From the IMG/VR virus record IMGVR_UViG_2671181055_000011: DNA of 48,393 nt; one strand, given 5' to 3'. The translations under genes were made by a program, and so were the position numbers. The notes beneath the pieces were generated by a model, which searched no databases, had not been told where the DNA came from, and saw nothing but the letters and a program-made list of their open reading frames with translations. This DNA comes from a virus. Taxonomy: Duplodnaviria; Heunggongvirae; Uroviricota; Caudoviricetes. Of the stretch, positions 1 to 48,393 are shown piece by piece; position 1 is the stretch's first letter, and the number at the start of each line of letters is the position of its first letter.

Positions 1-1236
1 CTACGATAACCGCGCATTCAACATGGCTACCTGTTCGTCGTTCATGTCATCAATCCACATACCGTAAATTTCATACACCATCTGCGCAGTTTCATGCCCC
101 ATCTGGCTGGCTATAAACGCCGGGTTCGCTCCTGCCGTCAACAGCCAGCAGGCAAAAGTATGCCGCGTATGGTACGGATTACGGCGGCGAATACCAGCAC
201 GTTTTACTGCTGCATTCCATCTCGCACCCAAACTGCTTACCGAGTAATAAGGTTTCTGTTTTCCGTTACACACTCTGGGCATGAAAACAAAATGCAGTTT
301 TTGCTTTTCGGTTCTGCCGTACTCCCGATGATAAAAAGTGATTTCGCTTTTGCGATGATGCCCGGTCAGTTTGTATTGCTCCTTCAGTGCTTCAAGAGCA
401 GGCTGCAGTAGTGTTACCGTCCGGATCCCCGCATTTGTTTTTGGGGGACCGAACATATCCAGTATCGTCAGGTTTCTTCTGACATTCACAACTCCCTTCT
501 CGAAATCCACATCCTCCCACGCCAGAGCAGCCAGTTCCCCGTGACGAAGCCCGGAGTATACGGCAAATTTCCACAAGTTCTGGCTCTGTCCTTTTTCACT
601 TTCCATTAATGCATTGAATTCTGTTTTAGATAACGGGTCAGGCTTTATTCTGTTTCTCTGTAATTTCTTTACTCCTTCAAATGGTTTGGTTGATATAAAT
701 CCCGACTGATACGCAAAACGTAACAACGAACAGAGCAGGGCGATATAGTTATCAACTGTGCGCACGGTTCTTCCTTTTTTGTTGGATCTTGGATTATCCA
801 GGTAAAGCGTTTCTCCATGCAGCAGTTCATTCCGGTAGTTTAAGATATCGCTATAACGAATATGCGATATCGGAGTACTCTCACAAATTATTATCCTGAG
901 TGTTTTTAATTGTGATTTCGTTTTCTTCATTGTGTTTGTTGTTAACTCTGTTTCTTTAATTTTTGTCCAGATATCACAAAGCTCCCCGAACGTTTTTATG
1001 ACCCTCGTTGTCACCATTTTTGCCCCAGTGCTGGACTGGGGAAAACGTCTTAAATACTCAAACTCACCGGAATTGATTTCATGAACTATCAACGCTCTTA
1101 AATTCCCGGCTTTTTTAATGTTACTGTTAGTAACCTCCCAGCCTTTCAATGTTTCCCGACATCGTTTTCCTCGAAACATGAACCAGATGCGAATGTATTT
1201 ACCTCGAATCTCGACACCTGTTGGTAATTTAGACAT
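1..1236 (-). CDS. intR: Phage integrase, tyrosine recombinase (Rac IntR-like)
   Basis: 411-aa ORF; C-terminal tyrosine-recombinase-like region (HTRHT...Y); followed by xis in the typical int-xis arrangement; length matches K-12 IntR from memory. Confidence 0.85.
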   Translation of the reverse strand: MSKLPTGVEIRGKYIRIWFMFRGKRCRETLKGWEVTNSNIKKAGNLRALIVHEINSGEFEYLRRFPQSSTGAKMVTTRVIKTFGELCDIWTKIKETELTTNTMKKTKSQLKTLRIIICESTPISHIRYSDILNYRNELLHGETLYLDNPRSNKKGRTVRTVDNYIALLCSLLRFAYQSGFISTKPFEGVKKLQRNRIKPDPLSKTEFNALMESEKGQSQNLWKFAVYSGLRHGELAALAWEDVDFEKGVVNVRRNLTILDMFGPPKTNAGIRTVTLLQPALEALKEQYKLTGHHRKSEITFYHREYGRTEKQKLHFVFMPRVCNGKQKPYYSVSSLGARWNAAVKRAGIRRRNPYHTRHTFACWLLTAGANPAFIASQMGHETAQMVYEIYGMWIDDMNDEQVAMLNARLS

Positions 1237-1237
1237 A

Positions 1238-1453
1238 TCATGAGTCTTTGATAAACTGATTTATCTTTGGATAGTTATACCAGATAATCCCTCGCTTACT
1301 GTCTGGCTTCCCTAAAGGAGATACTCGTTTGAAGTGGAAGCCTTCCACCCAACAGTTCTGGCGGTATGCTTCAATTTGTCTGGCCCCCAGACCAGTGCGA
1401 AGCATCAGGCCGTATTCAACCATCCACTCTTCATTAAAGATTACTTGTGCCAT
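1238..1453 (-). CDS. xisR: Excisionase-like protein (start taken at [10 protein letters not shown]; ORF extends to 1477)
   Basis: Small ORF immediately upstream of int with 2-nt spacing; sequence recalled as Rac XisR/YdaQ. Confidence 0.7.
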
Positions 1454-1552
1454 CGCATCACCTCTGGCAGGCGCCAATGTTAGACTTAAATTGACGCCCG
1501 ATGTTGATTATTAATAATCAGCTATGAAGTTTTAATTTGAATACAATGCAAT

Positions 1553-1753
1553 TCACGAGGACTGAAGTTTCTCGCAATTAAAATTTATCAGTTTTACTTT
1601 CTGCTCTCTGGAAACGCCTGCTTCTTTTTTACCTGAGAGCATTTTTTCGCATTCTGATTTCGTTAGTTTAGATTTTGAATATCTTGTCCAGTTAGTAGGA
1701 GTGCCACCTTCCTTTTCAATAGTGGCGGTAATTTTATACATGAACACCTCCAT
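1553..1753 (-). CDS. ydaC: Small hypothetical protein (YdaC-like); start uncertain (ATG at 1753 or 1741; ORF extends to 1813)
   Basis: ORF in the position of Rac ydaC; Lys/Glu-rich. Confidence 0.45.
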   Translation of the reverse strand: MEVFMYKITATIEKEGGTPTNWTRYSKSKLTKSECEKMLSGKKEAGVSREQKVKLINFNCEKLQSS

Positions 1754-1928
1754 TATTATTTCCAGTGGTTCGTTTATTTCATCGTTCGAGTGCTTCTTTT
1801 TCACTTCCACCATAACCGGTTCGGGATTCGCATCCGTTACACTTCGCTCGGTAATATCCTGAAATGGCTTTCACCGTTACTGATGGACAACCACAAAATG
1901 GACATGGTTTAACATTGTCATATCTCAT
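1734..1928 (-). pseudogene. ralR: Restriction-alleviation protein RalR/Lar homolog interrupted by in-frame TGA at codon 50 (1779-1781); the intact reading frame would end at 1734
   Basis: ATG at 1928 gives MRYDNVKPCPFCGCPSVTVKAISGYYRAKCNGCESRTGYGGSEKEALER then TGA; the same frame continues NKRTTGNNNGGVHV to TAA at 1734-1736, matching the recalled 64-aa K-12 RalR except W50 becomes stop. Confidence 0.55.
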
Positions 1929-1983
1929 AATTTTTCTCATAAAAATATTTCAAGTTGGCGGTGCATTACACCGCCAGGCTGAA

Positions 1984-2793
1984 TTATTCCTCTGAATTAT
2001 CGATTACACTGTATTCCCCGGTTAATACAGAGGAATCTGCAGGATCGATTGTCAGTGGTTCCTTTTCATCCATTGATACTGCACGCTGGATCTCAATTGA
2101 TACGGGCAGATATTTGAACAGGCGACGAATAGCCGTTTTCTTTGCCATTTCTTCCCAGTGAGTTACCCACGGCCCGTTATTACCAGCTTTACTCTGGCTG
2201 CGCACCAGCTCAATCTGTTTGCGCGTCATAACTTCAAACTGAGTACCTCCGTCTTTCAGTCTTGCGACAGCATAGACGTGGGTAACAGGGGCATCTTCGT
2301 TTTCTCCTGGGCGGTGTATTAACTTTTCATCAAGGCCAAATTCGAAATTAAACTCGTCACCTTCACGGACAACACGGGCTGACAGGCTGGCGATTTGACC
2401 TGAACGGCGAGCCAGATCAATCATGCCGCGATAGCCAATGATTAGCTGAACGTTTTTTTTACCGCTCTTTTCGTTTTTATTACCAAAAGGCAGTAAATAT
2501 GCATGACCGAGGGCGCTACCGGGCTCAAGTCCGAGCTGTGAACACTGTACGATTGCACTGACAAAACTCATAGTGTCACAGTTTCCTAACGCCGGAACTT
2601 TACGAATTTCTGTGGTGGCGATACGGATCATACGTTCAGCCGTCATATGGCGTGGAAGAGCTGCTGCCAGTTGCTCTTTCATTGATGGCTGGTTAATAAA
2701 ACTAATCACGTCGTTATTTTTAATTGCTGCTGGTGCACGGTTTCCCTGAGTTTTTTGCAGATCGGCTTTTGCGATTGGTGGTTGCTTAGTCAT
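1984..2793 (-). CDS. recT: RecT single-strand annealing protein (start at [12 protein letters not shown]; ORF extends to 2850)
   Basis: Translation matches recalled RecT; start overlaps recE stop by 8 nt. Confidence 0.9.
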
Positions 2794-5386
2794 TTGCATA
2801 TTCCTTAGCCCAGCGGGGCAGTGATAACGTCTTAATAGCTGGCCATTCATCGGTATTGAGGCAGTCAGCCAGGGTTCGCAGATTGCGGTGATATTCCAGC
2901 TGACCTGCCAGTTTTGCTTCTTCGCCCATCATGAAAATTTCAACCGGATAACGTCCGCATTCAATAGTTGTGCTGGCAACCAGAAAAACGAAAGTTGGCT
3001 GCACTCCAAACTGTGCTTCATAACCGTCACTGTAGAATGCATCCTGAACGTGATAGCGGTAGTCGTAATAAGCGGTTTTGAATCGTTGAATATCCGCCGT
3101 AGTTTTCACGTCCATGATCCAGTGAAATTCAGGGATAATTTTGTCCGGACGGCACCGACACAAAATTGCTGTTTCAGGATCTTCCCAGTAAATTGATGAT
3201 TCAGCGTGTCCGGCGCTTTCAACAAGCCATTGCCCCAGCGGCAAAGCCATAACGCTCTGATACATGAGTTCAATTTTCCGGCCTTCTTCGGCAGTGATAA
3301 CCGTTTTTCCTGTGCTTGCGCATTCCCTCAGAAACGCTTTCTCTTCTTCTTTTCCGGAGTTTGTCCGGCGGTTAAATTCAGGTGCTACGATAAAGCGGTT
3401 ACTGAATTCTTCCGGCTCAAGTACCCGGCAGTGGAAAGCGGTTCCTAAATCGAGCGTTTTTGTCTTTGTGGTGTCCACGGGGGCATTTTTACGCCACAAA
3501 TACAGTGCCGGAGTATCAGCAATGTCATCGAGCTGAGACTTACTGACACCGGGACCCGCGTGGTAATTCTCATTCGAAATTCCGTAATAAATACCTGGCT
3601 CTATGTCTTCTACGATTACGGGATCTGCGACTTCGCCAGTTTCATCACTGCAATCGCGATGCGGATCGCTGCCAGCATTCTCATTGTGCGGATGTTCAGC
3701 GCCTTCCATTTCCTCCGGATCATTTTCCTTAGCTTCAACCTGACTCTCTTCATCGAATGTTTCCTGGTATGTTGCGTCGCCCATCACCGCACCACAGTCA
3801 GGGCAGTTATCCCCGCCAGTCTGGCCGCAGGCATTGCAGGCTATTTCCGGTTCCTGTTGCACTACTGGCTCAGGTTGATTCATATCCGGGCTGGTTTTTT
3901 CCGTTTCTGGCTGGTTCTGGTACACACAATCGCGAGTCTGGATCCCCTTTACCCATTTCGGATCGTTCGGGTCGCTAATTCCGTCAACAAATTCACCACG
4001 TGATGCAGCAAGCAATTTATCGGCATCGACAGGATTTTTTGATGGAATGTTTTTCCGGGCTTCATGGAGTTCTGCCCGCAGTTCCTGATATTTCGCATCA
4101 ACAGAATTTACCTGTGACTGAGCATCCAGCGGCTGCGTGTCCTGATGATGTTCAGTTGCGTCCGGTTCCATTGTTTCAGCCTCTCCCTGTTCAACTGCCG
4201 TTGTTCCAGATGGTTGCGGTTTTTCTTCATCATCCTGTTTTCCTTCTTCTGTTACTCGCTGCGGCATCGGGGCAGAGGAGCGACCGCAGGCAATATCCAC
4301 GATTTCCGGATCAGGGTTGGCATGATCGGTTTCAGTCAGTACTTTGTTCAGATATTCAGTGACGTGCGCGGGGATGACCTCGATCCCAATTGGTGCTTCT
4401 TTTACGGACGCAACCACGATGGCGCGGGAATAATCCAGCCCGCCAGGCATGGTGATGAATTTGTCGCGGAAAACAGAAAAGGGCGGTTTATTTTCAGCGA
4501 TAATTTCCTCAATGCGTTTAGCGTGTGCCGGATGAAGGTTATAGATGTCCAGATCCATTGAACGGGCCAGTACGCCAGTGGCTACGTCCCGCGCCAGTGA
4601 CGTCAGATCGTGTACGAAACCTTCGCCGCGATCGGTGAGGTTTCCGCCGCCAGCATTAGCACCGGAAGCCGTGCGAGTGATGTGTGAAACACGATTACCC
4701 TTCATCCACTCTTTTGTCAGCAGTCCTCGATCGGTGTAGTCAGCGTTCAGGTATGCTTCGAAAAAAGCAGTTATCAGTCCCAGGTTTGAATTACCAGGAT
4801 TAGGGAAAACTTTGTCAGTGTCACGAACCAGTTTGTGGAGTTCGCGAATTTCCAGCGGGTCGAGCAGGCTGGTTTTGTGGGAAACAGCCAGGGCAGTAAC
4901 AGCCGGTAGTTCTTCAGCCCGAGCAATGTGTAATGCCTGGAGTCCGTCGCGTGAAACGTGCGTTACCGGTTTTTCGCTGCCGTGTTGAGCAAGCCAACGA
5001 ATGGGCAGTTCCTGGCCAGAAATTGGGAGTAGCATATTCTCCTCAATCTCAGTCATGTCTTCGCCGTTGACGTTGGTATTGCCTTGATAGTGAGCGTTGT
5101 CTGGTGCTGCTCCCGGTTTTAGTTCCCATGTCATGGAGTCTTTGCTGAGTTGATAGCGTTCACTCCAGGTAAAATCGATCTCACCTTCAGCGGGCAGGTC
5201 ATTAACGACAGGAAAATTCGTGGCAACAGCTTTAAAATAGCTGCTCAGTTTTTTACCTGACTTAACGATCAGGTAGTCCAGAGTGGCACAGGTCGATTCA
5301 AAATCGTTGCTTGCCCACAGGACGACGTCAGGTTCACCGGATGATTTTTTCGCTTTCCGTAACAGGAAGAGTGGTTTTGTGCTCAT
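2786..5386 (-). CDS. recE: RecE exonuclease VIII
   Basis: 866-aa ORF directly upstream of and overlapping recT; length equals K-12 RecE from memory. Confidence 0.9.
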
Positions 5387-5460
5387 TGTTTTTTAACCTC
5401 AACTCAGATTAAAATTCGTTTTGTTCAGTGAATGATCTTGCCGGATACACACTGTTCATA

Positions 5461-5490
5461 GCCTGCGCCATACGCAGGCTATTTCTTTCA
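5461..5490 (+). terminator. Hairpin (agcctgcg/cgcaggct, 8-bp stem) with T-rich 3' side between recE and racC
   Basis: Inverted repeat 5461-5468/5474-5481 followed by atttctttc; lies in the region whose rearrangement (sbcA) activates recE in K-12. Confidence 0.3.
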
Positions 5491-5763
5491 GATTTCACCT
5501 TTTAATTTCATTGCAATTAGAGTTGCCAGAAATTCGGCTTTTTTTTCTGCGGGCAGATTCTTTCCGATATGCACCAGGCACATTTTTTTGACACCTTCAT
5601 CAAGTGTTTTTACGTTGCCTGATGGACCATCGATATCAACCACAGTGAATGGGGTTTCTTTATTTTCTGTTTTAATTACGTAGCCAATGCGCTTTCCTTC
5701 CAGATTCACCTCGTGAACAATGTCATCGGTAGTTACAACAGTGGCTTCATAATTGGTAATCAT
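5488..5763 (-). CDS. racC: RacC protein (start at MITNYEATVV; ORF extends to 5811)
   Basis: Translation matches recalled 91-aa RacC; GGAG-type RBS upstream of ATG at 5763. Confidence 0.8.
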   Translation of the reverse strand: MITNYEATVVTTDDIVHEVNLEGKRIGYVIKTENKETPFTVVDIDGPSGNVKTLDEGVKKMCLVHIGKNLPAEKKAEFLATLIAMKLKGEI

Positions 5764-5837
5764 GTTTTTCTCCTTAATTAAGGTTGAGCGAATACCTGCC
5801 ATTTCTGGCATAAATTCAGTTTCGAATAGTCAATTAA

Positions 5838-6008
5838 TTAAAGTTCATGTGCCATCTGGTCTTTTTCGGCACAAGCTTCACTGCAATATTTTCTCGGTTC
5901 GTCTTTTGATAAAATCCCGTGCATGAAGTGAAGCATTCTTTCAATAGCTTTGCTTTCTTCAACGTCTTTTTTGCAAAGGTGGTAAGCACATTTTATTTTC
6001 TTAGTCAT
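5838..6008 (-). CDS. ydaE: Small Cys-containing protein (YdaE-like, 56 aa); not in the ORF track (below 60 aa)
   Basis: Translated by hand: [56 protein letters not shown]; ATG overlaps kilR stop (ATGA). Confidence 0.6.
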   Translation of the reverse strand: MTKKIKCAYHLCKKDVEESKAIERMLHFMHGILSKDEPRKYCSEACAEKDQMAHEL

Positions 6009-6229
6009 CACCATGACTCCGCCTTTACAGGTAAACCATCACGACCGAGGAAGACTTTAATCATGCGGTCAGTAATGCATGTTTTTGTGGTCAGGTTACG
6101 AATATATAGTTTTCGCTTTTTAATATTGTTTGCCGAGGCAATATATGTCCGGCCTTCATGAAGAACATAATCGCCAGGAGTCACACACTGACGTGGTATT
6201 TCATCAGTTCCGAAGTGATGTGCAATCAT
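6008..6229 (-). CDS. kilR: KilR, FtsZ-targeting killing protein of Rac (start at [10 protein letters not shown]; ORF extends to 6241)
   Basis: Translation matches recalled 73-aa KilR. Confidence 0.8.
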
Positions 6230-6670
6230 AATTATCTCCATTTTTACAAATGAACTTTGTTGATGCGGTGCCTGGTGCCTCCAGGTGACTGCAACCAGTT
6301 AACAATTACAGTCGGCTTTCCCACCCAAACCAATAAGGACTAACATGACTTTTAACTGTGCCACGTGCGCTTAGCCGCATTCACCGCATCACAAAATTCA
6401 CTTTAAAAAGGGCGGACATCAGCCGAACTTCAAGAAAAAAACTGATGCCGCCAGGACTACACACAGCAATGTCGTTATTTACAACCGGAGGCGCACTCCC
6501 ACCATTTAAATTTAACAGACAAGACCGACTCTTTATGGATATCGGAAATGCGCCTTCGTGTTGTGCCCGGTTTTATTTCACCACCTCCGGGCTTCGGTGG
6601 TCTCGGCTATACCCCTACAGCGAGAGCTTGTGTTAACATTTCAATACCCTTACAGTTGAGAGTTATTGAT

Positions 6671-7159
6671 ATGTTGGATGTATTTACTCCATTGTTGAAA
6701 CTTTTTGCTAACGAGCCACTCGAAATACTTATGTATACGATTATCATTTTTGGTCTCACTCTCTGGCTGATACCGAAAGAGTTTACTGTCGCATTCAATG
6801 CTTATACTGAAATACCTTGGCTCTTTCAGATTATCGTTTTTGCCTTTTCTTTCGTGGTCGCCATTTCCTTCTCAAGATTGCGAGCACATATTCAAAAGCA
6901 TTATTCATTACTACCAGAGCAACGAGTATTGCTTCGTTTATCTGAGAAAGAAATCGCTGTATTTAAAGATTTCCTTAAAACAGGAAATCTTATTATCACT
7001 TCTCCTTGCCGTAACCCGGTTATGAAAAAATTAGAACGGAAGGGCATCATTCAACATCAGAGTGATAGCGCAAACTGTTCTTATTATCTCGTCACCGAAA
7101 AATACTCCCATTTTATGAAGTTATTCTGGAACAGCAGGAGTAGACGTTTTAATCGTTAG
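6671..7159 (+). CDS. sieB: SieB superinfection exclusion protein (membrane protein, 162 aa)
   Basis: Start at MLDVFTPLL inside ORF 6548-7159; hydrophobic N-terminal half; length matches K-12 SieB from memory. Confidence 0.8.
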   Translation: MLDVFTPLLKLFANEPLEILMYTIIIFGLTLWLIPKEFTVAFNAYTEIPWLFQIIVFAFSFVVAISFSRLRAHIQKHYSLLPEQRVLLRLSEKEIAVFKDFLKTGNLIITSPCRNPVMKKLERKGIIQHQSDSANCSYYLVTEKYSHFMKLFWNSRSRRFNR

Positions 7160-7321
7160 CTTACTGTGTGCTTCTCCAACCATCGGCGCGCACCAGTTTC
7201 GGTTTTAAATGTTTTGCTTTTGGTATACGTCATGGCAGTGAACGTTCCATCCTGGTTGGGGAACACGCCGCACACCAGGGATTCGTTGTTGCCGAGGTCG
7301 ATTTTTTGCATTTTGCGAATC

Positions 7322-7456
7322 TCACATCTTGTTGCTGTGTATAGCGACTTCTGCCTGCCAGAGATCCCAGTCGTTGCTGCGTAAAGCCTGCACAGCCTGG
7401 TTGTAAGTGATACCGCAACAATCCATCAAATACTGAACTACTTCGTAATGCACCAT
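7322..7456 (-). CDS. ydaF: Small hypothetical protein (YdaF-like); start uncertain (ORF extends to 7504)
   Basis: Small ORF in the position of Rac ydaF between sieB and racR. Confidence 0.4.
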   Translation of the reverse strand: MVHYEVVQYLMDCCGITYNQAVQALRSNDWDLWQAEVAIHSNKM

Positions 7457-7629
7457 CTTATCTCTCCCCTTAACGCCGGGTGGCGGAACTGAAACCTGCT
7501 GCACTGCAAAATCTGAACCCTGCCGTCATGTTCATACGCCTCGGGCTGGCTACTTAACCCCTGACCACTGCCTGGTAACTCGAAGTATTGCCCTGCGTTC
7601 TGTGGGGCGGGGTGGGTTGGTAGGTATAT

Positions 7630-7672
7630 AATGTACTTTGTGTTCATTGATGTAAAGTACTATAAGTACATT
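7630..7672. promoter_or_regulatory. Operator-like repeat cluster downstream of racR (OL-like): aatgtactt, palindromic agtact, and inverted aagtacatt
   Basis: atgtact at 7631-7637; its reverse complement agtacat at 7665-7671; palindrome agtact at 7656-7661; same 7-mer recurs in the racR/ydaS intergenic region. Confidence 0.4.
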
Positions 7673-7746
7673 TTGTGTGTAAAAAAATGAGATGGGATAA
7701 AGTGAAGCACAAACCCGGAGGGGGACGCTACCGGATTTATGCTGGT

Positions 7747-8184
7747 TTAAGAGGCTTTTTGTTTTTTCTTTCGTGCTAGCTCTTCGTAAATTGCATTGTA
7801 CTTCTGTTTTTTCTCCTCAAGAGTTTTTAAAAGTTCATCTGTCTCACTGTCAGGGAGCTCGTCCAGAAGGTCAATGATGATTTTTTGTCTTGGATTTAAC
7901 TCCTGATAGAAACGTACCTGTCCACTTTCTTCTGTATCCTCTCCCAAAAGATAGGTTGGTGTTGTTCCAATGAGTGTTGCTAATTCCCTTAATTTCTCTC
8001 GGCGAGGAATTGTTTCGCCATTAAACCATTTGCTAACCGCTTTTGGTGTTAATTTCATTCGACGGGCAATTTCTGCCTGCCTTCCATGTTGTTCATAACC
8101 AGCGTTTTCACAGGCTAGCGCAAGCCTACTGGCGAACTCTTTACGCGCTTTATCTTCATGAACCATAAGTTCAATGATATTCAC
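7747..8184 (-). CDS. racR: RacR-like prophage repressor (XRE-family HTH); start GTG 8184 or ATG 8166
   Basis: HTH-like segment (QAEIARRMKLTPKAVSKWFNGE); divergent from the ydaS operon; position equals cI analog. Confidence 0.8.
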   Translation of the reverse strand: MNIIELMVHEDKARKEFASRLALACENAGYEQHGRQAEIARRMKLTPKAVSKWFNGETIPRREKLRELATLIGTTPTYLLGEDTEESGQVRFYQELNPRQKIIIDLLDELPDSETDELLKTLEEKKQKYNAIYEELARKKKQKAS

Positions 8185-8245
8185 TCTTGAATGTACTGTC
8201 AGTTCTGTTATAGCATGTACTCAAAGTTCACATTGTGAGGGTGAT
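8185..8245. promoter_or_regulatory. Divergent racR/ydaS control region (OR-like) with two direct atgtact repeats
   Basis: atgtact at 8191-8197 and 8215-8221, 24 bp apart, between divergently oriented repressor and cro-like genes. Confidence 0.45.
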
Positions 8246-8500
8246 ATGAACCAGAAAACACTTGAAGATGTAATCAAAACTGTTCGCGTTTCTGTTGTGG
8301 CCGACGTTTGTGGTGTCAGCCAAAGAGCAATCTACAAATGGATGGATAACGGAAAATTGCCTCGCACAGAATATACCGGCGAAACAAATTACGCTGAAAA
8401 AATCGCTCATGCATCAAACGGATTATTTTCTGCTGATGTAATTTTAACTATTGGCAGAAATAAAACTACTACGAAAAAGCTGATGGGAGTTGATTCATGA
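8246..8500 (+). CDS. ydaS: YdaS-like Cro/antitoxin-type HTH protein (ATG at 8246; ORF extends to 8174)
   Basis: HTH-like segment (VSQRAIYKWMDNGKLP); GAGGG RBS upstream of ATG 8246. Confidence 0.7.
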   Translation: MNQKTLEDVIKTVRVSVVADVCGVSQRAIYKWMDNGKLPRTEYTGETNYAEKIAHASNGLFSADVILTIGRNKTTTKKLMGVDS

Positions 8501-8919
8501 AAATCAAGCATGAGCACATCGAGTCAGTGTTGTTAGCCCTGGCAGCCGAAAAAGGGCAGGCATGGGTAGCCAATGCCATTACTGAAGAATATCTGCGCCA
8601 GGGGGGCGGCGAATTGCCCCTGGTACCAGGCAAGGACTGGAATAATCAGCAGAATATCTATCACCGTTGGTTGAAAGGTGAAACGAAAACGCAAAGAGAA
8701 AAAATTCAGAAGCTGATCCCAGCAATTCTGGCAATCCTTCCGCGCGAGCTGCGTCACCGACTCTGCATCTTCGATACCCTGGAACGCCGTGCATTACTGG
8801 CGGCGCAGGAAGCGTTAAGTACGGCAATTGATGCGCATGATGATGCAGTCCAAGCCGTTTACCGGAAAGCGCATTTCAGCGGCGGCGGGTCTTCCGACGA
8901 TTCTGTCATTGTTCATTAA
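8497..8919 (+). CDS. ydaT: YdaT-like protein (140 aa)
   Basis: Overlaps ydaS stop by 4 nt; length and position match Rac ydaT. Confidence 0.7.
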   Translation: MKIKHEHIESVLLALAAEKGQAWVANAITEEYLRQGGGELPLVPGKDWNNQQNIYHRWLKGETKTQREKIQKLIPAILAILPRELRHRLCIFDTLERRALLAAQEALSTAIDAHDDAVQAVYRKAHFSGGGSSDDSVIVH

Positions 8920-8931
8920 GCAAAAGTTTCC

Positions 8932-9789
8932 ATGCTGTTTGTGCTTATTCTAAGCCACCGGGCAGCATCATACGGGGCAATTATGGCCGCATTACCATAC
9001 ATGCAACTGTACATAGCTGATTACCTGGCTGACACCATGCATTTGTCAGCAGAGGAGCATGGTGCGTATTTGTTGCTGATGTTCAATTACTGGCAAACAG
9101 GAAAGCCAATACCTAAAAACAGGCTGGCAAAAATTGCCCGTCTGACTAACGAGCGATGGGCTGATGTTGAACCATCCTTGCAGGAGTTTTTTTGCGATAA
9201 CGGCGAGGAATGGGTGCATCTTCGGATTGAGGAAGATCTGGCATCAGTCAGGGAAAAATTAACCAAAAAATCAGCCGCAGGAAAAGCATCTGTTCAGGCC
9301 AGAAGAAGCAGAAAGGAAGCAGATGTTCAAACAAAACAAGAGAGAAATTTAACAGGTGTTCAAACAGATGTTGAAGTGGTGTTTGAACATGATGTCAACA
9401 CAAAGGCAACTAATAAAGATACAGATAAAGATCTAAAAACAGATCCCCCCCTAAATCCCCCCCGGGGGAATCGAGGTGTCAAAAAGTTTGACCCTCTGGA
9501 TATTGCTTTGCCGAACTGGATTTCTGTCTCGCTTTGGCGTGAGTGGGTTGAATTTCGCCAGGCATTGCGAAAACCGATTCGAACGGAGCAGGGCGCTAAC
9601 GGGGCGATACGGGAGCTGGAAAAATTCCGCCAGCAGGGTTTTTCACCTGAGCAGGTGATTCGACACAGCATCGCCAATGAATACCAGGGCTTGTTCGCGC
9701 CGAAAGGTGTTCGACCTGAGACGTTACTCCGACAGGTTAACACCGTCTCGTTACCGGATAGTGCGATCCCGCCAGGCTTCAGGGGGTAA
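8932..9789 (+). CDS. ydaU: YdaU-like replication-region protein (285 aa)
   Basis: Position upstream of DnaC-like gene; length matches K-12 YdaU from memory. Confidence 0.65.
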   Translation: MLFVLILSHRAASYGAIMAALPYMQLYIADYLADTMHLSAEEHGAYLLLMFNYWQTGKPIPKNRLAKIARLTNERWADVEPSLQEFFCDNGEEWVHLRIEEDLASVREKLTKKSAAGKASVQARRSRKEADVQTKQERNLTGVQTDVEVVFEHDVNTKATNKDTDKDLKTDPPLNPPRGNRGVKKFDPLDIALPNWISVSLWREWVEFRQALRKPIRTEQGANGAIRELEKFRQQGFSPEQVIRHSIANEYQGLFAPKGVRPETLLRQVNTVSLPDSAIPPGFRG

Positions 9790-9795
9790 CTGACC

Positions 9796-10236
9796 ATGAA
9801 AAATATTGCGACAGGCGACGTTCTTGAACGTATCCGCAGACTGGCCCCGTCACATGTAACCGCGCCATTCAAGACGGTAGCGGAGTGGCGCGAGTGGCAA
9901 CTTTCCGAAGGCCAGAAACGTTGTGAGGAGATCAACCGTCAGAATCGTCAGTTGCGGGTGGAAAAAATTCTGAATCGCTCTGGCATCCAGCCATTGCACC
10001 GCAAATGCTCGTTTTCGAATTACCAGGTGCAGAACGAAGCGCAGCGATACGCGTTGAGTCAGGCGAAATCCATCGCTGATGAACTGATGACCGGGTGTAC
10101 AAATTTTGCGTTCAGCGGAAAACCTGGTACCGGGAAGAACCACTTAGCGGCAGCTATCGGGAATCGCCTGCTGAAAGACGGTCAGACAGTGATTGTGGTT
10201 ACCGTGGCTGATGTTATGAGTGCCCTGCACGCCAGC
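9796..10236 (+). CDS. ydaV: YdaV-like DnaC-family replication/helicase-loader ATPase, N-terminal part only; runs into N-run
   Basis: Walker A motif GKPGTGKNHLAAAIG; remainder masked by N-run 10237-10589. Confidence 0.75.
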
Positions 10237-10589
10237 NNNNNNNNNNNNNNNNNNNNNNNNNNNNNNNNNNNNNNNNNNNNNNNNNNNNNNNNNNNNNNNN
10301 NNNNNNNNNNNNNNNNNNNNNNNNNNNNNNNNNNNNNNNNNNNNNNNNNNNNNNNNNNNNNNNNNNNNNNNNNNNNNNNNNNNNNNNNNNNNNNNNNNNN
10401 NNNNNNNNNNNNNNNNNNNNNNNNNNNNNNNNNNNNNNNNNNNNNNNNNNNNNNNNNNNNNNNNNNNNNNNNNNNNNNNNNNNNNNNNNNNNNNNNNNNN
10501 NNNNNNNNNNNNNNNNNNNNNNNNNNNNNNNNNNNNNNNNNNNNNNNNNNNNNNNNNNNNNNNNNNNNNNNNNNNNNNNNNNNNNNNNN
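10237..10589. other. Run of 353 N (masked or unresolved sequence)
   Basis: Literal n characters. Confidence 1.
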
Positions 10590-10613
10590 AATTTTTACCG
10601 GGAGGAAATTTTT

Positions 10614-11375
10614 ATGGAGACTGTTTTTGACGCACTGAAAGCAATGGGAAAAGCCACATCCATAGAACTTGCTGCGCGACTTGATATCAGTCGTGAAGAA
10701 GTGCTGAACGAACTATGGGAACTGAAAAAAGCTGGTTTCGTTGATAAAAGCGCGTACACCTGGCGTGTGGCTGATAACAACGTTCAGCAGGAACAGCCAA
10801 TGCAGGCAGAACTGCCGGAAGAAACCACCACGGCAACTGTAGTGAAAATCTCAGAGTGCGATTTAACCGCGACGATTGAACAACGCGGACCACAAACGGC
10901 GGATGAACTGGCTACGCTGTTCGGTACAACATCCCGCAAAGTTGCTTCAACGCTGGCAATGGCAATCAGCAAAGGACGCCTGATTCGCGTAAACCAGAAC
11001 AGTAAATTTCGTTACTGCATGCCGGGCGATAATTTACCAGCAGAGCCGAAAGCTGCATCGGTAGCGGAAACTGATGGTAAAGCCTTTCCTCAGCCAGCCG
11101 GTGTTGCGTTACCAGTACAGGAAGCGGCAACACAGGAAGATATTAAAACAGAAACTGTGGCGGACATTGTGCAGTCGCTGCCATCGTTTACTGAAACGCA
11201 AGCGGATGACCTAGTTTTACCATCGCTGCATATGGCAAACCGCGAACTGCGTCGGGCGAAAAATCATGTCCAGAAGTGGGAGCGAGTCTGCGCCGCGCTG
11301 CGGGAGCTGAACAAGCACCGGGATATTGTCCGACAGATTGTCGATTCCTCCAGTCGTATTGTGTCGGAAAAGTGA
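10614..11375 (+). CDS. Hypothetical protein with two winged-helix-like segments and a C-terminal basic/coiled region
   Basis: 253-aa ORF; two segments resembling HTH ([19 protein letters not shown]; [28 protein letters not shown]). Confidence 0.55.
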
Positions 11376-11390
11376 TTGCCGGAGGCGCTT

Positions 11391-11807
11391 ATGGCAAAAG
11401 TTTTTACACAGGAAGAGCGTGAAAAAATTAAGGAGCAGGTTGTTGAGTTGGTACGCCAGAGTGGGCGCGAGACGTTAAGGCAACTGGAGGCCAAGACAGG
11501 TGCGACAAGATATCTGATGAGCATTCTTGCCAGAGAGTTGGTTGCCAGTGGCGATGTATACAACTCTGGCTATGGGTTATTCCCGTCTGAACAGGCTCGT
11601 AAGGATTGGAAAAACGCCCGCAAAAAACTATCCAGGGCAAAGGTGAAAAAAACGGTTGTGGTTGATCCTGACCTTATCTGGTCATTACCAGACGGAGAAA
11701 TACGCCGCTATGACAGGCGTCAGAACATAATCTGTCGCGAGTGCCGGAAGAGTGAAGTTATGAAACGTGTACTGGCATTTTATCAAGGAAATCTTCGGTA
11801 TTTATAG
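11391..11807 (+). CDS. Hypothetical protein (138 aa from ATG 11391; ORF extends to 11376)
   Basis: GGAGG RBS 6 nt upstream of ATG 11391; Cys pair CRECRK near C-terminus. Confidence 0.5.
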   Translation: MAKVFTQEEREKIKEQVVELVRQSGRETLRQLEAKTGATRYLMSILARELVASGDVYNSGYGLFPSEQARKDWKNARKKLSRAKVKKTVVVDPDLIWSLPDGEIRRYDRRQNIICRECRKSEVMKRVLAFYQGNLRYL

Positions 11808-11945
11808 ACGTTACTAGATCAAAGAGCATTAGTTCATATGTAAATTGACATTTTTCTGGCACAGGGGAGAGCTAGCGTGGTTGTCCGCTTTGTGCCAATA
11901 GCGGACATTGCTGGCTCATGGTATGTTAGTTTAAGGAGGCAGGTT

Positions 11946-12968
11946 ATGCCCTGTATTTCGCTGTGGTATAATAGTTGCGCAATTGATACAAGGGAGCGTT
12001 ACATCGTGAAAATTGTTTTCGAGGTTAATGGAAAGAAAGTTCCACTAAAATCTTTAAAATACATAAGCAAAAAAGATCAACTCGAAGTAATGAAAAACTG
12101 GTTCTTTGAAAACTTTGAAGATCCGGCAAATGCTTGTCCGTATGAAAGTAGAGAAGGTGGCTATGCTTACATATATGGCGGGCCGTATGATGCGAGCGAA
12201 GAACTACAATCCATCTTCGGTCAATATGTTAAATCTGAGTATATTGAGGAATTAGTAGATGAATTACAAACACAATGTTTTGACTGGTCTGGAAACTCAA
12301 ATAATATAGATGATTGGTACGATGATGATATCTACGACGCTGTAACGTCTTCCGGTAATCCGTATTTAAAATTCATTGATAATATCGATAAAATAAAAAA
12401 ACTTGCAAAAGATAAAACTGAACAACAGCAAAAAAACCACTTGCTTAGTTTGCTCTACACGAATGTTATTACAGCTTTGGAAACGCTTTATGTTGAGCTA
12501 TTCATTAATTCTATAGAGAAAGATGATGTCTACATAGCCAATTGTATAGAAAAAGGTAAGACTGAATTTAAAGTAAGCAAAGATATTGCTGCGTTGCCTT
12601 TCAAGGGTGAACCCATCGAGAAAATTAGGGGAGAGCTAATCAGGTCAATCAAGGAACACTTGATCAGTGCAAGCTGGCATAGCACTAAAAAGGTAATCGA
12701 CCGCTATGAAGCTACATTCGATATAAAAGTACAAAAAGACTGTCCGATAGAAGCTATTGAATTGGCAACCCTCAATCGAAATCACTTAGTGCATCGTGGT
12801 GGAAAGGATAAAGAAGGGAACCTCGTAGTGATTACAGACCAGGATCTTGAAACGCTGATTGAAAATGCATCGAACCTGGCAATTATGCTCTACAACAGTT
12901 TAAATGTAGCAACGAATAAAACCACCATTTTGCAACCAGATGACAAACCGTTCATTCATGAATTTTAA
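11946..12968 (+). CDS. AT-rich accessory protein with C-terminal RNxxxH (HEPN-like) motif; candidate Abi/RNase-type effector
   Basis: AAGGAGG RBS (11933-11939) 6 nt before ATG 11946; motif R-N-H-L-V-H encoded at 12777-12794; a 100-nt sample (12006-12105) is 29% G+C by my count versus roughly 50% in flanking phage genes. Confidence 0.6.
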   Translation: MPCISLWYNSCAIDTRERYIVKIVFEVNGKKVPLKSLKYISKKDQLEVMKNWFFENFEDPANACPYESREGGYAYIYGGPYDASEELQSIFGQYVKSEYIEELVDELQTQCFDWSGNSNNIDDWYDDDIYDAVTSSGNPYLKFIDNIDKIKKLAKDKTEQQQKNHLLSLLYTNVITALETLYVELFINSIEKDDVYIANCIEKGKTEFKVSKDIAALPFKGEPIEKIRGELIRSIKEHLISASWHSTKKVIDRYEATFDIKVQKDCPIEAIELATLNRNHLVHRGGKDKEGNLVVITDQDLETLIENASNLAIMLYNSLNVATNKTTILQPDDKPFIHEF

Positions 12969-12983
12969 TAGCGCAGGTCATAC

Positions 12984-13985
12984 ATGGATATTCGCACACG
13001 AAAGACAAAATTTTTAGAGTCGTTAGATTCAACTGAAGTGATACGCAAAGCAGTAAGTCTCGCTATAGATTGCATTATTGATAATCATAATAGTAATGAA
13101 GATACCCCCTTAGTTATTACCAGCTATGATGATCTCTGTAGAATCCAGGTGCTAAATTATGTACAGGAGTTTTGCGAAGCTGCATTCCCTGATATGGATG
13201 AATATTACTTTAGTCCTAACATACTTCGCATCAACGGCAAGACTAGTGAAGAAGCTTGTATTAACTTAATTAAACTCTTAAGAAGTACAAAAGGCATGCT
13301 ATTCTGGTCCGATGCCCCATCGTGGTTCGCTAGCCTCCCCGACGGATTATTCCATGTTGTTAACATTGATCAAAAAATCGTTACTCGCGGCCTTAATAAG
13401 AAAAACTCTAAGCCGACAATAATCAATAAAGATTACAGTGTAGATACACTACTATCAGAGCTATTTTTGAATGGCGCACACATGGAGCAACCCAACGTAC
13501 ACAACGTTTCTGAGGGAAACATGAAGTTCTATGATGAATGCCATGCTGGATTAATCAGACCAATACCCGCTCCAATAGGCGCGTCATACGATGAAGAGAT
13601 CACAATTAATTCTCCAGATTGGCAAAAGCTCGCGTGTGTAGCTTTACGCCGCTATCAGTCGAAGGAATGTCATGACGGAATGCAATGGGATACAACCGAT
13701 CATGGTTGGACTGATGTAATCGCGTATCCATTCGTCGAAGAAATACAATCAATGGATAATAGTGGTTATCGACAATGTTTAGTTGGGCTGGTCACAATAA
13801 ACAATTCAAATGCAAATTCTCCGTACCTATCTACCGTTTGGATACATCCATTTTATCGCAGGAGAGGGTTATTAAGTAAGTTATGGCCAAAATTACAAGA
13901 GTTATATGGAAGTAACTTCGAAATTGAGCGACCTAATGAAAATATGAAAGCATTTCTGAAAAGTGCGAAACACGCAGATTACTAA
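12984..13985 (+). CDS. AT-rich accessory protein with C-terminal GNAT-like acetyltransferase motif
   Basis: Starts 15 nt after previous stop (operon); motif VWIHPFYRRRGLLSKLW resembles GNAT motif A (V-x-P-x-Y-R/Q-x-x-G-x-G/A). Confidence 0.6.
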   Translation: MDIRTRKTKFLESLDSTEVIRKAVSLAIDCIIDNHNSNEDTPLVITSYDDLCRIQVLNYVQEFCEAAFPDMDEYYFSPNILRINGKTSEEACINLIKLLRSTKGMLFWSDAPSWFASLPDGLFHVVNIDQKIVTRGLNKKNSKPTIINKDYSVDTLLSELFLNGAHMEQPNVHNVSEGNMKFYDECHAGLIRPIPAPIGASYDEEITINSPDWQKLACVALRRYQSKECHDGMQWDTTDHGWTDVIAYPFVEEIQSMDNSGYRQCLVGLVTINNSNANSPYLSTVWIHPFYRRRGLLSKLWPKLQELYGSNFEIERPNENMKAFLKSAKHADY

Positions 13986-14168
13986 TTTATGAATCAGTCT
14001 GTGGAGTTAGGGTTGGTGTGAACAAGTAGGGTAAGAGCCTCAACGTGATGCTATGCCGACCTGCTCCCTGAGAATTCACACAGAAGGCTGCTAGCAATGT
14101 CTGCAGATCGCTCAAAGCGGACTAAAATGTTGGCTTGTTTCTGACTTAGAGCATTTAAGGAAGTGCTG

Positions 14169-14387
14169 GTGGTGACTGGTTGTTGTGTTCCATTTCTACA
14201 GAATAAAATCACAGAAACTATACCCAATAGTTGTATTGAATCACTGACGAGACAGCCTCATATTTATCAGGACTGGTGTGCGTCTAATACAGGGGGTTGT
14301 CGTGCTGGTTCTCAAATGTGCGCTGGCTATTGCGGCTGTAATGGCAATTTATTGTCTTGCTGTTGTTCTTATGGAGCGGCTTTCTGA
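14169..14387 (+). CDS. Possible small Cys-rich protein (13 Cys in about 73 aa); very uncertain
   Basis: AAGGAAG (14157-14163) upstream of GTG codons at 14169/14172; translation contains CC, CGC, CCC clusters. Confidence 0.2.
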   Translation: MVTGCCVPFLQNKITETIPNSCIESLTRQPHIYQDWCASNTGGCRAGSQMCAGYCGCNGNLLSCCCSYGAAF

Positions 14388-14545
14388 TTGATTACATACT
14401 GGCTAGAAAAAAGGTGTTACCTTGGTTTATCTTTGTCCGGCAAGGTGCGCTCATTAATCTTAAGTAAATTTATTGCTCAAGTATTCAGATTACTTCTTAT
14501 GGTTGAAGTCTCCTGTCAATGTAGAACCAATATATTTACAAAAAT

Positions 14546-14578
14546 GAGACCCGTCGGGGATAGCCCTGCCGGGTCTGA
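14546..14578 (-). terminator. Putative intrinsic terminator downstream of the minus-strand gene ending at 14606
   Basis: Inverted repeat agacccg...cgggtct; on the minus strand it is followed by cattttt. Confidence 0.3.
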
Positions 14579-14605
14579 CTGTTAAAGCATTTTTAATATG
14601 ATCAT

Positions 14606-14944
14606 CTATTTTTTGGTGCTATAGACTTTTTCGCCCGAAAAGTCTGGAGCGACCCAAAAGTTAATATTAAACTGAGCATCATCGCTTAGTTCAACACGGT
14701 GCCAGTATTGTGGTGGGCTTGTTGCAAAAGCGCCAGCATTAATGACTACTTTTATCTCCGGTTCAGTAGCATTCTCATCAGTAAAACCATAATATGTTAC
14801 AGTGCCTTCCATTACGCACAACTGCCCAAAAACACCTGCTGCTGTATTATGATGTGTTAATAACGCTGAAGGTACGTTCTCTTTTGTGAAGAACGGAGTT
14901 GAGCGTTTGATTACCCAATCTTTAGGAATTCTCTTGTGTGTCAT
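14606..14944 (-). CDS. YeaR-like (DUF1971/TehB-related) protein; start at MTHKRIP (ORF extends to 14968)
   Basis: Recalled similarity to E. coli YeaR; GAGGAG RBS upstream of ATG 14944. Confidence 0.5.
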   Translation of the reverse strand: MTHKRIPKDWVIKRSTPFFTKENVPSALLTHHNTAAGVFGQLCVMEGTVTYYGFTDENATEPEIKVVINAGAFATSPPQYWHRVELSDDAQFNINFWVAPDFSGEKVYSTKK

Positions 14945-15152
14945 AACCACCTCCTCCAAAACATGCATTAAAAATGCATCTTTTGGAGGGTTATGTCAAG
15001 CTGTTATGAAACACATAATTGATATGTTGATTAGAGGAGAAGATAGAATAAATATGGTTGTTTTTCGTATAACTATTTGTTTTACTTTTAGTTTATGCAT
15101 TCTGTGTGTTAGGAATAAGTTATTAAAGTTTAATCAAAAAATCTCGATGTAG

Positions 15153-15757
15153 TCCACATAGATTACTGTTACTGAACCTTATTGTGTGTATTAGTTGTGT
15201 TCTGAAATTTCAGCTTAATTATTTATGATGTATTTTTTAACGATAAATATTTTCCCAGGATACCTTTACTGTGTATATAAATAAATTATATACGCATAAA
15301 TAATGTAAAGGCGTCCTTTTAGATATATCTTATCAAATGTTAATGACTTGAGTGGGAAATATGATTCCAGCAACTTATCATGTGGCTACTTTATAAAAAT
15401 AATGCCCATATAAAACAACAAGCGAAAAGGATTACGGATAAAAAAGGAGCGAGATGTGCGAACTTGTTATTTTCCATGTTTAACCACCTTAAATAATTGA
15501 TGATGACGGGATGATTGCATCTGTAATGCTTTTATTGAAATGTTATGATAAAAAAGAACTTTTGCATAACATTAAAATGTAATTTATCTAATCGTTTTTA
15601 ATAATAAGTGTCGTATTTCTATCCTTGTACCAGCTATTTGATATGTAGTGTTTGTTCATGCTATGTGGGGCTTTACACCATAGCCAGTTTATTTATACTT
15701 TATTCGTCAGCCTGAACAACTGGCATCTGCTGCGCTGCGCCATCGAGAGATTGAGAA
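15153..15757. other. About 600-bp AT-rich non-coding segment upstream of the nin-like operon
   Basis: No ORF of 60 aa or more; many A/T tracts and TATA-like hexamers. Confidence 0.5.
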
Positions 15758-16357
15758 ATGGCGCATATACAACTGGTCAAACAAACCTCTTCTGGTTTAC
15801 TTCTCCCGGCGACGCCGGAGAGTTGCGATTTTCTGCATCAAATCAAAATAGGTGAGTGGATACACGCAGACTTTAAGCGTGTGCGTAACTACGCATTCCA
15901 CAAGCGTTTTTTCAAACTCCTGCAACTGGGATTCGATTACTGGACTCCGGTCGGTGGGGCGATCACGCCTCGCGAACGAGAACTGCTGTCTGGTTTCGTT
16001 GATTACCTGTGCGAATCAGTTGGTCGGGAACACACGCCAGCCCTGAGTGATGCCGCAGAGCAATACCTTAACACCGTTGCGACTCGTAGAACCCGGGATA
16101 CGGCGTTGCTAAAGTCGTTTGAGGCTTTCCGCGAGTGGGTAACCATTCAGGCCGGATTTTACACCGAGCATATTTATCCGGACGGTAGCCGTGGGCGTCG
16201 GGCAAAATCCATCGCTTTTGCGAATATGGACGAAGTCGAGTTTCAGCAGGTTTATAAATCTGTACTGAATGTGCTGTGGAACTGGATTCTGTTCCGTAAA
16301 TTCTCCTCTCAGGAGGAAGTTGAAAATGTGGCCGCACAACTACTGGAGTTTGCGTAA
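15758..16357 (+). CDS. DUF1367-like lambdoid nin-region protein (199 aa)
   Basis: First gene of a translationally coupled three-gene operon ending in a Q-like gene; family assignment from memory. Confidence 0.6.
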   Translation: MAHIQLVKQTSSGLLLPATPESCDFLHQIKIGEWIHADFKRVRNYAFHKRFFKLLQLGFDYWTPVGGAITPRERELLSGFVDYLCESVGREHTPALSDAAEQYLNTVATRRTRDTALLKSFEAFREWVTIQAGFYTEHIYPDGSRGRRAKSIAFANMDEVEFQQVYKSVLNVLWNWILFRKFSSQEEVENVAAQLLEFA

Positions 16358-16647
16358 TGGTGAATTTACGTAAAGCGGCTAAAGGCCAGATGTGCCAGAT
16401 CAGAATCCCTGGCTACTGCAATCACAATCCCGAAACCTCTGTGCTGGCGCATTACAGGCTGGCGGGGACGTGCGGAACAGCGACAAAACCACATGATATG
16501 CAGGCGGCGATAGCCTGTAGCTCATGCCACGATCTAATCGACGGGCGGGTAAAAACCAGCGATTACACCAAAGAAGAATTGCGCCTGATGCATGCTGAAG
16601 GGGTTTTTCGCACACAAGAAATCTGGAGAAAGAAAGGTCATTTATGA
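16357..16647 (+). CDS. YbcO-like (DUF1364) Cys-rich putative nuclease (96 aa)
   Basis: Recalled similarity to DLP12 YbcO; Cys motifs CQIRIPGYC and CSSCHD; start overlaps upstream stop (TAATG). Confidence 0.65.
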   Translation: MVNLRKAAKGQMCQIRIPGYCNHNPETSVLAHYRLAGTCGTATKPHDMQAAIACSSCHDLIDGRVKTSDYTKEELRLMHAEGVFRTQEIWRKKGHL

Positions 16648-17186
16648 TTTACCCAACGAATACAGGAAAAAGCGGAGAACACCTTCGCCTCACCACGCTG
16701 GAAAGTGTCTGGATTCAGGGAAAACTACGTATGTGGGGGCGCTGGTCGTATATTGGCGGTGGCAGGTCAGGGAATATGTTCAATCAGTTGTTGGCATCCA
16801 AAAAACTGACGAAAACAGCCATTAATGAAGCCCTGCGCAGAATGAAAAAAGCGGGAATAGAGAAAGCTGAGCTGGAAGCGTTTTTGCGAGAGATGATCAA
16901 CGGCAAGCAAAAGAGCTGGCTGGCGCATTGTACTGATGCAGAGGCGTTATGTATTGATCGAGTCATAAGTGAGGTGCTGGCAGAGCATCCAGGATTGATT
17001 TGCATTCTCCGGCAACGCTATGAAGGGCGGGGGATGACTAAGCGCAAAATGGCTGAATTGCTAAATGATGCACACCCAGAGTGGTGTTTTAGCACATGCG
17101 AAAAACGGATTGCTAATTGGTTAGCTGTTGCTGAGTATGCCCTATATATTCCCATGCGTGAATCATTTGCTGAGAAAATGGCTTGA
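16644..17186 (+). CDS. Putative late-gene antiterminator (Q-like), assigned mainly by position
   Basis: Last gene before the terminator/late-promoter region and lysis cassette; start overlaps ybcO-like stop (ATGA). Confidence 0.45.
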   Translation: MIYPTNTGKSGEHLRLTTLESVWIQGKLRMWGRWSYIGGGRSGNMFNQLLASKKLTKTAINEALRRMKKAGIEKAELEAFLREMINGKQKSWLAHCTDAEALCIDRVISEVLAEHPGLICILRQRYEGRGMTKRKMAELLNDAHPEWCFSTCEKRIANWLAVAEYALYIPMRESFAEKMA

Positions 17187-17265
17187 TTTCTTACGTATAA
17201 ACTGCTTCAATTTTGCTATGCTTCGCAAAGCTGTATCGCGAGGCGGATTGCAGACATGGACATCG

Positions 17266-17293
17266 TAAAAAAACCGCTTAATGCGGTTTTTTT
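17266..17293 (+). terminator. Intrinsic terminator downstream of the Q-like gene
   Basis: aaccgc-ttaat-gcggtt hairpin followed by T-run; A-run upstream. Confidence 0.6.
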
Positions 17294-17580
17294 ACGTCAG
17301 GAAAGCAGGGGAGAATGCTGCTAGTTGGGCAACTGGTCTTTCTGCTCCAAATTATAACAGAGACCAGTTATAGTTTCGGTGCTGTGTTTTTTTTACAATA
17401 TTGTGATAACACATTGCTGGCGGGAGTTTTGATATTTCTTGGCAGGGGCTGATGATGCGTTATCCTGATGTCGTCAACTCATATAAAATGAGATGAGAGA
17501 TCATTGCAGGGTGGTTTGTAATTCGCTGTTTAGCGGGACAATATGTTGTCTGATACAAGACACCCGACGCCTCAGATTAC

Positions 17581-17586
17581 TATAAT
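17581..17586 (+). promoter_or_regulatory. TATAAT hexamer, candidate -10 of late promoter (pR'-like)
   Basis: Perfect -10 consensus about 30 nt upstream of a terminator hairpin, the arrangement expected for Q-dependent antitermination; no convincing -35. Confidence 0.3.
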
Positions 17587-17613
17587 AAAGACGAAGCATC
17601 CTTTGTATTGACC

Positions 17614-17639
17614 AACCGCCTGTTTAGGCGGTTCTTTTT
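17614..17639 (+). terminator. Intrinsic terminator (candidate tR')
   Basis: aaccgcc-tgttt-aggcggtt hairpin followed by ctttttg. Confidence 0.5.
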
Positions 17640-18171
17640 GGGCTGGTTTATTGTATGCCAAATGATTATTAAAAAGGTTGTGTTAATAACAAGATCCGAA
17701 ATAATATGCCTGCATATTTTTATCTTGCTTATATTCTGCATATTGTGCATAGCAGGCTCATCCCTGCAATCAAAACTGTATGATGAGTATTTTTTGTTTT
17801 CCTTTTTTCCAGTCATCTGATGATGACCTGCTTCTTTTTAATCCGGATCGACATCAGTTTTTTAAGATAATTCCTGCGAGTTATATGCATAAATGCCACA
17901 AACTCCGCATTTTATGTGGTTGGGAGTTGCCGGGCGCGCAGTGAGTTTGCTAAGAAAACTCCTGCATGGTGAATCCCCCTGTGCGGTGGGGTGATACCAT
18001 TAACCTTTTCTGTCGCCGACAGGTATCACGAACATTTTGTTCACCGGGAGGCACCCGGCACCATGCACTTCAATAGATTCTCTCCACATTATGGATATTC
18101 TTTCAGAATATCCCACGCAGACTTTGTGTAAATGTTAACAAATGTGCGTTTTATTTGATCTGATTCGCTGT

Positions 18172-18201
18172 TTGAGCGTCCAAAACAACGGTATATATAA
18201 T
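18172..18201 (+). promoter_or_regulatory. Candidate sigma70 promoter of lipoprotein moron (-35 ttgagc, -10 tataat)
   Basis: ttgagc 18172-18177, 18-nt spacer, tataat 18196-18201, about 30 nt upstream of ATG 18231. Confidence 0.35.
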
Positions 18202-18230
18202 CCTTTACTATATGACATATGTGAGGAAAA

Positions 18231-18659
18231 ATGGGTTTTCGTAGCGCATCAATTCTTACGTTGATTATTAGTGGGATTATTATCGGGTGCACTGATGCTG
18301 TATCGACAAATTATCATGACCGTACATCATATTACTCCGATAAAGCAATAGAGACACAGTATGTGAGTTCATCTGAACGTACTTCTGATGTTAGTGAGGA
18401 TATCCGTCTGTATGCCCATCAAATCAAGAGCGCCATCGAAAAACAGTTCGGGGATGCGAGTAAGTATTCAGGAAAAGAGTGTACACTGAGAATGCATATG
18501 GCCCCGAATGGCCTTCTACTGGAGGTTAAAAGAGAAAGTGGAGACCTCGATTTATGTCGTGAAGCGATGAATGCGATAAAGAATGCTGATATACCTGCCC
18601 CCCCTTCGCCGGAAGTATATAAAGTATTTCAAAATGGGGTGCTGGATTTTAAACCCTGA
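18231..18659 (+). CDS. Lipoprotein with C-terminal TolA domain III-like domain
   Basis: Signal peptide plus lipobox IIGC (Cys20); C-terminal 85 aa aligns with recalled E. coli TolA C-terminus (QIKSAIE..YxGKxCTLR..APxGxLL..LC..PxPPSxxVYxVFxNxxLDFKP). Confidence 0.75.
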   Translation: MGFRSASILTLIISGIIIGCTDAVSTNYHDRTSYYSDKAIETQYVSSSERTSDVSEDIRLYAHQIKSAIEKQFGDASKYSGKECTLRMHMAPNGLLLEVKRESGDLDLCREAMNAIKNADIPAPPSPEVYKVFQNGVLDFKP

Positions 18660-18809
18660 TATTTATTGTTTTGTAATAAACGGTTTCGGCTTAGGTTTGT
18701 TCTGACACAGCTACGGCACTGAGCTAAATTTAGCGGATAGTCAGCTCTGAGCCAGTGGCGGACGTAACAACTACTATTGCTGAGATTTTAATGGATTGAG
18801 GAGCAAGAA

Positions 18810-19205
18810 GTGGGATTAAAGAAAATCGTTATGTTGACTTTTTGGGTCGGTTTTGTTGCGGGATGCACACCTTTACACCCTTCAGATTGCCACAAAACTA
18901 CTGCTACAGGTAGTTGCAGTTCAGGACGCTGGGATGATCAGGATGAATGGGGGGCGCAAGCGCGGGGAATCAGAGCTGCAATTAATGCCAAACTTGATGA
19001 GCCGCATAACTGGAAAGGGAAAAAATGCAGGTTGCATATGGAATTCTCTCAGGATGGCACGGCGTTAAAAATATCTACCAGTAACGGTGATAAAGCCTAT
19101 TGCGAAGCGATAAAGTCCGCAGCTCATAAAGCCAAATTTCCGGCCTTCAACAATCCGGAAGTCTACAGAGATTTTCAGAAATCTGGCTTTGACATGCGAG
19201 GTTAG
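18810..19205 (+). CDS. Second lipoprotein with divergent TolA domain III-like C-terminus (paralog of 18231-18659); GTG start
   Basis: GAGGAG RBS 7 nt before GTG 18810; lipobox VAGC (Cys19); shares KxCxLxM...G...L...C....A......P.F..PEVY.DFQ with upstream paralog. Confidence 0.7.
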   Translation: MGLKKIVMLTFWVGFVAGCTPLHPSDCHKTTATGSCSSGRWDDQDEWGAQARGIRAAINAKLDEPHNWKGKKCRLHMEFSQDGTALKISTSNGDKAYCEAIKSAAHKAKFPAFNNPEVYRDFQKSGFDMRG

Positions 19206-19330
19206 CTCTTCAATTACTATATCTCATTCATAGCAAACTGACAGATTTGATGATGTTCTATATACGAAACCTGTGATGTCAAGTCTGAGCTAATACAAAT
19301 AAACATAATATCAGAGAAATACATTTTATT

Positions 19331-19354
19331 AGCTCGCTACGGCGAGCTTTTTAT
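19331..19354 (+). terminator. Intrinsic terminator closing the lipoprotein moron
   Basis: agctcgc-tacg-gcgagct hairpin followed by ttttta. Confidence 0.55.
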
Positions 19355-19456
19355 ATTGCATCGTCTCCAGCATATATATCAATTAAGGCTCTGATTGATG
19401 TGTCTGAAAGCCTACACATAATAACTATGCCATCCGTTCCGTGCGGAGGTGAGGCT

Positions 19457-19672
19457 ATGAAATCCATGGACAAAATTTCAACAGGCATTGCCTACGGCAC
19501 CTCCGCAGGCAGTGCTGGCTACTGGTTTTTACAGTTGCTCGATAGAGTAACTCCGTCACAGTGGGCTGCAATCGGTGTGCTGGGTAGTCTGGTATTTGGC
19601 CTGCTGACGTACCTGACAAACCTTTATTTCAAGATTAAAGAAGATAAGCGCAAGGCTGCGAGAGGTGAATAA
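19457..19672 (+). CDS. Class II holin/pinholin (S21-like, 71 aa) with dual-start motif MKSMDK
   Basis: Translation matches recalled phage 21 S pinholin; GGAGGTGAGG RBS; second ATG at 19466. Confidence 0.85.
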
Positions 19673-20169
19673 TGCCTCCATCATTACGAAAAGTCGTTGC
19701 TGCTGCTATTGGTGGCGGAGCAATTGCTATAGCATCAGTGTTAATCACTGGCCCAAGTGGTAACGATGGTCTGGAAGGTGTCAGCTACATACCATACAAA
19801 GATATTGTTGGTGTATGGACTGTATGTCACGGGCATACAGGAAAAGACATCANNNNNNNNNNNNNNNNNNNNNNNNNNNNNNNNNNNNNNNNNNNNNNNN
19901 NNNNNNNNNNNNNNNNNNNNNNNNNNNNNNNNNNNNNNNNNNNNNNNNNNNNNNNNNNNNNNNNNNNNNNNNNNNNNNNNNNNNNNNNNNNNNNNNNNNN
20001 NNNNNNNNNNNNNNNNNNNNNNNNNNNNNNNNNNNNNNNNNNNNNNNNNNNNNNNNNNNNNNNNNNNNNNNNNNNNNNNNNNNNNNNNNNNNNNNNNNNN
20101 NNGCAATGGAAAGGTCTCATGACTCGTCGTGAGATTGAGCGTGAAATCTGTTTGTGGGGTCAGCAATGA
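19672..20169 (+). CDS. SAR endolysin (R21-like lysozyme); middle masked by N-run 19853-20102
   Basis: N-terminal Gly/Ala-rich SAR segment [18 protein letters not shown]; start overlaps holin stop; stop overlaps Rz start (ATGA). Confidence 0.8.
19853..20102. other. Run of 250 N inside endolysin gene
   Basis: Literal n characters. Confidence 1.
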
Positions 20170-20630
20170 ACAGAGTAACCGCGATTATCTCCGCTCTGGT
20201 TATCTGCATCATCGTCTGCCTGTCATGGGCTGTTAATCATTACCGTGATAACGCCATTACCTACAAAGCCCAGCGCGACAAAAATGCCAGAGAACTGAAG
20301 CTGGCGAACGCGGCAATTACTGACATGCAGATGCGTCAGCGTGATGTTGCTGCGCTCGATGCAAAATACACGAAGGAGTTAGCTGATGCGAAAGCTGAAA
20401 ATGATGCTCTGCGTGATGATGTTGCCGCTGGTCGTCGTCGGTTGCACATCAAAGCAGTCTGTCAGTCAGTGCGTGAAGCCACCACCGCCTCCGGCGTGGA
20501 TAATGCAGCCTCCCCCCGACTGGCAGACACCGCTGAACGGGATTATTTCACCCTCCGGGAACGACTGGTAATGATGCAGGCCCAACTTGAAGGTGCTCAG
20601 CAATACATAACCGAGCAGTGTTTAAAGTAA
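20166..20630 (+). CDS. Rz i-spanin
   Basis: N-terminal TM then coiled-coil-rich periplasmic domain; contains embedded Rz1 in +1 frame. Confidence 0.8.
20386..20571 (+). CDS. Rz1 o-spanin lipoprotein, embedded within Rz
   Basis: Lipobox VVGC followed by Pro-rich mature peptide ([15 protein letters not shown]). Confidence 0.7.
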
Positions 20631-20767
20631 AATCTTAACTACAATATGATTCATTTTGATGATTGTTTCATAAGGAACAGTGAAGTAAGATCTAAGAGGA
20701 GTTAAATTTTATACAGTATAATCATAATATTGCAGCAAGGTGGTTATAATTGAAAGAATATTTAGAT

Positions 20768-22225
20768 ATGAATACATCTCATGTAAGAGTTGTTACTCAT
20801 ATGTGTGGGTTCCTGGTTTGGCTCTATAGTCTTTCAATGTTGCCACCAATGGTTGTAGCATTGTTTTATAAAGAAAAAAGCCTGTTCGTTTTCTTTATAA
20901 CTTTCGTTATATTTTTTTGCATTGGTGGCGGAGCGTGGTATACAACTAAGAAATCTGGCATTCAATTACGTACCCGTGATGGGTTTATTATAATTGTAAT
21001 GTTTTGGATTTTGTTTTCTGTTATTAGTGCATTCCCTTTATGGATTGACTCAGAACTTAATTTAACGTTCATTGATGCTCTGTTTGAAGGGGTTTCTGGA
21101 ATAACAACAACAGGAGCAACTGTAATTGATGATGTTAGTTCATTACCTCGGGCATATTTGTACTATCGGTCACAGTTAAATTTTATAGGTGGTTTAGGAG
21201 TTATTGTTCTGGCGGTTGCAGTATTGCCATTATTGGGTATTGGTGGTGCAAAGCTTTATCAGTCAGAAATGCCGGGGCCATTTAAGGATGACAAACTCAC
21301 TCCCCGCCTGGCCGATACGTCACGGACACTGTGGATAACTTATTCTTTATTAGGTATTGCTTGTATTGTCTGTTATAGACTTGCAGGAATGCCTTTGTTT
21401 GATGCTATTTGTCACGGGATTTCCACAGTTTCGCTTGGTGGTTTCTCAACTCATAGCGAGAGTATCGGATATTTTAATAACTATTTGGTTGAGCTGGTGG
21501 CTGGTTCTTTTTCCCTGCTATCGGCTTTCAACTTCACTCTTTGGTATATTGTTATTAGCAGAAAAACGATAAAACCTTTAATCAGAGATATTGAACTTCG
21601 TTTCTTTCTGTTAATAGCCTTAGGGGTGATCATTGTTACCTCTTTCCAGGTCTGGCATATAGGTATGTATGACTTGCATGGAAGTTTTATTCATTCGTTT
21701 TTTCTTGCCAGCTCCATGCTCACTGATAATGGTTTAGCTACGCAGGATTATGCAAACTGGCCCACGCACACGATAGTGTTTTTGCTGTTGTCAAGTTTCT
21801 TTGGGGGATGTATAGGTTCAACCTGTGGTGGAATTAAGTCACTTCGATTTCTTATACTTTTCAAACAAAGCAAACACGAGATAAATCAGCTTTCTCATCC
21901 CAGAGCGTTGTTGAGTGTAAATGTAGGAGGGAAGATAGTTACAGATCGTGTAATGAGGTCTGTATGGAGTTTCTTTTTTCTTTATACTCTCTTCACGGTG
22001 TTTTTTATACTGGTGTTAAATGGTATGGGATATGATTTTCTTACATCATTTGCAACAGTGGCTGCATGTATTAATAATATGGGATTAGGTTTTGGGGCTA
22101 CTGCATCGTCATTCGGAGTGCTTAATGACATTGCAAAATATTTAATGTGCATAGCTATGATTCTTGGTCGCCTTGAAATTTATCCTGTTATTATATTGTT
22201 TTCAGGTTTTTTTTGGCGCTCCTAA
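20768..22225 (+). CDS. trkG: TrkG potassium uptake protein (TrkH paralog, Rac cargo gene); start at MNTSHVRVV
   Basis: Polytopic membrane protein; translation matches recalled 485-aa TrkG; AT-rich codon usage. Confidence 0.9.
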   Translation: MNTSHVRVVTHMCGFLVWLYSLSMLPPMVVALFYKEKSLFVFFITFVIFFCIGGGAWYTTKKSGIQLRTRDGFIIIVMFWILFSVISAFPLWIDSELNLTFIDALFEGVSGITTTGATVIDDVSSLPRAYLYYRSQLNFIGGLGVIVLAVAVLPLLGIGGAKLYQSEMPGPFKDDKLTPRLADTSRTLWITYSLLGIACIVCYRLAGMPLFDAICHGISTVSLGGFSTHSESIGYFNNYLVELVAGSFSLLSAFNFTLWYIVISRKTIKPLIRDIELRFFLLIALGVIIVTSFQVWHIGMYDLHGSFIHSFFLASSMLTDNGLATQDYANWPTHTIVFLLLSSFFGGCIGSTCGGIKSLRFLILFKQSKHEINQLSHPRALLSVNVGGKIVTDRVMRSVWSFFFLYTLFTVFFILVLNGMGYDFLTSFATVAACINNMGLGFGATASSFGVLNDIAKYLMCIAMILGRLEIYPVIILFSGFFWRS

Positions 22226-22362
22226 TATATGGCTGATTTATAATTGTGAGTTTAATATTATGTTGACTCACTCATTGATCCAATACCTAACTTTACCAGC
22301 AACACCTCCGCCCCCAGTAGCACTGGCTGCTGGGGTGCGTTTTATTCATAAAGCAAGGCTGT

Positions 22363-23151
22363 ATGAGCGAGAAATTAAAGATAGTCTATCGCCCATTACA
22401 AGAATTGTCACCGTATGCGCACAACGCCAGGACGCACAGTACTGAGCAGGTGGCACAACTGGTAGAAAGTATTAAGCAATTCGGCTGGACTAATCCGGTG
22501 CTGATTGACGAAAAGGGCGAAATTATTGCGGGTCACGGTCGTGTTATGGCGGCTGAAATGCTCAAAATGGATTCTGTTCCGGTCATTGTTCTGTCTGGCC
22601 TGACGGATGAGCAGAAAAAGGCGTACCGCCTGGCAGATAATCGCCTGCCGATGAATGCTGGCTGGGATGAAGATCTGTTGCGGATGGAGCTGTCGGACCT
22701 AATCAATGCTGATTTTGATGTCTCCCTGACAGGCTTCATCCCGGCAGAAATTGATGAACTGTTGACGGATGTTTTGCCCGGTACAGGAAATGAGGAGGAG
22801 CCGTATACGACGAAAATTGATACGCCTGTTTATGAGCCGTCAGGCGGTAAACCGGATATCAGTGAACTGTACGACGATACGAAAACTCAGGAGCTGATCA
22901 GCCGGATACGTTCGGCGTCCCTTGATCCTGATATTGAGAAATTCCTCCTGTGTGCAGCAGAACGTCACACGGTGTTTAATTTCAGCAGAATTGCGGACTA
23001 TTACGCTCATGCCCCCGCTGAAATTCAGTGCCTTTTCGAGGAGTCGGCGCTGGTGATCATTGATTATCAGCAGGCTATTGAAAATGGATTTGTCCGAATG
23101 ACGCAGCGCATGGTGGAGATCATGCATGGCGGGGAGGAGGAATATGCGTGA
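22363..23151 (+). CDS. ParB-like nuclease domain protein (ParB/Srx N-terminal domain)
   Basis: Motif NPVLIDEKGEIIAGHGR typical of ParB N-terminal domain; position corresponds to K-12 ynaK remnant. Confidence 0.7.
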   Translation: MSEKLKIVYRPLQELSPYAHNARTHSTEQVAQLVESIKQFGWTNPVLIDEKGEIIAGHGRVMAAEMLKMDSVPVIVLSGLTDEQKKAYRLADNRLPMNAGWDEDLLRMELSDLINADFDVSLTGFIPAEIDELLTDVLPGTGNEEEPYTTKIDTPVYEPSGGKPDISELYDDTKTQELISRIRSASLDPDIEKFLLCAAERHTVFNFSRIADYYAHAPAEIQCLFEESALVIIDYQQAIENGFVRMTQRMVEIMHGGEEEYA

Positions 23152-24076
23152 TGATTTTTGCGCCTTTATTCTGACTCACGGGCGACCGGACAAAGTTCTG
23201 ACTTACCGGACGTTGCGTCGTGCTGGCTATACCGGGAAAATTTTTATCGTTGTTGATGATGAAGATAAGACACGGCATCAGTACATGGCTGAATTTGGTG
23301 AACAGGTGCTGGTATTTTCCAAAGCCGATATTGCTAGTCGTTTTGACGAAGCCGATAATTTTAGTGACCGCCGCTCAATTTTTTACGCCCGTAATGCCTG
23401 TTTCGACCAGGCAAAACTGGTCGGGTGTAAATACTTCATTCAGCTCGATGATGATTATCACGAGTTCCAGTTTCGGGTGGATCGCAACTATGACCAGGCC
23501 TATTTCCCGATAAGGAAACTGGATGAGATCCTTTCTGAAATGCTTGCGTACTACGAATCAATACCTGCTCTTTCCATCGCTATGTCGCAGGGCGGGGATT
23601 TTCTTGGTGACAATGGCGGCCATGCTTCGTGGGTGAAACGCAAGGCAATGAACAGCTTTATCTGTTCGGTTGATCGACCGTTCTCATTCATGGGGCGCAT
23701 TAACGAGGATGTGAATACGTACACGAATCTCGGTCGCTGTGGTGAATTGTTTATGACGATCGGTGCTGTCCAGTTAGGGCAGAAACAGACGCAGAAAAAC
23801 AGCGGCGGAATGACCGAGCTGTATCTGGATTCCGGAACCTACGTTAAAAGTTTTTACTCCGTCATGTATGCGCCGTCGTGCGTAAAAATCTCACTTATGG
23901 GTGCCAGTCATAAACGCATTCACCATCAGGTCACCTGGAACAACGCTGCAGTAAAAATCCTTCACGAAAAATACAGGAAGAAGACACCCTGCATATCAAT
24001 GGGGGTGACAAATGATTCCGTATTCGAAAGTCGAGTCTCTGGCAGCGTGCCGGATGACTGCACAACAAATCGCTGA
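23144..24076 (+). CDS. Putative GT-A-fold glycosyltransferase-like protein (310 aa from ATG 23144; ORF extends to 23126)
   Basis: GGGGAGGAGG RBS; ATG overlaps upstream stop (ATGCGTGA); motifs THGRPDK, IFIVVDDEDKT and QLDDDY in GT2-like spacing. Confidence 0.45.
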   Translation: MRDDFCAFILTHGRPDKVLTYRTLRRAGYTGKIFIVVDDEDKTRHQYMAEFGEQVLVFSKADIASRFDEADNFSDRRSIFYARNACFDQAKLVGCKYFIQLDDDYHEFQFRVDRNYDQAYFPIRKLDEILSEMLAYYESIPALSIAMSQGGDFLGDNGGHASWVKRKAMNSFICSVDRPFSFMGRINEDVNTYTNLGRCGELFMTIGAVQLGQKQTQKNSGGMTELYLDSGTYVKSFYSVMYAPSCVKISLMGASHKRIHHQVTWNNAAVKILHEKYRKKTPCISMGVTNDSVFESRVSGSVPDDCTTNR

Positions 24077-24263
24077 CGTTCTGGATGTTGATCTGAACCG
24101 ACTGAAAGAAAATCGGGAAGCAATGACAGATTTTTATGCGGCCATCCGTAAGGGCAGAGCGAAAGGTGAAGCCGAGTTACGAGCGGCATTGTTTAAGCTT
24201 GCCAGAAAAGGGGATGCCTTTGCTCTGCGCGAACTACTCAGGGTGGATAAAAATCAGGACTAA
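24012..24263 (+). CDS. Possible small HTH protein preceding terminase small subunit
   Basis: HTH-like MTAQQIADVLDVDLNRL; overlaps the upstream ORF by 65 nt so one of the two annotations may be wrong at this end. Confidence 0.3.
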   Translation: MIPYSKVESLAACRMTAQQIADVLDVDLNRLKENREAMTDFYAAIRKGRAKGEAELRAALFKLARKGDAFALRELLRVDKNQD

Positions 24264-24266
24264 CTG

Positions 24267-25361
24267 ATGAGCAGACCGGACTGGGGGGCGTTGCAGCAGG
24301 AGTATATTGCTGAATACACCCGCTCCGGTATATCTCCGGTGGCATGGTGTGAAGCAAGGGGACTGAATTACGCAACAGCCCGTCGTTACATCAAAAAAAC
24401 TCCGAAAAATGCGCAGACAGAAATGTGCAAAACTGCGCAAAAAAGTGCGCAGAAAAAATCTGCGCAGACTGCACAAAAGCGGAACGAAAAATCTCAGGAA
24501 AAAAAGCCAGTATTCGATGCGGGCCTGAATGAGGGCGACGCGGAGGAATTTTCGTTCTGTCCCGATGAATTCGGCATTTCTGACCAGCAGGCTAAGTTTG
24601 CGATGCTTGTTGCTCAGGGTAAAAAGCCGACAGAGGCGTACCGACTAGCCGGTTATGAGGGGCAAGGTGCGACAGCTAACAGCAACGCCAGTCGTATGCT
24701 TAGAAATGCCAGGGTTTTTCGCGCTATCAGCTACTTCCGCAATCAGTACCAGAAACGCTATACCGCAGACCTGGATTTACTAGTGAGTCAGTTGATGGCT
24801 ATTGTCCTGGCCGACCCCAATCAGCTTGCACAATTTCGCCGTGTTAACTGCCGTTATTGCTGGGGCGAGAATCATCTCTACCAGTGGCGCGATATAGCAG
24901 AATTCGACAAGGCAGCGGCGCAGGCTTCCAGAGATGGCAAACCCGAACCGGAATATGGAGGCCTCGGCTTTGTTGATAACGCCATACCCAATCCGGACTG
25001 CCCGAAGTGCTGCGGTGAGGGAACGGGACAGCTTTATATGGCTGATACCACTCTGCTTGATGGGGATGCGCGGCAATTATATGCAGGGGCAAAATTCGGA
25101 AAATTCGGCGTTGAGATCCTGCTGGAGGATAAGGCTGCCGCCCGGCGTGAATTGTTGCGTTTGTTTTCTGCTGGCGGGGCTTTATGTGCAGATAAGCGGC
25201 TACGGGAACTGGAAATTGAACGGCGCAGAATGGAAAACCAGAAGCTGCGCAAAGAGATCGAAACGGTGGAAGATAATGAACATCCCCAGCCTGTGGCGAT
25301 CAATATTAATGTGGTTGATGCCAGAGTAAGGAGTGATGAAGATGATCTCTCCGACGCTTAA
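24267..25361 (+). CDS. Terminase small subunit (putative)
   Basis: Immediately upstream of and overlapping terminase large subunit; N-terminal HTH-like region; Cys pairs. Confidence 0.6.
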   Translation: MSRPDWGALQQEYIAEYTRSGISPVAWCEARGLNYATARRYIKKTPKNAQTEMCKTAQKSAQKKSAQTAQKRNEKSQEKKPVFDAGLNEGDAEEFSFCPDEFGISDQQAKFAMLVAQGKKPTEAYRLAGYEGQGATANSNASRMLRNARVFRAISYFRNQYQKRYTADLDLLVSQLMAIVLADPNQLAQFRRVNCRYCWGENHLYQWRDIAEFDKAAAQASRDGKPEPEYGGLGFVDNAIPNPDCPKCCGEGTGQLYMADTTLLDGDARQLYAGAKFGKFGVEILLEDKAAARRELLRLFSAGGALCADKRLRELEIERRRMENQKLRKEIETVEDNEHPQPVAININVVDARVRSDEDDLSDA

Positions 25362-26643
25362 TGTGCCTCAGGCGCGATTTCTTTCAATGCCCCATAAATT
25401 TAAAGCCTATATTGCTGGTTTTGGCTCGGGCAAAACATGGGTTGGGTGTGGCGGCATATGCAAGGGGATTTGGGAGCATCCAGGTATAAATCAGGGATAT
25501 TTTGCGCCAACGTATCCCCAAATTCGCGATATTTTTTACCCTACAGTGGAAGAAGTTGCTGCTGACTGGGGATTGAACGTAAAAATTAATGAGGGAAATA
25601 AAGAGGTTCACTTTTATTACGGACGCCAGTATCGGGGAACCACTATCTGCAGATCGATGGAGAAGCCACAAACGATCGTCGGTTTCAAAATTGGTAATGC
25701 GTTGGTGGATGAACTGGACATTTTGCCGAAGGAAAAAGCCAGAACGGCGTGGCGCAAGATAATTGCACGTATGCGTTATAAGATTGATGGACTTCGCAAC
25801 GGTATTGACGTTACAACCACGCCGGAAGGATTCAAATTTGTCTACGAGCAGTTTGTTAAAGCCGTGCGTGAAAAAACAGAGCTGGCCTCACTGTATGGTC
25901 TGGTGCAGGCATCTACTTTCGATAATGAAAAGAACCTGCCAGCAGATTACATTCCTTCGCTTCTTGAATCATACCCTCCAGAGCTGATTAAAGCCTATCT
26001 TCGAGGACAGTTTACTAACCTGACAAGTGGTACTGTTTACCATCAGTTTGACCGGAAACTGAATAATTGCGAAGAAGTGGAGCAGCCAGGGGAGCCGATT
26101 TATATTGGGATGGATTTTAACGTTGGAAAGATGGCGGGAATCGTCCATGTGCTGCGTTTGGGGCTTCCATGTGCGGTAACTGAAATCATCAATGCCTACG
26201 ATACGCCGGATATGATCCGCATCATTAAAGAACGCTTCTGGCTGTATGATGGGAATGATTACCGGAAAGTGAGGGAAATTTATATTTATCCAGATGCTTC
26301 CGGGGATTCCAGAAAATCAAGTAACGCAAGTACGACGGATATAGCCCAGCTTAAGCAGGCTGGTTTTAACGTTGTGGTGAACAGCTCGAACCCGCCAGTA
26401 AAAGATCGCGTTAACTCAATGAATGCAATGTTCTGCAATGCCAATGGTGAGCGTCGCTATAAAGTTAATGTGAAGCGTTGCCCGTTATATGCCGAATCTC
26501 TGGAGCAACAGGTCTGGGATGAGAAGGGGGAGCCTGATAAAAAATCTGGCAATGATCACCCGAATGATGCCGGAGGTTATTTCATCGTTAAGCAATTCCC
26601 TATTGTCAAACCGACCGGAAGAGTCACATCACTTCGGATTTAA
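25336..26643 (+). CDS. Terminase large subunit (ATPase/nuclease)
   Basis: Walker A-like YIAGFGSGKT; TAAGGAG RBS; followed by portal. Confidence 0.85.
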   Translation: MKMISPTLNVPQARFLSMPHKFKAYIAGFGSGKTWVGCGGICKGIWEHPGINQGYFAPTYPQIRDIFYPTVEEVAADWGLNVKINEGNKEVHFYYGRQYRGTTICRSMEKPQTIVGFKIGNALVDELDILPKEKARTAWRKIIARMRYKIDGLRNGIDVTTTPEGFKFVYEQFVKAVREKTELASLYGLVQASTFDNEKNLPADYIPSLLESYPPELIKAYLRGQFTNLTSGTVYHQFDRKLNNCEEVEQPGEPIYIGMDFNVGKMAGIVHVLRLGLPCAVTEIINAYDTPDMIRIIKERFWLYDGNDYRKVREIYIYPDASGDSRKSSNASTTDIAQLKQAGFNVVVNSSNPPVKDRVNSMNAMFCNANGERRYKVNVKRCPLYAESLEQQVWDEKGEPDKKSGNDHPNDAGGYFIVKQFPIVKPTGRVTSLRI

Positions 26644-26645
26644 TT

Positions 26646-28052
26646 ATGGCTGATATATCAACACCCAACCTCGACTATAACGATATGCTGGAGGCGTGGG
26701 ATATTAACGACGCACTGATGGGCGGTACGCTTGAAATGCGCAGGCAGGGGGAAAATTATCTCCCAAAATGGCCTAACGAAGATGAAGACGCTTATAAAAA
26801 ACGCCTGTCTGTGGCTACGCTACTTCCTGTGTATGAAGAAAGCATCAAGCAAAATATTGGGCGCATATTTGCAGAGCCGACAGTATTGAGTGAGGAAACG
26901 CCGGCAAAAATCAGGGAATATGCAGAAAATATCGACATGGAGGGGAGCCGACTGGATGTGTGGGCGCAGCAATTTTTCAGCCTCGCATTTCAGTATGGTG
27001 TGGCACATGCGCTGGTGGACTATCCACGAACGGATATGAAAGAGATTCGGACAAAAGCCGATGAAAACGCGACCGGTGGTCGTCCGTACGTTACGATGCT
27101 GAATCCACGCCAGGTTATTGGATGGAAATCGAAAGTTGAAAAAGGGAAAGTTGTTCTCACTGATTTGCGTATAAAAGAGGTCATCATTATTGATGGTGAT
27201 GATTTCGGGCAGAAGAAGGTGGAGCAGATCCGCCATATTATGCCCCGTCGAGTTGAAATTTATCGACGTAGCGAAGGCACTAATGGCGAATCTGTCTGGA
27301 CGCTTCATGAGTCATGGAATACCAGCCGTGATGATATTCCTCTGGTAACACTGTACACGAAGAAAACAGGATTTATGCGTGGTACACCGCCATTGCTTAA
27401 TCTTGGCTTGCTGAATATCAAGCACTGGCAAAGCCAGAGCGAGCAGGACAATATTCTTCATGTTGCCCGCGTTCCATTGCTGGTGGCCTACGGGCTGGAC
27501 AGGAATGAAGAACTGACGGTTGGTGCATCCACCGCTACGATTTTTGAGGACAGAACAAAAAATGGCCTCGAATATGTTGAACATAGTGGCGCAGCGATAG
27601 AATCTGGCGAAACATCACTTGAGAAGCTGGAAAATCAGATGCGTCATGCCGGCGCTAAACTTCTGCGTGCTGAAAATACATCCACCAAATCTGTTGATCA
27701 GACTAATGAAGAGCGAATGCAGGAAAACTCGCCGCTTTATACAATGGCGAACTCCCTCGAAGATGCCCTCGATAATATTCTCCAGATAATGGCGGAATGG
27801 ATCGGAGAGAGTTGCGGTGGCAATGTGGATGTGCGCACTGAACTGGATGTATCTGCCCAGGTGTTTGACTCATCCTCCGCGCTGGCTGTTCAGTCATTGC
27901 GTCAGGGCGGTGATATACGTCAGATTGATGCGGTTCGGGTGTTGCAGGCGTTGAAATTTATCGATCAGGATTCCCGTCCAGAGGAAGTGATCGATGAATT
28001 AAAAAATCAGAGTGTAATGCTGATGGAAATCAATGATGCAAACCGTGAATGA
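26646..28052 (+). CDS. Portal protein
   Basis: 468-aa ORF directly after terminase large subunit. Confidence 0.75.
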   Translation: MADISTPNLDYNDMLEAWDINDALMGGTLEMRRQGENYLPKWPNEDEDAYKKRLSVATLLPVYEESIKQNIGRIFAEPTVLSEETPAKIREYAENIDMEGSRLDVWAQQFFSLAFQYGVAHALVDYPRTDMKEIRTKADENATGGRPYVTMLNPRQVIGWKSKVEKGKVVLTDLRIKEVIIIDGDDFGQKKVEQIRHIMPRRVEIYRRSEGTNGESVWTLHESWNTSRDDIPLVTLYTKKTGFMRGTPPLLNLGLLNIKHWQSQSEQDNILHVARVPLLVAYGLDRNEELTVGASTATIFEDRTKNGLEYVEHSGAAIESGETSLEKLENQMRHAGAKLLRAENTSTKSVDQTNEERMQENSPLYTMANSLEDALDNILQIMAEWIGESCGGNVDVRTELDVSAQVFDSSSALAVQSLRQGGDIRQIDAVRVLQALKFIDQDSRPEEVIDELKNQSVMLMEINDANRE

Positions 28053-29148
28053 ACGGCTGCGTGATGAATCAATTGCTCATGCAGTCTGGATATCCCGCTA
28101 TAGCACTGGCGTGGCTGCCAGAATGGTGAAAATACTGAATGACAGCGATGCGGAACTTACTGCTCGCCTGCTGATAGCACTGGACAGCCTCGATCCAGGT
28201 AGTTTTACCGTTAAGCGCCTGGAGTCACTTCTGGCGAGCGTCAGAGAGGTTAACCGCACTGCTATTAACAGCATGTTTACCAGTCTCTCCGGAGAGCTGA
28301 ACGAGCTGGCAATTTATGAGGCTGGTTATCAGTTAAGTCTGTTTGATTCTATGCTACCTGATTTTGTTGCTGATGTTCACCCTCTGGTTGGTATCTCTCC
28401 TGATGCACTTTATGCCGCTGCAATGGCGCGACCATTCCAGGGACGACTGCTCAGTGAGTGGGCCTCAGATCTTGAGGCGGATCGGCTCAGACGCATAACA
28501 AATACAGTGCGTCAGGGTTTTTTGCTGGGGGATACCAATGAGCAGATCGCAAGAAAAATTCGGGGACATGTCAGTAAGGGATTTCAGGATGGTGCATTGC
28601 AGATGAGCCGGGCTAATGCGGCCAGCATTGCAAAAACAGCGGTTGGACATCTTGCTGCTACTGCCCGTGAGAGTTTTGCCAGCGCGAATAATGATTTGAT
28701 TAAGGGTAAGCAATGGTTATCAACGCTTGATAATCGTACTACGCCACAATGTCGAATCAGGGATCGCCTCAAATATACGCTGAATAATAAACCTGTAGGT
28801 CACAGCGTGCCTTATTTGCAGGGGCCGGGAAAAATTCATTTCTGCTGCCGCTCAACGGAAACGTTCATTCTGAAATCAGCGAAGGAACTGGGTATTGATG
28901 TTCGCGATATTTCCCCGGCTGAGCGGGCCAGCATGGATGGCGTGGTGGCCGGAGATACAACCTACAGGGAATGGTTTTTGCGTCAGCCTTACACCAGACA
29001 AAAACAGATTGTGGGGGAAAGCCGAGCAAAGCTGATTCGGGATGGTGGTATGTCGCCAGATGAATTTTACACCGATAAAGGCGAATGGCTGACGCTGAAG
29101 CAGCTCCGTGAGCGTGATGCACAGGTATTCAGAAAAGCAGGGATTTAA
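28033..29148 (+). CDS. Head morphogenesis (minor head) protein
   Basis: Position after portal, overlapping its 3' end. Confidence 0.55.
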   Translation: MMQTVNERLRDESIAHAVWISRYSTGVAARMVKILNDSDAELTARLLIALDSLDPGSFTVKRLESLLASVREVNRTAINSMFTSLSGELNELAIYEAGYQLSLFDSMLPDFVADVHPLVGISPDALYAAAMARPFQGRLLSEWASDLEADRLRRITNTVRQGFLLGDTNEQIARKIRGHVSKGFQDGALQMSRANAASIAKTAVGHLAATARESFASANNDLIKGKQWLSTLDNRTTPQCRIRDRLKYTLNNKPVGHSVPYLQGPGKIHFCCRSTETFILKSAKELGIDVRDISPAERASMDGVVAGDTTYREWFLRQPYTRQKQIVGESRAKLIRDGGMSPDEFYTDKGEWLTLKQLRERDAQVFRKAGI

Positions 29149-29252
29149 ATAAATCATTTATTACAACAGGCTACCTTCGGGTGGCCTTTTTTATTGCTGC
29201 GATCCGGATGGTGAGCAGCGTAACTGTCGGAAGACTTAAACCAGGTACTAAT

Positions 29253-30017
29253 ATGAAACTGAAAACGGTCGAGATTAACGGAAAACAATACGCAGAAATT
29301 GATACTGCTGGCCTGCCAGTTTATGTGCACGACGATGGTAAAGAAATTGGCTTCGATGCACCGCTGGCGACAAAAAAAATTACAGAGCTTAATGGCGAGG
29401 CAAAAAATCATCGCCTGGCTAAAGAAGCTGCAGAGGAAAAACTGGCTAAGTTTGCCGCTATCGAAGACCCGAAGAAGGCGATCGAGGCACTGGAAATGCT
29501 GTCAAAAATCGACCAGAAAAAGCTGCTCGATGCGGGACAGGTTGACCAGGTTAAGGCAGAAATTACGAAAAATTTTCAGCAGCAATTAGATGAAGAAAAG
29601 CAACGCTCTCAGATGCTGGAGAAGCAGCTTTACGATTCTATGATTGGCGGTAGTTTTGCGGGTTCAAAATATATTGCCGATAAAATTGCGATTCCGGCAG
29701 ATTTATTACAAGCCCGCTTCGGGCAGGCATTCAAAGTGGAAGAAGGGAGGATCGTTGCTTATGACGCTTCCGGCAACAAAATTTATTCCCGCGCGAAGCC
29801 TGGCGAACTGGCGCAGTTTGATGAGGCGCTGGAGTTCCTTGTCGAAAATTACCCTCAGAAAGACTACATCCTGAAAGCCAGTGGCAACAATGGCGGCGGC
29901 TCCCGTCCGACACAGCATGATATTGGTCAGAAAACGATGAAACGCTCTGCTTTTGATGCACTGGATGTTGCAGGTAAGCAAAACGCATTGAAAGACGGTA
30001 TCACAATCGTTGATTAA
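29253..30017 (+). CDS. Putative scaffolding protein (start at MKLKTVEING; ORF extends to 29181)
   Basis: Charged, coiled-coil-rich ORF immediately upstream of major capsid gene. Confidence 0.5.
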   Translation: MKLKTVEINGKQYAEIDTAGLPVYVHDDGKEIGFDAPLATKKITELNGEAKNHRLAKEAAEEKLAKFAAIEDPKKAIEALEMLSKIDQKKLLDAGQVDQVKAEITKNFQQQLDEEKQRSQMLEKQLYDSMIGGSFAGSKYIADKIAIPADLLQARFGQAFKVEEGRIVAYDASGNKIYSRAKPGELAQFDEALEFLVENYPQKDYILKASGNNGGGSRPTQHDIGQKTMKRSAFDALDVAGKQNALKDGITIVD

Positions 30018-30115
30018 CACATTTGTCAGCTTCCGGATGGGAGCTGGTGTCAGGGCTGGATAGCTCATTACTCCATCTATTCACAATTACGCAAATTTTT
30101 AAGGAATATTTAATT

Positions 30116-31255
30116 ATGGCTGGAAATACCCTGACCGGGTTGATCCCGACTATTTATACCGCCCTGGATGTTGTATCCCGTGAGCAGGTAGGTTTTATCC
30201 CTGCGGTAGCAAAAAACGCAAAAGCTGACGCCGCAGCAAAAGATCAGACGGTAACCGCGCCAGTTGCGCCTGAGGCGAAAACCGAAGATATCGTACCGGG
30301 GCCGTCAGCTCCGAATACCGGTGATCAAAATATTGGCACTGTTGATGTAAAAATTACTAAATCCAAAATGGCACCGGTTAAATGGAATGGTGAAGAACAA
30401 CTGGCTCTTGGCCCTTCAGGGACTTACAACACCATTCTGGCTGATCAGTTCAAGCAGGCTTTTCGCGCCCTTGCAAACGAGGTTGAGGCTGATCTTGGTG
30501 CGTTGTATTTCGGTGCTTCCCGCGCCGTGGGAACCGCAGGGACAACGCCGTTTGGTGTTAAAGATGATCTTTCTGATGCTGCTCTGGCTCGTCAGGTTCT
30601 GGAGGATAACGGCGCACCGACAACCGATCTGCAGATGGTGCTTGGCTCCACTGCCATTGCTAATTTGCGCGGAAAACAGTCTGTATTGTTTAAAGTGAAT
30701 GAATCCGGCACTGAACAGCTACTGCGTGAGGGCGTGTTGGGGCGTCTGGAGGGATTCAATATTCACAGTTCGGCAGGTGTGAAACGAGCGCCAAAGGTTG
30801 CTGCAACTGGTTATCTCGTGAATGGAGAGAAAAAAGAAGGCGATGTTCTTATTTCCATTGATACTGGTTCGGGGAGTATTTCTGCAGGTCAGATTGTTAC
30901 GTTCGCTGGTGATCCGAATCAGTATGTTGTGGCAGCAGCGACCAGCAATCTGATTACTCTTGCAGCGCCCGGACTGCGTCAGGATCTGGCCGATGATACT
31001 GCCATCACAGTTGTTGGGGCCTTTACTGCAAATATGGCGTTTGATCGCAACGCGTTTCTGCTGGCATCCCGTACTCCGGCAATGCCGGAAGGTGGCGATA
31101 ATGCTGATGATGTAATGAATGTTACGGACCCGATTTCAGGGATTACGTTCCAGATTGCACTGTATCGTCAGTATCGCCAGGTGCGCTATGAAGTTGGACT
31201 GGCATGGGGTGTTTCATCAGTGAAGCCGGCACATGGTTGTCTGATTCTTGGTTAA
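30116..31255 (+). CDS. Major capsid protein (start at MAGNTLTGL)
   Basis: AAGGAA RBS; about 380 aa; followed by a strong terminator; position after scaffold. Confidence 0.7.
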   Translation: MAGNTLTGLIPTIYTALDVVSREQVGFIPAVAKNAKADAAAKDQTVTAPVAPEAKTEDIVPGPSAPNTGDQNIGTVDVKITKSKMAPVKWNGEEQLALGPSGTYNTILADQFKQAFRALANEVEADLGALYFGASRAVGTAGTTPFGVKDDLSDAALARQVLEDNGAPTTDLQMVLGSTAIANLRGKQSVLFKVNESGTEQLLREGVLGRLEGFNIHSSAGVKRAPKVAATGYLVNGEKKEGDVLISIDTGSGSISAGQIVTFAGDPNQYVVAAATSNLITLAAPGLRQDLADDTAITVVGAFTANMAFDRNAFLLASRTPAMPEGGDNADDVMNVTDPISGITFQIALYRQYRQVRYEVGLAWGVSSVKPAHGCLILG

Positions 31256-31265
31256 ACATTCAAAC

Positions 31266-31285
31266 GGGGCTTCGGCCCCATTTTT
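31266..31285 (+). terminator. Intrinsic terminator after major capsid gene (ggggc-ttcg-gcccc plus T-run)
   Basis: GC stem with UUCG-type tetraloop and 5-T tail. Confidence 0.6.
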
Positions 31286-31297
31286 AATGGGGGGCAT

Positions 31298-31474
31298 ATG
31301 GCCGGATTAACTAAAGAGCAAAGAGCACAGCGTGAAGCCGCACAAAAAACGCAAATTGAGTTAGTGGTTATGGTGACCGATTATCAGATGTTTCCCGGCG
31401 CACCAACTATCGCTAATGTTCATCCTGATGAAGTTGACAACTGGAAGGCTATGGGCTGGAAAACTCAGGAGTAA
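31298..31474 (+). CDS. Small hypothetical protein (58 aa), not in ORF track
   Basis: ATG 31298 to TAA 31472-31474 translated by hand (MAGLTKEQRAQREAAQKTQ...); fills gap between capsid terminator and next gene. Confidence 0.35.
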   Translation: MAGLTKEQRAQREAAQKTQIELVVMVTDYQMFPGAPTIANVHPDEVDNWKAMGWKTQE

Positions 31475-31477
31475 CAC

Positions 31478-31873
31478 ATGATCACTTACGTGACCTGTGA
31501 TGACGTTGATAATGCGTTTGGGAACGCCTGGACGAGTGAGAACGCTAAAAATAAAGCTGTTTTAATGGCTAATGCCTGGCTTAATGGCTTCAACCTGAAA
31601 ATTAACCCATCCCGTATTCCGGAAGAGGTAAAACTTGCGGGAGCATATGCAGCCAGAATTGCCTCATTCGGTAAGTTGTTTCAGCAGAAAAATGATTCTG
31701 GCGTTGTTATCAGTAAAGCCGTGTCGGCTGACGGGGTCAGTGTATCGAAATCATTTTCTGAGTTGCCAGCAAACAGCACTGCATTGCTTGAACCCGATTT
31801 ACAGCTTGCGATAGCACTGCTGAAACCGTACGGACTTAGTCGCTCACAAGTCAGGGTTGTGAGGGGGGGATAA
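31478..31873 (+). CDS. Head-tail connector/completion protein (putative)
   Basis: First of four tightly packed 126-131-aa ORFs between capsid and major tail genes. Confidence 0.5.
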   Translation: MITYVTCDDVDNAFGNAWTSENAKNKAVLMANAWLNGFNLKINPSRIPEEVKLAGAYAARIASFGKLFQQKNDSGVVISKAVSADGVSVSKSFSELPANSTALLEPDLQLAIALLKPYGLSRSQVRVVRGG

Positions 31874-32256
31874 TGGGGCTTCGTGAAGAGATTCAGTCAG
31901 AGGTTGCCGCTGCTTTTGATGAGGATTTAGCGGACGCCGTGAGTGATTTTTCTGGTTCTTACGTTACGCACCGGCACTGGGATCCTGTGACGGAAACTGG
32001 CGGCGAATCAACCGCAATCTATACCGGGCGAGGCGTGTTGACACGTTATAAGCTGGGCAGAATTGATGGGATTAATATTTTGCATGGTGACCTTAAATTA
32101 ACCGCTCTGGTATGCGAGGTTACGGATAAACCAGCTGTCGACCATATTATTGAGATTTATGATCCTGTATCAAGGCAGTTACAACGATACGAGGTAATTA
32201 CAGCAAGTGTAGATCCTTCCGCATCAGTTTACTCTATCCAGTTAAGGAGAGCGTAA
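31873..32256 (+). CDS. Head-tail connector/completion protein (putative)
   Basis: Start overlaps upstream stop; size and position. Confidence 0.5.
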   Translation: MGLREEIQSEVAAAFDEDLADAVSDFSGSYVTHRHWDPVTETGGESTAIYTGRGVLTRYKLGRIDGINILHGDLKLTALVCEVTDKPAVDHIIEIYDPVSRQLQRYEVITASVDPSASVYSIQLRRA

Positions 32257-32637
32257 ATGGCAAAGGCATGGGATATAGAACCGTCAATATTTGCCGGGAT
32301 GATTGAGGAAGATGTAGGGCTGAAGATTCGCTACATCGCTATGCAGATTCTTACTGCTATTGATATTGCTGCTCCGGTTGATACCGGACGTTTCAGAAAT
32401 AACAACCTGGTGTCGTTACAGCATCCCGATTTTGGTATATCTGATAACGTGGATCCGAACGGTACGATTGCTGTTCAGCGTGGGATCGGGGTTATTTCGA
32501 AAGCTGCAAATTACGGGGTTATTTATATCCAGAATAACCTTCCTTATGCAGAGGCTCTTGAAAACGGTCATTCACAACAAGCGCCAACTGGCGTGTATGC
32601 CAACGCTTTTCATGGTGTTTTACAGGCTTACAAATGA
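32257..32637 (+). CDS. Tail completion/head-tail joining protein (putative)
   Basis: Size and position. Confidence 0.5.
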   Translation: MAKAWDIEPSIFAGMIEEDVGLKIRYIAMQILTAIDIAAPVDTGRFRNNNLVSLQHPDFGISDNVDPNGTIAVQRGIGVISKAANYGVIYIQNNLPYAEALENGHSQQAPTGVYANAFHGVLQAYK

Positions 32638-33026
32638 AGTTTACTGAAATCAGAAATACGGTTATTTCCAGAATGACGGCACAGACGATTATTGATGGAA
32701 AAGACGTATTGTATCCGAACGGGCCAACGTTCGATCCTTCCGGTAAGTTAATCTGGGCGCGGTTAAGTAATATTCCCGGGCAGGCTGGAGTTAATGAAAT
32801 TGGCGCGGGGCCGGTTGTTTATCGCACGGGGATAATCATTATTCAGTTATTTGTCCCCGCAGGTTCTGGTTCAAAACTCATTACTGAGACAGCCGATAAA
32901 TTGCGGGAACTGTTTGAGTTTCAGGATGACGATCGTCTCAGTTACCAGGCTGTTTCCTCAATAGCCGTTGGCGAAAAGAATGGCTGGTTCCAGCTTAATC
33001 TTCAAATTCCATATCGCGCGCTCTAG
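32634..33026 (+). CDS. Tail terminator/completion protein (putative)
   Basis: Start overlaps upstream stop; size and position immediately before major tail gene. Confidence 0.5.
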   Translation: MKFTEIRNTVISRMTAQTIIDGKDVLYPNGPTFDPSGKLIWARLSNIPGQAGVNEIGAGPVVYRTGIIIIQLFVPAGSGSKLITETADKLRELFEFQDDDRLSYQAVSSIAVGEKNGWFQLNLQIPYRAL

Positions 33027-33052
33027 CGCAATTAATGACATAGGAGGCTCCT

Positions 33053-34015
33053 GTGAGTTCAGGTGCAAAGGTTATCTCGGCATTTATCCGGGAGACGGTT
33101 GCAGGCACTACGCCAGCAAGTGGTGACTGGAGTTTATTAAAACGCACAAGCTGGGGAGTAAAACCCACCCAGAATAAAGGCGAAAATAATGAGATTGGTG
33201 GCTCCCGGATGGCTCAGGGGGCGACGCCTGGCACTGTGGATGTCGGCGGTGATGTTGGTACCAAATTTCGCTGGGGTCAACATGATGATTTTCTTGCATC
33301 CTGTTTCGGCGCGGAATGGTCAGGCGATTCTCTGACAATGGGGAATGAGCGAATAACATTTTCTCTGGCGACCTATGCGTCCGATGTCGGAATTGCCTCT
33401 GTCGTCAGAGGAGCGCAGGTTGGCTCATGGAAAATGCAGATCCCTAACGACGGCGATATTACAGCGACCGTAACCTTTGCCGGACTGGACTGGGAATCAA
33501 AGGCCGATGATACGAATTTTATCAAAGGCGAACCTGTGGATAGTGCAGGAAAGCTACGTTATTCGTTTAAGGAGGTTTCAGCAGTAAGCCTGAATGGTGT
33601 TGCCGGAGGTAACGGTTTTTGTATCGACAGTTTTGATATTCAGTTCGATAACAAACTCCAGACACAGCGTTGTATCGGGACTGGCTCGCCTTATGCAGGA
33701 GCAAATATTCCGACTACTTTTACACCGTCCGGTACGGTGACGCTTTCATGGTCTAAAGCCGCGTGGGAAATCTGGAGTAAAACACTGACTGGAGAAACAG
33801 TTCCGTTCAGCTTCACGCTTTCGAATGGAGAGGGGGCATACACTTTCAGTTTCCCGAAGGTTCAGGTGTCAGGTGAATGGCCTGATGGGGGTAATAGCGA
33901 CATTATCCAGGTTCAATTGAGCATTACCGCAGCAGATGAAGCACCTACGATAACCAGAAAAAAAAATTCCCCGGCTGCCGTGATCGCAAAAGCCAGTGCT
34001 GAGGCGATTAGTTGA
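33053..34015 (+). CDS. Major tail (tube) protein
   Basis: 320-aa ORF directly upstream of G/GT chaperone pair and tape measure. Confidence 0.65.
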   Translation: MSSGAKVISAFIRETVAGTTPASGDWSLLKRTSWGVKPTQNKGENNEIGGSRMAQGATPGTVDVGGDVGTKFRWGQHDDFLASCFGAEWSGDSLTMGNERITFSLATYASDVGIASVVRGAQVGSWKMQIPNDGDITATVTFAGLDWESKADDTNFIKGEPVDSAGKLRYSFKEVSAVSLNGVAGGNGFCIDSFDIQFDNKLQTQRCIGTGSPYAGANIPTTFTPSGTVTLSWSKAAWEIWSKTLTGETVPFSFTLSNGEGAYTFSFPKVQVSGEWPDGGNSDIIQVQLSITAADEAPTITRKKNSPAAVIAKASAEAIS

Positions 34016-34063
34016 TTTTCCGTTATTCCTCCTGTGGTACTGCCCTACAGGGGGACGCATTGA

Positions 34064-34525
34064 ATGAGGTTATGGATGTTTATTCTTAATCAGAAAATTA
34101 TCATTGGTGGAGAACGCTGGTTTACGCCAATGAAGGACTTAAAACCTGTAGACGGGTTAAAACTGTTGGTGGCAAGCAGCGATAACGATCAGTATCGCTC
34201 CCGTAATGCATTAATCCGTCGCCACATTGAGAAAATGGATGCCAGTTTGCACGTCGGAACGAAGGAGTTTGATATTTCAAAGGTTTCCGAGGTGGATTCT
34301 GTTGATGATTTACTCATTGATAATGCCGCTCGTTATCTGCTGAAAGACTGGAAAGGGGTTGGTGAACTGGTTAATGGTGTTGAGGTTGCACTGGAATATA
34401 CGGCAGAACGAGGGATCGCGCTGCTTAAGCAGAATCCAGAGTTGTACTGGCAGATCCTTGCAGAAGCAGCCAGCATCGCCCAGGGTAAAGAGCAGCAGAA
34501 GCAGGATACGATAAAAAAGCCATAG
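34064..34525 (+). CDS. Tail assembly chaperone G
   Basis: Ends just after slippery heptamer A_AAA_AAG (34513-34519); followed by -1 frame extension. Confidence 0.7.
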   Translation: MRLWMFILNQKIIIGGERWFTPMKDLKPVDGLKLLVASSDNDQYRSRNALIRRHIEKMDASLHVGTKEFDISKVSEVDSVDDLLIDNAARYLLKDWKGVGELVNGVEVALEYTAERGIALLKQNPELYWQILAEAASIAQGKEQQKQDTIKKP

Positions 34526-34833
34526 CTGCCCAGCGGTGGTTATCGGAGTTCGGGGGAGAAAGGGGGGAAAAGGCAAGATGGAAGCGAGAAAAACTCAGGT
34601 TGCCACCGATACCGGAACCAGAAATAGACCCGGTGCTTAAGGAGTTGTTGTACGCCTATTCGGTAATATCCCGTGCCCGACGTTATGCTGGAATGGCTGG
34701 GGTGCCTTTGCCTTTATCTCTGACAGAGATAAATGAATATTTAGCCACTCATCCGGTATTGATTGAGCGCGATGAATTTGAAGCAGTGATCTTTGCACTG
34801 GATGACCAGTATTTTCAGGAGCAGTGTGTGTAG
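34513..34833 (+). CDS. T segment of tail assembly chaperone GT, reached by programmed -1 frameshift from G
   Basis: Slippery site A AAA AAG in G frame; -1 frame is open from the slip site to TAG at 34831-34833, including ORF 34600-34833. Confidence 0.6.
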   Translation, partial: KKAIAAQRWLSEFGGERGEKARWKREKLRLPPIPEPEIDPVLKELLYAYSVISRARRYAGMAGVPLPLSLTEINEYLATHPVLIERDEFEAVIFALDDQYFQEQCV

Positions 34834-34998
34834 TTGTTAATTACGTACACTCTGTTACAGAGATGTGATGGTGTCTTTAATTAAATCGATGATGCTCCTG
34901 GAGAAAAGCATTGCGTGGCCTCGTAATCGCTATATCTACTATTATGTCGCCTGAAACCCACTTCGCGGTGGGTTTTTTGTTGTCAGGAGTTTTAATAA

Positions 34999-37900
34999 AT
35001 GGCAGAGCAAACCTCGCGTCTCGCAATAATTATTGATAGCACTGGAGCGAAAAATAATGCTGACAATCTGACCTCCTCATTAGTCAAAATGACGCAGGCT
35101 GGGGAAACTGCTGCAAATAGCGCAGGGAAAGTGACTAAGGCAACAGAAGATGAGAAGAACGCGCTCGCAAAATTAAAAGCAGCTATTGATCCAGTTGGTG
35201 CCGCAATTGATACTGTCGGTCGACGCTATTCTGAATTAAAGAAATTTTTCGATAAAGGGCTTATTGATAAAGAAGAATATGAATTTCTTGTCCGTAAACT
35301 TAATGAAACCACAGAGGAATTGAGCGGGGTTGCGCAAGCGCAGAGAGAAGCCGAGAAGGCCGGAAAACTTGCTGCCGCCCAGCAGGAAGCGCAGGCTCAG
35401 GCCTTTCAAAGAATGCTGGACAAGATCGACCCTCTGGCTGCGGCGCTAAGAAATCTTGAACAACAGCATGATGAACTTAATGCTGCGTTTGCATCCGGGA
35501 AAATAAATGGTTCTCAGTTTGAGAATTATAGCCGAAAAATACAGGAAACACGGCGAGAGCTTACCGGAGAGGCTCAGGCAGAGCGAGAAGCAGCAAAAGC
35601 GCATGATGAACAGGTTGTTGCTTTGCAACGTCTGATTGCTCAACTTGATCCTGTCGGAACTGCTTTTAATCGTCTGGTAGAACAACAGAAACAGCTCAAT
35701 GAAGCAAAAGCTAAGGGGATGCTTTCTCCTGAAATGTATGAGGAGCTTTCTGGAAAACTTCGTGCTATGCGGAGTGAGCTTGAGGTTACTCAATCACAAT
35801 TAAGCAAAACCGGAATGTCGGCAAAACAAACGGCTTTTGCTATGCGCATGTTGCCTGTACAAATGACGGATATTGTTGTTGGGTTGTCCACTGGTCAGTC
35901 GCCATTTATGGTGTTAATGCAGCAGGGCGGCCAGCTAAAAGATATGTTCGGTGGGATTGGCCCGGCGATCAAAGGTGTAGGTTCTTATGTGCTGGGATTA
36001 ATTAATCCTTTTACCCTGGCCGCAGCAGCCGTTGGGGTCTTAGGACTGGCTTACTATAAAGGCTCTCAGGAGCAGGACGAATTTAATAAATCTCTTATTC
36101 TTACCGGAAATCAGTTGGGGACAACCAGCGGGCAATTGGGCGATATAGCTCAACGTGCCGGGAATGCGGCTGATTCGACAACTGGTGCTGCGGCGGCAGT
36201 ATTAAATCAGCTTGTGCGTTCGGGAAAGGTAGCGAGCAGTTCGCTGGAGCAAGTGACGACAGCGATAGTAAAAACGAGCGAAGTAACAGGAATATCAACC
36301 GAACAACTGGTTAATGACTTCAATGAAATTGCAAAGGATCCTGTCAGTGCCATATCAAAACTTAATGATCAGTACCATTTTCTGACACTTGCGACTTATA
36401 ACCAGATTAAGGCGCTACAGGATGAAGGGAACCAGCAGGAGGCCGCCCGCATTGCGACAGAAGAATACTCATCCTCAATGATCCAGCGCACCAACCAGAT
36501 TAAAGAAAATCTTGGTTATCTTGAGACTGCATGGAAAGCTGTCGCAGACTCCGCAAAATGGGCATGGGATTCCATGCTGGATATTGGCCGTGAGGCCTCC
36601 CTTGATCAAAAAATCTCAGATGTTCTCCGTCAAATTGATGAAATAGAAAAAAATACCCGACCCGGAGTTTTCGGGTTAGGTGGCATTGGAGATGGCGGAG
36701 CTCAAAATAAAAGGCTGGCACGATTAAAGCAGCAATTGGGCGTACTTCAAGCAGAAAAAATTGCTCAGGACGTACTAAATTCATCAATAAACGATTACAA
36801 CAAGCGACAACAGGAAGGAATTGAACTCAGACAGAGAGCAGATGCCTTTTCAAAACAATATCAGACCCGGGAGCAGCAGAGAGCTAGTGAACTTGCAAAA
36901 CTGGAAAAGCTAAAGAATCAGTATTCAAAGGAAGAATATAATAATCTTATCGCTCAAATAAATGAGCGTTATAAAGATCCAAAGCAACCAAAGGCGAAAG
37001 GTTATTCTGATGATGCAGCCCAACGAATGATTGATCATCTGAATCAACAGAATGCGTTACTAAGTTCACAAGCTGAGTTGACCGTTAAATTAAGTTCCTC
37101 TGAACAGGAACTGGTTAAGTGGCGTCAGCGGATTGCCGACCTAGAGTCACGACCATCATCGAAATTAACCCAGGATCAGAAATCGCTTCTCTTACACCGG
37201 GAAGAAATAACCACGTTGATGGAGAAAAATGTTGCGATTGAAAAAAATAACAGGCTAATCAAGGAATCCGCCGAAATAACAGCATGGCGTGATTCATTGC
37301 AGGCTTCGATTGATAATCGTCAGCAGGGGTATGATATTCAGATTGCTGGTTATGGGGTTGGCGATAAAAATCAGCAACGCCAGCAGGAATTACTGCGGAT
37401 TGAACATGGATATAACAATCAGCGTCTGCAACTTGAACGTGACTATGCAGATAAATCCCGTGGAATGTCAGATCATGTTTTTCAAGAGAAAATGCAGGCT
37501 CTGAATGATGCTCTGGAACGGGAAAAAGAAATTGTCAGACAGAAAAACGAGCAGCTCGATATTCAGGCAGGAGACTGGGTTAGTGGTGCCTCCCAGGGAT
37601 TCAATAACTGGCTGGATGACACTAAGGATATCAGTGAGCAGATAAAATCAACCACGACTCAGATGTTTGATGGGATGACCGATGCGCTGGGTGATTTTGT
37701 CACGACAGGCAAGGCAAATTTTCGTTCTTTCGCTACTTCCGTGATTTCGGATCTTAGTCGAATAGCATTAAAGGCTTCAATTACTGGGATTTTCGACAGC
37801 ATTAGTAACAGTTCTTCTGGGGGGATTTTAGGAACTATCGGGAGTGCTATTAGTAAATTTATTCCGAATGCAAAGGGCGGTGTTTATGAGTCTCCGTCAT

Positions 37901-38232
37901 TGAGCACGTATTCGAACGGTATTTATGATTCCCCGCAATTTTTTGCTTTTGCAAAAGGGGCTGGTGTTTTTGGTGAGGCTGGACCGGAAGCCATTATGCC
38001 ATTAACACGAACTTCCGATGGTTCTCTTGGTGTCAGAGCTATTAATAGTAAAAGTGGTAATGGAGGCGGAGATATTACCTATGCCCCTGTATACCAAATC
38101 ACTATTCAAAATGACGGCCAGAATGGAGAGATTGGCCCTCAGGCAATAAAAGCACTTATGGGGATGGTTGATCAGCGGGTGCAGGGCAATCTGTTAAATA
38201 TGCGACGTGATGGGGGAATGTTAAGTGGCTAA
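34999..38232 (+). CDS. Tail tape measure protein
   Basis: 1077-aa ORF, coiled-coil-rich, directly after G/GT. Confidence 0.9.
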
Positions 38233-38563
38233 TACGGAAGAATTTCACTGGTTACCAGAGGATGGAATGAAAACAGAAAATAAACCATCGATAAAAACTG
38301 TAAGATTTGGTGATGGTTATGAGCAACGAAGTCCAAATGGACTTAATCATTCTCTGCGCGTTTTCACCTGTGATTTCAAAGTTGAGGCGAATGAACGTGA
38401 TTCATTTGAAAAATTTTTAGCCCGGCATGAAGGCTATAAATCTTTTTTTTGGCGCCCGCCGGGTATTAACAGAAAAATCAGAGTGGTGTGTCGAACGTGG
38501 TCAGCGACAGAACATATCACCTATACCGATTTTTCGTGTCAGTTTGACGAAGTGGTGATCTGA
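38225..38563 (+). CDS. M: Minor tail protein M
   Basis: 112 aa; shares RFGDGY and KSF-W-PP motifs with recalled lambda gpM; followed by L, K, I, J. Confidence 0.8.
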
Positions 38564-39261
38564 TGCAGGACATACAACAGGAAACGCTGAATGAATGCAT
38601 TCGTGCGGAGCAGTCGGCCAGCGTGGTGCTCTGGGAAATCGACCTGACCGAGGTAGGCGGGGATCGCTACTTTTTCTGCAATGAGCAGAACGAGAAAGGA
38701 GAGTCTGTCACCTGGCAGAGTCGGCAGTATCAGGCCTATCCCATTCAGGGGAGTGGATTTGAGATGAACGGCAAAGGTGCCAGTGCAAGGCCAACGCTGA
38801 AAGTCTCTAATCTGCACGGCATGGTCACCGGGATGGCGGAAGACCTGCAGAGTCTGGTCGGCGGAACGGTGGTCAGGCGTAAGGTTTACGCCCGTTTTCT
38901 GGATGCGGTGAACTTCGTCAACGGAAACAGTGACGCCGATCCGGAGCAGGAGGTGATCAGCCGCTGGCGTATTGAGCAGTGCAGCGAACTGAGCGCGGTC
39001 AGTGCCTCCTTTGTACTGTCCACGCCGACGGAAACGGACGGCGCTGTTTTTCCGGGGCGCATCATGCTTGCTAATACCTGCACCTGGACCTATCGCGGTG
39101 ATGAGTGCGGTTATCACGGTCCGGCTGTCGCGGATGAATATGACCAGCCAACGTCCGATATCACGAAGGATAAATGCAGCAAATGCCTGAGCGGTTGTAA
39201 GTTCCGCAATAACGTCGGCAACTTTGGCGGCTTCCTTTCCATTAACAAACTTTCGCAGTAA
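38563..39261 (+). CDS. L: Minor tail protein L
   Basis: 232 aa as in lambda gpL; conserved Cys cluster. Confidence 0.85.
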   Translation: MQDIQQETLNECIRAEQSASVVLWEIDLTEVGGDRYFFCNEQNEKGESVTWQSRQYQAYPIQGSGFEMNGKGASARPTLKVSNLHGMVTGMAEDLQSLVGGTVVRRKVYARFLDAVNFVNGNSDADPEQEVISRWRIEQCSELSAVSASFVLSTPTETDGAVFPGRIMLANTCTWTYRGDECGYHGPAVADEYDQPTSDITKDKCSKCLSGCKFRNNVGNFGGFLSINKLSQ

Positions 39262-39266
39262 ATCCC

Positions 39267-40010
39267 ATGACACAGACAGAATCAGCGATTCTGGCGCACG
39301 CCCGGCGATGTGCGCCAGCGGAGTCGTGCGGCTTCGTGGTGAGAACACCGGAGGGGGAAAGATATTTTCCCTGCGTGAATATTTCCGGTGAGCCGGAGGA
39401 GTATTTCCGGATGGCTCCGGAGGACTGGCTGCAGGCAGAGATGCAGGGTGAGATTGTGGCGCTGGTCCACAGCCACCCCGGTGGTCTGCCCTGGCTGAGT
39501 GAGGCCGACCGGCGGCTGCAGGTGCAGAGTGATTTGTCGTGGTGGCTGGTCTGCCGCGGGGCGATTCACAAGTTCCGCTGTGTGCCGCATCTCACCGGGC
39601 GGCGCTTTGAGCACGGGGTGACGGACTGTTACACGCTGTTCCGGGACGCTTACCATCTGGCGGGAATTGAGATGCCAGATTTTCATCGTGAGGACGACTG
39701 GTGGCGTAATGGTCAGAATCTCTATCTGGATAATCTGGAGGCTACAGGGCTGTATCAGGTGCCGTTGTCAACGGCGCAGCCGGGCGATGTGCTGCTGTGC
39801 TGTTTTGGTTCATCGGTGCCGAATCATGCCGCCATTTACTGTGGTGACGGCGAGCTGCTGCACCATATTCCTGAACAACTGAGTAAACGAGAGAGGTACA
39901 CCGACAAATGGCAGCGACGCACACACTCCCTCTGGCGTCACCGGGCATGGCACGCATCTGCCTTTACGGGGATTTGCAGCGATTTGGCCGCCGCATCGAC
40001 CTTCGTGTGA
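39267..40010 (+). CDS. K: Tail tip assembly protein K
   Basis: Translation matches recalled lambda gpK (HSHPGG motif). Confidence 0.85.
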   Translation: MTQTESAILAHARRCAPAESCGFVVRTPEGERYFPCVNISGEPEEYFRMAPEDWLQAEMQGEIVALVHSHPGGLPWLSEADRRLQVQSDLSWWLVCRGAIHKFRCVPHLTGRRFEHGVTDCYTLFRDAYHLAGIEMPDFHREDDWWRNGQNLYLDNLEATGLYQVPLSTAQPGDVLLCCFGSSVPNHAAIYCGDGELLHHIPEQLSKRERYTDKWQRRTHSLWRHRAWHASAFTGICSDLAAASTFV

Positions 40011-40555
40011 AAACGGGGGCCGAAGCCATCCGGGCACTGGCCACACAGCTCCCGGCATTTCGTCAGAAACTGAGCGACGGCTGGTATCAGGTGCGCATTG
40101 CCGGGCGTGATGCAGGCGAAAATGAATTATCTGCCCGTCTTAATGAACCGCTGGCAAATGGTGCCGTGATCCACATCGTTCCGCGTCTGGCGGGTGCCAA
40201 AAGTGGCGGTGTGTTTCAGGCGGTGCTGGGTGCGGCGCTGATTGCGGTGGCATGGTGGAACCCTGTGGGCTGGCTGGGGGCCGCGGCTGTATCGGGTATG
40301 TATGCAGCAGGGGCCAGTATGATCCTGGGTGGTGTGGCGCAGATGCTGGCACCGAAAGCCAGGACGCCCACGGCAGCCAGTACAGATAACGGCAAACAGA
40401 ACACGTATTTCTCGTCACTGGATAACATGGTTGCCCAGGGTAATGTTCTGCCTGTTCTGTACGGGGAAATGCGCGTGGGGTCACGTGTGGTTTCTCAGGA
40501 GATCAGCACGGCAGACGAAGGGGATGGTGGTCAGGTTGTGGTGATTGGTCGCTGA
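39908..40555 (+). CDS. I: Tail tip assembly protein I
   Basis: Translation matches recalled lambda gpI (MAATHTLPLASPGMARICLYGDLQRFG); overlaps K. Confidence 0.85.
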   Translation: MAATHTLPLASPGMARICLYGDLQRFGRRIDLRVKTGAEAIRALATQLPAFRQKLSDGWYQVRIAGRDAGENELSARLNEPLANGAVIHIVPRLAGAKSGGVFQAVLGAALIAVAWWNPVGWLGAAAVSGMYAAGASMILGGVAQMLAPKARTPTAASTDNGKQNTYFSSLDNMVAQGNVLPVLYGEMRVGSRVVSQEISTADEGDGGQVVVIGR

Positions 40556-40612
40556 TGCAAAATGTTTTATGAGAAACCGCCTGCGGGCGGTTTTGTCGTT
40601 TATGGAGCGTGA

Positions 40613-44090
<3,478 letters not shown>

Positions 44091-44112
44091 AATATTTATA
44101 ACCCCAATAAAT

Positions 44113-44137
44113 GGCGTCAGGAATGACGCCTTTTTTA
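44113..44137 (+). terminator. Intrinsic terminator after J (ggcgtc-aggaat-gacgcc plus T6)
   Basis: Hairpin 23 nt downstream of J stop. Confidence 0.55.
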
Positions 44138-44160
44138 TTGCAGAAAAGCGAGAGGTAATT

Positions 44161-44684
44161 NNNNNNNNNNNNNNNNNNNNNNNNNNNNNNNNNNNNNNNN
44201 NNNNNNNNNNNNNNNNNNNNNNNNNNNNNNNNNNNNNNNNNNNNNNNNNNNNNNNNNNNNNNNNNNNNNNNNNNNNNNNNNNNNNNNNNNNNNNNNNNNN
44301 NNNNNNNNNNNNNNNNNNNNNNNNNNNNNNNNNNNNNNNNNNNNNNNNNNNNNNNNNNNNNNNNNNNNNNNNNNNNNNNNNNNNNNNNNNNNNNNNNNNN
44401 NNNNNNNNNNNNNNNNNNNNNNNNNNNNNNNNNNNNNNNNNNNNNNNNNNNNNNNNNNNNNNNNNNNNNNNNNNNNNNNNNNNNNNNNNNNNNNNNNNNN
44501 NNNNNNNNNNNNNNNNNNNNNNNNNNNNNNNNNNNNNNNNNNNNNNNNNNNNNNNNNNNNNNNNNNNNNNNNNNNNNNNNNNNNNNNNNNNNNNNNNNNN
44601 NNNNNNNNNNNNNNNNNNNNNNNNNNNNNNNNNNNNNNNNNNNNNNNNNNNNNNNNNNNNNNNNNNNNNNNNNNNNNNNNNNNN
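44161..44684. other. Run of 524 N (masks most of lom)
   Basis: Literal n characters. Confidence 1.
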
Positions 44685-44685
44685 C

Positions 44686-44784
44686 CCGACCGAATCCGTG
44701 GCCATTGATATTGCTTATGAAGGCTCCGGCAGTGGCGACTGGCGCACTGACGGTTTCATCGTGGGTGTCGGTTATAAGTTCTGA
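44686..44784 (+). CDS. lom: Lom outer-membrane protein, visible C-terminal 32 codons only; gene would start near 44164 if the N-run preserves length
   Basis: PTESVAIDIAYEGSGSGDWRTDGFIVGVGYKF matches recalled lambda Lom C-terminus. Confidence 0.7.
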   Translation, partial: PTESVAIDIAYEGSGSGDWRTDGFIVGVGYKF

Positions 44785-44811
44785 TTAGCCAGGTAACACA
44801 GTGTTATGACA

Positions 44812-44838
44812 GCCCGCCGGTTCAGGCGGGCTTTTTTG
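44812..44838 (+). terminator. Intrinsic terminator after lom (gcccgcc-ggttca-ggcgggc plus T6)
   Basis: GC-rich hairpin with T-run, 10 nt before stf ATG. Confidence 0.55.
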
Positions 44839-44848
44839 TGGGGTGAAT

Positions 44849-47809
44849 ATGGCAGTAAAGATTTCAGGTGTACTGAAAGACGGCACAGGAAAACCGGTAC
44901 AGAACTGCACAATCCAGCTGAAAGCAAAACGTAACAGCACCACGGTGGTGGTGAACACGCTGGCCTCAGAAAATCCGGATGAAGCCGGGCGTTACAGCAT
45001 GGACGTTGAGTACGGTCAGTACAGCGTTATTCTGTTGGTGGAAGGATTCCCGCCGTCACATGCCGGGACCATCACTGTGTATGAAGATTCCCGACCCGGT
45101 ACGCTGAATGATTTTCTCGGTGCCATGACGGAGGATGATGCCCGTCCGGAGGCTCTGCGCCGTTTTGAACTGATGGTGGAAGAGGTGGCGCGTAACGCGT
45201 CCGCGGTGGCACAGAACACGGCAGCCGCGAAGAAGTCAGCCAGTGATGCCGGCACATCTGCCCGTGAGGCGGCAACCCATGCGACTGATGCTGCAGGCTC
45301 AGCGCGTGCAGCCAGCACGTCAGCCGGACAGGCCGCGACTTCGGCTCAGGAGGCGTCTTCCAGCGCAGGAACGGCATCAACAAAGGCCACTGAAGCATCA
45401 AAAAGTGCTGCCGCTGCAGAGTCCTCAAAAAGCGCGGCGGCCACCAGTGCCGGTGCGGCGAAAACGTCAGAAACGAATGCTGCAGCGTCACAAAAATCAG
45501 CAGCCACTTCTGCATCCACTGCGACAACGAAAGCGTCAGAAGCCGCCACTTCAGCCAGAGATGCGGCGGCCTCCAAAGAGGCGGCAAAATCATCAGAAAC
45601 GAACGCCTCCACAAGCGCCAGCAGTGCAGCCTCCTCGGCAACGGCGGCAGGAAATTCCGTGAAGGCGGCAAAAACGTCCGAGACGAATGCTAAGTCTTCT
45701 GAAACGGCAGCGGAACAGAGCGCCTCAGCTGCGGCAGACTCTGAGACAGCAGCTGCATCATCGGCCCGTGAGGCGTCCATTAAGGCAGAGGAGGCAGCAG
45801 TCAGTGCCACCGCCGCCGGAAAATCGGCAGAAAGCGCCGCATCATCCGCTTCAACAGCCACAACGAAGGCTGGCGAAGCCACTGAACAGGCCAGCGCAGC
45901 AGCGAGGTCTGCTTCCGCAGCGAAGACATCCGAAACGAACGCGAAAGCGTCGGAAACCAGCGCAGAATCCTCAAAAACGGCTGCCGCATCGTCCGCCAGT
46001 TCGGCGGCGTCATCGGCATCATCTGCGTCTGCTTCAAAAGATGAGGCGACCAGACAGGCGTCAGCAGCGAGGGGCAGCGCCACGACGGCATCCACGAAGG
46101 CGACAGAGGCTGCTGGCAGTGCGGCAGCGGCAGCACAGAGCAAAAGTACGGCGGAATCCGCGGCAACGCGCGCCGAGACAGCAGCAAAACGGGCAGAGGA
46201 TATTGCATCCGCCGTGGCGCTTGAGGATGCGAGCACGACGAAAAAGGGGATAGTACAGCTCAGCAGTGCGACCAACAGCACTTCCGAGTCACAGGCGGCA
46301 ACGCCAAAAGCCGTTAAGGCCGCGTATGACCTGGCTAACGGGAAATACACCGCACAGGATGCAACGACAGCACAGAAAGGGATAGTTCAGCTCAGCAGTG
46401 CGACTAACAGCACTTCCGAGTCACAGGCGGCAACGCCAAAAGCCGTTAAGGCCGCGTATGACCTGGCTAACGGGAAATACACCGCACAGGACGCTACGAC
46501 AGCACAAAAAGGAATTGTCCAGCTCAGTAGTGCAACCAACAGCACATCTGAAACGCTTGCTGCGACACCGAAAGCAGTGAAAGCAGCTAATGACAATGCG
46601 AATGGTCGGGTACCTTCTGCCCGTAAGGTGAATGGTAAGGCGCTTTCAGCGGATATAACACTGACGCCGAAAGATATTGGTACGCTTAACTCAACAACAA
46701 TGTCATTCAGCGGTGGTGCTGGTTGGTTCAAATTAGCAACGGTAACCATGCCACAGGCGAGTTCTGTTGTTTCAATTACGTTGATTGGTGGCGCTGGATT
46801 TAACGTGGGGTCACCTCAACAGGCAGGTATATCTGAACTTGTTTTACGTGCAGGTAATGGTAATCCGAAGGGGATTACTGGTGCTTTATGGCAGCGCACA
46901 TTGACAGGGTTTACAAATTTTGCCTGGGTTAATACATCTGGTGATACTTACGATATTTACGTTGCAATCGGAAATTATGCGACTGGTGTAAATATTCAAT
47001 GGGATTATACCAGTAATGCCAGCGTGACGATTCATACGTCACCAGCATATTCTGCTAATAAGCCGGAAGGGTTAACGGACGGTACAGTTTATTCACTCTA
47101 TACGCCATCAGAGCAGTTTTATCCGCCTGGCGCACCAATCCCGTGGCCATCAGATACCGTTCCGTCTGGCTATGCCCTGATGCAGGGGCAGGCTTTTGAC
47201 AAATCTGCATACCCGAAACTTGCAGCGGCTTATCCGTCAGGCGTGATCCCTGATATGCGTGGCTGGACGATTAAGGGCAAACCTGCCAGTGGTCGGGCCG
47301 TATTGTCTCAGGAACAGGACGGCATTAAATCGCATACCCACAGCGCCAGCGCATCCAGTACGGATTTGGGGACGAAAACCACATCGTCGTTTGATTACGG
47401 CACTAAATCCACGAATAACACTGGTGCGCATACCCATAGTTTAAGTGGCAGCACGAATGCAGCTGGTAATCACAGCCATAGAGATGGCCGTCGATTTAAC
47501 CCCAGTGTTTTTAAAGATACTTATCAATATGGTTATACAAGCTCAGGTCAAAATACCTGGGGTGTACAAGGCTCAGTAGGTATGTCTACGGGGTGGTTAG
47601 CGAATACCAGTATAGATGGTAATCATAGCCATTCACTGTCCGGCACAGCAGCATCTGCAGGTGCACACGCGCATACTGTCGGTATTGGTGCTCATACGCA
47701 CTCCGTTGCGATTGGTTCACATGGACACACCATCACCGTTAACGCTGCTGGTAACGCGGAAAACACCGTCAAAAACATCGCATTTAACTATATTGTGAGG
47801 CTTGCATAA
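44849..47809 (+). CDS. stf: Side tail fibre protein Stf (start at [10 protein letters not shown]; ORF extends to 44843)
   Basis: N- and C-termini match recalled lambda/Rac Stf; Ala/Ser-rich low-complexity middle; HxH-rich C-terminal domain. Confidence 0.9.
46244..46640 (+). repeat. Tandem 132-bp (44-codon) repeat inside stf, two near-identical copies plus a third divergent copy ([15 protein letters not shown]... fibre repeat)
   Basis: Copies begin at 46244, 46376 and 46508; first two differ at only a few positions. Confidence 0.8.
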
Positions 47810-48393
47810 TGGCATTCAGAATGAGTGAACAACCACGGACCATAAAAATTTATAATCTGCTGGCCGGAACTAATGAATTTATTGGTGAAGGTGATGCATA
47901 TATTCCGCCTCATACAGGTCTGCCAGCAAACAGTACCGATATTGCACCGCCAGATATTCCGGCTGGCTTCGTGGCTGTTTTCAACAGTGATGAGTCATCG
48001 TGGCATCTCGTTGAAGATCATCGGGGTAAAACGGTTTATGACGTGGCTTCCGGCGACGCGTTATTTATTTCTGAACTCGGTCCGTTACCGGAAAATGTTA
48101 CCTGGTTATCGCCGGAAGGGGAGTTTCAGAAGTGGAACGGCACAGCCTGGGTGAAGGATACGGAAGCAGAAAAACTGTTCCGGATCCGGGAGGCGGAAGA
48201 AACAAAAAACAACCTGATGCAGGTAGCCAGTGAGCATATTGCGCCGCTTCAGGATGCTGCAGATCTGGAAATTGCAACGGAGGAAGAAATCTCGTTGCTG
48301 GAAGCATGGAAAAAGTATCGGGTATTGCTGAACCGTGTTGATACGTCAACTGCACCTGATATTGAGTGGCCTACGAACCCTGTCAGGGAGTAA
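47809..48393 (+). CDS. tfa: Tail fibre assembly protein Tfa
   Basis: 194-aa ORF overlapping stf stop (TAATG); typical Tfa position. Confidence 0.85.

Follow-up and report, generated by a model that had tools for sequence, protein, structure and literature searches.

A hairpin-bounded prophage cassette carrying a HEPN-domain gene and a GNAT-like gene as candidates for phage defence

An AT-rich insert of two genes in a Rac-type Escherichia coli prophage raises the question of what such cargo does and whether its two proteins act together. The insert was examined in a 48,393-nucleotide Caudoviricetes sequence (IMG/VR record IMGVR_UViG_2671181055_000011; hereafter the window), for which a first-pass annotation had proposed an undescribed defence or toxin-type module. 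The defence context of this proposal proved strong, whereas an obligate gene pair and a previously undescribed gene 1 architecture did not hold. The reading favoured here, at a probability of roughly 55%, is a self-contained mobile cassette with two operon-linked defence-type genes, the first encoding a sensor-effector RNase and the second being a separate defence-island gene.

Layout and boundaries of the cassette

The cassette, delimited by two related 24-nt hairpins, occupies positions 11883-14122 (2.2 kb; all coordinates refer to the plus strand) of a prophage that a match to the RalA sRNA marks as Rac. From an annotated E. coli locus that is identical, the neighbours could be named as ydaU-like, dnaC-like, DUF1627 and DUF977 genes on the left and DUF1367, DUF1364 and DUF1133 genes on the right. 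The G+C content was 0.39 for the whole cassette, 0.36 for the first open reading frame and 0.39 for the second, compared with 0.49 for the left-hand replication genes and 0.46 for the right-hand nin block; the 29% initially given for 12006-12105 was reproduced on recomputation (0.29). The insert is foreign cargo in a variable prophage slot, with the replication genes on one side and the nin/Q block on the other. The reading frames at 11877/11946..12968 and 12984..13985 agree with two co-oriented genes, and the 15-nt spacer between them (12969..12983) contains a weak ribosome-binding site, cAGG, at 12974-12977.

Gene 1 almost certainly starts at GTG 12006, because RefSeq annotates the start there, homologues of 310-320 aa align from MK(I/V)VF, a conserved extended -10 element falls 3' of ATG 11946, and the ribosome-binding site AAGGGAG (11990..11996) precedes the GTG by 9 nt. 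The 340-aa product first read from ATG 11946 was therefore wrong. The AAGGGAG site was conserved even in copies that have only the gene 1 module in common, such as locus L100. The predicted extended -10 element, TGgTATAAT at 11964..11972, was kept as TGnTA(C/T)AAT in the Serratia, Rahnella, L088 and Aeromonas copies, and had been missed by a simple two-hexamer scan because no good -35 accompanies it; call counts from a simple sigma-70 and terminator scan were not above those of shuffled sequence. Judging from these elements, the cassette probably brings an extended -10 promoter of its own, which would drive both genes as one transcript.

The left hairpin, L (GTCCGCTTTGTGCCAATAGCGGAC; 11883..11906), has 7-bp arms GTCCGCT/AGCGGAC and a DNA fold of -9.3 kcal/mol (z -3.35), and the right hairpin, R (GTCTGCAGATCGCTCAAAGCGGAC), lies at 14099..14122. 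Where copies of the cassette lie in unrelated contexts, the shared sequence started exactly at L and stopped at R. In the favoured reading, the cassette is a self-contained accessory unit that moves horizontally. The exact L pattern occurred in more than 120 IMG/VR contigs. A survey of the same slot, located 3' of the DUF977 gene in Rac-type prophages, found it variable: L also bounded different cargo, and in the other cassettes the conserved right flank began directly after their R hairpin. Cargo with the same slot and hairpins included a RelA/SpoT protein and a SIR2 operon, Gabija was among the alternatives in the slot or in cassette arrays, and elsewhere the hairpins preceded DarT with its Macro-domain partner and putAbiC genes. 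Non-defence cargo was also present in the slot or in hairpin cassettes, namely QueH, a BCCT transporter, NUDIX plus HAD, EAL, oxidoreductases and an alpha/beta hydrolase. An empty site, represented by a query in which the left flank runs directly into the right, was sought in E. coli, and no genome covered at least 80% of that query.

The cassettes resemble integron cassettes and the morons or hotspot cargo of lambdoid and P2/P4 elements in being small, promoter-bearing or promoterless units that are swapped at a fixed slot, form arrays with structured repeats between the units, and are rich in defence genes (Rousset et al. 2022, PMC9122126). In contrast to integrons, there is one hairpin per end (L at the 5' and R at the 3' side) instead of a single 3' attC with RYYYAAC/GTTRRRY cores, and no integron integrase was seen adjoining the cassette arrays. 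An attC-like interpretation of the boundary repeats was rejected on architecture and core sequences: long-hairpin folds did not outperform shuffled sequence (z -0.03 and -0.82), and inspection of the boundary motifs by eye gave no attC core sites. The literature yielded no published description of the 24-nt motif. If general, the hairpin-bounded architecture would account for the traffic of defence genes between the prophage slots and the chromosomal islands of Enterobacterales, and the hairpins would provide a sequence tag for finding new cargo.

Domain architecture of the two proteins

The gene 1 product (320 aa; 12006..12968; WP_014639476.1, a RefSeq 'hypothetical protein') joins a HEPN/RES N-terminal domain 1 (NTD1; PF18870), a proposed sensor or regulatory module, to a HEPN domain. 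NTD1 spans aa 26-92 (12081..12281); its profile scored 22.2 bits (E 1.9e-4), under the 27.4-bit cut-off, and matched 54 of the 58 gene 1 family members with a best E value of 1e-6. At one locus (L066) the domain was fused to a PIN_8 nuclease, and fusions to RES and other domains are on record (Anantharaman 2013, PMC3710099), so that NTD1, on these domain combinations, behaves as an effector-independent module.

The HEPN domain covers about aa 140-308 (12423..12929). The R-N-H-L-V-H string previously proposed as its motif was located at 12777..12794, reading R258-N-H-L-V-H263 followed by R264 (R278/H283 of the 340-aa version correspond to R258/H263), and R258, H263 and R264 were invariant across 58 sequences with identity down to 26%. 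The string agrees with the R-x4-6-H signature that HEPN proteins carry where their last core helix begins. The RiboL-PSP-HEPN profile, PF18735, matched 27 of the 58 aligned family members (best E 7.1e-11) and gave no match to the gene 1 protein itself at E <= 1, and Foldseek against the PDB returned nothing significant for gene 1. The protein has the all-alpha helical bundle fold of HEPN proteins, as had been expected. Gene 1 evolved with dN/dS of 0.12-0.19 relative to diverged copies.

This architecture had already been catalogued computationally: Anantharaman et al. (2013, PMC3710099) listed the NTD1-HEPN fusion with Klebsiella KPK_1764 as an example. No experimentally tested member of the NTD1-HEPN family was found. 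Like the single-protein HEPN Abi systems (AbiD/AbiF, i.e. Abi_2, and AbiJ, AbiU2 and ApeA), gene 1 encodes one polypeptide with a C-terminal HEPN R-x4-H motif and a non-catalytic N-terminal domain, and occupies phage and defence hotspots; unlike these systems and the catalogued fusions, it falls under the Pfam cut-offs, has no PADLOC model and, in this lineage, is followed by a GNAT-like gene. In the favoured reading, the protein would be a single-chain sensor-effector in which NTD1 holds the C-terminal HEPN RNase (R258-x4-H263) inactive. A phage-derived cue would release the HEPN domain, and the ensuing RNA cleavage would stop translation, with abortive infection or growth arrest as the putative protective outcome. 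Gene 1 would offer an experimental handle on HEPN/RES-NTD1, a domain common to HEPN, RES and PIN effectors.

The gene 2 product (333 aa; 12984..13985; WP_000354966.1, also a RefSeq 'hypothetical protein') consists of a family-specific N-terminal alpha/beta domain (aa 1-172; 12984..13499) and a GNAT-fold domain (about aa 175-333; 13506..13982) that ends after helix alpha4. The N-terminal region, at first estimated at some 230 aa, was thereby corrected to about 170-190 aa, and the GNAT core fold expected at the C-terminus, a beta-strand sheet with alpha3/alpha4 placed about the CoA site, was supported. PF00583 scored 19.9 bits, short of the 20.7-bit cut-off, and matched 16 of the 41 gene 2 family members at E <= 0.01. 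The stretch assigned to GNAT motif A is present (VWIHPFYRRRGLLSKLW; 13836..13886, beta4-alpha3), whereas its pyrophosphate loop is degenerate. The loop reads R292-R-R-G295-L-L297 against the motif A pattern Q/R-x-x-G-x-G/A; within the family G295 is replaced by R, Q or N in some members, and the last motif position is L, M or I, never G/A. W286, H288, P289 and R292 were invariant. Owing to the degenerate loop and a fold that apparently stops after alpha4, the protein may not bind acetyl-CoA. The favoured reading would make gene 2 a minimal GNAT fold, most likely used for acyl transfer from acyl-CoA or for binding of a related ligand.

A profile of the N-terminal domain obtained only 23 matches among 1.84 billion representative proteins. 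Nearly all had the same 330-346 aa architecture or were fragments of it, and the two exceptions were weak matches (E 4e-5 and 2e-4) to longer, unrelated-looking proteins. Gene 2 defines a small, sharply delimited family in which a GNAT fold is joined to an N-terminal domain nearly confined to one architecture. The N-terminal domain had no sequence match in the PDB, and profile searches of PDB sequences with both families and with each half of gene 2 gave chance matches only. Its origin as a degenerate duplicate of the GNAT half was considered and rejected (hhalign probability 0.6%). The GNAT toxins TacT, AtaT, KacT and ItaT share with gene 2 the fold and a mobile, conflict-associated setting. 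Each of these type II toxins has a single domain (about 160-180 aa) and a DUF1778/RHH antitoxin as its partner, whereas the 333-aa gene 2 product has two domains, of which the N-terminal one is unique, and a degenerate motif A; the HEPN protein, its only operon partner, gave no RHH or DUF1778 match.

Linkage and independence of the two genes

At least 14 genomic contexts preserve the pair together with its 15-nt spacer; dS reaches about 1.1 and dN/dS ranges over 0.12-0.43 (0.19-0.43 for gene 2). The Serratia, Aeromonas and L099 copies have the identical spacing. Such long retention could mean functional coupling, a point that the favoured reading underplays. The two genes might form one integrated system, in which gene 2 would chemically neutralise the HEPN toxin in a type VII-like manner, by analogy with MNT AMPylating HepT, or would sense infection and license the RNase. 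This alternative, which we regard as a possible but clearly minority explanation, draws on the fixed spacer and on the purifying selection acting on both genes. It is also in line with distant gene 2 relatives that are sometimes closely trailed by varied effector-type genes (SIR2_2 at 14 nt, Mrr_cat at 35 nt), as a constant partner with swappable effectors would be. Gene 1 was lost by deletion at least twice, through two different junctions that left gene 2 intact, and orphan antitoxins after toxin loss are a known pattern, into which these deletions fit.

The wider distribution of the two families argues against such integration. No examined locus with a gene 1 relative of at most 76% amino-acid identity contained gene 2, and the solo gene 1 of L100 (75% nucleotide identity) has a GC-rich, terminator-like hairpin directly past its stop codon, indicating that the HEPN protein is tolerated without gene 2. 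Conversely, gene 1 was missing from loci whose gene 2 relatives share at most 62% identity, and a search among the distant relatives revealed no constant partner. In the loci with gene 1 deleted, gene 2 showed dN/dS of 0.26-0.41, that is, purifying selection. Neither gene encodes a DNA-binding domain, unlike a typical antitoxin. Compared with HEPN-MNT (HepT/MntA) and RnlA/LsoA, the partner is neither a nucleotidyltransferase (no NTP_transf_2 match in gene 2) nor RnlB-like, and gene 1, with 320 aa and an extra N-terminal domain, also occurs alone, the two genes not being co-distributed. Because each gene occurs solo and gene 1 has been deleted with gene 2 intact, an obligate toxin-antitoxin pair is unlikely, and a reading of the two genes as strictly co-distributed was not supported. 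The mobile-cassette reading would instead have the genes become operon-linked in one lineage and stay linked.

Genomic context and further alternatives

The genomic context points strongly to defence. The pair adjoined McrB/McrC, Thoeris with a TIR gene, GajA/GajB, and LeoA/LeoBC (Eleos) together with GajA/GajB (Gabija). Solo gene 1 occupied the cargo hotspot of a P2-like phage, flanked by gpA and portal Q, and also adjoined an ApeA_NTD1 protein, or integrases together with a DUF2326 protein; solo gene 2 lay beside SIR2_2 plus HerA, SIR2_2, Abi_2, or a block of TerB, BrxC/D, Mrr and HEPN_Toprim_N. With these known anti-phage genes as neighbours, both proteins are good candidates for phage defence. 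Recurring as it does in defence islands, the gene 2 family could bring to light a step of phage-host conflict that depends on acylation.

Searches of PADLOC-DB v2.0 and NCBIfam gave chance-level matches only for both proteins (E >= 0.01), PHROGs placed both in families of unknown function, and neither the proteins nor a HEPN-GNAT defence pairing was found described in the literature. The initial impression that the pairing belongs to no named system was thus sustained in these sources. A bolder interpretation would be that enterobacterial prophages and islands share a system of cassette exchange defined by L and R, in which L-cargo-R units are swapped at fixed slots and stacked in arrays, and that HEPN-GNAT is a new two-gene defence system whose GNAT-like protein would work with the HEPN RNase; taken together, these propositions are rather doubtful. 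The cargo that such an exchange system would include ranges over Gabija, DarT with Macro, RelA/SpoT (CapRel-like), AbiC-like genes, SIR2 operons and the HEPN-GNAT pair.

The prophage slot also carries non-defence genes (QueH, transporters, hydrolases), which weakens guilt by association and would suit ordinary prophage morons brought together by accident, gene 1 having an RNA-processing or regulatory role and gene 2 acetylating a small molecule, an antibiotic or a host protein. We consider this improbable, given that both families recur by Gabija, Eleos, Thoeris, McrBC, SIR2-HerA, ApeA-like and Abi_2 genes and in the P2 hotspot, and that the fusion of a HEPN domain, its R-x4-H motif intact, to a module which RES and PIN toxins also carry is typical of conflict systems. 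Least probable is that one or both genes are counter-defence or inter-phage weapons, with gene 2 for instance acetylating and inactivating a host immune protein as the GNAT-fold anti-CRISPR AcrVA5 does to Cas12a; the early-region prophage slot shared by both genes and the precedent of GNAT-fold anti-CRISPR proteins would fit this, whereas the many copies outside prophages in chromosomal and defence islands, the large extra domain of the 333-aa gene 2 product and the lack of any tie between gene 2 and a particular host system speak against it. Within E. coli, a nearly identical cassette was present in 205 of 5,426 complete genomes, including the ExPEC/APEC references S88, IHE3034 and APEC O1.

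Gene products of the cassette

The two open reading frames described in the first-pass annotation, at 11877 or 11946-12968 (gene 1) and 12984-13985 (gene 2), were both recovered on the plus strand with a 15-nt gap, and its G+C value of 29% for 12006-12105 was reproduced (0.29). The G+C content was 0.39 in the cassette versus 0.49 in the replication genes to its left and 0.46 in the nin-type genes to its right. Gene 1 had been started at ATG 11946. Its start is almost certainly GTG 12006 instead, predicting a product of 320 aa, because RefSeq annotates this codon, homologues (310-320 aa) align from MK(I/V)VF, that ATG precedes the conserved extended -10 element TGgTATAAT (11964-11972), and an AAGGGAG ribosome-binding site is located 9 nt 5' of the GTG.

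Gene 1 had been called a HEPN protein gene on the basis of an R-N-H-L-V-H motif, which was located at 12777-12794 as placed, and the call proved right. R258 and H263, together with R264, E159 and W224-H225, were invariant in an alignment of 58 relatives with identities down to 26%. The sole Pfam match of the window protein was a sub-threshold one to PF18870 (HEPN/RES N-terminal domain 1, NTD1; 22.2 bits versus a cut-off of 27.4). Among the aligned relatives, 54 of the 58 matched this family and 27 of the 58 matched PF18735 (RiboL-PSP-HEPN; best E 7.1e-11). The AlphaFold model was confident (pLDDT 89). The fusion of NTD1 to a HEPN domain was already catalogued by Anantharaman et al. 2013 (PMC3710099), as were fusions of NTD1 to RES toxins. 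A further effector partner was observed in viral contigs, where a PIN_8 nuclease was followed by a C-terminal NTD1 (L066, 3909-5279; IMG/VR 3300025162_000083). As NTD1 recurs with interchangeable toxin domains, the simplest interpretation is that it serves as the sensor or regulator within a sensor-effector made of one polypeptide.

The assignment of the gene 2 product as GNAT-like was likewise correct, and the motif VWIHPFYRRRGLLSKLW was found at 13836-13886 on the plus strand. Its family numbers just 66 clusters at 90% identity, was found in Gammaproteobacteria alone, including Enterobacterales, Aeromonas, Shewanella, Marinomonas and Idiomarina, and is conserved over the whole protein length. 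The structure model was confident (pLDDT 90) and placed the invariant W286, H288, P289 and R292 on strand beta4 and helix alpha3. Binding of acyl-CoA is plausible but not assured, because the canonical R-x-x-G-x-G/A loop is degenerate, with a variable G295 and a last position that is never G or A, and because the GNAT model stops after alpha4. Residues 1-172 fold as an N-terminal alpha/beta domain, whose profile had 23 matches among 1.84 billion representative proteins, nearly all of the same 330-346 aa architecture or fragments thereof, the two exceptions being weak; no match was found among PDB sequences. The N-terminal domain was also considered as a duplicate of the GNAT half, which was rejected on comparison of both halves.

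Neither protein matched a PADLOC or NCBIfam family. Both belong to function-unassigned PHROGs and are labelled hypothetical in RefSeq, and no publication on either turned up in literature searches with accessions, keywords and sequences.

Linked and solo occurrence of the two genes

Of 5,426 complete E. coli genomes, 205 carried the intact cassette. Beyond this species, both genes were found, again 15 nt apart, in Serratia grimesii (97% nucleotide identity), Aeromonas (86%), a further contig (79%) and many metagenome contigs, in at least 14 different flanking contexts. The dN/dS ratios against diverged copies were 0.12-0.19 for gene 1 and 0.19-0.43 for gene 2. These low ratios at dS values up to ~1.1 indicate two functional genes in a long-standing arrangement. 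A 3.3-kb contig labelled as a Collinsella sp. MAG (L004, JAIHTM010000277.1) encoded both proteins at 100% identity to those of E. coli; its assignment to an actinobacterial MAG probably reflects contamination or wrong binning.

Where the gene 1 relative was at most 76% identical in amino-acid sequence, gene 2 was absent nearby. One of these was a clean single-gene insertion beside sucD (L100), with a GC-rich, terminator-like hairpin directly 3' of its stop codon. For gene 2, relatives with at most 62% identity lacked gene 1 nearby and had no constant neighbour. In two independent contigs (L013, 7051-7872; L275, 6055-6876), the Idiomarina-type gene 2 homologue was followed after ~45-50 nt by a gene for a 273-aa protein without Pfam matches, which could be a lineage-specific partner. 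In four loci at ~90% nucleotide identity (L006, 5817-6000; L088, 4817-5000; L124, 1424-1600; L089, 4876-5000), gene 1 was deleted, and the left end of the cassette and the last ~60 nt of gene 1 were kept 5' of an intact gene 2. The junctions were of two kinds, retaining (L006, L088, L124) or losing (L089) the -10 element, so at least two separate deletions occurred. Gene 2 was under purifying selection in three of these four loci (L006, L088, L089).

The HEPN protein is thus tolerated without gene 2 and gene 2 is kept without the HEPN protein, a pattern that speaks against either one being the classical antitoxin of the other. That the two genes form one integrated system, as a toxin-antitoxin module or as sensor plus effector, is the less likely reading, though they may still cooperate in the lineage where they are linked. 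The reading we favour, at a probability of roughly 0.55, is that of a HEPN sensor-effector and an independent second gene linked in one lineage. Gene 1 would be a self-contained abortive-infection-type protein in which NTD1 holds the RNase off until infection, and RNA cleavage by the released RNase would lead to translation arrest. Gene 2 would be a defence-island gene in its own right, its GNAT fold pointing to acyl transfer, and both genes would be co-transcribed from the cassette's own promoter. The first-pass annotation had proposed an undescribed gene pair. The two-gene finding is real; the pairing is not obligate but confined to a single lineage, and the gene 1 architecture has been on record since 2013. 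What looks new is the family of gene 2 and the cassette layout with a hairpin at each end.

Defence neighbours, hairpin boundaries and the prophage slot

The pair adjoined McrB/McrC in Serratia and a TIR protein plus Thoeris (SIR2_2/STALD and ThsB_TIR) in Aeromonas; elsewhere it lay directly 3' of a GajA/GajB cassette (L127) or between LeoA/LeoBC (Eleos) and GajA/GajB (L121). Solo gene 1 was found in a P2-like phage between gpA and portal Q, the position of old and tin in P2, beside a 452-aa ApeA_NTD1-domain protein (L037, 3338-4696, minus strand). Its other neighbours included integrases and a DUF2326 protein. Solo gene 2 was accompanied by SIR2_2 and HerA, by SIR2_2 directly downstream, by an Abi_2 gene on the opposite strand, or by a block of TerB, BrxC/D, helicase, Mrr and HEPN_Toprim_N.

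Homology to copies in unrelated contexts began exactly at 11883 and stopped at 14059-14122. A 24-nt hairpin, L (GTCCGCTTTGTGCCAATAGCGGAC; 11883-11906, plus strand; DNA fold -9.3 kcal/mol, z -3.35), opens the cassette, and a related 24-nt hairpin, R (GTCTGCAGATCGCTCAAAGCGGAC; 14099-14122, plus strand), forms its right end; the arms are GTCCGCT/AGCGGAC. Three such motifs were observed in the window versus none in shuffled window sequence. The exact L pattern occurred in more than 120 IMG/VR contigs among the matches listed, upstream of at least 20 distinct sets of genes, many of which closed with an R-like motif 0.5-5.8 kb later. These included DarT with a Macro-domain partner, a 341-aa RelA/SpoT protein, putAbiC, DUF4365, DUF6650, NUDIX plus HAD, an EAL protein and oxidoreductases. 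Several island contigs carried arrays of the form R, 15-40 nt, L, genes, RL, genes, with Gabija among the cargo (hairpins seen in L121, L123, L126, L127, L088, L106, L276-L278 and L152-L231). No published description of the motif was found in the literature. Integron attC sites differ, as the cassette has two hairpins, one per end, and RYYYAAC/GTTRRRY cores and a long attC-like fold were not found at its ends; an attC reading was set aside on layout, cores and fold. Cassette exchange may be site-specific or based on short homology, for example via RecET or Red. An Aeromonas dhakensis copy without L and R (L095, AP027931.1) lay within a few kb of Thoeris, IS elements and class-1-integron-type resistance genes (sul1-like, qacE-like and aadA-like genes, integrase).

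The window represents a lambdoid prophage of the Rac type. In the identical annotated E. coli locus, the cassette is preceded by recET, racC, kilR, sieB, ydaT, ydaU, dnaC-like, DUF1627 and DUF977 genes and followed by DUF1971 (minus strand), DUF1367, DUF1364, DUF1133, lysis genes and trkG. In other E. coli prophages, the same slot held an operon of TetR, amidohydrolase, NTP pyrophosphatase and SIR2 genes, or else a RelA/SpoT gene, a pair of transporters or a gene for a 269-aa hypothetical protein, and every one of these cargoes opened with L 70-100 nt past the DUF977 stop; where the right flank was examined (L276-L278), the cargo closed with an R-like hairpin directly abutting the same conserved flank. 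Related E. coli prophages carried, for example, QueH and HokD, a cytosine methyltransferase plus NgoMIV-type endonuclease, small nin-type ORFs or a hydrolase after DUF977. This varied content confirmed a cargo slot and showed that not all its cargo is defence. That the cassette genes are themselves unrelated to defence is improbable, given their neighbours elsewhere, and a counter-defence role for the prophage is more improbable still.

Rfam matches in the window were RalA, the antitoxin sRNA of the Rac RalR toxin (1557-1735), STnc100 sRNA (17934-18120) and IS009 (48152-48350). Runs of N masked 10237-10589, which breaks the dnaC-like replication gene, 19853-20102, 42887-42967 and 44161-44684. 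Between the DUF1971 (14606-14968, minus strand) and DUF1367 genes, ~800 nt (14969-15757) with few ORFs and 25-35% G+C had no annotated gene in the identical RefSeq locus and no Rfam match at gathering score. Among E. coli prophages, homology also breaks at ~14406.

Follow-up and report, generated by a model that had tools for sequence, protein, structure and literature searches.

Two adjacent genes of a full-length Rac-like E. coli prophage encode paralogous proteins, predicted to be lipoproteins, that each end in a genuine copy of the C-terminal domain III of TolA (TolAIII), and the pair belongs to a mobile module of ~1.6 kb. The explanation that we favour, and consider quite possible if somewhat short of probable, is that the two proteins act as unenergised decoys, tethered at the outer membrane, that trap the translocation domains of group A colicins and the g3p of filamentous phages and thereby protect the host. 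Within the window, by which we mean the whole 48,393-nt stretch of DNA analysed, the genes and their parts are arranged as follows:

18172–18201, plus strand: candidate sigma-70 promoter (TTGAGC, 18 nt spacer, TATAAT; 10/12 consensus matches)
18231–18659, plus strand: ORF1, 142 aa, ATG start with GAGG at 18223–18226, predicted lipoprotein with TolAIII domain
18231–18287, plus strand: signal peptide of ORF1, by the lipobox rule
18288–18290, plus strand: Cys20 of ORF1, predicted to be lipid-modified
18291–18374, plus strand: linker of ORF1, modelled with low confidence (AlphaFold2)
18375–18656, plus strand: TolAIII domain of ORF1 (AlphaFold2, Pfam)
18702–18730, plus strand: weak promoter-like site in the ORF1–ORF2 spacer (CTGACA, 17 nt, TAAATT; 9/12 matches)
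18810–19205, plus strand: ORF2, 131 aa, GTG start with GAGGAG at 18798–18803, predicted lipoprotein with TolAIII domain
18810–18863, plus strand: signal peptide of ORF2, by the lipobox rule
18864–18866, plus strand: Cys19 of ORF2, by the same rule
18867–18932, plus strand: conserved Cys-rich segment of ORF2
18933–19202, plus strand: TolAIII domain of ORF2 (Pfam and PDB matches)
19331–19354, plus strand: intrinsic terminator-like hairpin (19331–19348) and T run, between ORF2 and the holin gene

The C-terminal regions, described in the initial annotation as TolA domain III-like, prove to be true TolAIII. The Pfam family PF06519 (gathering cut-off 25) scores 82.6 bits in ORF1 (E 2.4e-23) and 54.6 bits in ORF2 (E 1.3e-14), and alignment to the C-terminal region of E. 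coli TolA, made against PDB sequences, is significant for both: residues 55–142 of ORF1 match TolA 334–421 without gaps (E 5e-28; 52/88 identical, 59%), and residues 51–129 of ORF2 match TolA 341–419 (E 5e-9; 27/88 identical). The predicted structures agree with the α/β fold and three-stranded sheet of solved TolAIII, with an AlphaFold2 pLDDT >90 at residues 49–142 of ORF1 and 42–131 of ORF2 and Foldseek fits to chain B of 2x9a of 0.6 Å rmsd (TM 0.96) and 1.1 Å rmsd (TM 0.90), respectively. Thus, the second copy is indeed the more divergent and keeps the same skeleton, as had been noted, and the two are paralogous (29% identity, E 2e-18). Both Cys residues that align with the Cys pair of TolA, which forms a disulphide in E. 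coli TolA, are retained in ORF1 and ORF2 and are invariant in the family alignments (A3 and A4).

Neither gene is a true TolA orthologue, a candidate that we rejected on the absence of domains I and II and the location outside the tol-pal operon. Indeed, only the last ~90 residues match the full-length TolA model NF007065, for which ORF1 reaches 107.8 bits and ORF2 53.7 bits, where the cut-off is 213 bits. ORF1 does pass TIGR02794 on domain III alone (75.6 versus a cut-off of 59.45), which may explain its 'tolA' label in RefSeq. The domain itself is already known in databases, where RefSeq auto-annotation reads 'TolA C-terminal domain-containing protein', so that its presence is not a new observation. 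Both proteins also match PHROG 5772, listed as 'unknown function', and neither is matched by the models of catalogued anti-phage defence proteins in PADLOC-DB v2. Our full-text literature search, with most subscription journals outside its scope, found no functional or experimental studies of these genes and returned annotation-level mentions only: a variable 1,355-bp segment annotated 'TolA protein, hypothetical protein' in genomes of uropathogenic E. coli (PMC6854850), and a tolA carried by small plasmids of MOB-RNA type 4 (PMC6807383), both in passing.

The N-termini carry the lipoboxes previously read as IIGC and VAGC, ending at Cys20 of ORF1 and Cys19 of ORF2, each followed by Thr at +2. 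Together with R4 in the N-region of ORF1 and K4 and K5 in that of ORF2, they conform to a PROSITE PS51257-type rule (charged N-region, hydrophobic core, [LVI][ASTVI][GAS]C, Cys at 15–35), and it is from this rule that both proteins are predicted, as before, to be lipoproteins. Since Thr rather than Asp occupies +2, we likewise predict sorting to the outer membrane, and none of the family members examined has Asp at this position. G19-C20-T21 is invariant across ORF1 variants of 65–91% identity, and the lipobox is kept in 117 of 119 ORF2-family representatives.

That the ORFs are inert remnants, decaying pieces of a captured tolA, is extremely improbable. PGAP calls ORF1 a pseudogene in NZ_CP033250 ('tolA, incomplete, missing N-terminus'), but the frames are intact, ribosome-binding sites and lipoprotein signal peptides are present, and the lipobox persists among the diverged variants. 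Moreover, dN/dS lies well below 1, at 0.26–0.39 for ORF1 (purifying selection) and 0.07–0.12 for ORF2 (very strong purifying selection). We therefore rejected the tolA pseudogene that RefSeq labels ORF1 on the intact signals, the invariant lipobox and a dN/dS of 0.07–0.39 for the two genes, a reading to which the frequency of the region in E. coli genomes, given below, and a family of hundreds of clusters are equally opposed.

As had been proposed, the pair resides between a Q-like antiterminator gene and a holin gene, and it does so together with its own flanking sites. The surrounding features are:

16644–17186, plus strand: Q-like late antiterminator (Pfam DUF1133; threshold-level Phage_antitermQ match; PHROG 753 'anti-termination protein Q-like')
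18040–19673, plus strand: mobile module of ~1.6 kb comprising the promoter-like site, ORF1, ORF2, the terminator and the holin gene
19457–19672, plus strand: S21-type holin downstream of ORF2 (Pfam PF04971 and PHROG lysis families)
After the holin gene, plus strand: endolysin, partly masked by N at 19853–20102 (PHROG lysis families)
20154–20630, plus strand: Rz spanin (Pfam PF03245; PHROG lysis families)
20386–20571, plus strand: Rz1 spanin (Pfam PF06085; PHROG lysis families)

The unit proves mobile on comparison with other phages, and its flanking sites suggest that it is self-contained. The module is ~99% identical in lambdoid phages that differ in their Q genes and endolysins, mEp460 among them (blastn against mEp460_ev081), and among 80 IMG/VR loci the homology starts near 18000–18050 in 39 and ends near 19650–19700 in 36. 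The 1.3-kb gene region, counted where at least 80% of the query is covered, occurs in 773 of 5426 complete E. coli genomes, nearly always at an identity of at least 99%. Exchange against differing Q genes and endolysins, and the promoter-like and terminator-like sites, the former a consensus match only, make the unit a candidate moron, an autonomous accessory unit of the late region. The slot also matches that of stx in Stx phages, with which it had been equated, and support comes from a locus (L095) where genes with DUF1737-SASA, DUF1378 and DUF826 domains separate an ORF1 variant from the holin gene downstream, an order that we take to resemble the one downstream of stx. No RNA was found within ORF1 or ORF2 in an Rfam search, the match to STnc350 at 18791–18861 falling far under threshold.

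Of the two sites assigned to the pair, the promoter at 18172–18201 is present as a consensus match only, because promoter-like sites as a class show no enrichment in the region (11 found versus 7.6 +/- 2.9 in shuffles); at the locus of a 91%-identical ORF1 variant (L096) the -35 hexamer is kept, and a single A-to-G substitution is seen in the -10 region. The terminator is present as a hairpin with a T run that folds at -13 kcal/mol (z -3.4), with none of 200 shuffles as stable. ORF2 may have a promoter of its own, as suggested by orthologues that stand alone elsewhere and whose homology to the window starts only ~30 nt before the start codon. The pO157 orthologue has ATG exactly where ORF2 has its GTG start.

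TolAIII is a periplasmic hub that normally binds the N-terminus of TolB and that is parasitised for entry by the N1 domain of g3p and by the translocation domains of group A colicins. Phage IF1 has I-type pili as its primary receptor, and in the solved structure 2x9a TolAIII is the co-receptor for the IF1 g3p. The β3 strand of TolAIII (LDFKP) is the site to which g3p, colicin N and TolB bind, and LLDIKP constitutes the colicin A box (PMC4339652, PMC7391070). ORF1 keeps the LDFKP strand identically and alters the colicin A box conservatively, to LLEVKR, whereas the binding strands of ORF2 are strongly unlike those of E. coli TolA, with FDMRG for LDFKP and ALKIST for LLDIKP; the decoy explanation therefore fits ORF1 better than ORF2.

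In such a decoy mechanism, ORF1 and ORF2 would be secreted, lipid-modified and tethered at the periplasmic face of the outer membrane through a linker of ~20–30 residues, where each would display a stand-alone TolA domain III. Lacking the membrane anchor and the long helical domain of TolA, they would not couple to the TolQ–TolR motor, so that bound ligands would end in a dead-end complex. The decoy would then be a dominant-negative competitor beneath the outer membrane, catching the entry domains of colicins and phages before the real TolA does. In this way a lysogen would tolerate Tol-dependent colicins and exclude Ff/If1-type phages. The domain, the lipoprotein signals, the purifying selection, the mobility of the module and the distribution on mobile elements are shown; the outer-membrane location, expression in the lysogen, binding of these ligands and a protective phenotype we infer. 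In favour of the decoy are the domain identity of ORF1, the missing energy coupling, the lipobox under selection and the low dN/dS of both genes, as well as the finding of each gene alone, the occurrence on mobile elements, the link to bacteriocin import through the TonB C-terminal domain pairings described below, and the precedent of periplasmic TolAIII, which Levengood-Freyermuth et al. reportedly found in 1993 also to give colicin tolerance.

Several observations stand against it. The promoter is a consensus match of a class that is not enriched. The genes stand at the head of the late operon and may thus be expressed mainly in lytic growth, where exclusion helps little. The conservation of ORF2 (dN/dS ~0.07) is more what one would expect of a protein that binds a single conserved partner than of one engaged in an arms race with phages or colicins. 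A TolAIII copy might also come at a cost, by titrating TolB and so destabilising the envelope. [quoted passage not shown] We regard such a modulation of Tol-Pal as rather unlikely. It accords with the β3 site for TolB that ORF1 conserves, with the position immediately upstream of the lysis cassette and downstream of the Q-like gene, with a Klebsiella plasmid relative that adjoins a bacteriocin operon containing a lysis gene, and with the leakage of periplasmic proteins from E. coli that exports or overexpresses TolAIII in the periplasm, for which PMC6195910 cites Wan and Baneyx 1998. However, the genes are kept singly on chromosomes and conjugative plasmids without a lysis or release function, the terminator that follows ORF2, ahead of the holin gene, suggests a separate unit, and envelope loosening leaves the pairing with TonB C-terminal domains unexplained. 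In addition, the affinity of TolA for TolB is low (Kd ~40–200 µM; PMC7391070), such that a tethered copy at modest expression would be a poor competitor.

For ORF2 in particular, the fold shared with TolA and TonB might serve as a β-strand-augmentation module for a different ligand, for example an outer-membrane protein or the element's own transfer or entry machinery. The limited identity of ORF2 to TolAIII, its changed binding strands and the very strong purifying selection point in this direction, and so does an invariant extra segment with two further Cys, CxPLHPSxCHKTTATGSCSSGRWDDQDEWG, which TolA lacks; the protein is highly conserved across genera, this Cys-rich N-terminal segment included. 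ORF2 orthologues also hold a fixed position after the relaxase genes of I-complex plasmids. Nevertheless, we judge a different ligand unlikely: the ORF2 model superimposes closely on E. coli TolAIII, no family other than the TolA C-terminal domain scored for ORF2, and its family, too, pairs with a secreted TonB_C. Moreover, β-strand addition rests mostly on backbone contacts (PMC4339652), so that altered side chains in ORF2 do not exclude the known ligands.

The relatives of ORF1 and ORF2 make up a large family of predicted lipoproteins with a stand-alone TolAIII, which is widespread on phages and plasmids. ORF1 variants occur singly in the Q-to-holin slot of other prophages; ORF2 orthologues likewise stand singly, in unrelated chromosomal contexts, on pO157 and on conjugative plasmids, where they directly follow nikA-nikB on IncK2/Z and IncI1/B/O members of the I-complex. 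Vertical inheritance of ORF2 in Enterobacter-like genera was rejected, since the regions flanking the gene at 41 species loci have, for the most part, no relationship to one another. On Klebsiella plasmids of the cloacin/colicin E3 type, a lipoprotein TolAIII and a TonB C-terminal domain secreted by way of signal peptidase I lie beside the bacteriocin operon, and a second, independent pair, in which a secreted TonB_C precedes an ORF2-family lipoprotein, is found at three further loci (L141–L143). A TonB match beside the ORF2-family gene in Lelliottia (L115) was rejected as a stand-alone domain, as it is a genuine full-length tonB. CloDF13, considered owing to old reports of phage interference, has no TolA-like gene and carries proteins K and L in the equivalent slot.

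The C-terminal domains of TolA and TonB have in common that they are import hubs, for group A and group B bacteriocins and for phages. It is conceivable, albeit doubtful, that exported stand-alone versions of both, lipid-anchored for TolA and soluble for TonB, form a widespread and unrecognised class of mobile-element defence. Prophages, conjugative plasmids and bacteriocin plasmids would thereby imitate the two energy-transduction hubs that serve the outer membrane, and dead-end complexes would await both the incoming bacteriocins of groups A and B and those filamentous phages that depend on pili; conjugative plasmids would then offset the phage vulnerability made by their own pili. If the decoy explanation is true, ~1 in 7 sequenced E. 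coli genomes would carry a determinant, so far unrecognised, that confers tolerance to colicins and excludes filamentous phages, and such a determinant would also be present on the O157:H7 virulence plasmid, on I-complex resistance plasmids and on common Klebsiella bacteriocin plasmids. This would affect the genome-based prediction of bacteriocin and phage susceptibility, bear on the design of colicin- and klebicin-based antimicrobials and of phage-display hosts, as well as on how conjugative plasmids cope with pilus-specific phages, and provide a natural reagent to probe TolA–ligand recognition. Testing the idea would cost little, given that a phage genome record exists for mEp460 and that the assays are all standard.

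Compared with known systems, the closest relationship is to TolA domain III of E. coli (PDB 1TOL, 1S62, 2X9A, 3QDP/3QDR), with which both proteins share the fold, clear sequence homology and the Cys pair, and ORF1 additionally LDFKP and a near-identical colicin A box. However, E. coli TolA possesses the transmembrane domain I and the helical domain II, where ORF1 and ORF2 have a lipoprotein signal peptide, and tolA sits in the tol-pal operon rather than on a prophage. Recombinant periplasmic TolAIII likewise places an isolated domain III in the periplasm and follows the same dominant-negative logic, but is artificial, soluble and overexpressed, whereas ORF1 and ORF2 are natural, diverged, borne on mobile elements and predicted to be lipid-anchored. 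Morons such as stx are lysogenic-conversion genes in the Q-to-lysis region of lambdoid phages; they share the slot, the promoter- and terminator-like flanks and exchange as a unit, whereas the cargo here would be a mimic of an envelope hub instead of a toxin or serum-resistance protein. Cor (HK022, phi80 and mEp phages) and Llp (T5), small lipoproteins of the outer membrane that phages encode, protect the host against superinfecting phages and against colicins or microcins of the same entry route. They inactivate the receptor FhuA by binding it, whereas ORF1 and ORF2, which have no sequence or fold relationship to them, would imitate a host hub and bind the invader. Finally, Boeke, Model and Zinder are said to have described in 1982 a superinfection immunity and colicin tolerance mediated by the g3p of filamentous phages. 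That immunity blocks the same contact of g3p or colicin with TolAIII and represents a mirror image of the decoy proposed here: there the resident g3p occupies the TolA of the host, whereas here a copy of TolA would occupy the incoming g3p or colicin.

The two prophage lipoprotein genes, ORF1 and ORF2, are found together with the candidate promoter and terminator that the initial annotation had placed around them:

18172–18201: promoter-like site ahead of ORF1, a consensus match only
18231–18659, + strand: ORF1, 142 aa, ATG start with GAGG ahead
18810–19205, + strand: ORF2, 131 aa, GTG start 6 bases 3' of GAGGAG
19331–19348: hairpin terminator 3' of ORF2

The GTG start of ORF2 is confirmed by the pO157 orthologue, which has ATG at exactly that position. 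The N-terminus of ORF1 carries Arg4, a hydrophobic core and the lipobox IIGC with Cys20, and that of ORF2 carries Lys4, Lys5 and, around Cys19, the lipobox VAGC; Thr follows the Cys at +2 in each, as had been claimed, and both N-termini satisfy the PROSITE-type lipoprotein rule. The C-terminal halves match the TolA C-terminal domain of Pfam (PF06519) with E-values of 2.4e-23 for ORF1 and 1.3e-14 for ORF2. Alignment to E. coli TolA is likewise significant, in line with the initial assignment to domain III (TolAIII): TolA residues 334–421 correspond to ORF1 residues 55–142, gapless to the last residue (52/88 identical, E 5e-28), and residues 341–419 to ORF2 residues 51–129 (27/88 identical, E 5e-9). 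The second copy is the more divergent, as anticipated. The AlphaFold2 models superpose on the solved E. coli TolAIII at 0.6 Å for ORF1 and 1.1 Å for ORF2, with pLDDT above 90 across the whole domain and low confidence in the stretch from the lipid Cys to the domain. The proposed paralogy of the pair also holds (29% identity, E 2e-18). ORF1 and ORF2 belong to the TolA C-terminal domain family and are not TolA orthologues.

The RefSeq annotation of this region in NZ_CP033250 (20300–21106, equivalent to 18399–19205 of the window) appears to be wrong twice: ORF1 is labelled a tolA pseudogene 'missing N-terminus', and ORF2 is started at a later, internal ATG, so that its signal peptide loses the charged N-region. 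An invariant lipobox G-C-T, dN/dS below 1 and wide occurrence oppose the pseudogene label. The G-C-T is invariant among ORF1-family proteins 65–91% identical, while the signal-peptide sequence varies, and the lipobox is kept in 117 of 119 full-length ORF2-family representatives. Nei-Gojobori dN/dS is 0.26–0.39 for ORF1 (0.11–0.33 for the domain alone) and 0.07–0.12 for ORF2. At least 80% of a 1.3-kb query region is contained in 773 of 5426 complete E. coli genomes, and among all records matching this region the best match reaches at least 99% identity in 786.

TolAIII is a hub for three kinds of ligand, where the TolB N-terminus binds strand β3, the N1 domain of the filamentous-phage entry protein g3p and colicin N bind the same strand, and colicin A binds strand β2 at the box 375-LLDIKP-380 (PMC7391070, PMC4339652). 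In ORF1, the β3 sequence LDFKP is identical to that of TolA and the colicin A box reads LLEVKR; at the equivalent positions ORF2 has FDMRG and ALKIST, respectively. Exported TolAIII is reported to render cells tolerant to colicins. The g3p of phage IF1 uses TolAIII as a co-receptor (structure 2x9a), and exported TolAIII is reported to yield leaky cells (PMC6195910). Both ORF1 and ORF2 lack the membrane anchor and the helical domain required for TolQ-TolR coupling, so that their ligands could not be energised. We suggest that such TolAIII decoys, tethered to the outer membrane, would capture Tol-dependent colicins and filamentous phages as these enter.

A full-length Rac-like lambdoid prophage makes up the window. 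In it, DUF1367, YbcO, a DUF1133 Q-like antiterminator (PHROG 753) and ~1 kb without convincing genes precede the lipoprotein genes, and an S21-type holin, an endolysin (partly N-masked), the Rz and Rz1 spanins and TrkG follow ORF2, consistent with the placement between Q-like gene and holin originally described. Past the Q-like gene are:

17264–17296: strong, symmetric terminator-like hairpin, AAAAAAACCGC...GCGGTTTTTTT, −19.7 kcal/mol, z −5.2, ~80 nt past the Q-like stop
17557–17586: promoter-like site, AAGACA, 18 nt, TATAAT
17614–17633: further terminator-like hairpin, 3' of that promoter-like site, both within 17557–17645
17934–18120, + strand: full-length match to the STnc100 sRNA family (Rfam RF02076), 86.6 bits versus a gathering score of 47

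The STnc100 match, located in the gene-poor stretch that separates the Q-like gene from the promoter-like site of ORF1, has a terminal hairpin without the U-run of the family consensus and might be the leader RNA of the late promoter in phages of this type. Its most conserved stretch contains position 18040, the left boundary of a segment (18040–19673) that behaves as an exchangeable module of promoter-like site, ORF1, ORF2, terminator and holin. Phage mEp460_ev081 has exactly this segment in common at 99% identity with a differing Q gene and endolysin, and homology breaks at these boundaries in about half of 80 IMG/VR loci. In other prophages, ORF1 variants 91% and 66% identical are found in this Q-to-holin slot alone, without ORF2; in one (L095), the variant is followed by DUF1737-SASA, DUF1378 and DUF826 domain genes and then the holin, an order that resembles the one downstream of stx in Stx phages. 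ORF1 and ORF2 are the first genes of the late operon, so Q-dependent expression in lytic growth is possible. Instead of acting as decoys, they could through the same binding properties perturb Tol-Pal, loosening the envelope for release, which fits their position by the lysis genes.

Upstream of ORF1 variants, the same slot also carries a TfpB-family protein and an AraC-type regulator (L093–L095, 3636–5539) or an IS200-type transposase and a protein resembling PmrD, the polymyxin-resistance connector (L096 and L098, ~3940–4880). In the window, trkG (20750–22225, + strand), a potassium transporter gene with GC 0.377 versus 0.472 window-wide, directly follows the spanin genes, the same arrangement as in K-12 Rac, and gives the lysis cassette a second flanking accessory gene. 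Four runs of N mask 10237–10589, 19853–20102, 42887–42967 and 44161–44684, the second removing the middle of the endolysin gene (19672–20169). The superinfection-exclusion gene sieB (6548–7159, + strand, 203 aa) is intact; its counterpart in strain ECCHD184, in a near-identical prophage, contains an internal stop and is a pseudogene. After the replication genes are two cargo ORFs:

11877–12968, + strand: 363 aa
12984–13985, + strand: 333 aa

These have weak Pfam hints only (HEPN/RES N-terminal domain; GNAT) and match nothing in PADLOC; together they may form a defence or toxin pair not yet characterised. The otherwise similar ECCHD184 prophage has different genes between the replication genes and hokD, namely a BCCT transporter, a DUF2254 protein, a LysR regulator, a gamma-glutamylcyclotransferase and an MFS transporter.

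Among 1.84 billion cluster representatives, a profile search identified 620 relatives, and 92 of the 149 best matches analysed are short proteins that stand alone. A clear lipoprotein signal peptide is present in at least 59 of the 92, with Asp at +2 in none of the 59, and a few others have ordinary secretion signals. The ORF2 family comprises 370 clusters, 78–88% identical over Citrobacter, Enterobacter, Serratia, Raoultella, Klebsiella and Shigella, and a Cys-rich segment that precedes the domain is invariant as well. This extra segment, the diverged binding strands and the very low dN/dS suggest that ORF2 may bind a different, conserved partner. The ORF2-family gene behaves as a mobile single gene, as its flanks are mostly unrelated in 41 species genomes; GmrSD/HEPN defence genes adjoin it in one Serratia locus. 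About 600 plasmids carry a full-length ORF2 orthologue; of the 917 plasmid records with a match, 488 are classed as conjugative. The orthologue lies downstream of psiB, psiA and hok in pO157, and directly after the nikA-nikB relaxase genes in IncK2/Z and IncI1/B/O plasmids. Envelope loosening leaves the chromosomal and conjugative-plasmid copies unexplained. A TolAIII decoy on pilus-bearing conjugative plasmids would counter pilus-specific filamentous phages.

On ~10-kb Klebsiella plasmids, a cloacin/colicin E3-type bacteriocin operon is adjoined by a TolAIII lipoprotein (lipobox LTAC) and by a TonB C-terminal domain (TonB_C) secreted via signal peptidase I. A secreted TonB_C followed by an ORF2-family lipoprotein is found independently on one Klebsiella plasmid and at two related loci. 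These pairings of a stand-alone secreted TonB_C are located at:

L003, 1841–2574: secreted TonB_C and TolAIII lipoprotein
L141, 4550–5399 (also L142 and L143): secreted TonB_C and TolAIII lipoprotein

The TonB domains are ~120–133 aa with signal-peptidase-I signals, their TolAIII partners come from two different subfamilies, and no function for stand-alone TonB fragments was found in the literature searched. The position by a bacteriocin lysis gene also fits envelope loosening, which does not explain the TonB_C partner. CloDF13 (L144, 3813–4728) has proteins K and L where the Klebsiella relatives have the TolAIII/TonB_C pair, indicating that the slot by the bacteriocin operon is a variable cargo site; for protein K, a lipoprotein in which Asp occupies +2, inner-membrane retention is predicted. 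On IncF plasmids, as in Klebsiella pCuAs (L099, 5229–6258), a periplasmic thioredoxin/DsbA-like protein is encoded immediately upstream of a TolAIII lipoprotein and may be a dedicated oxidoreductase for the TolAIII Cys pair. Given the ligand sites, the missing energy coupling, the spread over mobile elements and the recurrence of TonB_C as a partner, a decoy is the best-supported explanation, to which we assign slightly under an even chance; its outer-membrane location, lysogen expression, ligand binding and phenotype are steps that we infer.

Both ORF1 and ORF2 have a match in PHROG 5772, a family annotated 'unknown function', and neither hits a PADLOC model; the literature searched, with incomplete coverage, returned annotation-level mentions only and no functional study. 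The TolA-domain annotation of these proteins is already present in public databases. What is new is the recognition that they form a conserved family of lipoproteins carried by mobile elements, as well as the recurrent pairing with TonB_C and the testable hypothesis that follows. The nearest functional analogues are the Cor and Llp exclusion lipoproteins, filamentous-phage immunity mediated by g3p, and TolAIII placed in the periplasm in the laboratory. The proposed decoys would be classified as exclusion or tolerance by imitating a host import hub.

Follow-up and report, generated by a model that had tools for sequence, protein, structure and literature searches.

A ParB-fold partner protein and a TAGT-family glycosyltransferase are encoded as a conserved cassette upstream of the terminase genes in a Rac-like Escherichia coli prophage

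Organization of the locus

The window, i.e., the whole stretch of DNA that was analyzed, has a length of 48,393 nt. It contains a ParB-like gene and a glycosyltransferase gene, which are situated immediately 5' of terS and terL in a Rac-like E. coli prophage. The features of the locus are listed below, with positions within the window.

22312..22335, + strand: terminator-like hairpin with T-run, after the trkG moron and 27 nt 5' of the ParB start
22363..23151, + strand: full-length ynaK, ParB/Srx-fold partner protein, 262 aa (ORF calls, Pfam, PHROG)
22363..22782, + strand: ParB/Srx-fold N-domain (ParB_N), residues 1-140, closest relatives are phage DNA methyltransferase N-domains
22804..22839, + strand: invariant linear motif YTTKIDTPVYEP, residues 148-159, within the linker, for which disorder is predicted
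22858..23127, + strand: helical C-terminal domain (CTD), residues ~166-255, AAxRHxVFxF..IAxYYA..SALVIID
23133-23140, + strand: Shine-Dalgarno sequence GGAGGAGG for the glycosyltransferase, within the 3' end of the ParB gene
23144..23151, + strand: overlap ATGCGTGA of 8 nt, glycosyltransferase start and ParB stop
23144..24076, + strand: TAGT-family GT-A glycosyltransferase, 310 aa, PGAP name 'GREB1-related protein'
24012..24263, + strand: 83-aa ORF, partial small-terminase-like match, phrog_309
24267..25361, + strand: terminase small subunit TerS (Terminase_2; phrog_51)
25333..26643, + strand: terminase large subunit TerL (Terminase_6N and Terminase_6C)

The original prediction had placed the pair upstream of the terminase, and the 83-aa TerS-like ORF, TerS and TerL indeed follow downstream. 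The glycosyltransferase frame is open from 23126, the ATG at 23144 yields a protein of 310 aa that ends at 24076, and the Shine-Dalgarno sequence GGAGGAGG is strong. The ParB stop had been described as overlapping the ATG. The two genes do overlap, by 8 nt, but the ATG lies one codon 5' of the TGA and the two codons share no bases, unlike in an ATGA arrangement. The proposed translational coupling is supported by this overlap as well as by overlaps of 4-23 nt between the partner and TAGT genes in 56 of 62 non-redundant loci. Because of the hairpin and T-run 5' of the ParB gene, late transcription would need read-through; a promoter scan at the locus revealed none above shuffled expectation.

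In K-12, 11.6 kb are deleted, corresponding to 22617..34173 of the window. Two fragments, ynaK and ydaY, had been thought to remain in K-12 Rac at this position. This is true for ynaK, which represents the first ~84 codons of the ParB gene, but ydaY is not a glycosyltransferase fragment; it is an intact tail-module gene. Position ~22858 of the window, at the start of the CTD, is a recurrent end point of deletions.

The glycosyltransferase and its partner protein

The 310-aa protein is a member of the TAGT family and has a GT-A fold. It matched Pfam PF20691 (TAGT, TET-associated glycosyltransferases) with an E-value of 3.7e-34 and 118.9 bits (cut-off 27.5) at residues 8-222, and phrog_842 with an E-value of 7.5e-104. 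The TAGT family was reportedly defined by Iyer et al. in 2013 (NAR 41:7635). In the AF2 model, the pLDDT was mostly above 90 for residues 1-180, and the C-terminal third had low confidence. The fold check, which had been set beforehand, did not place the protein outside the glycosyltransferases: the confident half of the AlphaFold model matched GT-A enzymes alone, and the top matches of Foldseek against the PDB were all GT-A enzymes (E-values from 2e-4), the PDB matches being ColGalT1, RmlT, GnT-I, glycogenin and SpsA. A PDB sequence search with the TAGT profile gave no meaningful match. The expectation of a GT-A-like enzyme thus held, while the narrower assignment to GT2 had to be replaced, since TAGT has been described as a GT-A group that is sister to GT2 (PMC13216743).

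The sequences THGRPDK (residue 11), IFIVVDDEDKT (residue 33) and QLDDDY (residue 100), on which the prediction had been based, are all present, and they include the family-invariant R14, D41 and DDD102-104. The R...DDD...ED active-site motifs are shared by 5hmC glycosyltransferases and the base-J enzyme JGT, and the definition R...DDD...ED(Y/F) refers to GT-A DNA glycosyltransferases plus JGT (bioRxiv 10.1101/2023.12.21.572611). Here they correspond to R14, DDD102-104 and NEDV187-190, which are invariant in alignments A1, A2 and A4. Further invariant residues are D41, D68/D71/N72, YAR81-83, DDDY102-105, Q149/G151/D152 and RK166-167, followed toward the C-terminus by NEDV187-190, TQ216-217 and R258/H260/H261. 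The conserved C-terminal region of this TAGT subfamily (residues ~216-261) falls outside the Pfam model, and it is not confidently folded when the enzyme is modeled alone. The last ~22 residues are an E. coli-specific extension, which overlaps the next ORF. PADLOC and NCBIfam searches gave no match for the glycosyltransferase, and, thus, it is not a listed defense gene. Kyte-Doolittle analysis revealed no membrane segment in either protein; the maximal 19-residue means were 1.08 for the glycosyltransferase and 1.25 for the ParB protein, compared with 2.62 for the TrkG control. Of the two functions originally considered, modification of DNA or of the envelope, the context favors DNA, and the lack of membrane segments in both proteins speaks against the envelope.

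The partner is encoded by the predicted ParB-like ORF with the sequence GEIIAGHGR, and its ParB/Srx identity was confirmed. It matched ParB_N (PF02195) with a score of 29.3 (cut-off 26.3), the fold test identified the ParB/Srx fold, and the E-value for PHROG 620 was 1.7e-90. GEIIAGHGR comprises residues 52-60, including the Box II P-motif GHGR at 57-60. N21, R60 and N93 of ParB_N are invariant in alignments A3 and A5. The Box II arginine is absent from the Porphyromonas, NTR1 and L109 homologues, and its loss in several lineages means that an NTP-driven clamp cannot be universal. A helix-turn-helix (HTH) DNA-binding domain was found neither with Pfam nor in the structure model, no ParA gene is present near the pair in the window, and the TIGR00180 score of 38 is below the cut-off of 58. 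These results speak against a partition ParB (ParABS); the PHROG label of the gene is 'partition protein'. The best relatives of the domain were found elsewhere: matches to the N-domain of PADLOC MTase_II and to phrog_498 had values of 1.5e-38 and 6e-51, respectively, and ParB_N shares 40-53% identity with the N-terminal parts of DNA methylases from phages. The net charge of the 262-aa protein is -24, and the family-wide medians are -12 for the CTD and -10 for ParB_N. A strongly acidic protein without HTH is a poor fit with direct DNA binding.

ParB_N is followed by a linker with the motif YTxKIxxPxYEP, which is kept from haloarchaeal to enterobacterial viruses and is also the N-terminal hallmark of stand-alone CTD proteins. 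The linker has low confidence in the structure model and is predicted to be disordered. The acidic CTD belongs to no Pfam family, and a fold search with it gave no match above noise. It is the universally conserved partner of the TAGT subfamily. Thus, within the 'ParB' protein it is the non-ParB CTD that is functionally obligate, whereas ParB_N is a frequent add-on.

Linkage, distribution and genomic slot of the cassette

In every locus with upstream sequence, the CTD-bearing ORF ends at the TAGT start. One natural ParB_N-CTD-TAGT fusion of 522 aa was found (locus L109). Five further fusion candidates (P0268, P0281, P0270, P0304, P0315) were rejected, because their N-terminal extensions are not ParB; the C-terminal extensions of long TAGT homologues are methyl- or sulfotransferases. 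The pair is present in Proteobacteria, Firmicutes, Actinobacteria, Bacteroidota and a haloarchaeal virus, and the carriers include HHTV-2 and phages of Lactobacillus, Nocardia and Porphyromonas. This breadth of hosts, comprising bacterial and archaeal viruses, speaks for a universal substrate, e.g., DNA. Some loci contain arrays of 2-5 TAGT paralogues with one common CTD. The deep conservation of the CTD-TAGT cassette is a new finding; a literature search yielded nothing specific on a characterized ParB-TAGT pair, ynaK or 'GREB1-related', and two leads (PMC12373910, PMC4351075) turned out to be unrelated to the pair.

The genomic slot is also conserved. TerL proteins of five unrelated families are encoded among the next two genes in most of the 66 non-redundant loci, counting only genes of at least 100 aa. 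ParB_N-DNA methyltransferases occupy the same slot directly 5' of terS/terL (Javan447, pOW20-A). Morons were seen at the lysis-terminase junction, i.e., trkG in the window and LT-II toxin genes in a Yersinia locus (L004). Partners that lack ParB_N sit in PolA-clamp-CTD-TAGT-RecA replisome clusters, and 5 of the 9 loci with such a partner have a beta-clamp gene next to it, versus 0 of 48 (Fisher p=3e-5). Neighbors or fusion partners of the cassette include sugar-tailoring enzymes (NDP-sugar epimerase/dehydratase, cytidylyltransferase, methyltransferase, sulfotransferase), and a radical-SAM gene lies directly 3' of the TAGT gene in four non-redundant loci.

Possible acceptors and proposed function

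Enzymes of this kind normally need a modified base with a hydroxyl acceptor. PGAP annotation of the window and Pfam searches with its unassigned early ORFs revealed no TET/JBP (5mYOX) dioxygenase, hydroxymethylase or C5-methyltransferase. The complete 38-kb carrier phage phi jlb1 likewise has no 5mYOX/TET-JBP enzyme, thymidylate-synthase-like hydroxymethylase or C5-methyltransferase. Nor was a source of hydroxymethyl-pyrimidines seen among the Pfam families with matches in two or more of 150 upstream neighbors, or within +/-10 kb of the loci examined. The usual hydroxyl acceptor is therefore absent, and the enzyme of these small phages would have to act on a canonical constituent of DNA or on something unrecognized so far. 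We know of no described case of sugar transfer by a GT-A enzyme onto unmodified DNA.

The sequence data point, with about even odds, to a partner-dependent DNA glycosyltransferase that acts late in infection. We infer DNA as the acceptor, a physical interaction of the two proteins and a role of the N-domain in the contact with DNA. The pair would form a two-subunit enzyme, with the 310-aa protein as catalytic GT-A subunit using a nucleotide-sugar donor and the 262-aa protein as its dedicated partner. The acidic CTD and the YTxKIxxPxYEP motif probably dock onto the conserved C-terminal region of the enzyme and may complete or regulate that region. The ParB/Srx N-domain, a module common to phage DNA methyltransferases, would link the enzyme with DNA, and this link may depend on NTP. 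In large lytic phages without the N-domain, the sliding clamp and the replisome appear to substitute for ParB_N. Translational coupling would ensure co-production of both proteins, and the position at the head of the packaging operon suggests DNA modification just before or during packaging. This model is consistent with the activation of phage T-dioxygenases on dsDNA by ParB homologues without a DNA-binding domain (PMC13229309), and with DNA-acting relatives such as the T2/T6 beta-glucosyl-HMC-alpha-GT (PMC13216743). A more specific version is offered tentatively: the CTD-TAGT cassette might put sugar on DNA free of hydroxymethyl-pyrimidines, at one of the canonical bases, on the backbone or at an end of the DNA, with the ParB-fold module and the replicative sliding clamp as interchangeable means of linking the enzyme with DNA.

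Glycosylation of a protein appears unlikely, but several observations would fit with it. The enzyme could modify its own partner at the invariant Tyr/Thr of YTxKIxxPxYEP, in a glycogenin-like priming reaction, or it could modify a packaging or replisome protein, and tandem TAGT paralogues would then extend the glycan on the same protein. The invariant motif contains two Tyr and a Thr, and the linker around it is predicted to be disordered. One of the structural matches was glycogenin, the acidic character of the partner does not suggest DNA binding, and up to five (2-5) TAGT paralogues occur per single CTD. In addition, GREB1, an animal TAGT-domain protein, has been reported to be a protein O-GlcNAc transferase. 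However, the six invariant residues resemble a docking epitope more than an acceptor site, the ParB_N module is common to DNA methyltransferases, the clamp/replisome context and the common pre-terminase slot point to DNA, and the characterized viral relatives act on DNA. A lineage-specific virion protein is ruled out as target, because the pair is conserved in viruses of archaea and bacteria whose terminases and capsids are unrelated.

It is quite improbable that the acceptor is 5hmC or 5hmU after all, either produced by an unrecognized enzyme or contained in other intracellular DNA, e.g., that of a superinfecting T-even-type phage. A hydroxymethyl or sugar hydroxyl is the acceptor of all characterized TAGT/GT-A glycosyltransferases that modify DNA in phages, the radical-SAM neighbors of the four loci could in principle functionalize a base anaerobically, and thousands of contigs recovered with phage-specific 5mYOX profiles lack a TET/JBP Pfam annotation (O'Toole et al., PMC13229309). 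On the other hand, neither the window nor phi jlb1 has a suitably sized unassigned ORF, the pair is the sole conserved unit across very different small genomes, and it is located in a late operon behind a terminator, so that expression in the lysogen is not obvious. A small molecule or nucleotide as acceptor, in counter-defense or metabolism, would make use of the nucleotide-binding or kinase-like character of the ParB/Srx fold (compare SerK, SbnI and sulfiredoxin). It is very improbable, because ParB_N is dispensable in many loci and the P-motif arginine is often lost, the enzyme has no PADLOC match, and both the replisome/clamp adjacency and the similarity to methyltransferase N-domains would be left unexplained. 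The least probable reading, which has been largely refuted, treats the genes as unrelated, i.e., a ParB protein for partition, nuclease activity or packaging next to an envelope-altering glycosyltransferase moron (seroconversion). The 'partition protein' label of the first gene and the location at a classical moron site, as exemplified by trkG and the toxin genes of L004, would agree with this, but the obligate linkage, the conserved overlap and the natural fusion do not, and neither do the lack of ParA and HTH, the lack of membrane segments in both proteins, in contrast to the clearly scoring TrkG control, and the presence of the pair in viruses of Gram-positive bacteria, Gram-negative bacteria and archaea with unrelated envelopes.

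A DNA glycosyltransferase with a dedicated partner would have several counterparts among known systems. One of them is 5mYOX176/ParB176 (O'Toole et al., PNAS 2026, PMC13229309), in which a ParB homologue with N-domain and CTD and without a DNA-binding domain is encoded beside an enzyme; 5mYOX/ParB loci are often near terminase genes, and ParB is a cognate-specific activator there. In that system the enzyme is a dioxygenase, whereas the window encodes a TAGT glycosyltransferase and no dioxygenase, and in TAGT cassettes the CTD also stands alone and the ParB N-domain is optional. The ParB_N-DNA methyltransferase fusions of temperate phages (phrog_498; PADLOC MTase_II) share the 40-53% identical N-domain and the slot before terS/terL, but there a methyl-transferring catalytic module is part of the same polypeptide, whereas the glycosyltransferase of the window is separate, coupled and joined via an adaptor domain. 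The T2/T6 beta-glucosyl-HMC-alpha-glucosyltransferase and the 5mYOX-associated GT-A enzymes (Pyle et al.; PMC13216743) have the Pfam family, the GT-A fold and R...DDD...ED in common with the subfamily, and tandem paralogues and sugar-tailoring neighbors are found in known DNA glycan pathways as well as in TAGT cassettes. The T-even TAGT enzymes are too distant to be found with tblastn. They act on pre-made hmC-glucose, whereas the window subfamily has no hydroxymethyl-base pathway, and only the latter has the extra conserved C-terminal region and the obligate CTD partner. To our knowledge, the T-even glycosyltransferases work without any CTD-type partner. T4 alpha-glucosyltransferase works with the replisome and the gp45 clamp (as summarized in PMC13216743), and CTD-only variants adjoin clamp genes; however, the T4 enzyme has a GT-B fold and no sequence relation, and the clamp link of the CTD-only variants is one of gene adjacency. 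GREB1 shares the TAGT catalytic domain and gave rise to the RefSeq name 'GREB1-related protein', but it is a large multidomain nuclear protein without ParB/CTD partner, and its reported substrate is a protein.

Work on phage DNA hypermodification has concentrated on lytic phages in which 5hmC or 5hmU is synthesized first. In the cassette, a glycosyltransferase of the hypermodification lineage and its dedicated partner are conserved in viruses for which no 5hmC/5hmU route is known, namely temperate phages of small size and an archaeal virus. The CTD is an abundant domain for which no Pfam family exists, and the alternation of ParB_N and beta-clamp offers a testable idea for 'orphan' ParB-fold modules on DNA-modifying enzymes, a question raised by ParB papers of 2025-2026. 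If the cassette acts on DNA, it would represent an unrecognized modification in a highly tractable system, for which K-12 is a natural deletion mutant, and restriction and anti-restriction, sequencing-based methylome calls and transduction would all be affected. Such a previously undescribed DNA modification would occur in bacterial temperate phages and archaeal viruses, including common E. coli prophages. Rac-like prophages with the intact pair include those of strains EC2 and C8. The pair is intact in at least 867 of the 5,426 complete E. coli genomes, and both genes have a dN/dS of 0.08-0.17 when E. coli alleles are compared, indicating purifying selection.

The gene pair and the enzyme family

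Both open reading frames of the original prediction were recovered at their coordinates. They lie between trkG and the terminase genes, in the following order.

Upstream of the ParB-like gene: trkG (TrkH family, Pfam)
22312-22335: terminator-like hairpin, after trkG
22363..23151, + strand: ParB-like partner, 262 aa
23133-23140, + strand: GGAGGAGG, at the Shine-Dalgarno position before the enzyme ATG (23144)
23144..24076, + strand: enzyme, 310 aa
Downstream of the enzyme gene: 83-aa ORF, then TerS (Terminase_2), then TerL (Terminase_6N/6C)

The predicted overlap of the two genes was also found and spans 8 nt (ATGCGTGA); the enzyme frame is open from 23126, and the ATG used is at 23144. The motif GEIIAGHGR occupies residues 52-60 of the partner, and THGRPDK, IFIVVDDEDKT and QLDDDY are all present in the 310-aa protein. 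The E. coli enzyme is about 22 residues longer than its relatives of about 288 aa (window 24010-24076). This C-terminal extension is not conserved, and 65 nt of its coding sequence are shared with the next ORF, which begins at 24012.

The enzyme is a member of the TET-Associated Glycosyltransferase (TAGT) family by HMM, fold and motifs. It matched Pfam PF20691 (E 3.7e-34, residues 8-222) and PHROG 842 (E 7.5e-104), and an exhaustive HMMER search retrieved 1,323 clusters at E<=1e-3 and 491 at E<=1e-30 (clusters at 50% identity). Alignments revealed invariant residues in the N-terminal part (R14, D41, D68/D71/N72, YAR81-83, DDDY102-105) and in the rest of the protein (Q149/G151/D152, RK166-167, NEDV187-190, TQ216-217, R258/H260/H261). 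The set R...DDD...ED is that of GT-A phage DNA glycosyltransferases and of the trypanosome base-J glucosyltransferase (Pyle et al., bioRxiv 10.1101/2023.12.21.572611). In the AlphaFold model residues 1-180 were confident, and the PDB matches were GT-A glycosyltransferases only; residues 185-310 had low confidence, yet 216-261 are among the most conserved positions. A PDB search found no solved structure related in sequence, and neither protein of the pair contains a membrane segment. T-even TAGTs were too distant to be found by tblastn with the enzyme.

The TAGT family owes its name to an association with TET/JBP dioxygenases, and the enzyme differs from the family in lacking this context, i.e., TET/JBP or a hydroxymethyl-base source. 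No dioxygenase, hydroxymethylase or cytosine methyltransferase was found in the prophage (PGAP annotation and Pfam on unassigned early ORFs) or in the complete 38-kb genome of phi jlb1, a Lactobacillus phage with the pair. The TET/JBP, hydroxymethylase and cytosine methyltransferase families did not recur among 150 upstream neighbours, and none was present within +/-10 kb in metagenomic contexts. These phages thus do not supply what usually serves as acceptor, either a hydroxymethyl group or a sugar that has been attached to one.

The partner protein and its C-terminal domain

Homologues 40-47% identical to the enzyme were found in the Lactobacillus phages phi jlb1 (genes 024/025), c5, LL-Ku, phiLdb and Ld17, in Nocardia phage NTR1 (Orf1/Orf2) and in the haloarchaeal virus HHTV-2 (genes 21/22), and Porphyromonas phages carry the pair at 27% identity. 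In all of them the enzyme gene begins within a ParB-like gene. A total of 168 loci was collected, and each ORF was scored against HMMs of the enzyme, of the ParB N-domain (ParB_N) and of the acidic helical C-terminal domain of the partner (CTD). The CTD was present on the ORF ending at the enzyme start in practically every locus with upstream sequence, while CTD-only partners of 123-150 aa occurred in about a dozen loci, i.e., the ParB N-domain is not universal. Judged from these profiles, the obligate partner of the enzyme is the CTD and not the ParB N-domain. The partner stop overlaps the enzyme start by 4-23 nt in 56 of 62 non-redundant loci, most commonly by 8 nt (22 loci) or 11 nt (18 loci), and in locus L109 ParB_N, CTD and TAGT form one polypeptide of 522 aa, fused exactly at the usual overlap site. 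The CTD opens with YTxKIxxPxYEP (window residues 148-159), which is invariant from archaeal through enterobacterial viruses and is followed by AAxRHxVFxF..IAxYYA..SALVIID. A profile search showed that stand-alone CTDs are abundant and have no Pfam annotation.

The partner scores under the partition-ParB thresholds, and neither an HTH in it nor a ParA gene beside it was found. ParB_N matched PADLOC MTase_II at 1.5e-38 and phrog_498 "DNA methyltransferase" at 6e-51, versus 1e-9 for TIGR00180. In tblastn it shared 40-53% identity with phage DNA methylases at their N-termini, compared with 38% for the Lactobacillus ParB-CTD partner. It is related much more closely to DNA methyltransferase N-domains than to partition ParBs. 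ParB_N-methyltransferase fusions (Javan447, pOW20-A) occupy the same slot as the pair, directly before terS/terL. A 2025 PNAS survey described prophage ParB-fold fusions to methyltransferases and a fold that can bind ATP, CTP or GTP.

Across the family the partner is an acidic protein, with median net charges of -12 (CTD) and -10 (ParB_N) compared with +5 for the enzyme, and the window partner has a charge of -24. The Box II arginine of ParB_N is replaced in several lineages. The picture of a DNA-binding, sliding ParB clamp is thus not secure; instead, the partner may serve to regulate the enzyme or to complete it. It would then resemble ParB176, the ParB-like activator of a DNA-modifying enzyme, the phage thymine dioxygenase 5mYOX176. 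Dioxygenase activity on dsDNA requires ParB176, but it was not markedly reduced when the NTP-binding residues of ParB176 were mutated, and a stable complex could not be trapped (O'Toole et al., PMC13229309). Model confidence was low for the conserved C-terminal region of the enzyme and for the invariant linker of the partner, which would fit mutual folding upon binding.

Genomic context and proposed function

In 66 non-redundant loci, the next two genes after the enzyme that encode at least 100 aa were surveyed for TerL. Five unrelated families were found (Terminase_6N 24, Terminase_3 23, TerL_ATPase 4, T7-type 4, GpA 1), and, thus, the position of the cassette is conserved independently of the packaging machine. 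A beta-type clamp gene (DNA polymerase III) adjoins five of nine loci without ParB_N, but none of 48 with it (Fisher p=3e-5), and is at most 20 nt away in four of the five. Phage contigs of 56-198 kb have the gene order DnaC-DnaB-primase-PolA-(clamp-like)-CTD-TAGT x1-5-(cytidylyltransferase)-RecA; one of these contigs, L176, also has clamp-loader genes farther downstream. In Vibrio phage pv27, CTD and enzyme have primase/exonuclease genes on one side and helicase genes on the other. Some cassettes have sugar-tailoring neighbours (NDP-sugar epimerase/dehydratase, cytidylyltransferase), and some homologues carry C-terminal methyltransferase or sulfotransferase fusions, resembling known DNA-glycan pathways (bioRxiv 10.1101/2023.12.21.572611). 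That 40-47% identity is kept between hosts whose envelopes and virions are unrelated speaks for a universal substrate. From this context we infer, with about an even chance of being right, that the pair acts as a DNA glycosyltransferase which depends on its partner protein and is made together with the packaging proteins, which supports the modification function originally proposed.

Recent work has already drawn attention to solitary TAGTs and ParB neighbours. "Solitary" homologues of unknown function were reported in 288 of 753 phages (NAR 2026 T4 paper, PMC13216743), in about 65% of the contigs with a GT no base-modification enzyme is encoded next to it, and its frequent neighbours include ParB-like and terminase genes (Pyle et al., bioRxiv 10.1101/2023.12.21.572611). 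A ParB-TAGT linkage may already be mentioned in the 2013 paper that defined the family. Our literature search found no description of the CTD as conserved partner of a TAGT subfamily, of the conserved overlap, fusion or alternation with a clamp gene, or of the absence of hydroxymethyl pathways from complete carrier genomes. The pair is common and conserved, lends itself to experiments in E. coli, and indicates a possible DNA modification whose starting point is neither 5hmC nor 5hmU.

Further variants were seen around the cassette. Four large contigs (L154 3673-10218, L175 8848-14559, L174, L176; 56-198 kb) combine one stand-alone CTD gene with 2-5 tandem TAGT paralogues and a cytidylyltransferase-like gene, flanked by a clamp-like gene and recA, which suggests oligosaccharide assembly. 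A radical-SAM gene of about 318 aa lies directly 3' of the TAGT gene in four non-redundant loci (including L135 7851-8804 and L131 7870-8826) and could provide an oxygen-independent base- or sugar-modifying step. In a Yersinia enterocolitica contig (L004 2180-3332, JBLWET010000969.1) the A and B genes of heat-labile enterotoxin type II (Enterotoxin_a, LT-IIB) lie directly upstream of ParB-TAGT, as a moron in the slot held by trkG in the window; the sister contig L005 lacks it.

Distribution in E. coli and truncated alleles

The window represents a Rac-like prophage, and its 2-kb region with the pair is 100% identical to several E. coli chromosomes, and at least 80% of it is carried by at least 867 of 5,426 complete genomes, with the RefSeq names "ynaK: ParB/Srx family N-terminal domain-containing protein" and "GREB1-related protein". 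Both genes have a dN/dS of 0.08-0.17 among E. coli alleles. K-12 is collinear with the window to 22616 and again from 34174, and thus K-12 ynaK represents the first ~84 codons of this ParB. The 11.6-kb K-12 deletion (window 22617..34173; locus L002 4631/4630) extends from ParB codon ~85 to just before ydaY and removed the CTD, the glycosyltransferase, the terminase and head genes and the tail tube; the pair is therefore naturally knocked out in the K-12 and BL21 lineages. The original prediction had taken ydaY for a fragment at this position, which was wrong: it is intact and follows the tail-tube gene in undeleted prophages, ruling it out as a glycosyltransferase remnant.

In L001 (20064-20321, NZ_CP058571.1), PGAP took an intact ParB gene of 262 codons for a pseudogene of 258 bp, "missing C-terminus", apparently with the K-12 ynaK fragment as reference; some RefSeq genomes therefore under-annotate the intact gene. 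E. coli assemblies contain at least eight different truncated ParBs, 98-99% identical up to ...GGKPD (residue 165), with a shared truncation region at window ~22837-22858 (codons 159-166). The sequences joined after GGKPD are out-of-frame TAGT, lom, a tail-fibre assembly gene and an NlpC/P60 tail gene, and other truncated ParBs run into chromosomal sit/uspF/ompN outside the prophage. In locus L177 the DNA junction lies directly after window 22858 (GGTAAACCGGATA|). Every right-hand end is situated rightward, and the fixed left and variable right ends suggest a site-specific break, perhaps a terminase (pac/cos-type) cut near 22858 with in-situ packaging. Further deletion end points were also found in complete genomes.

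Elsewhere in the window, the lysozyme gene (ORF 19672..20169) contains a run of N (masked) at ~19850-20100 and is therefore not readable in its entirety. In the early region, the adjacent ORFs 11877..12968 (363 aa) and 12984..13985 (333 aa) had weak Pfam matches only (HEPN/RES N-terminal domain 1; GNAT acetyltransferase). They may form a toxin or defence moron, and the second is frameshifted in strain EC2.
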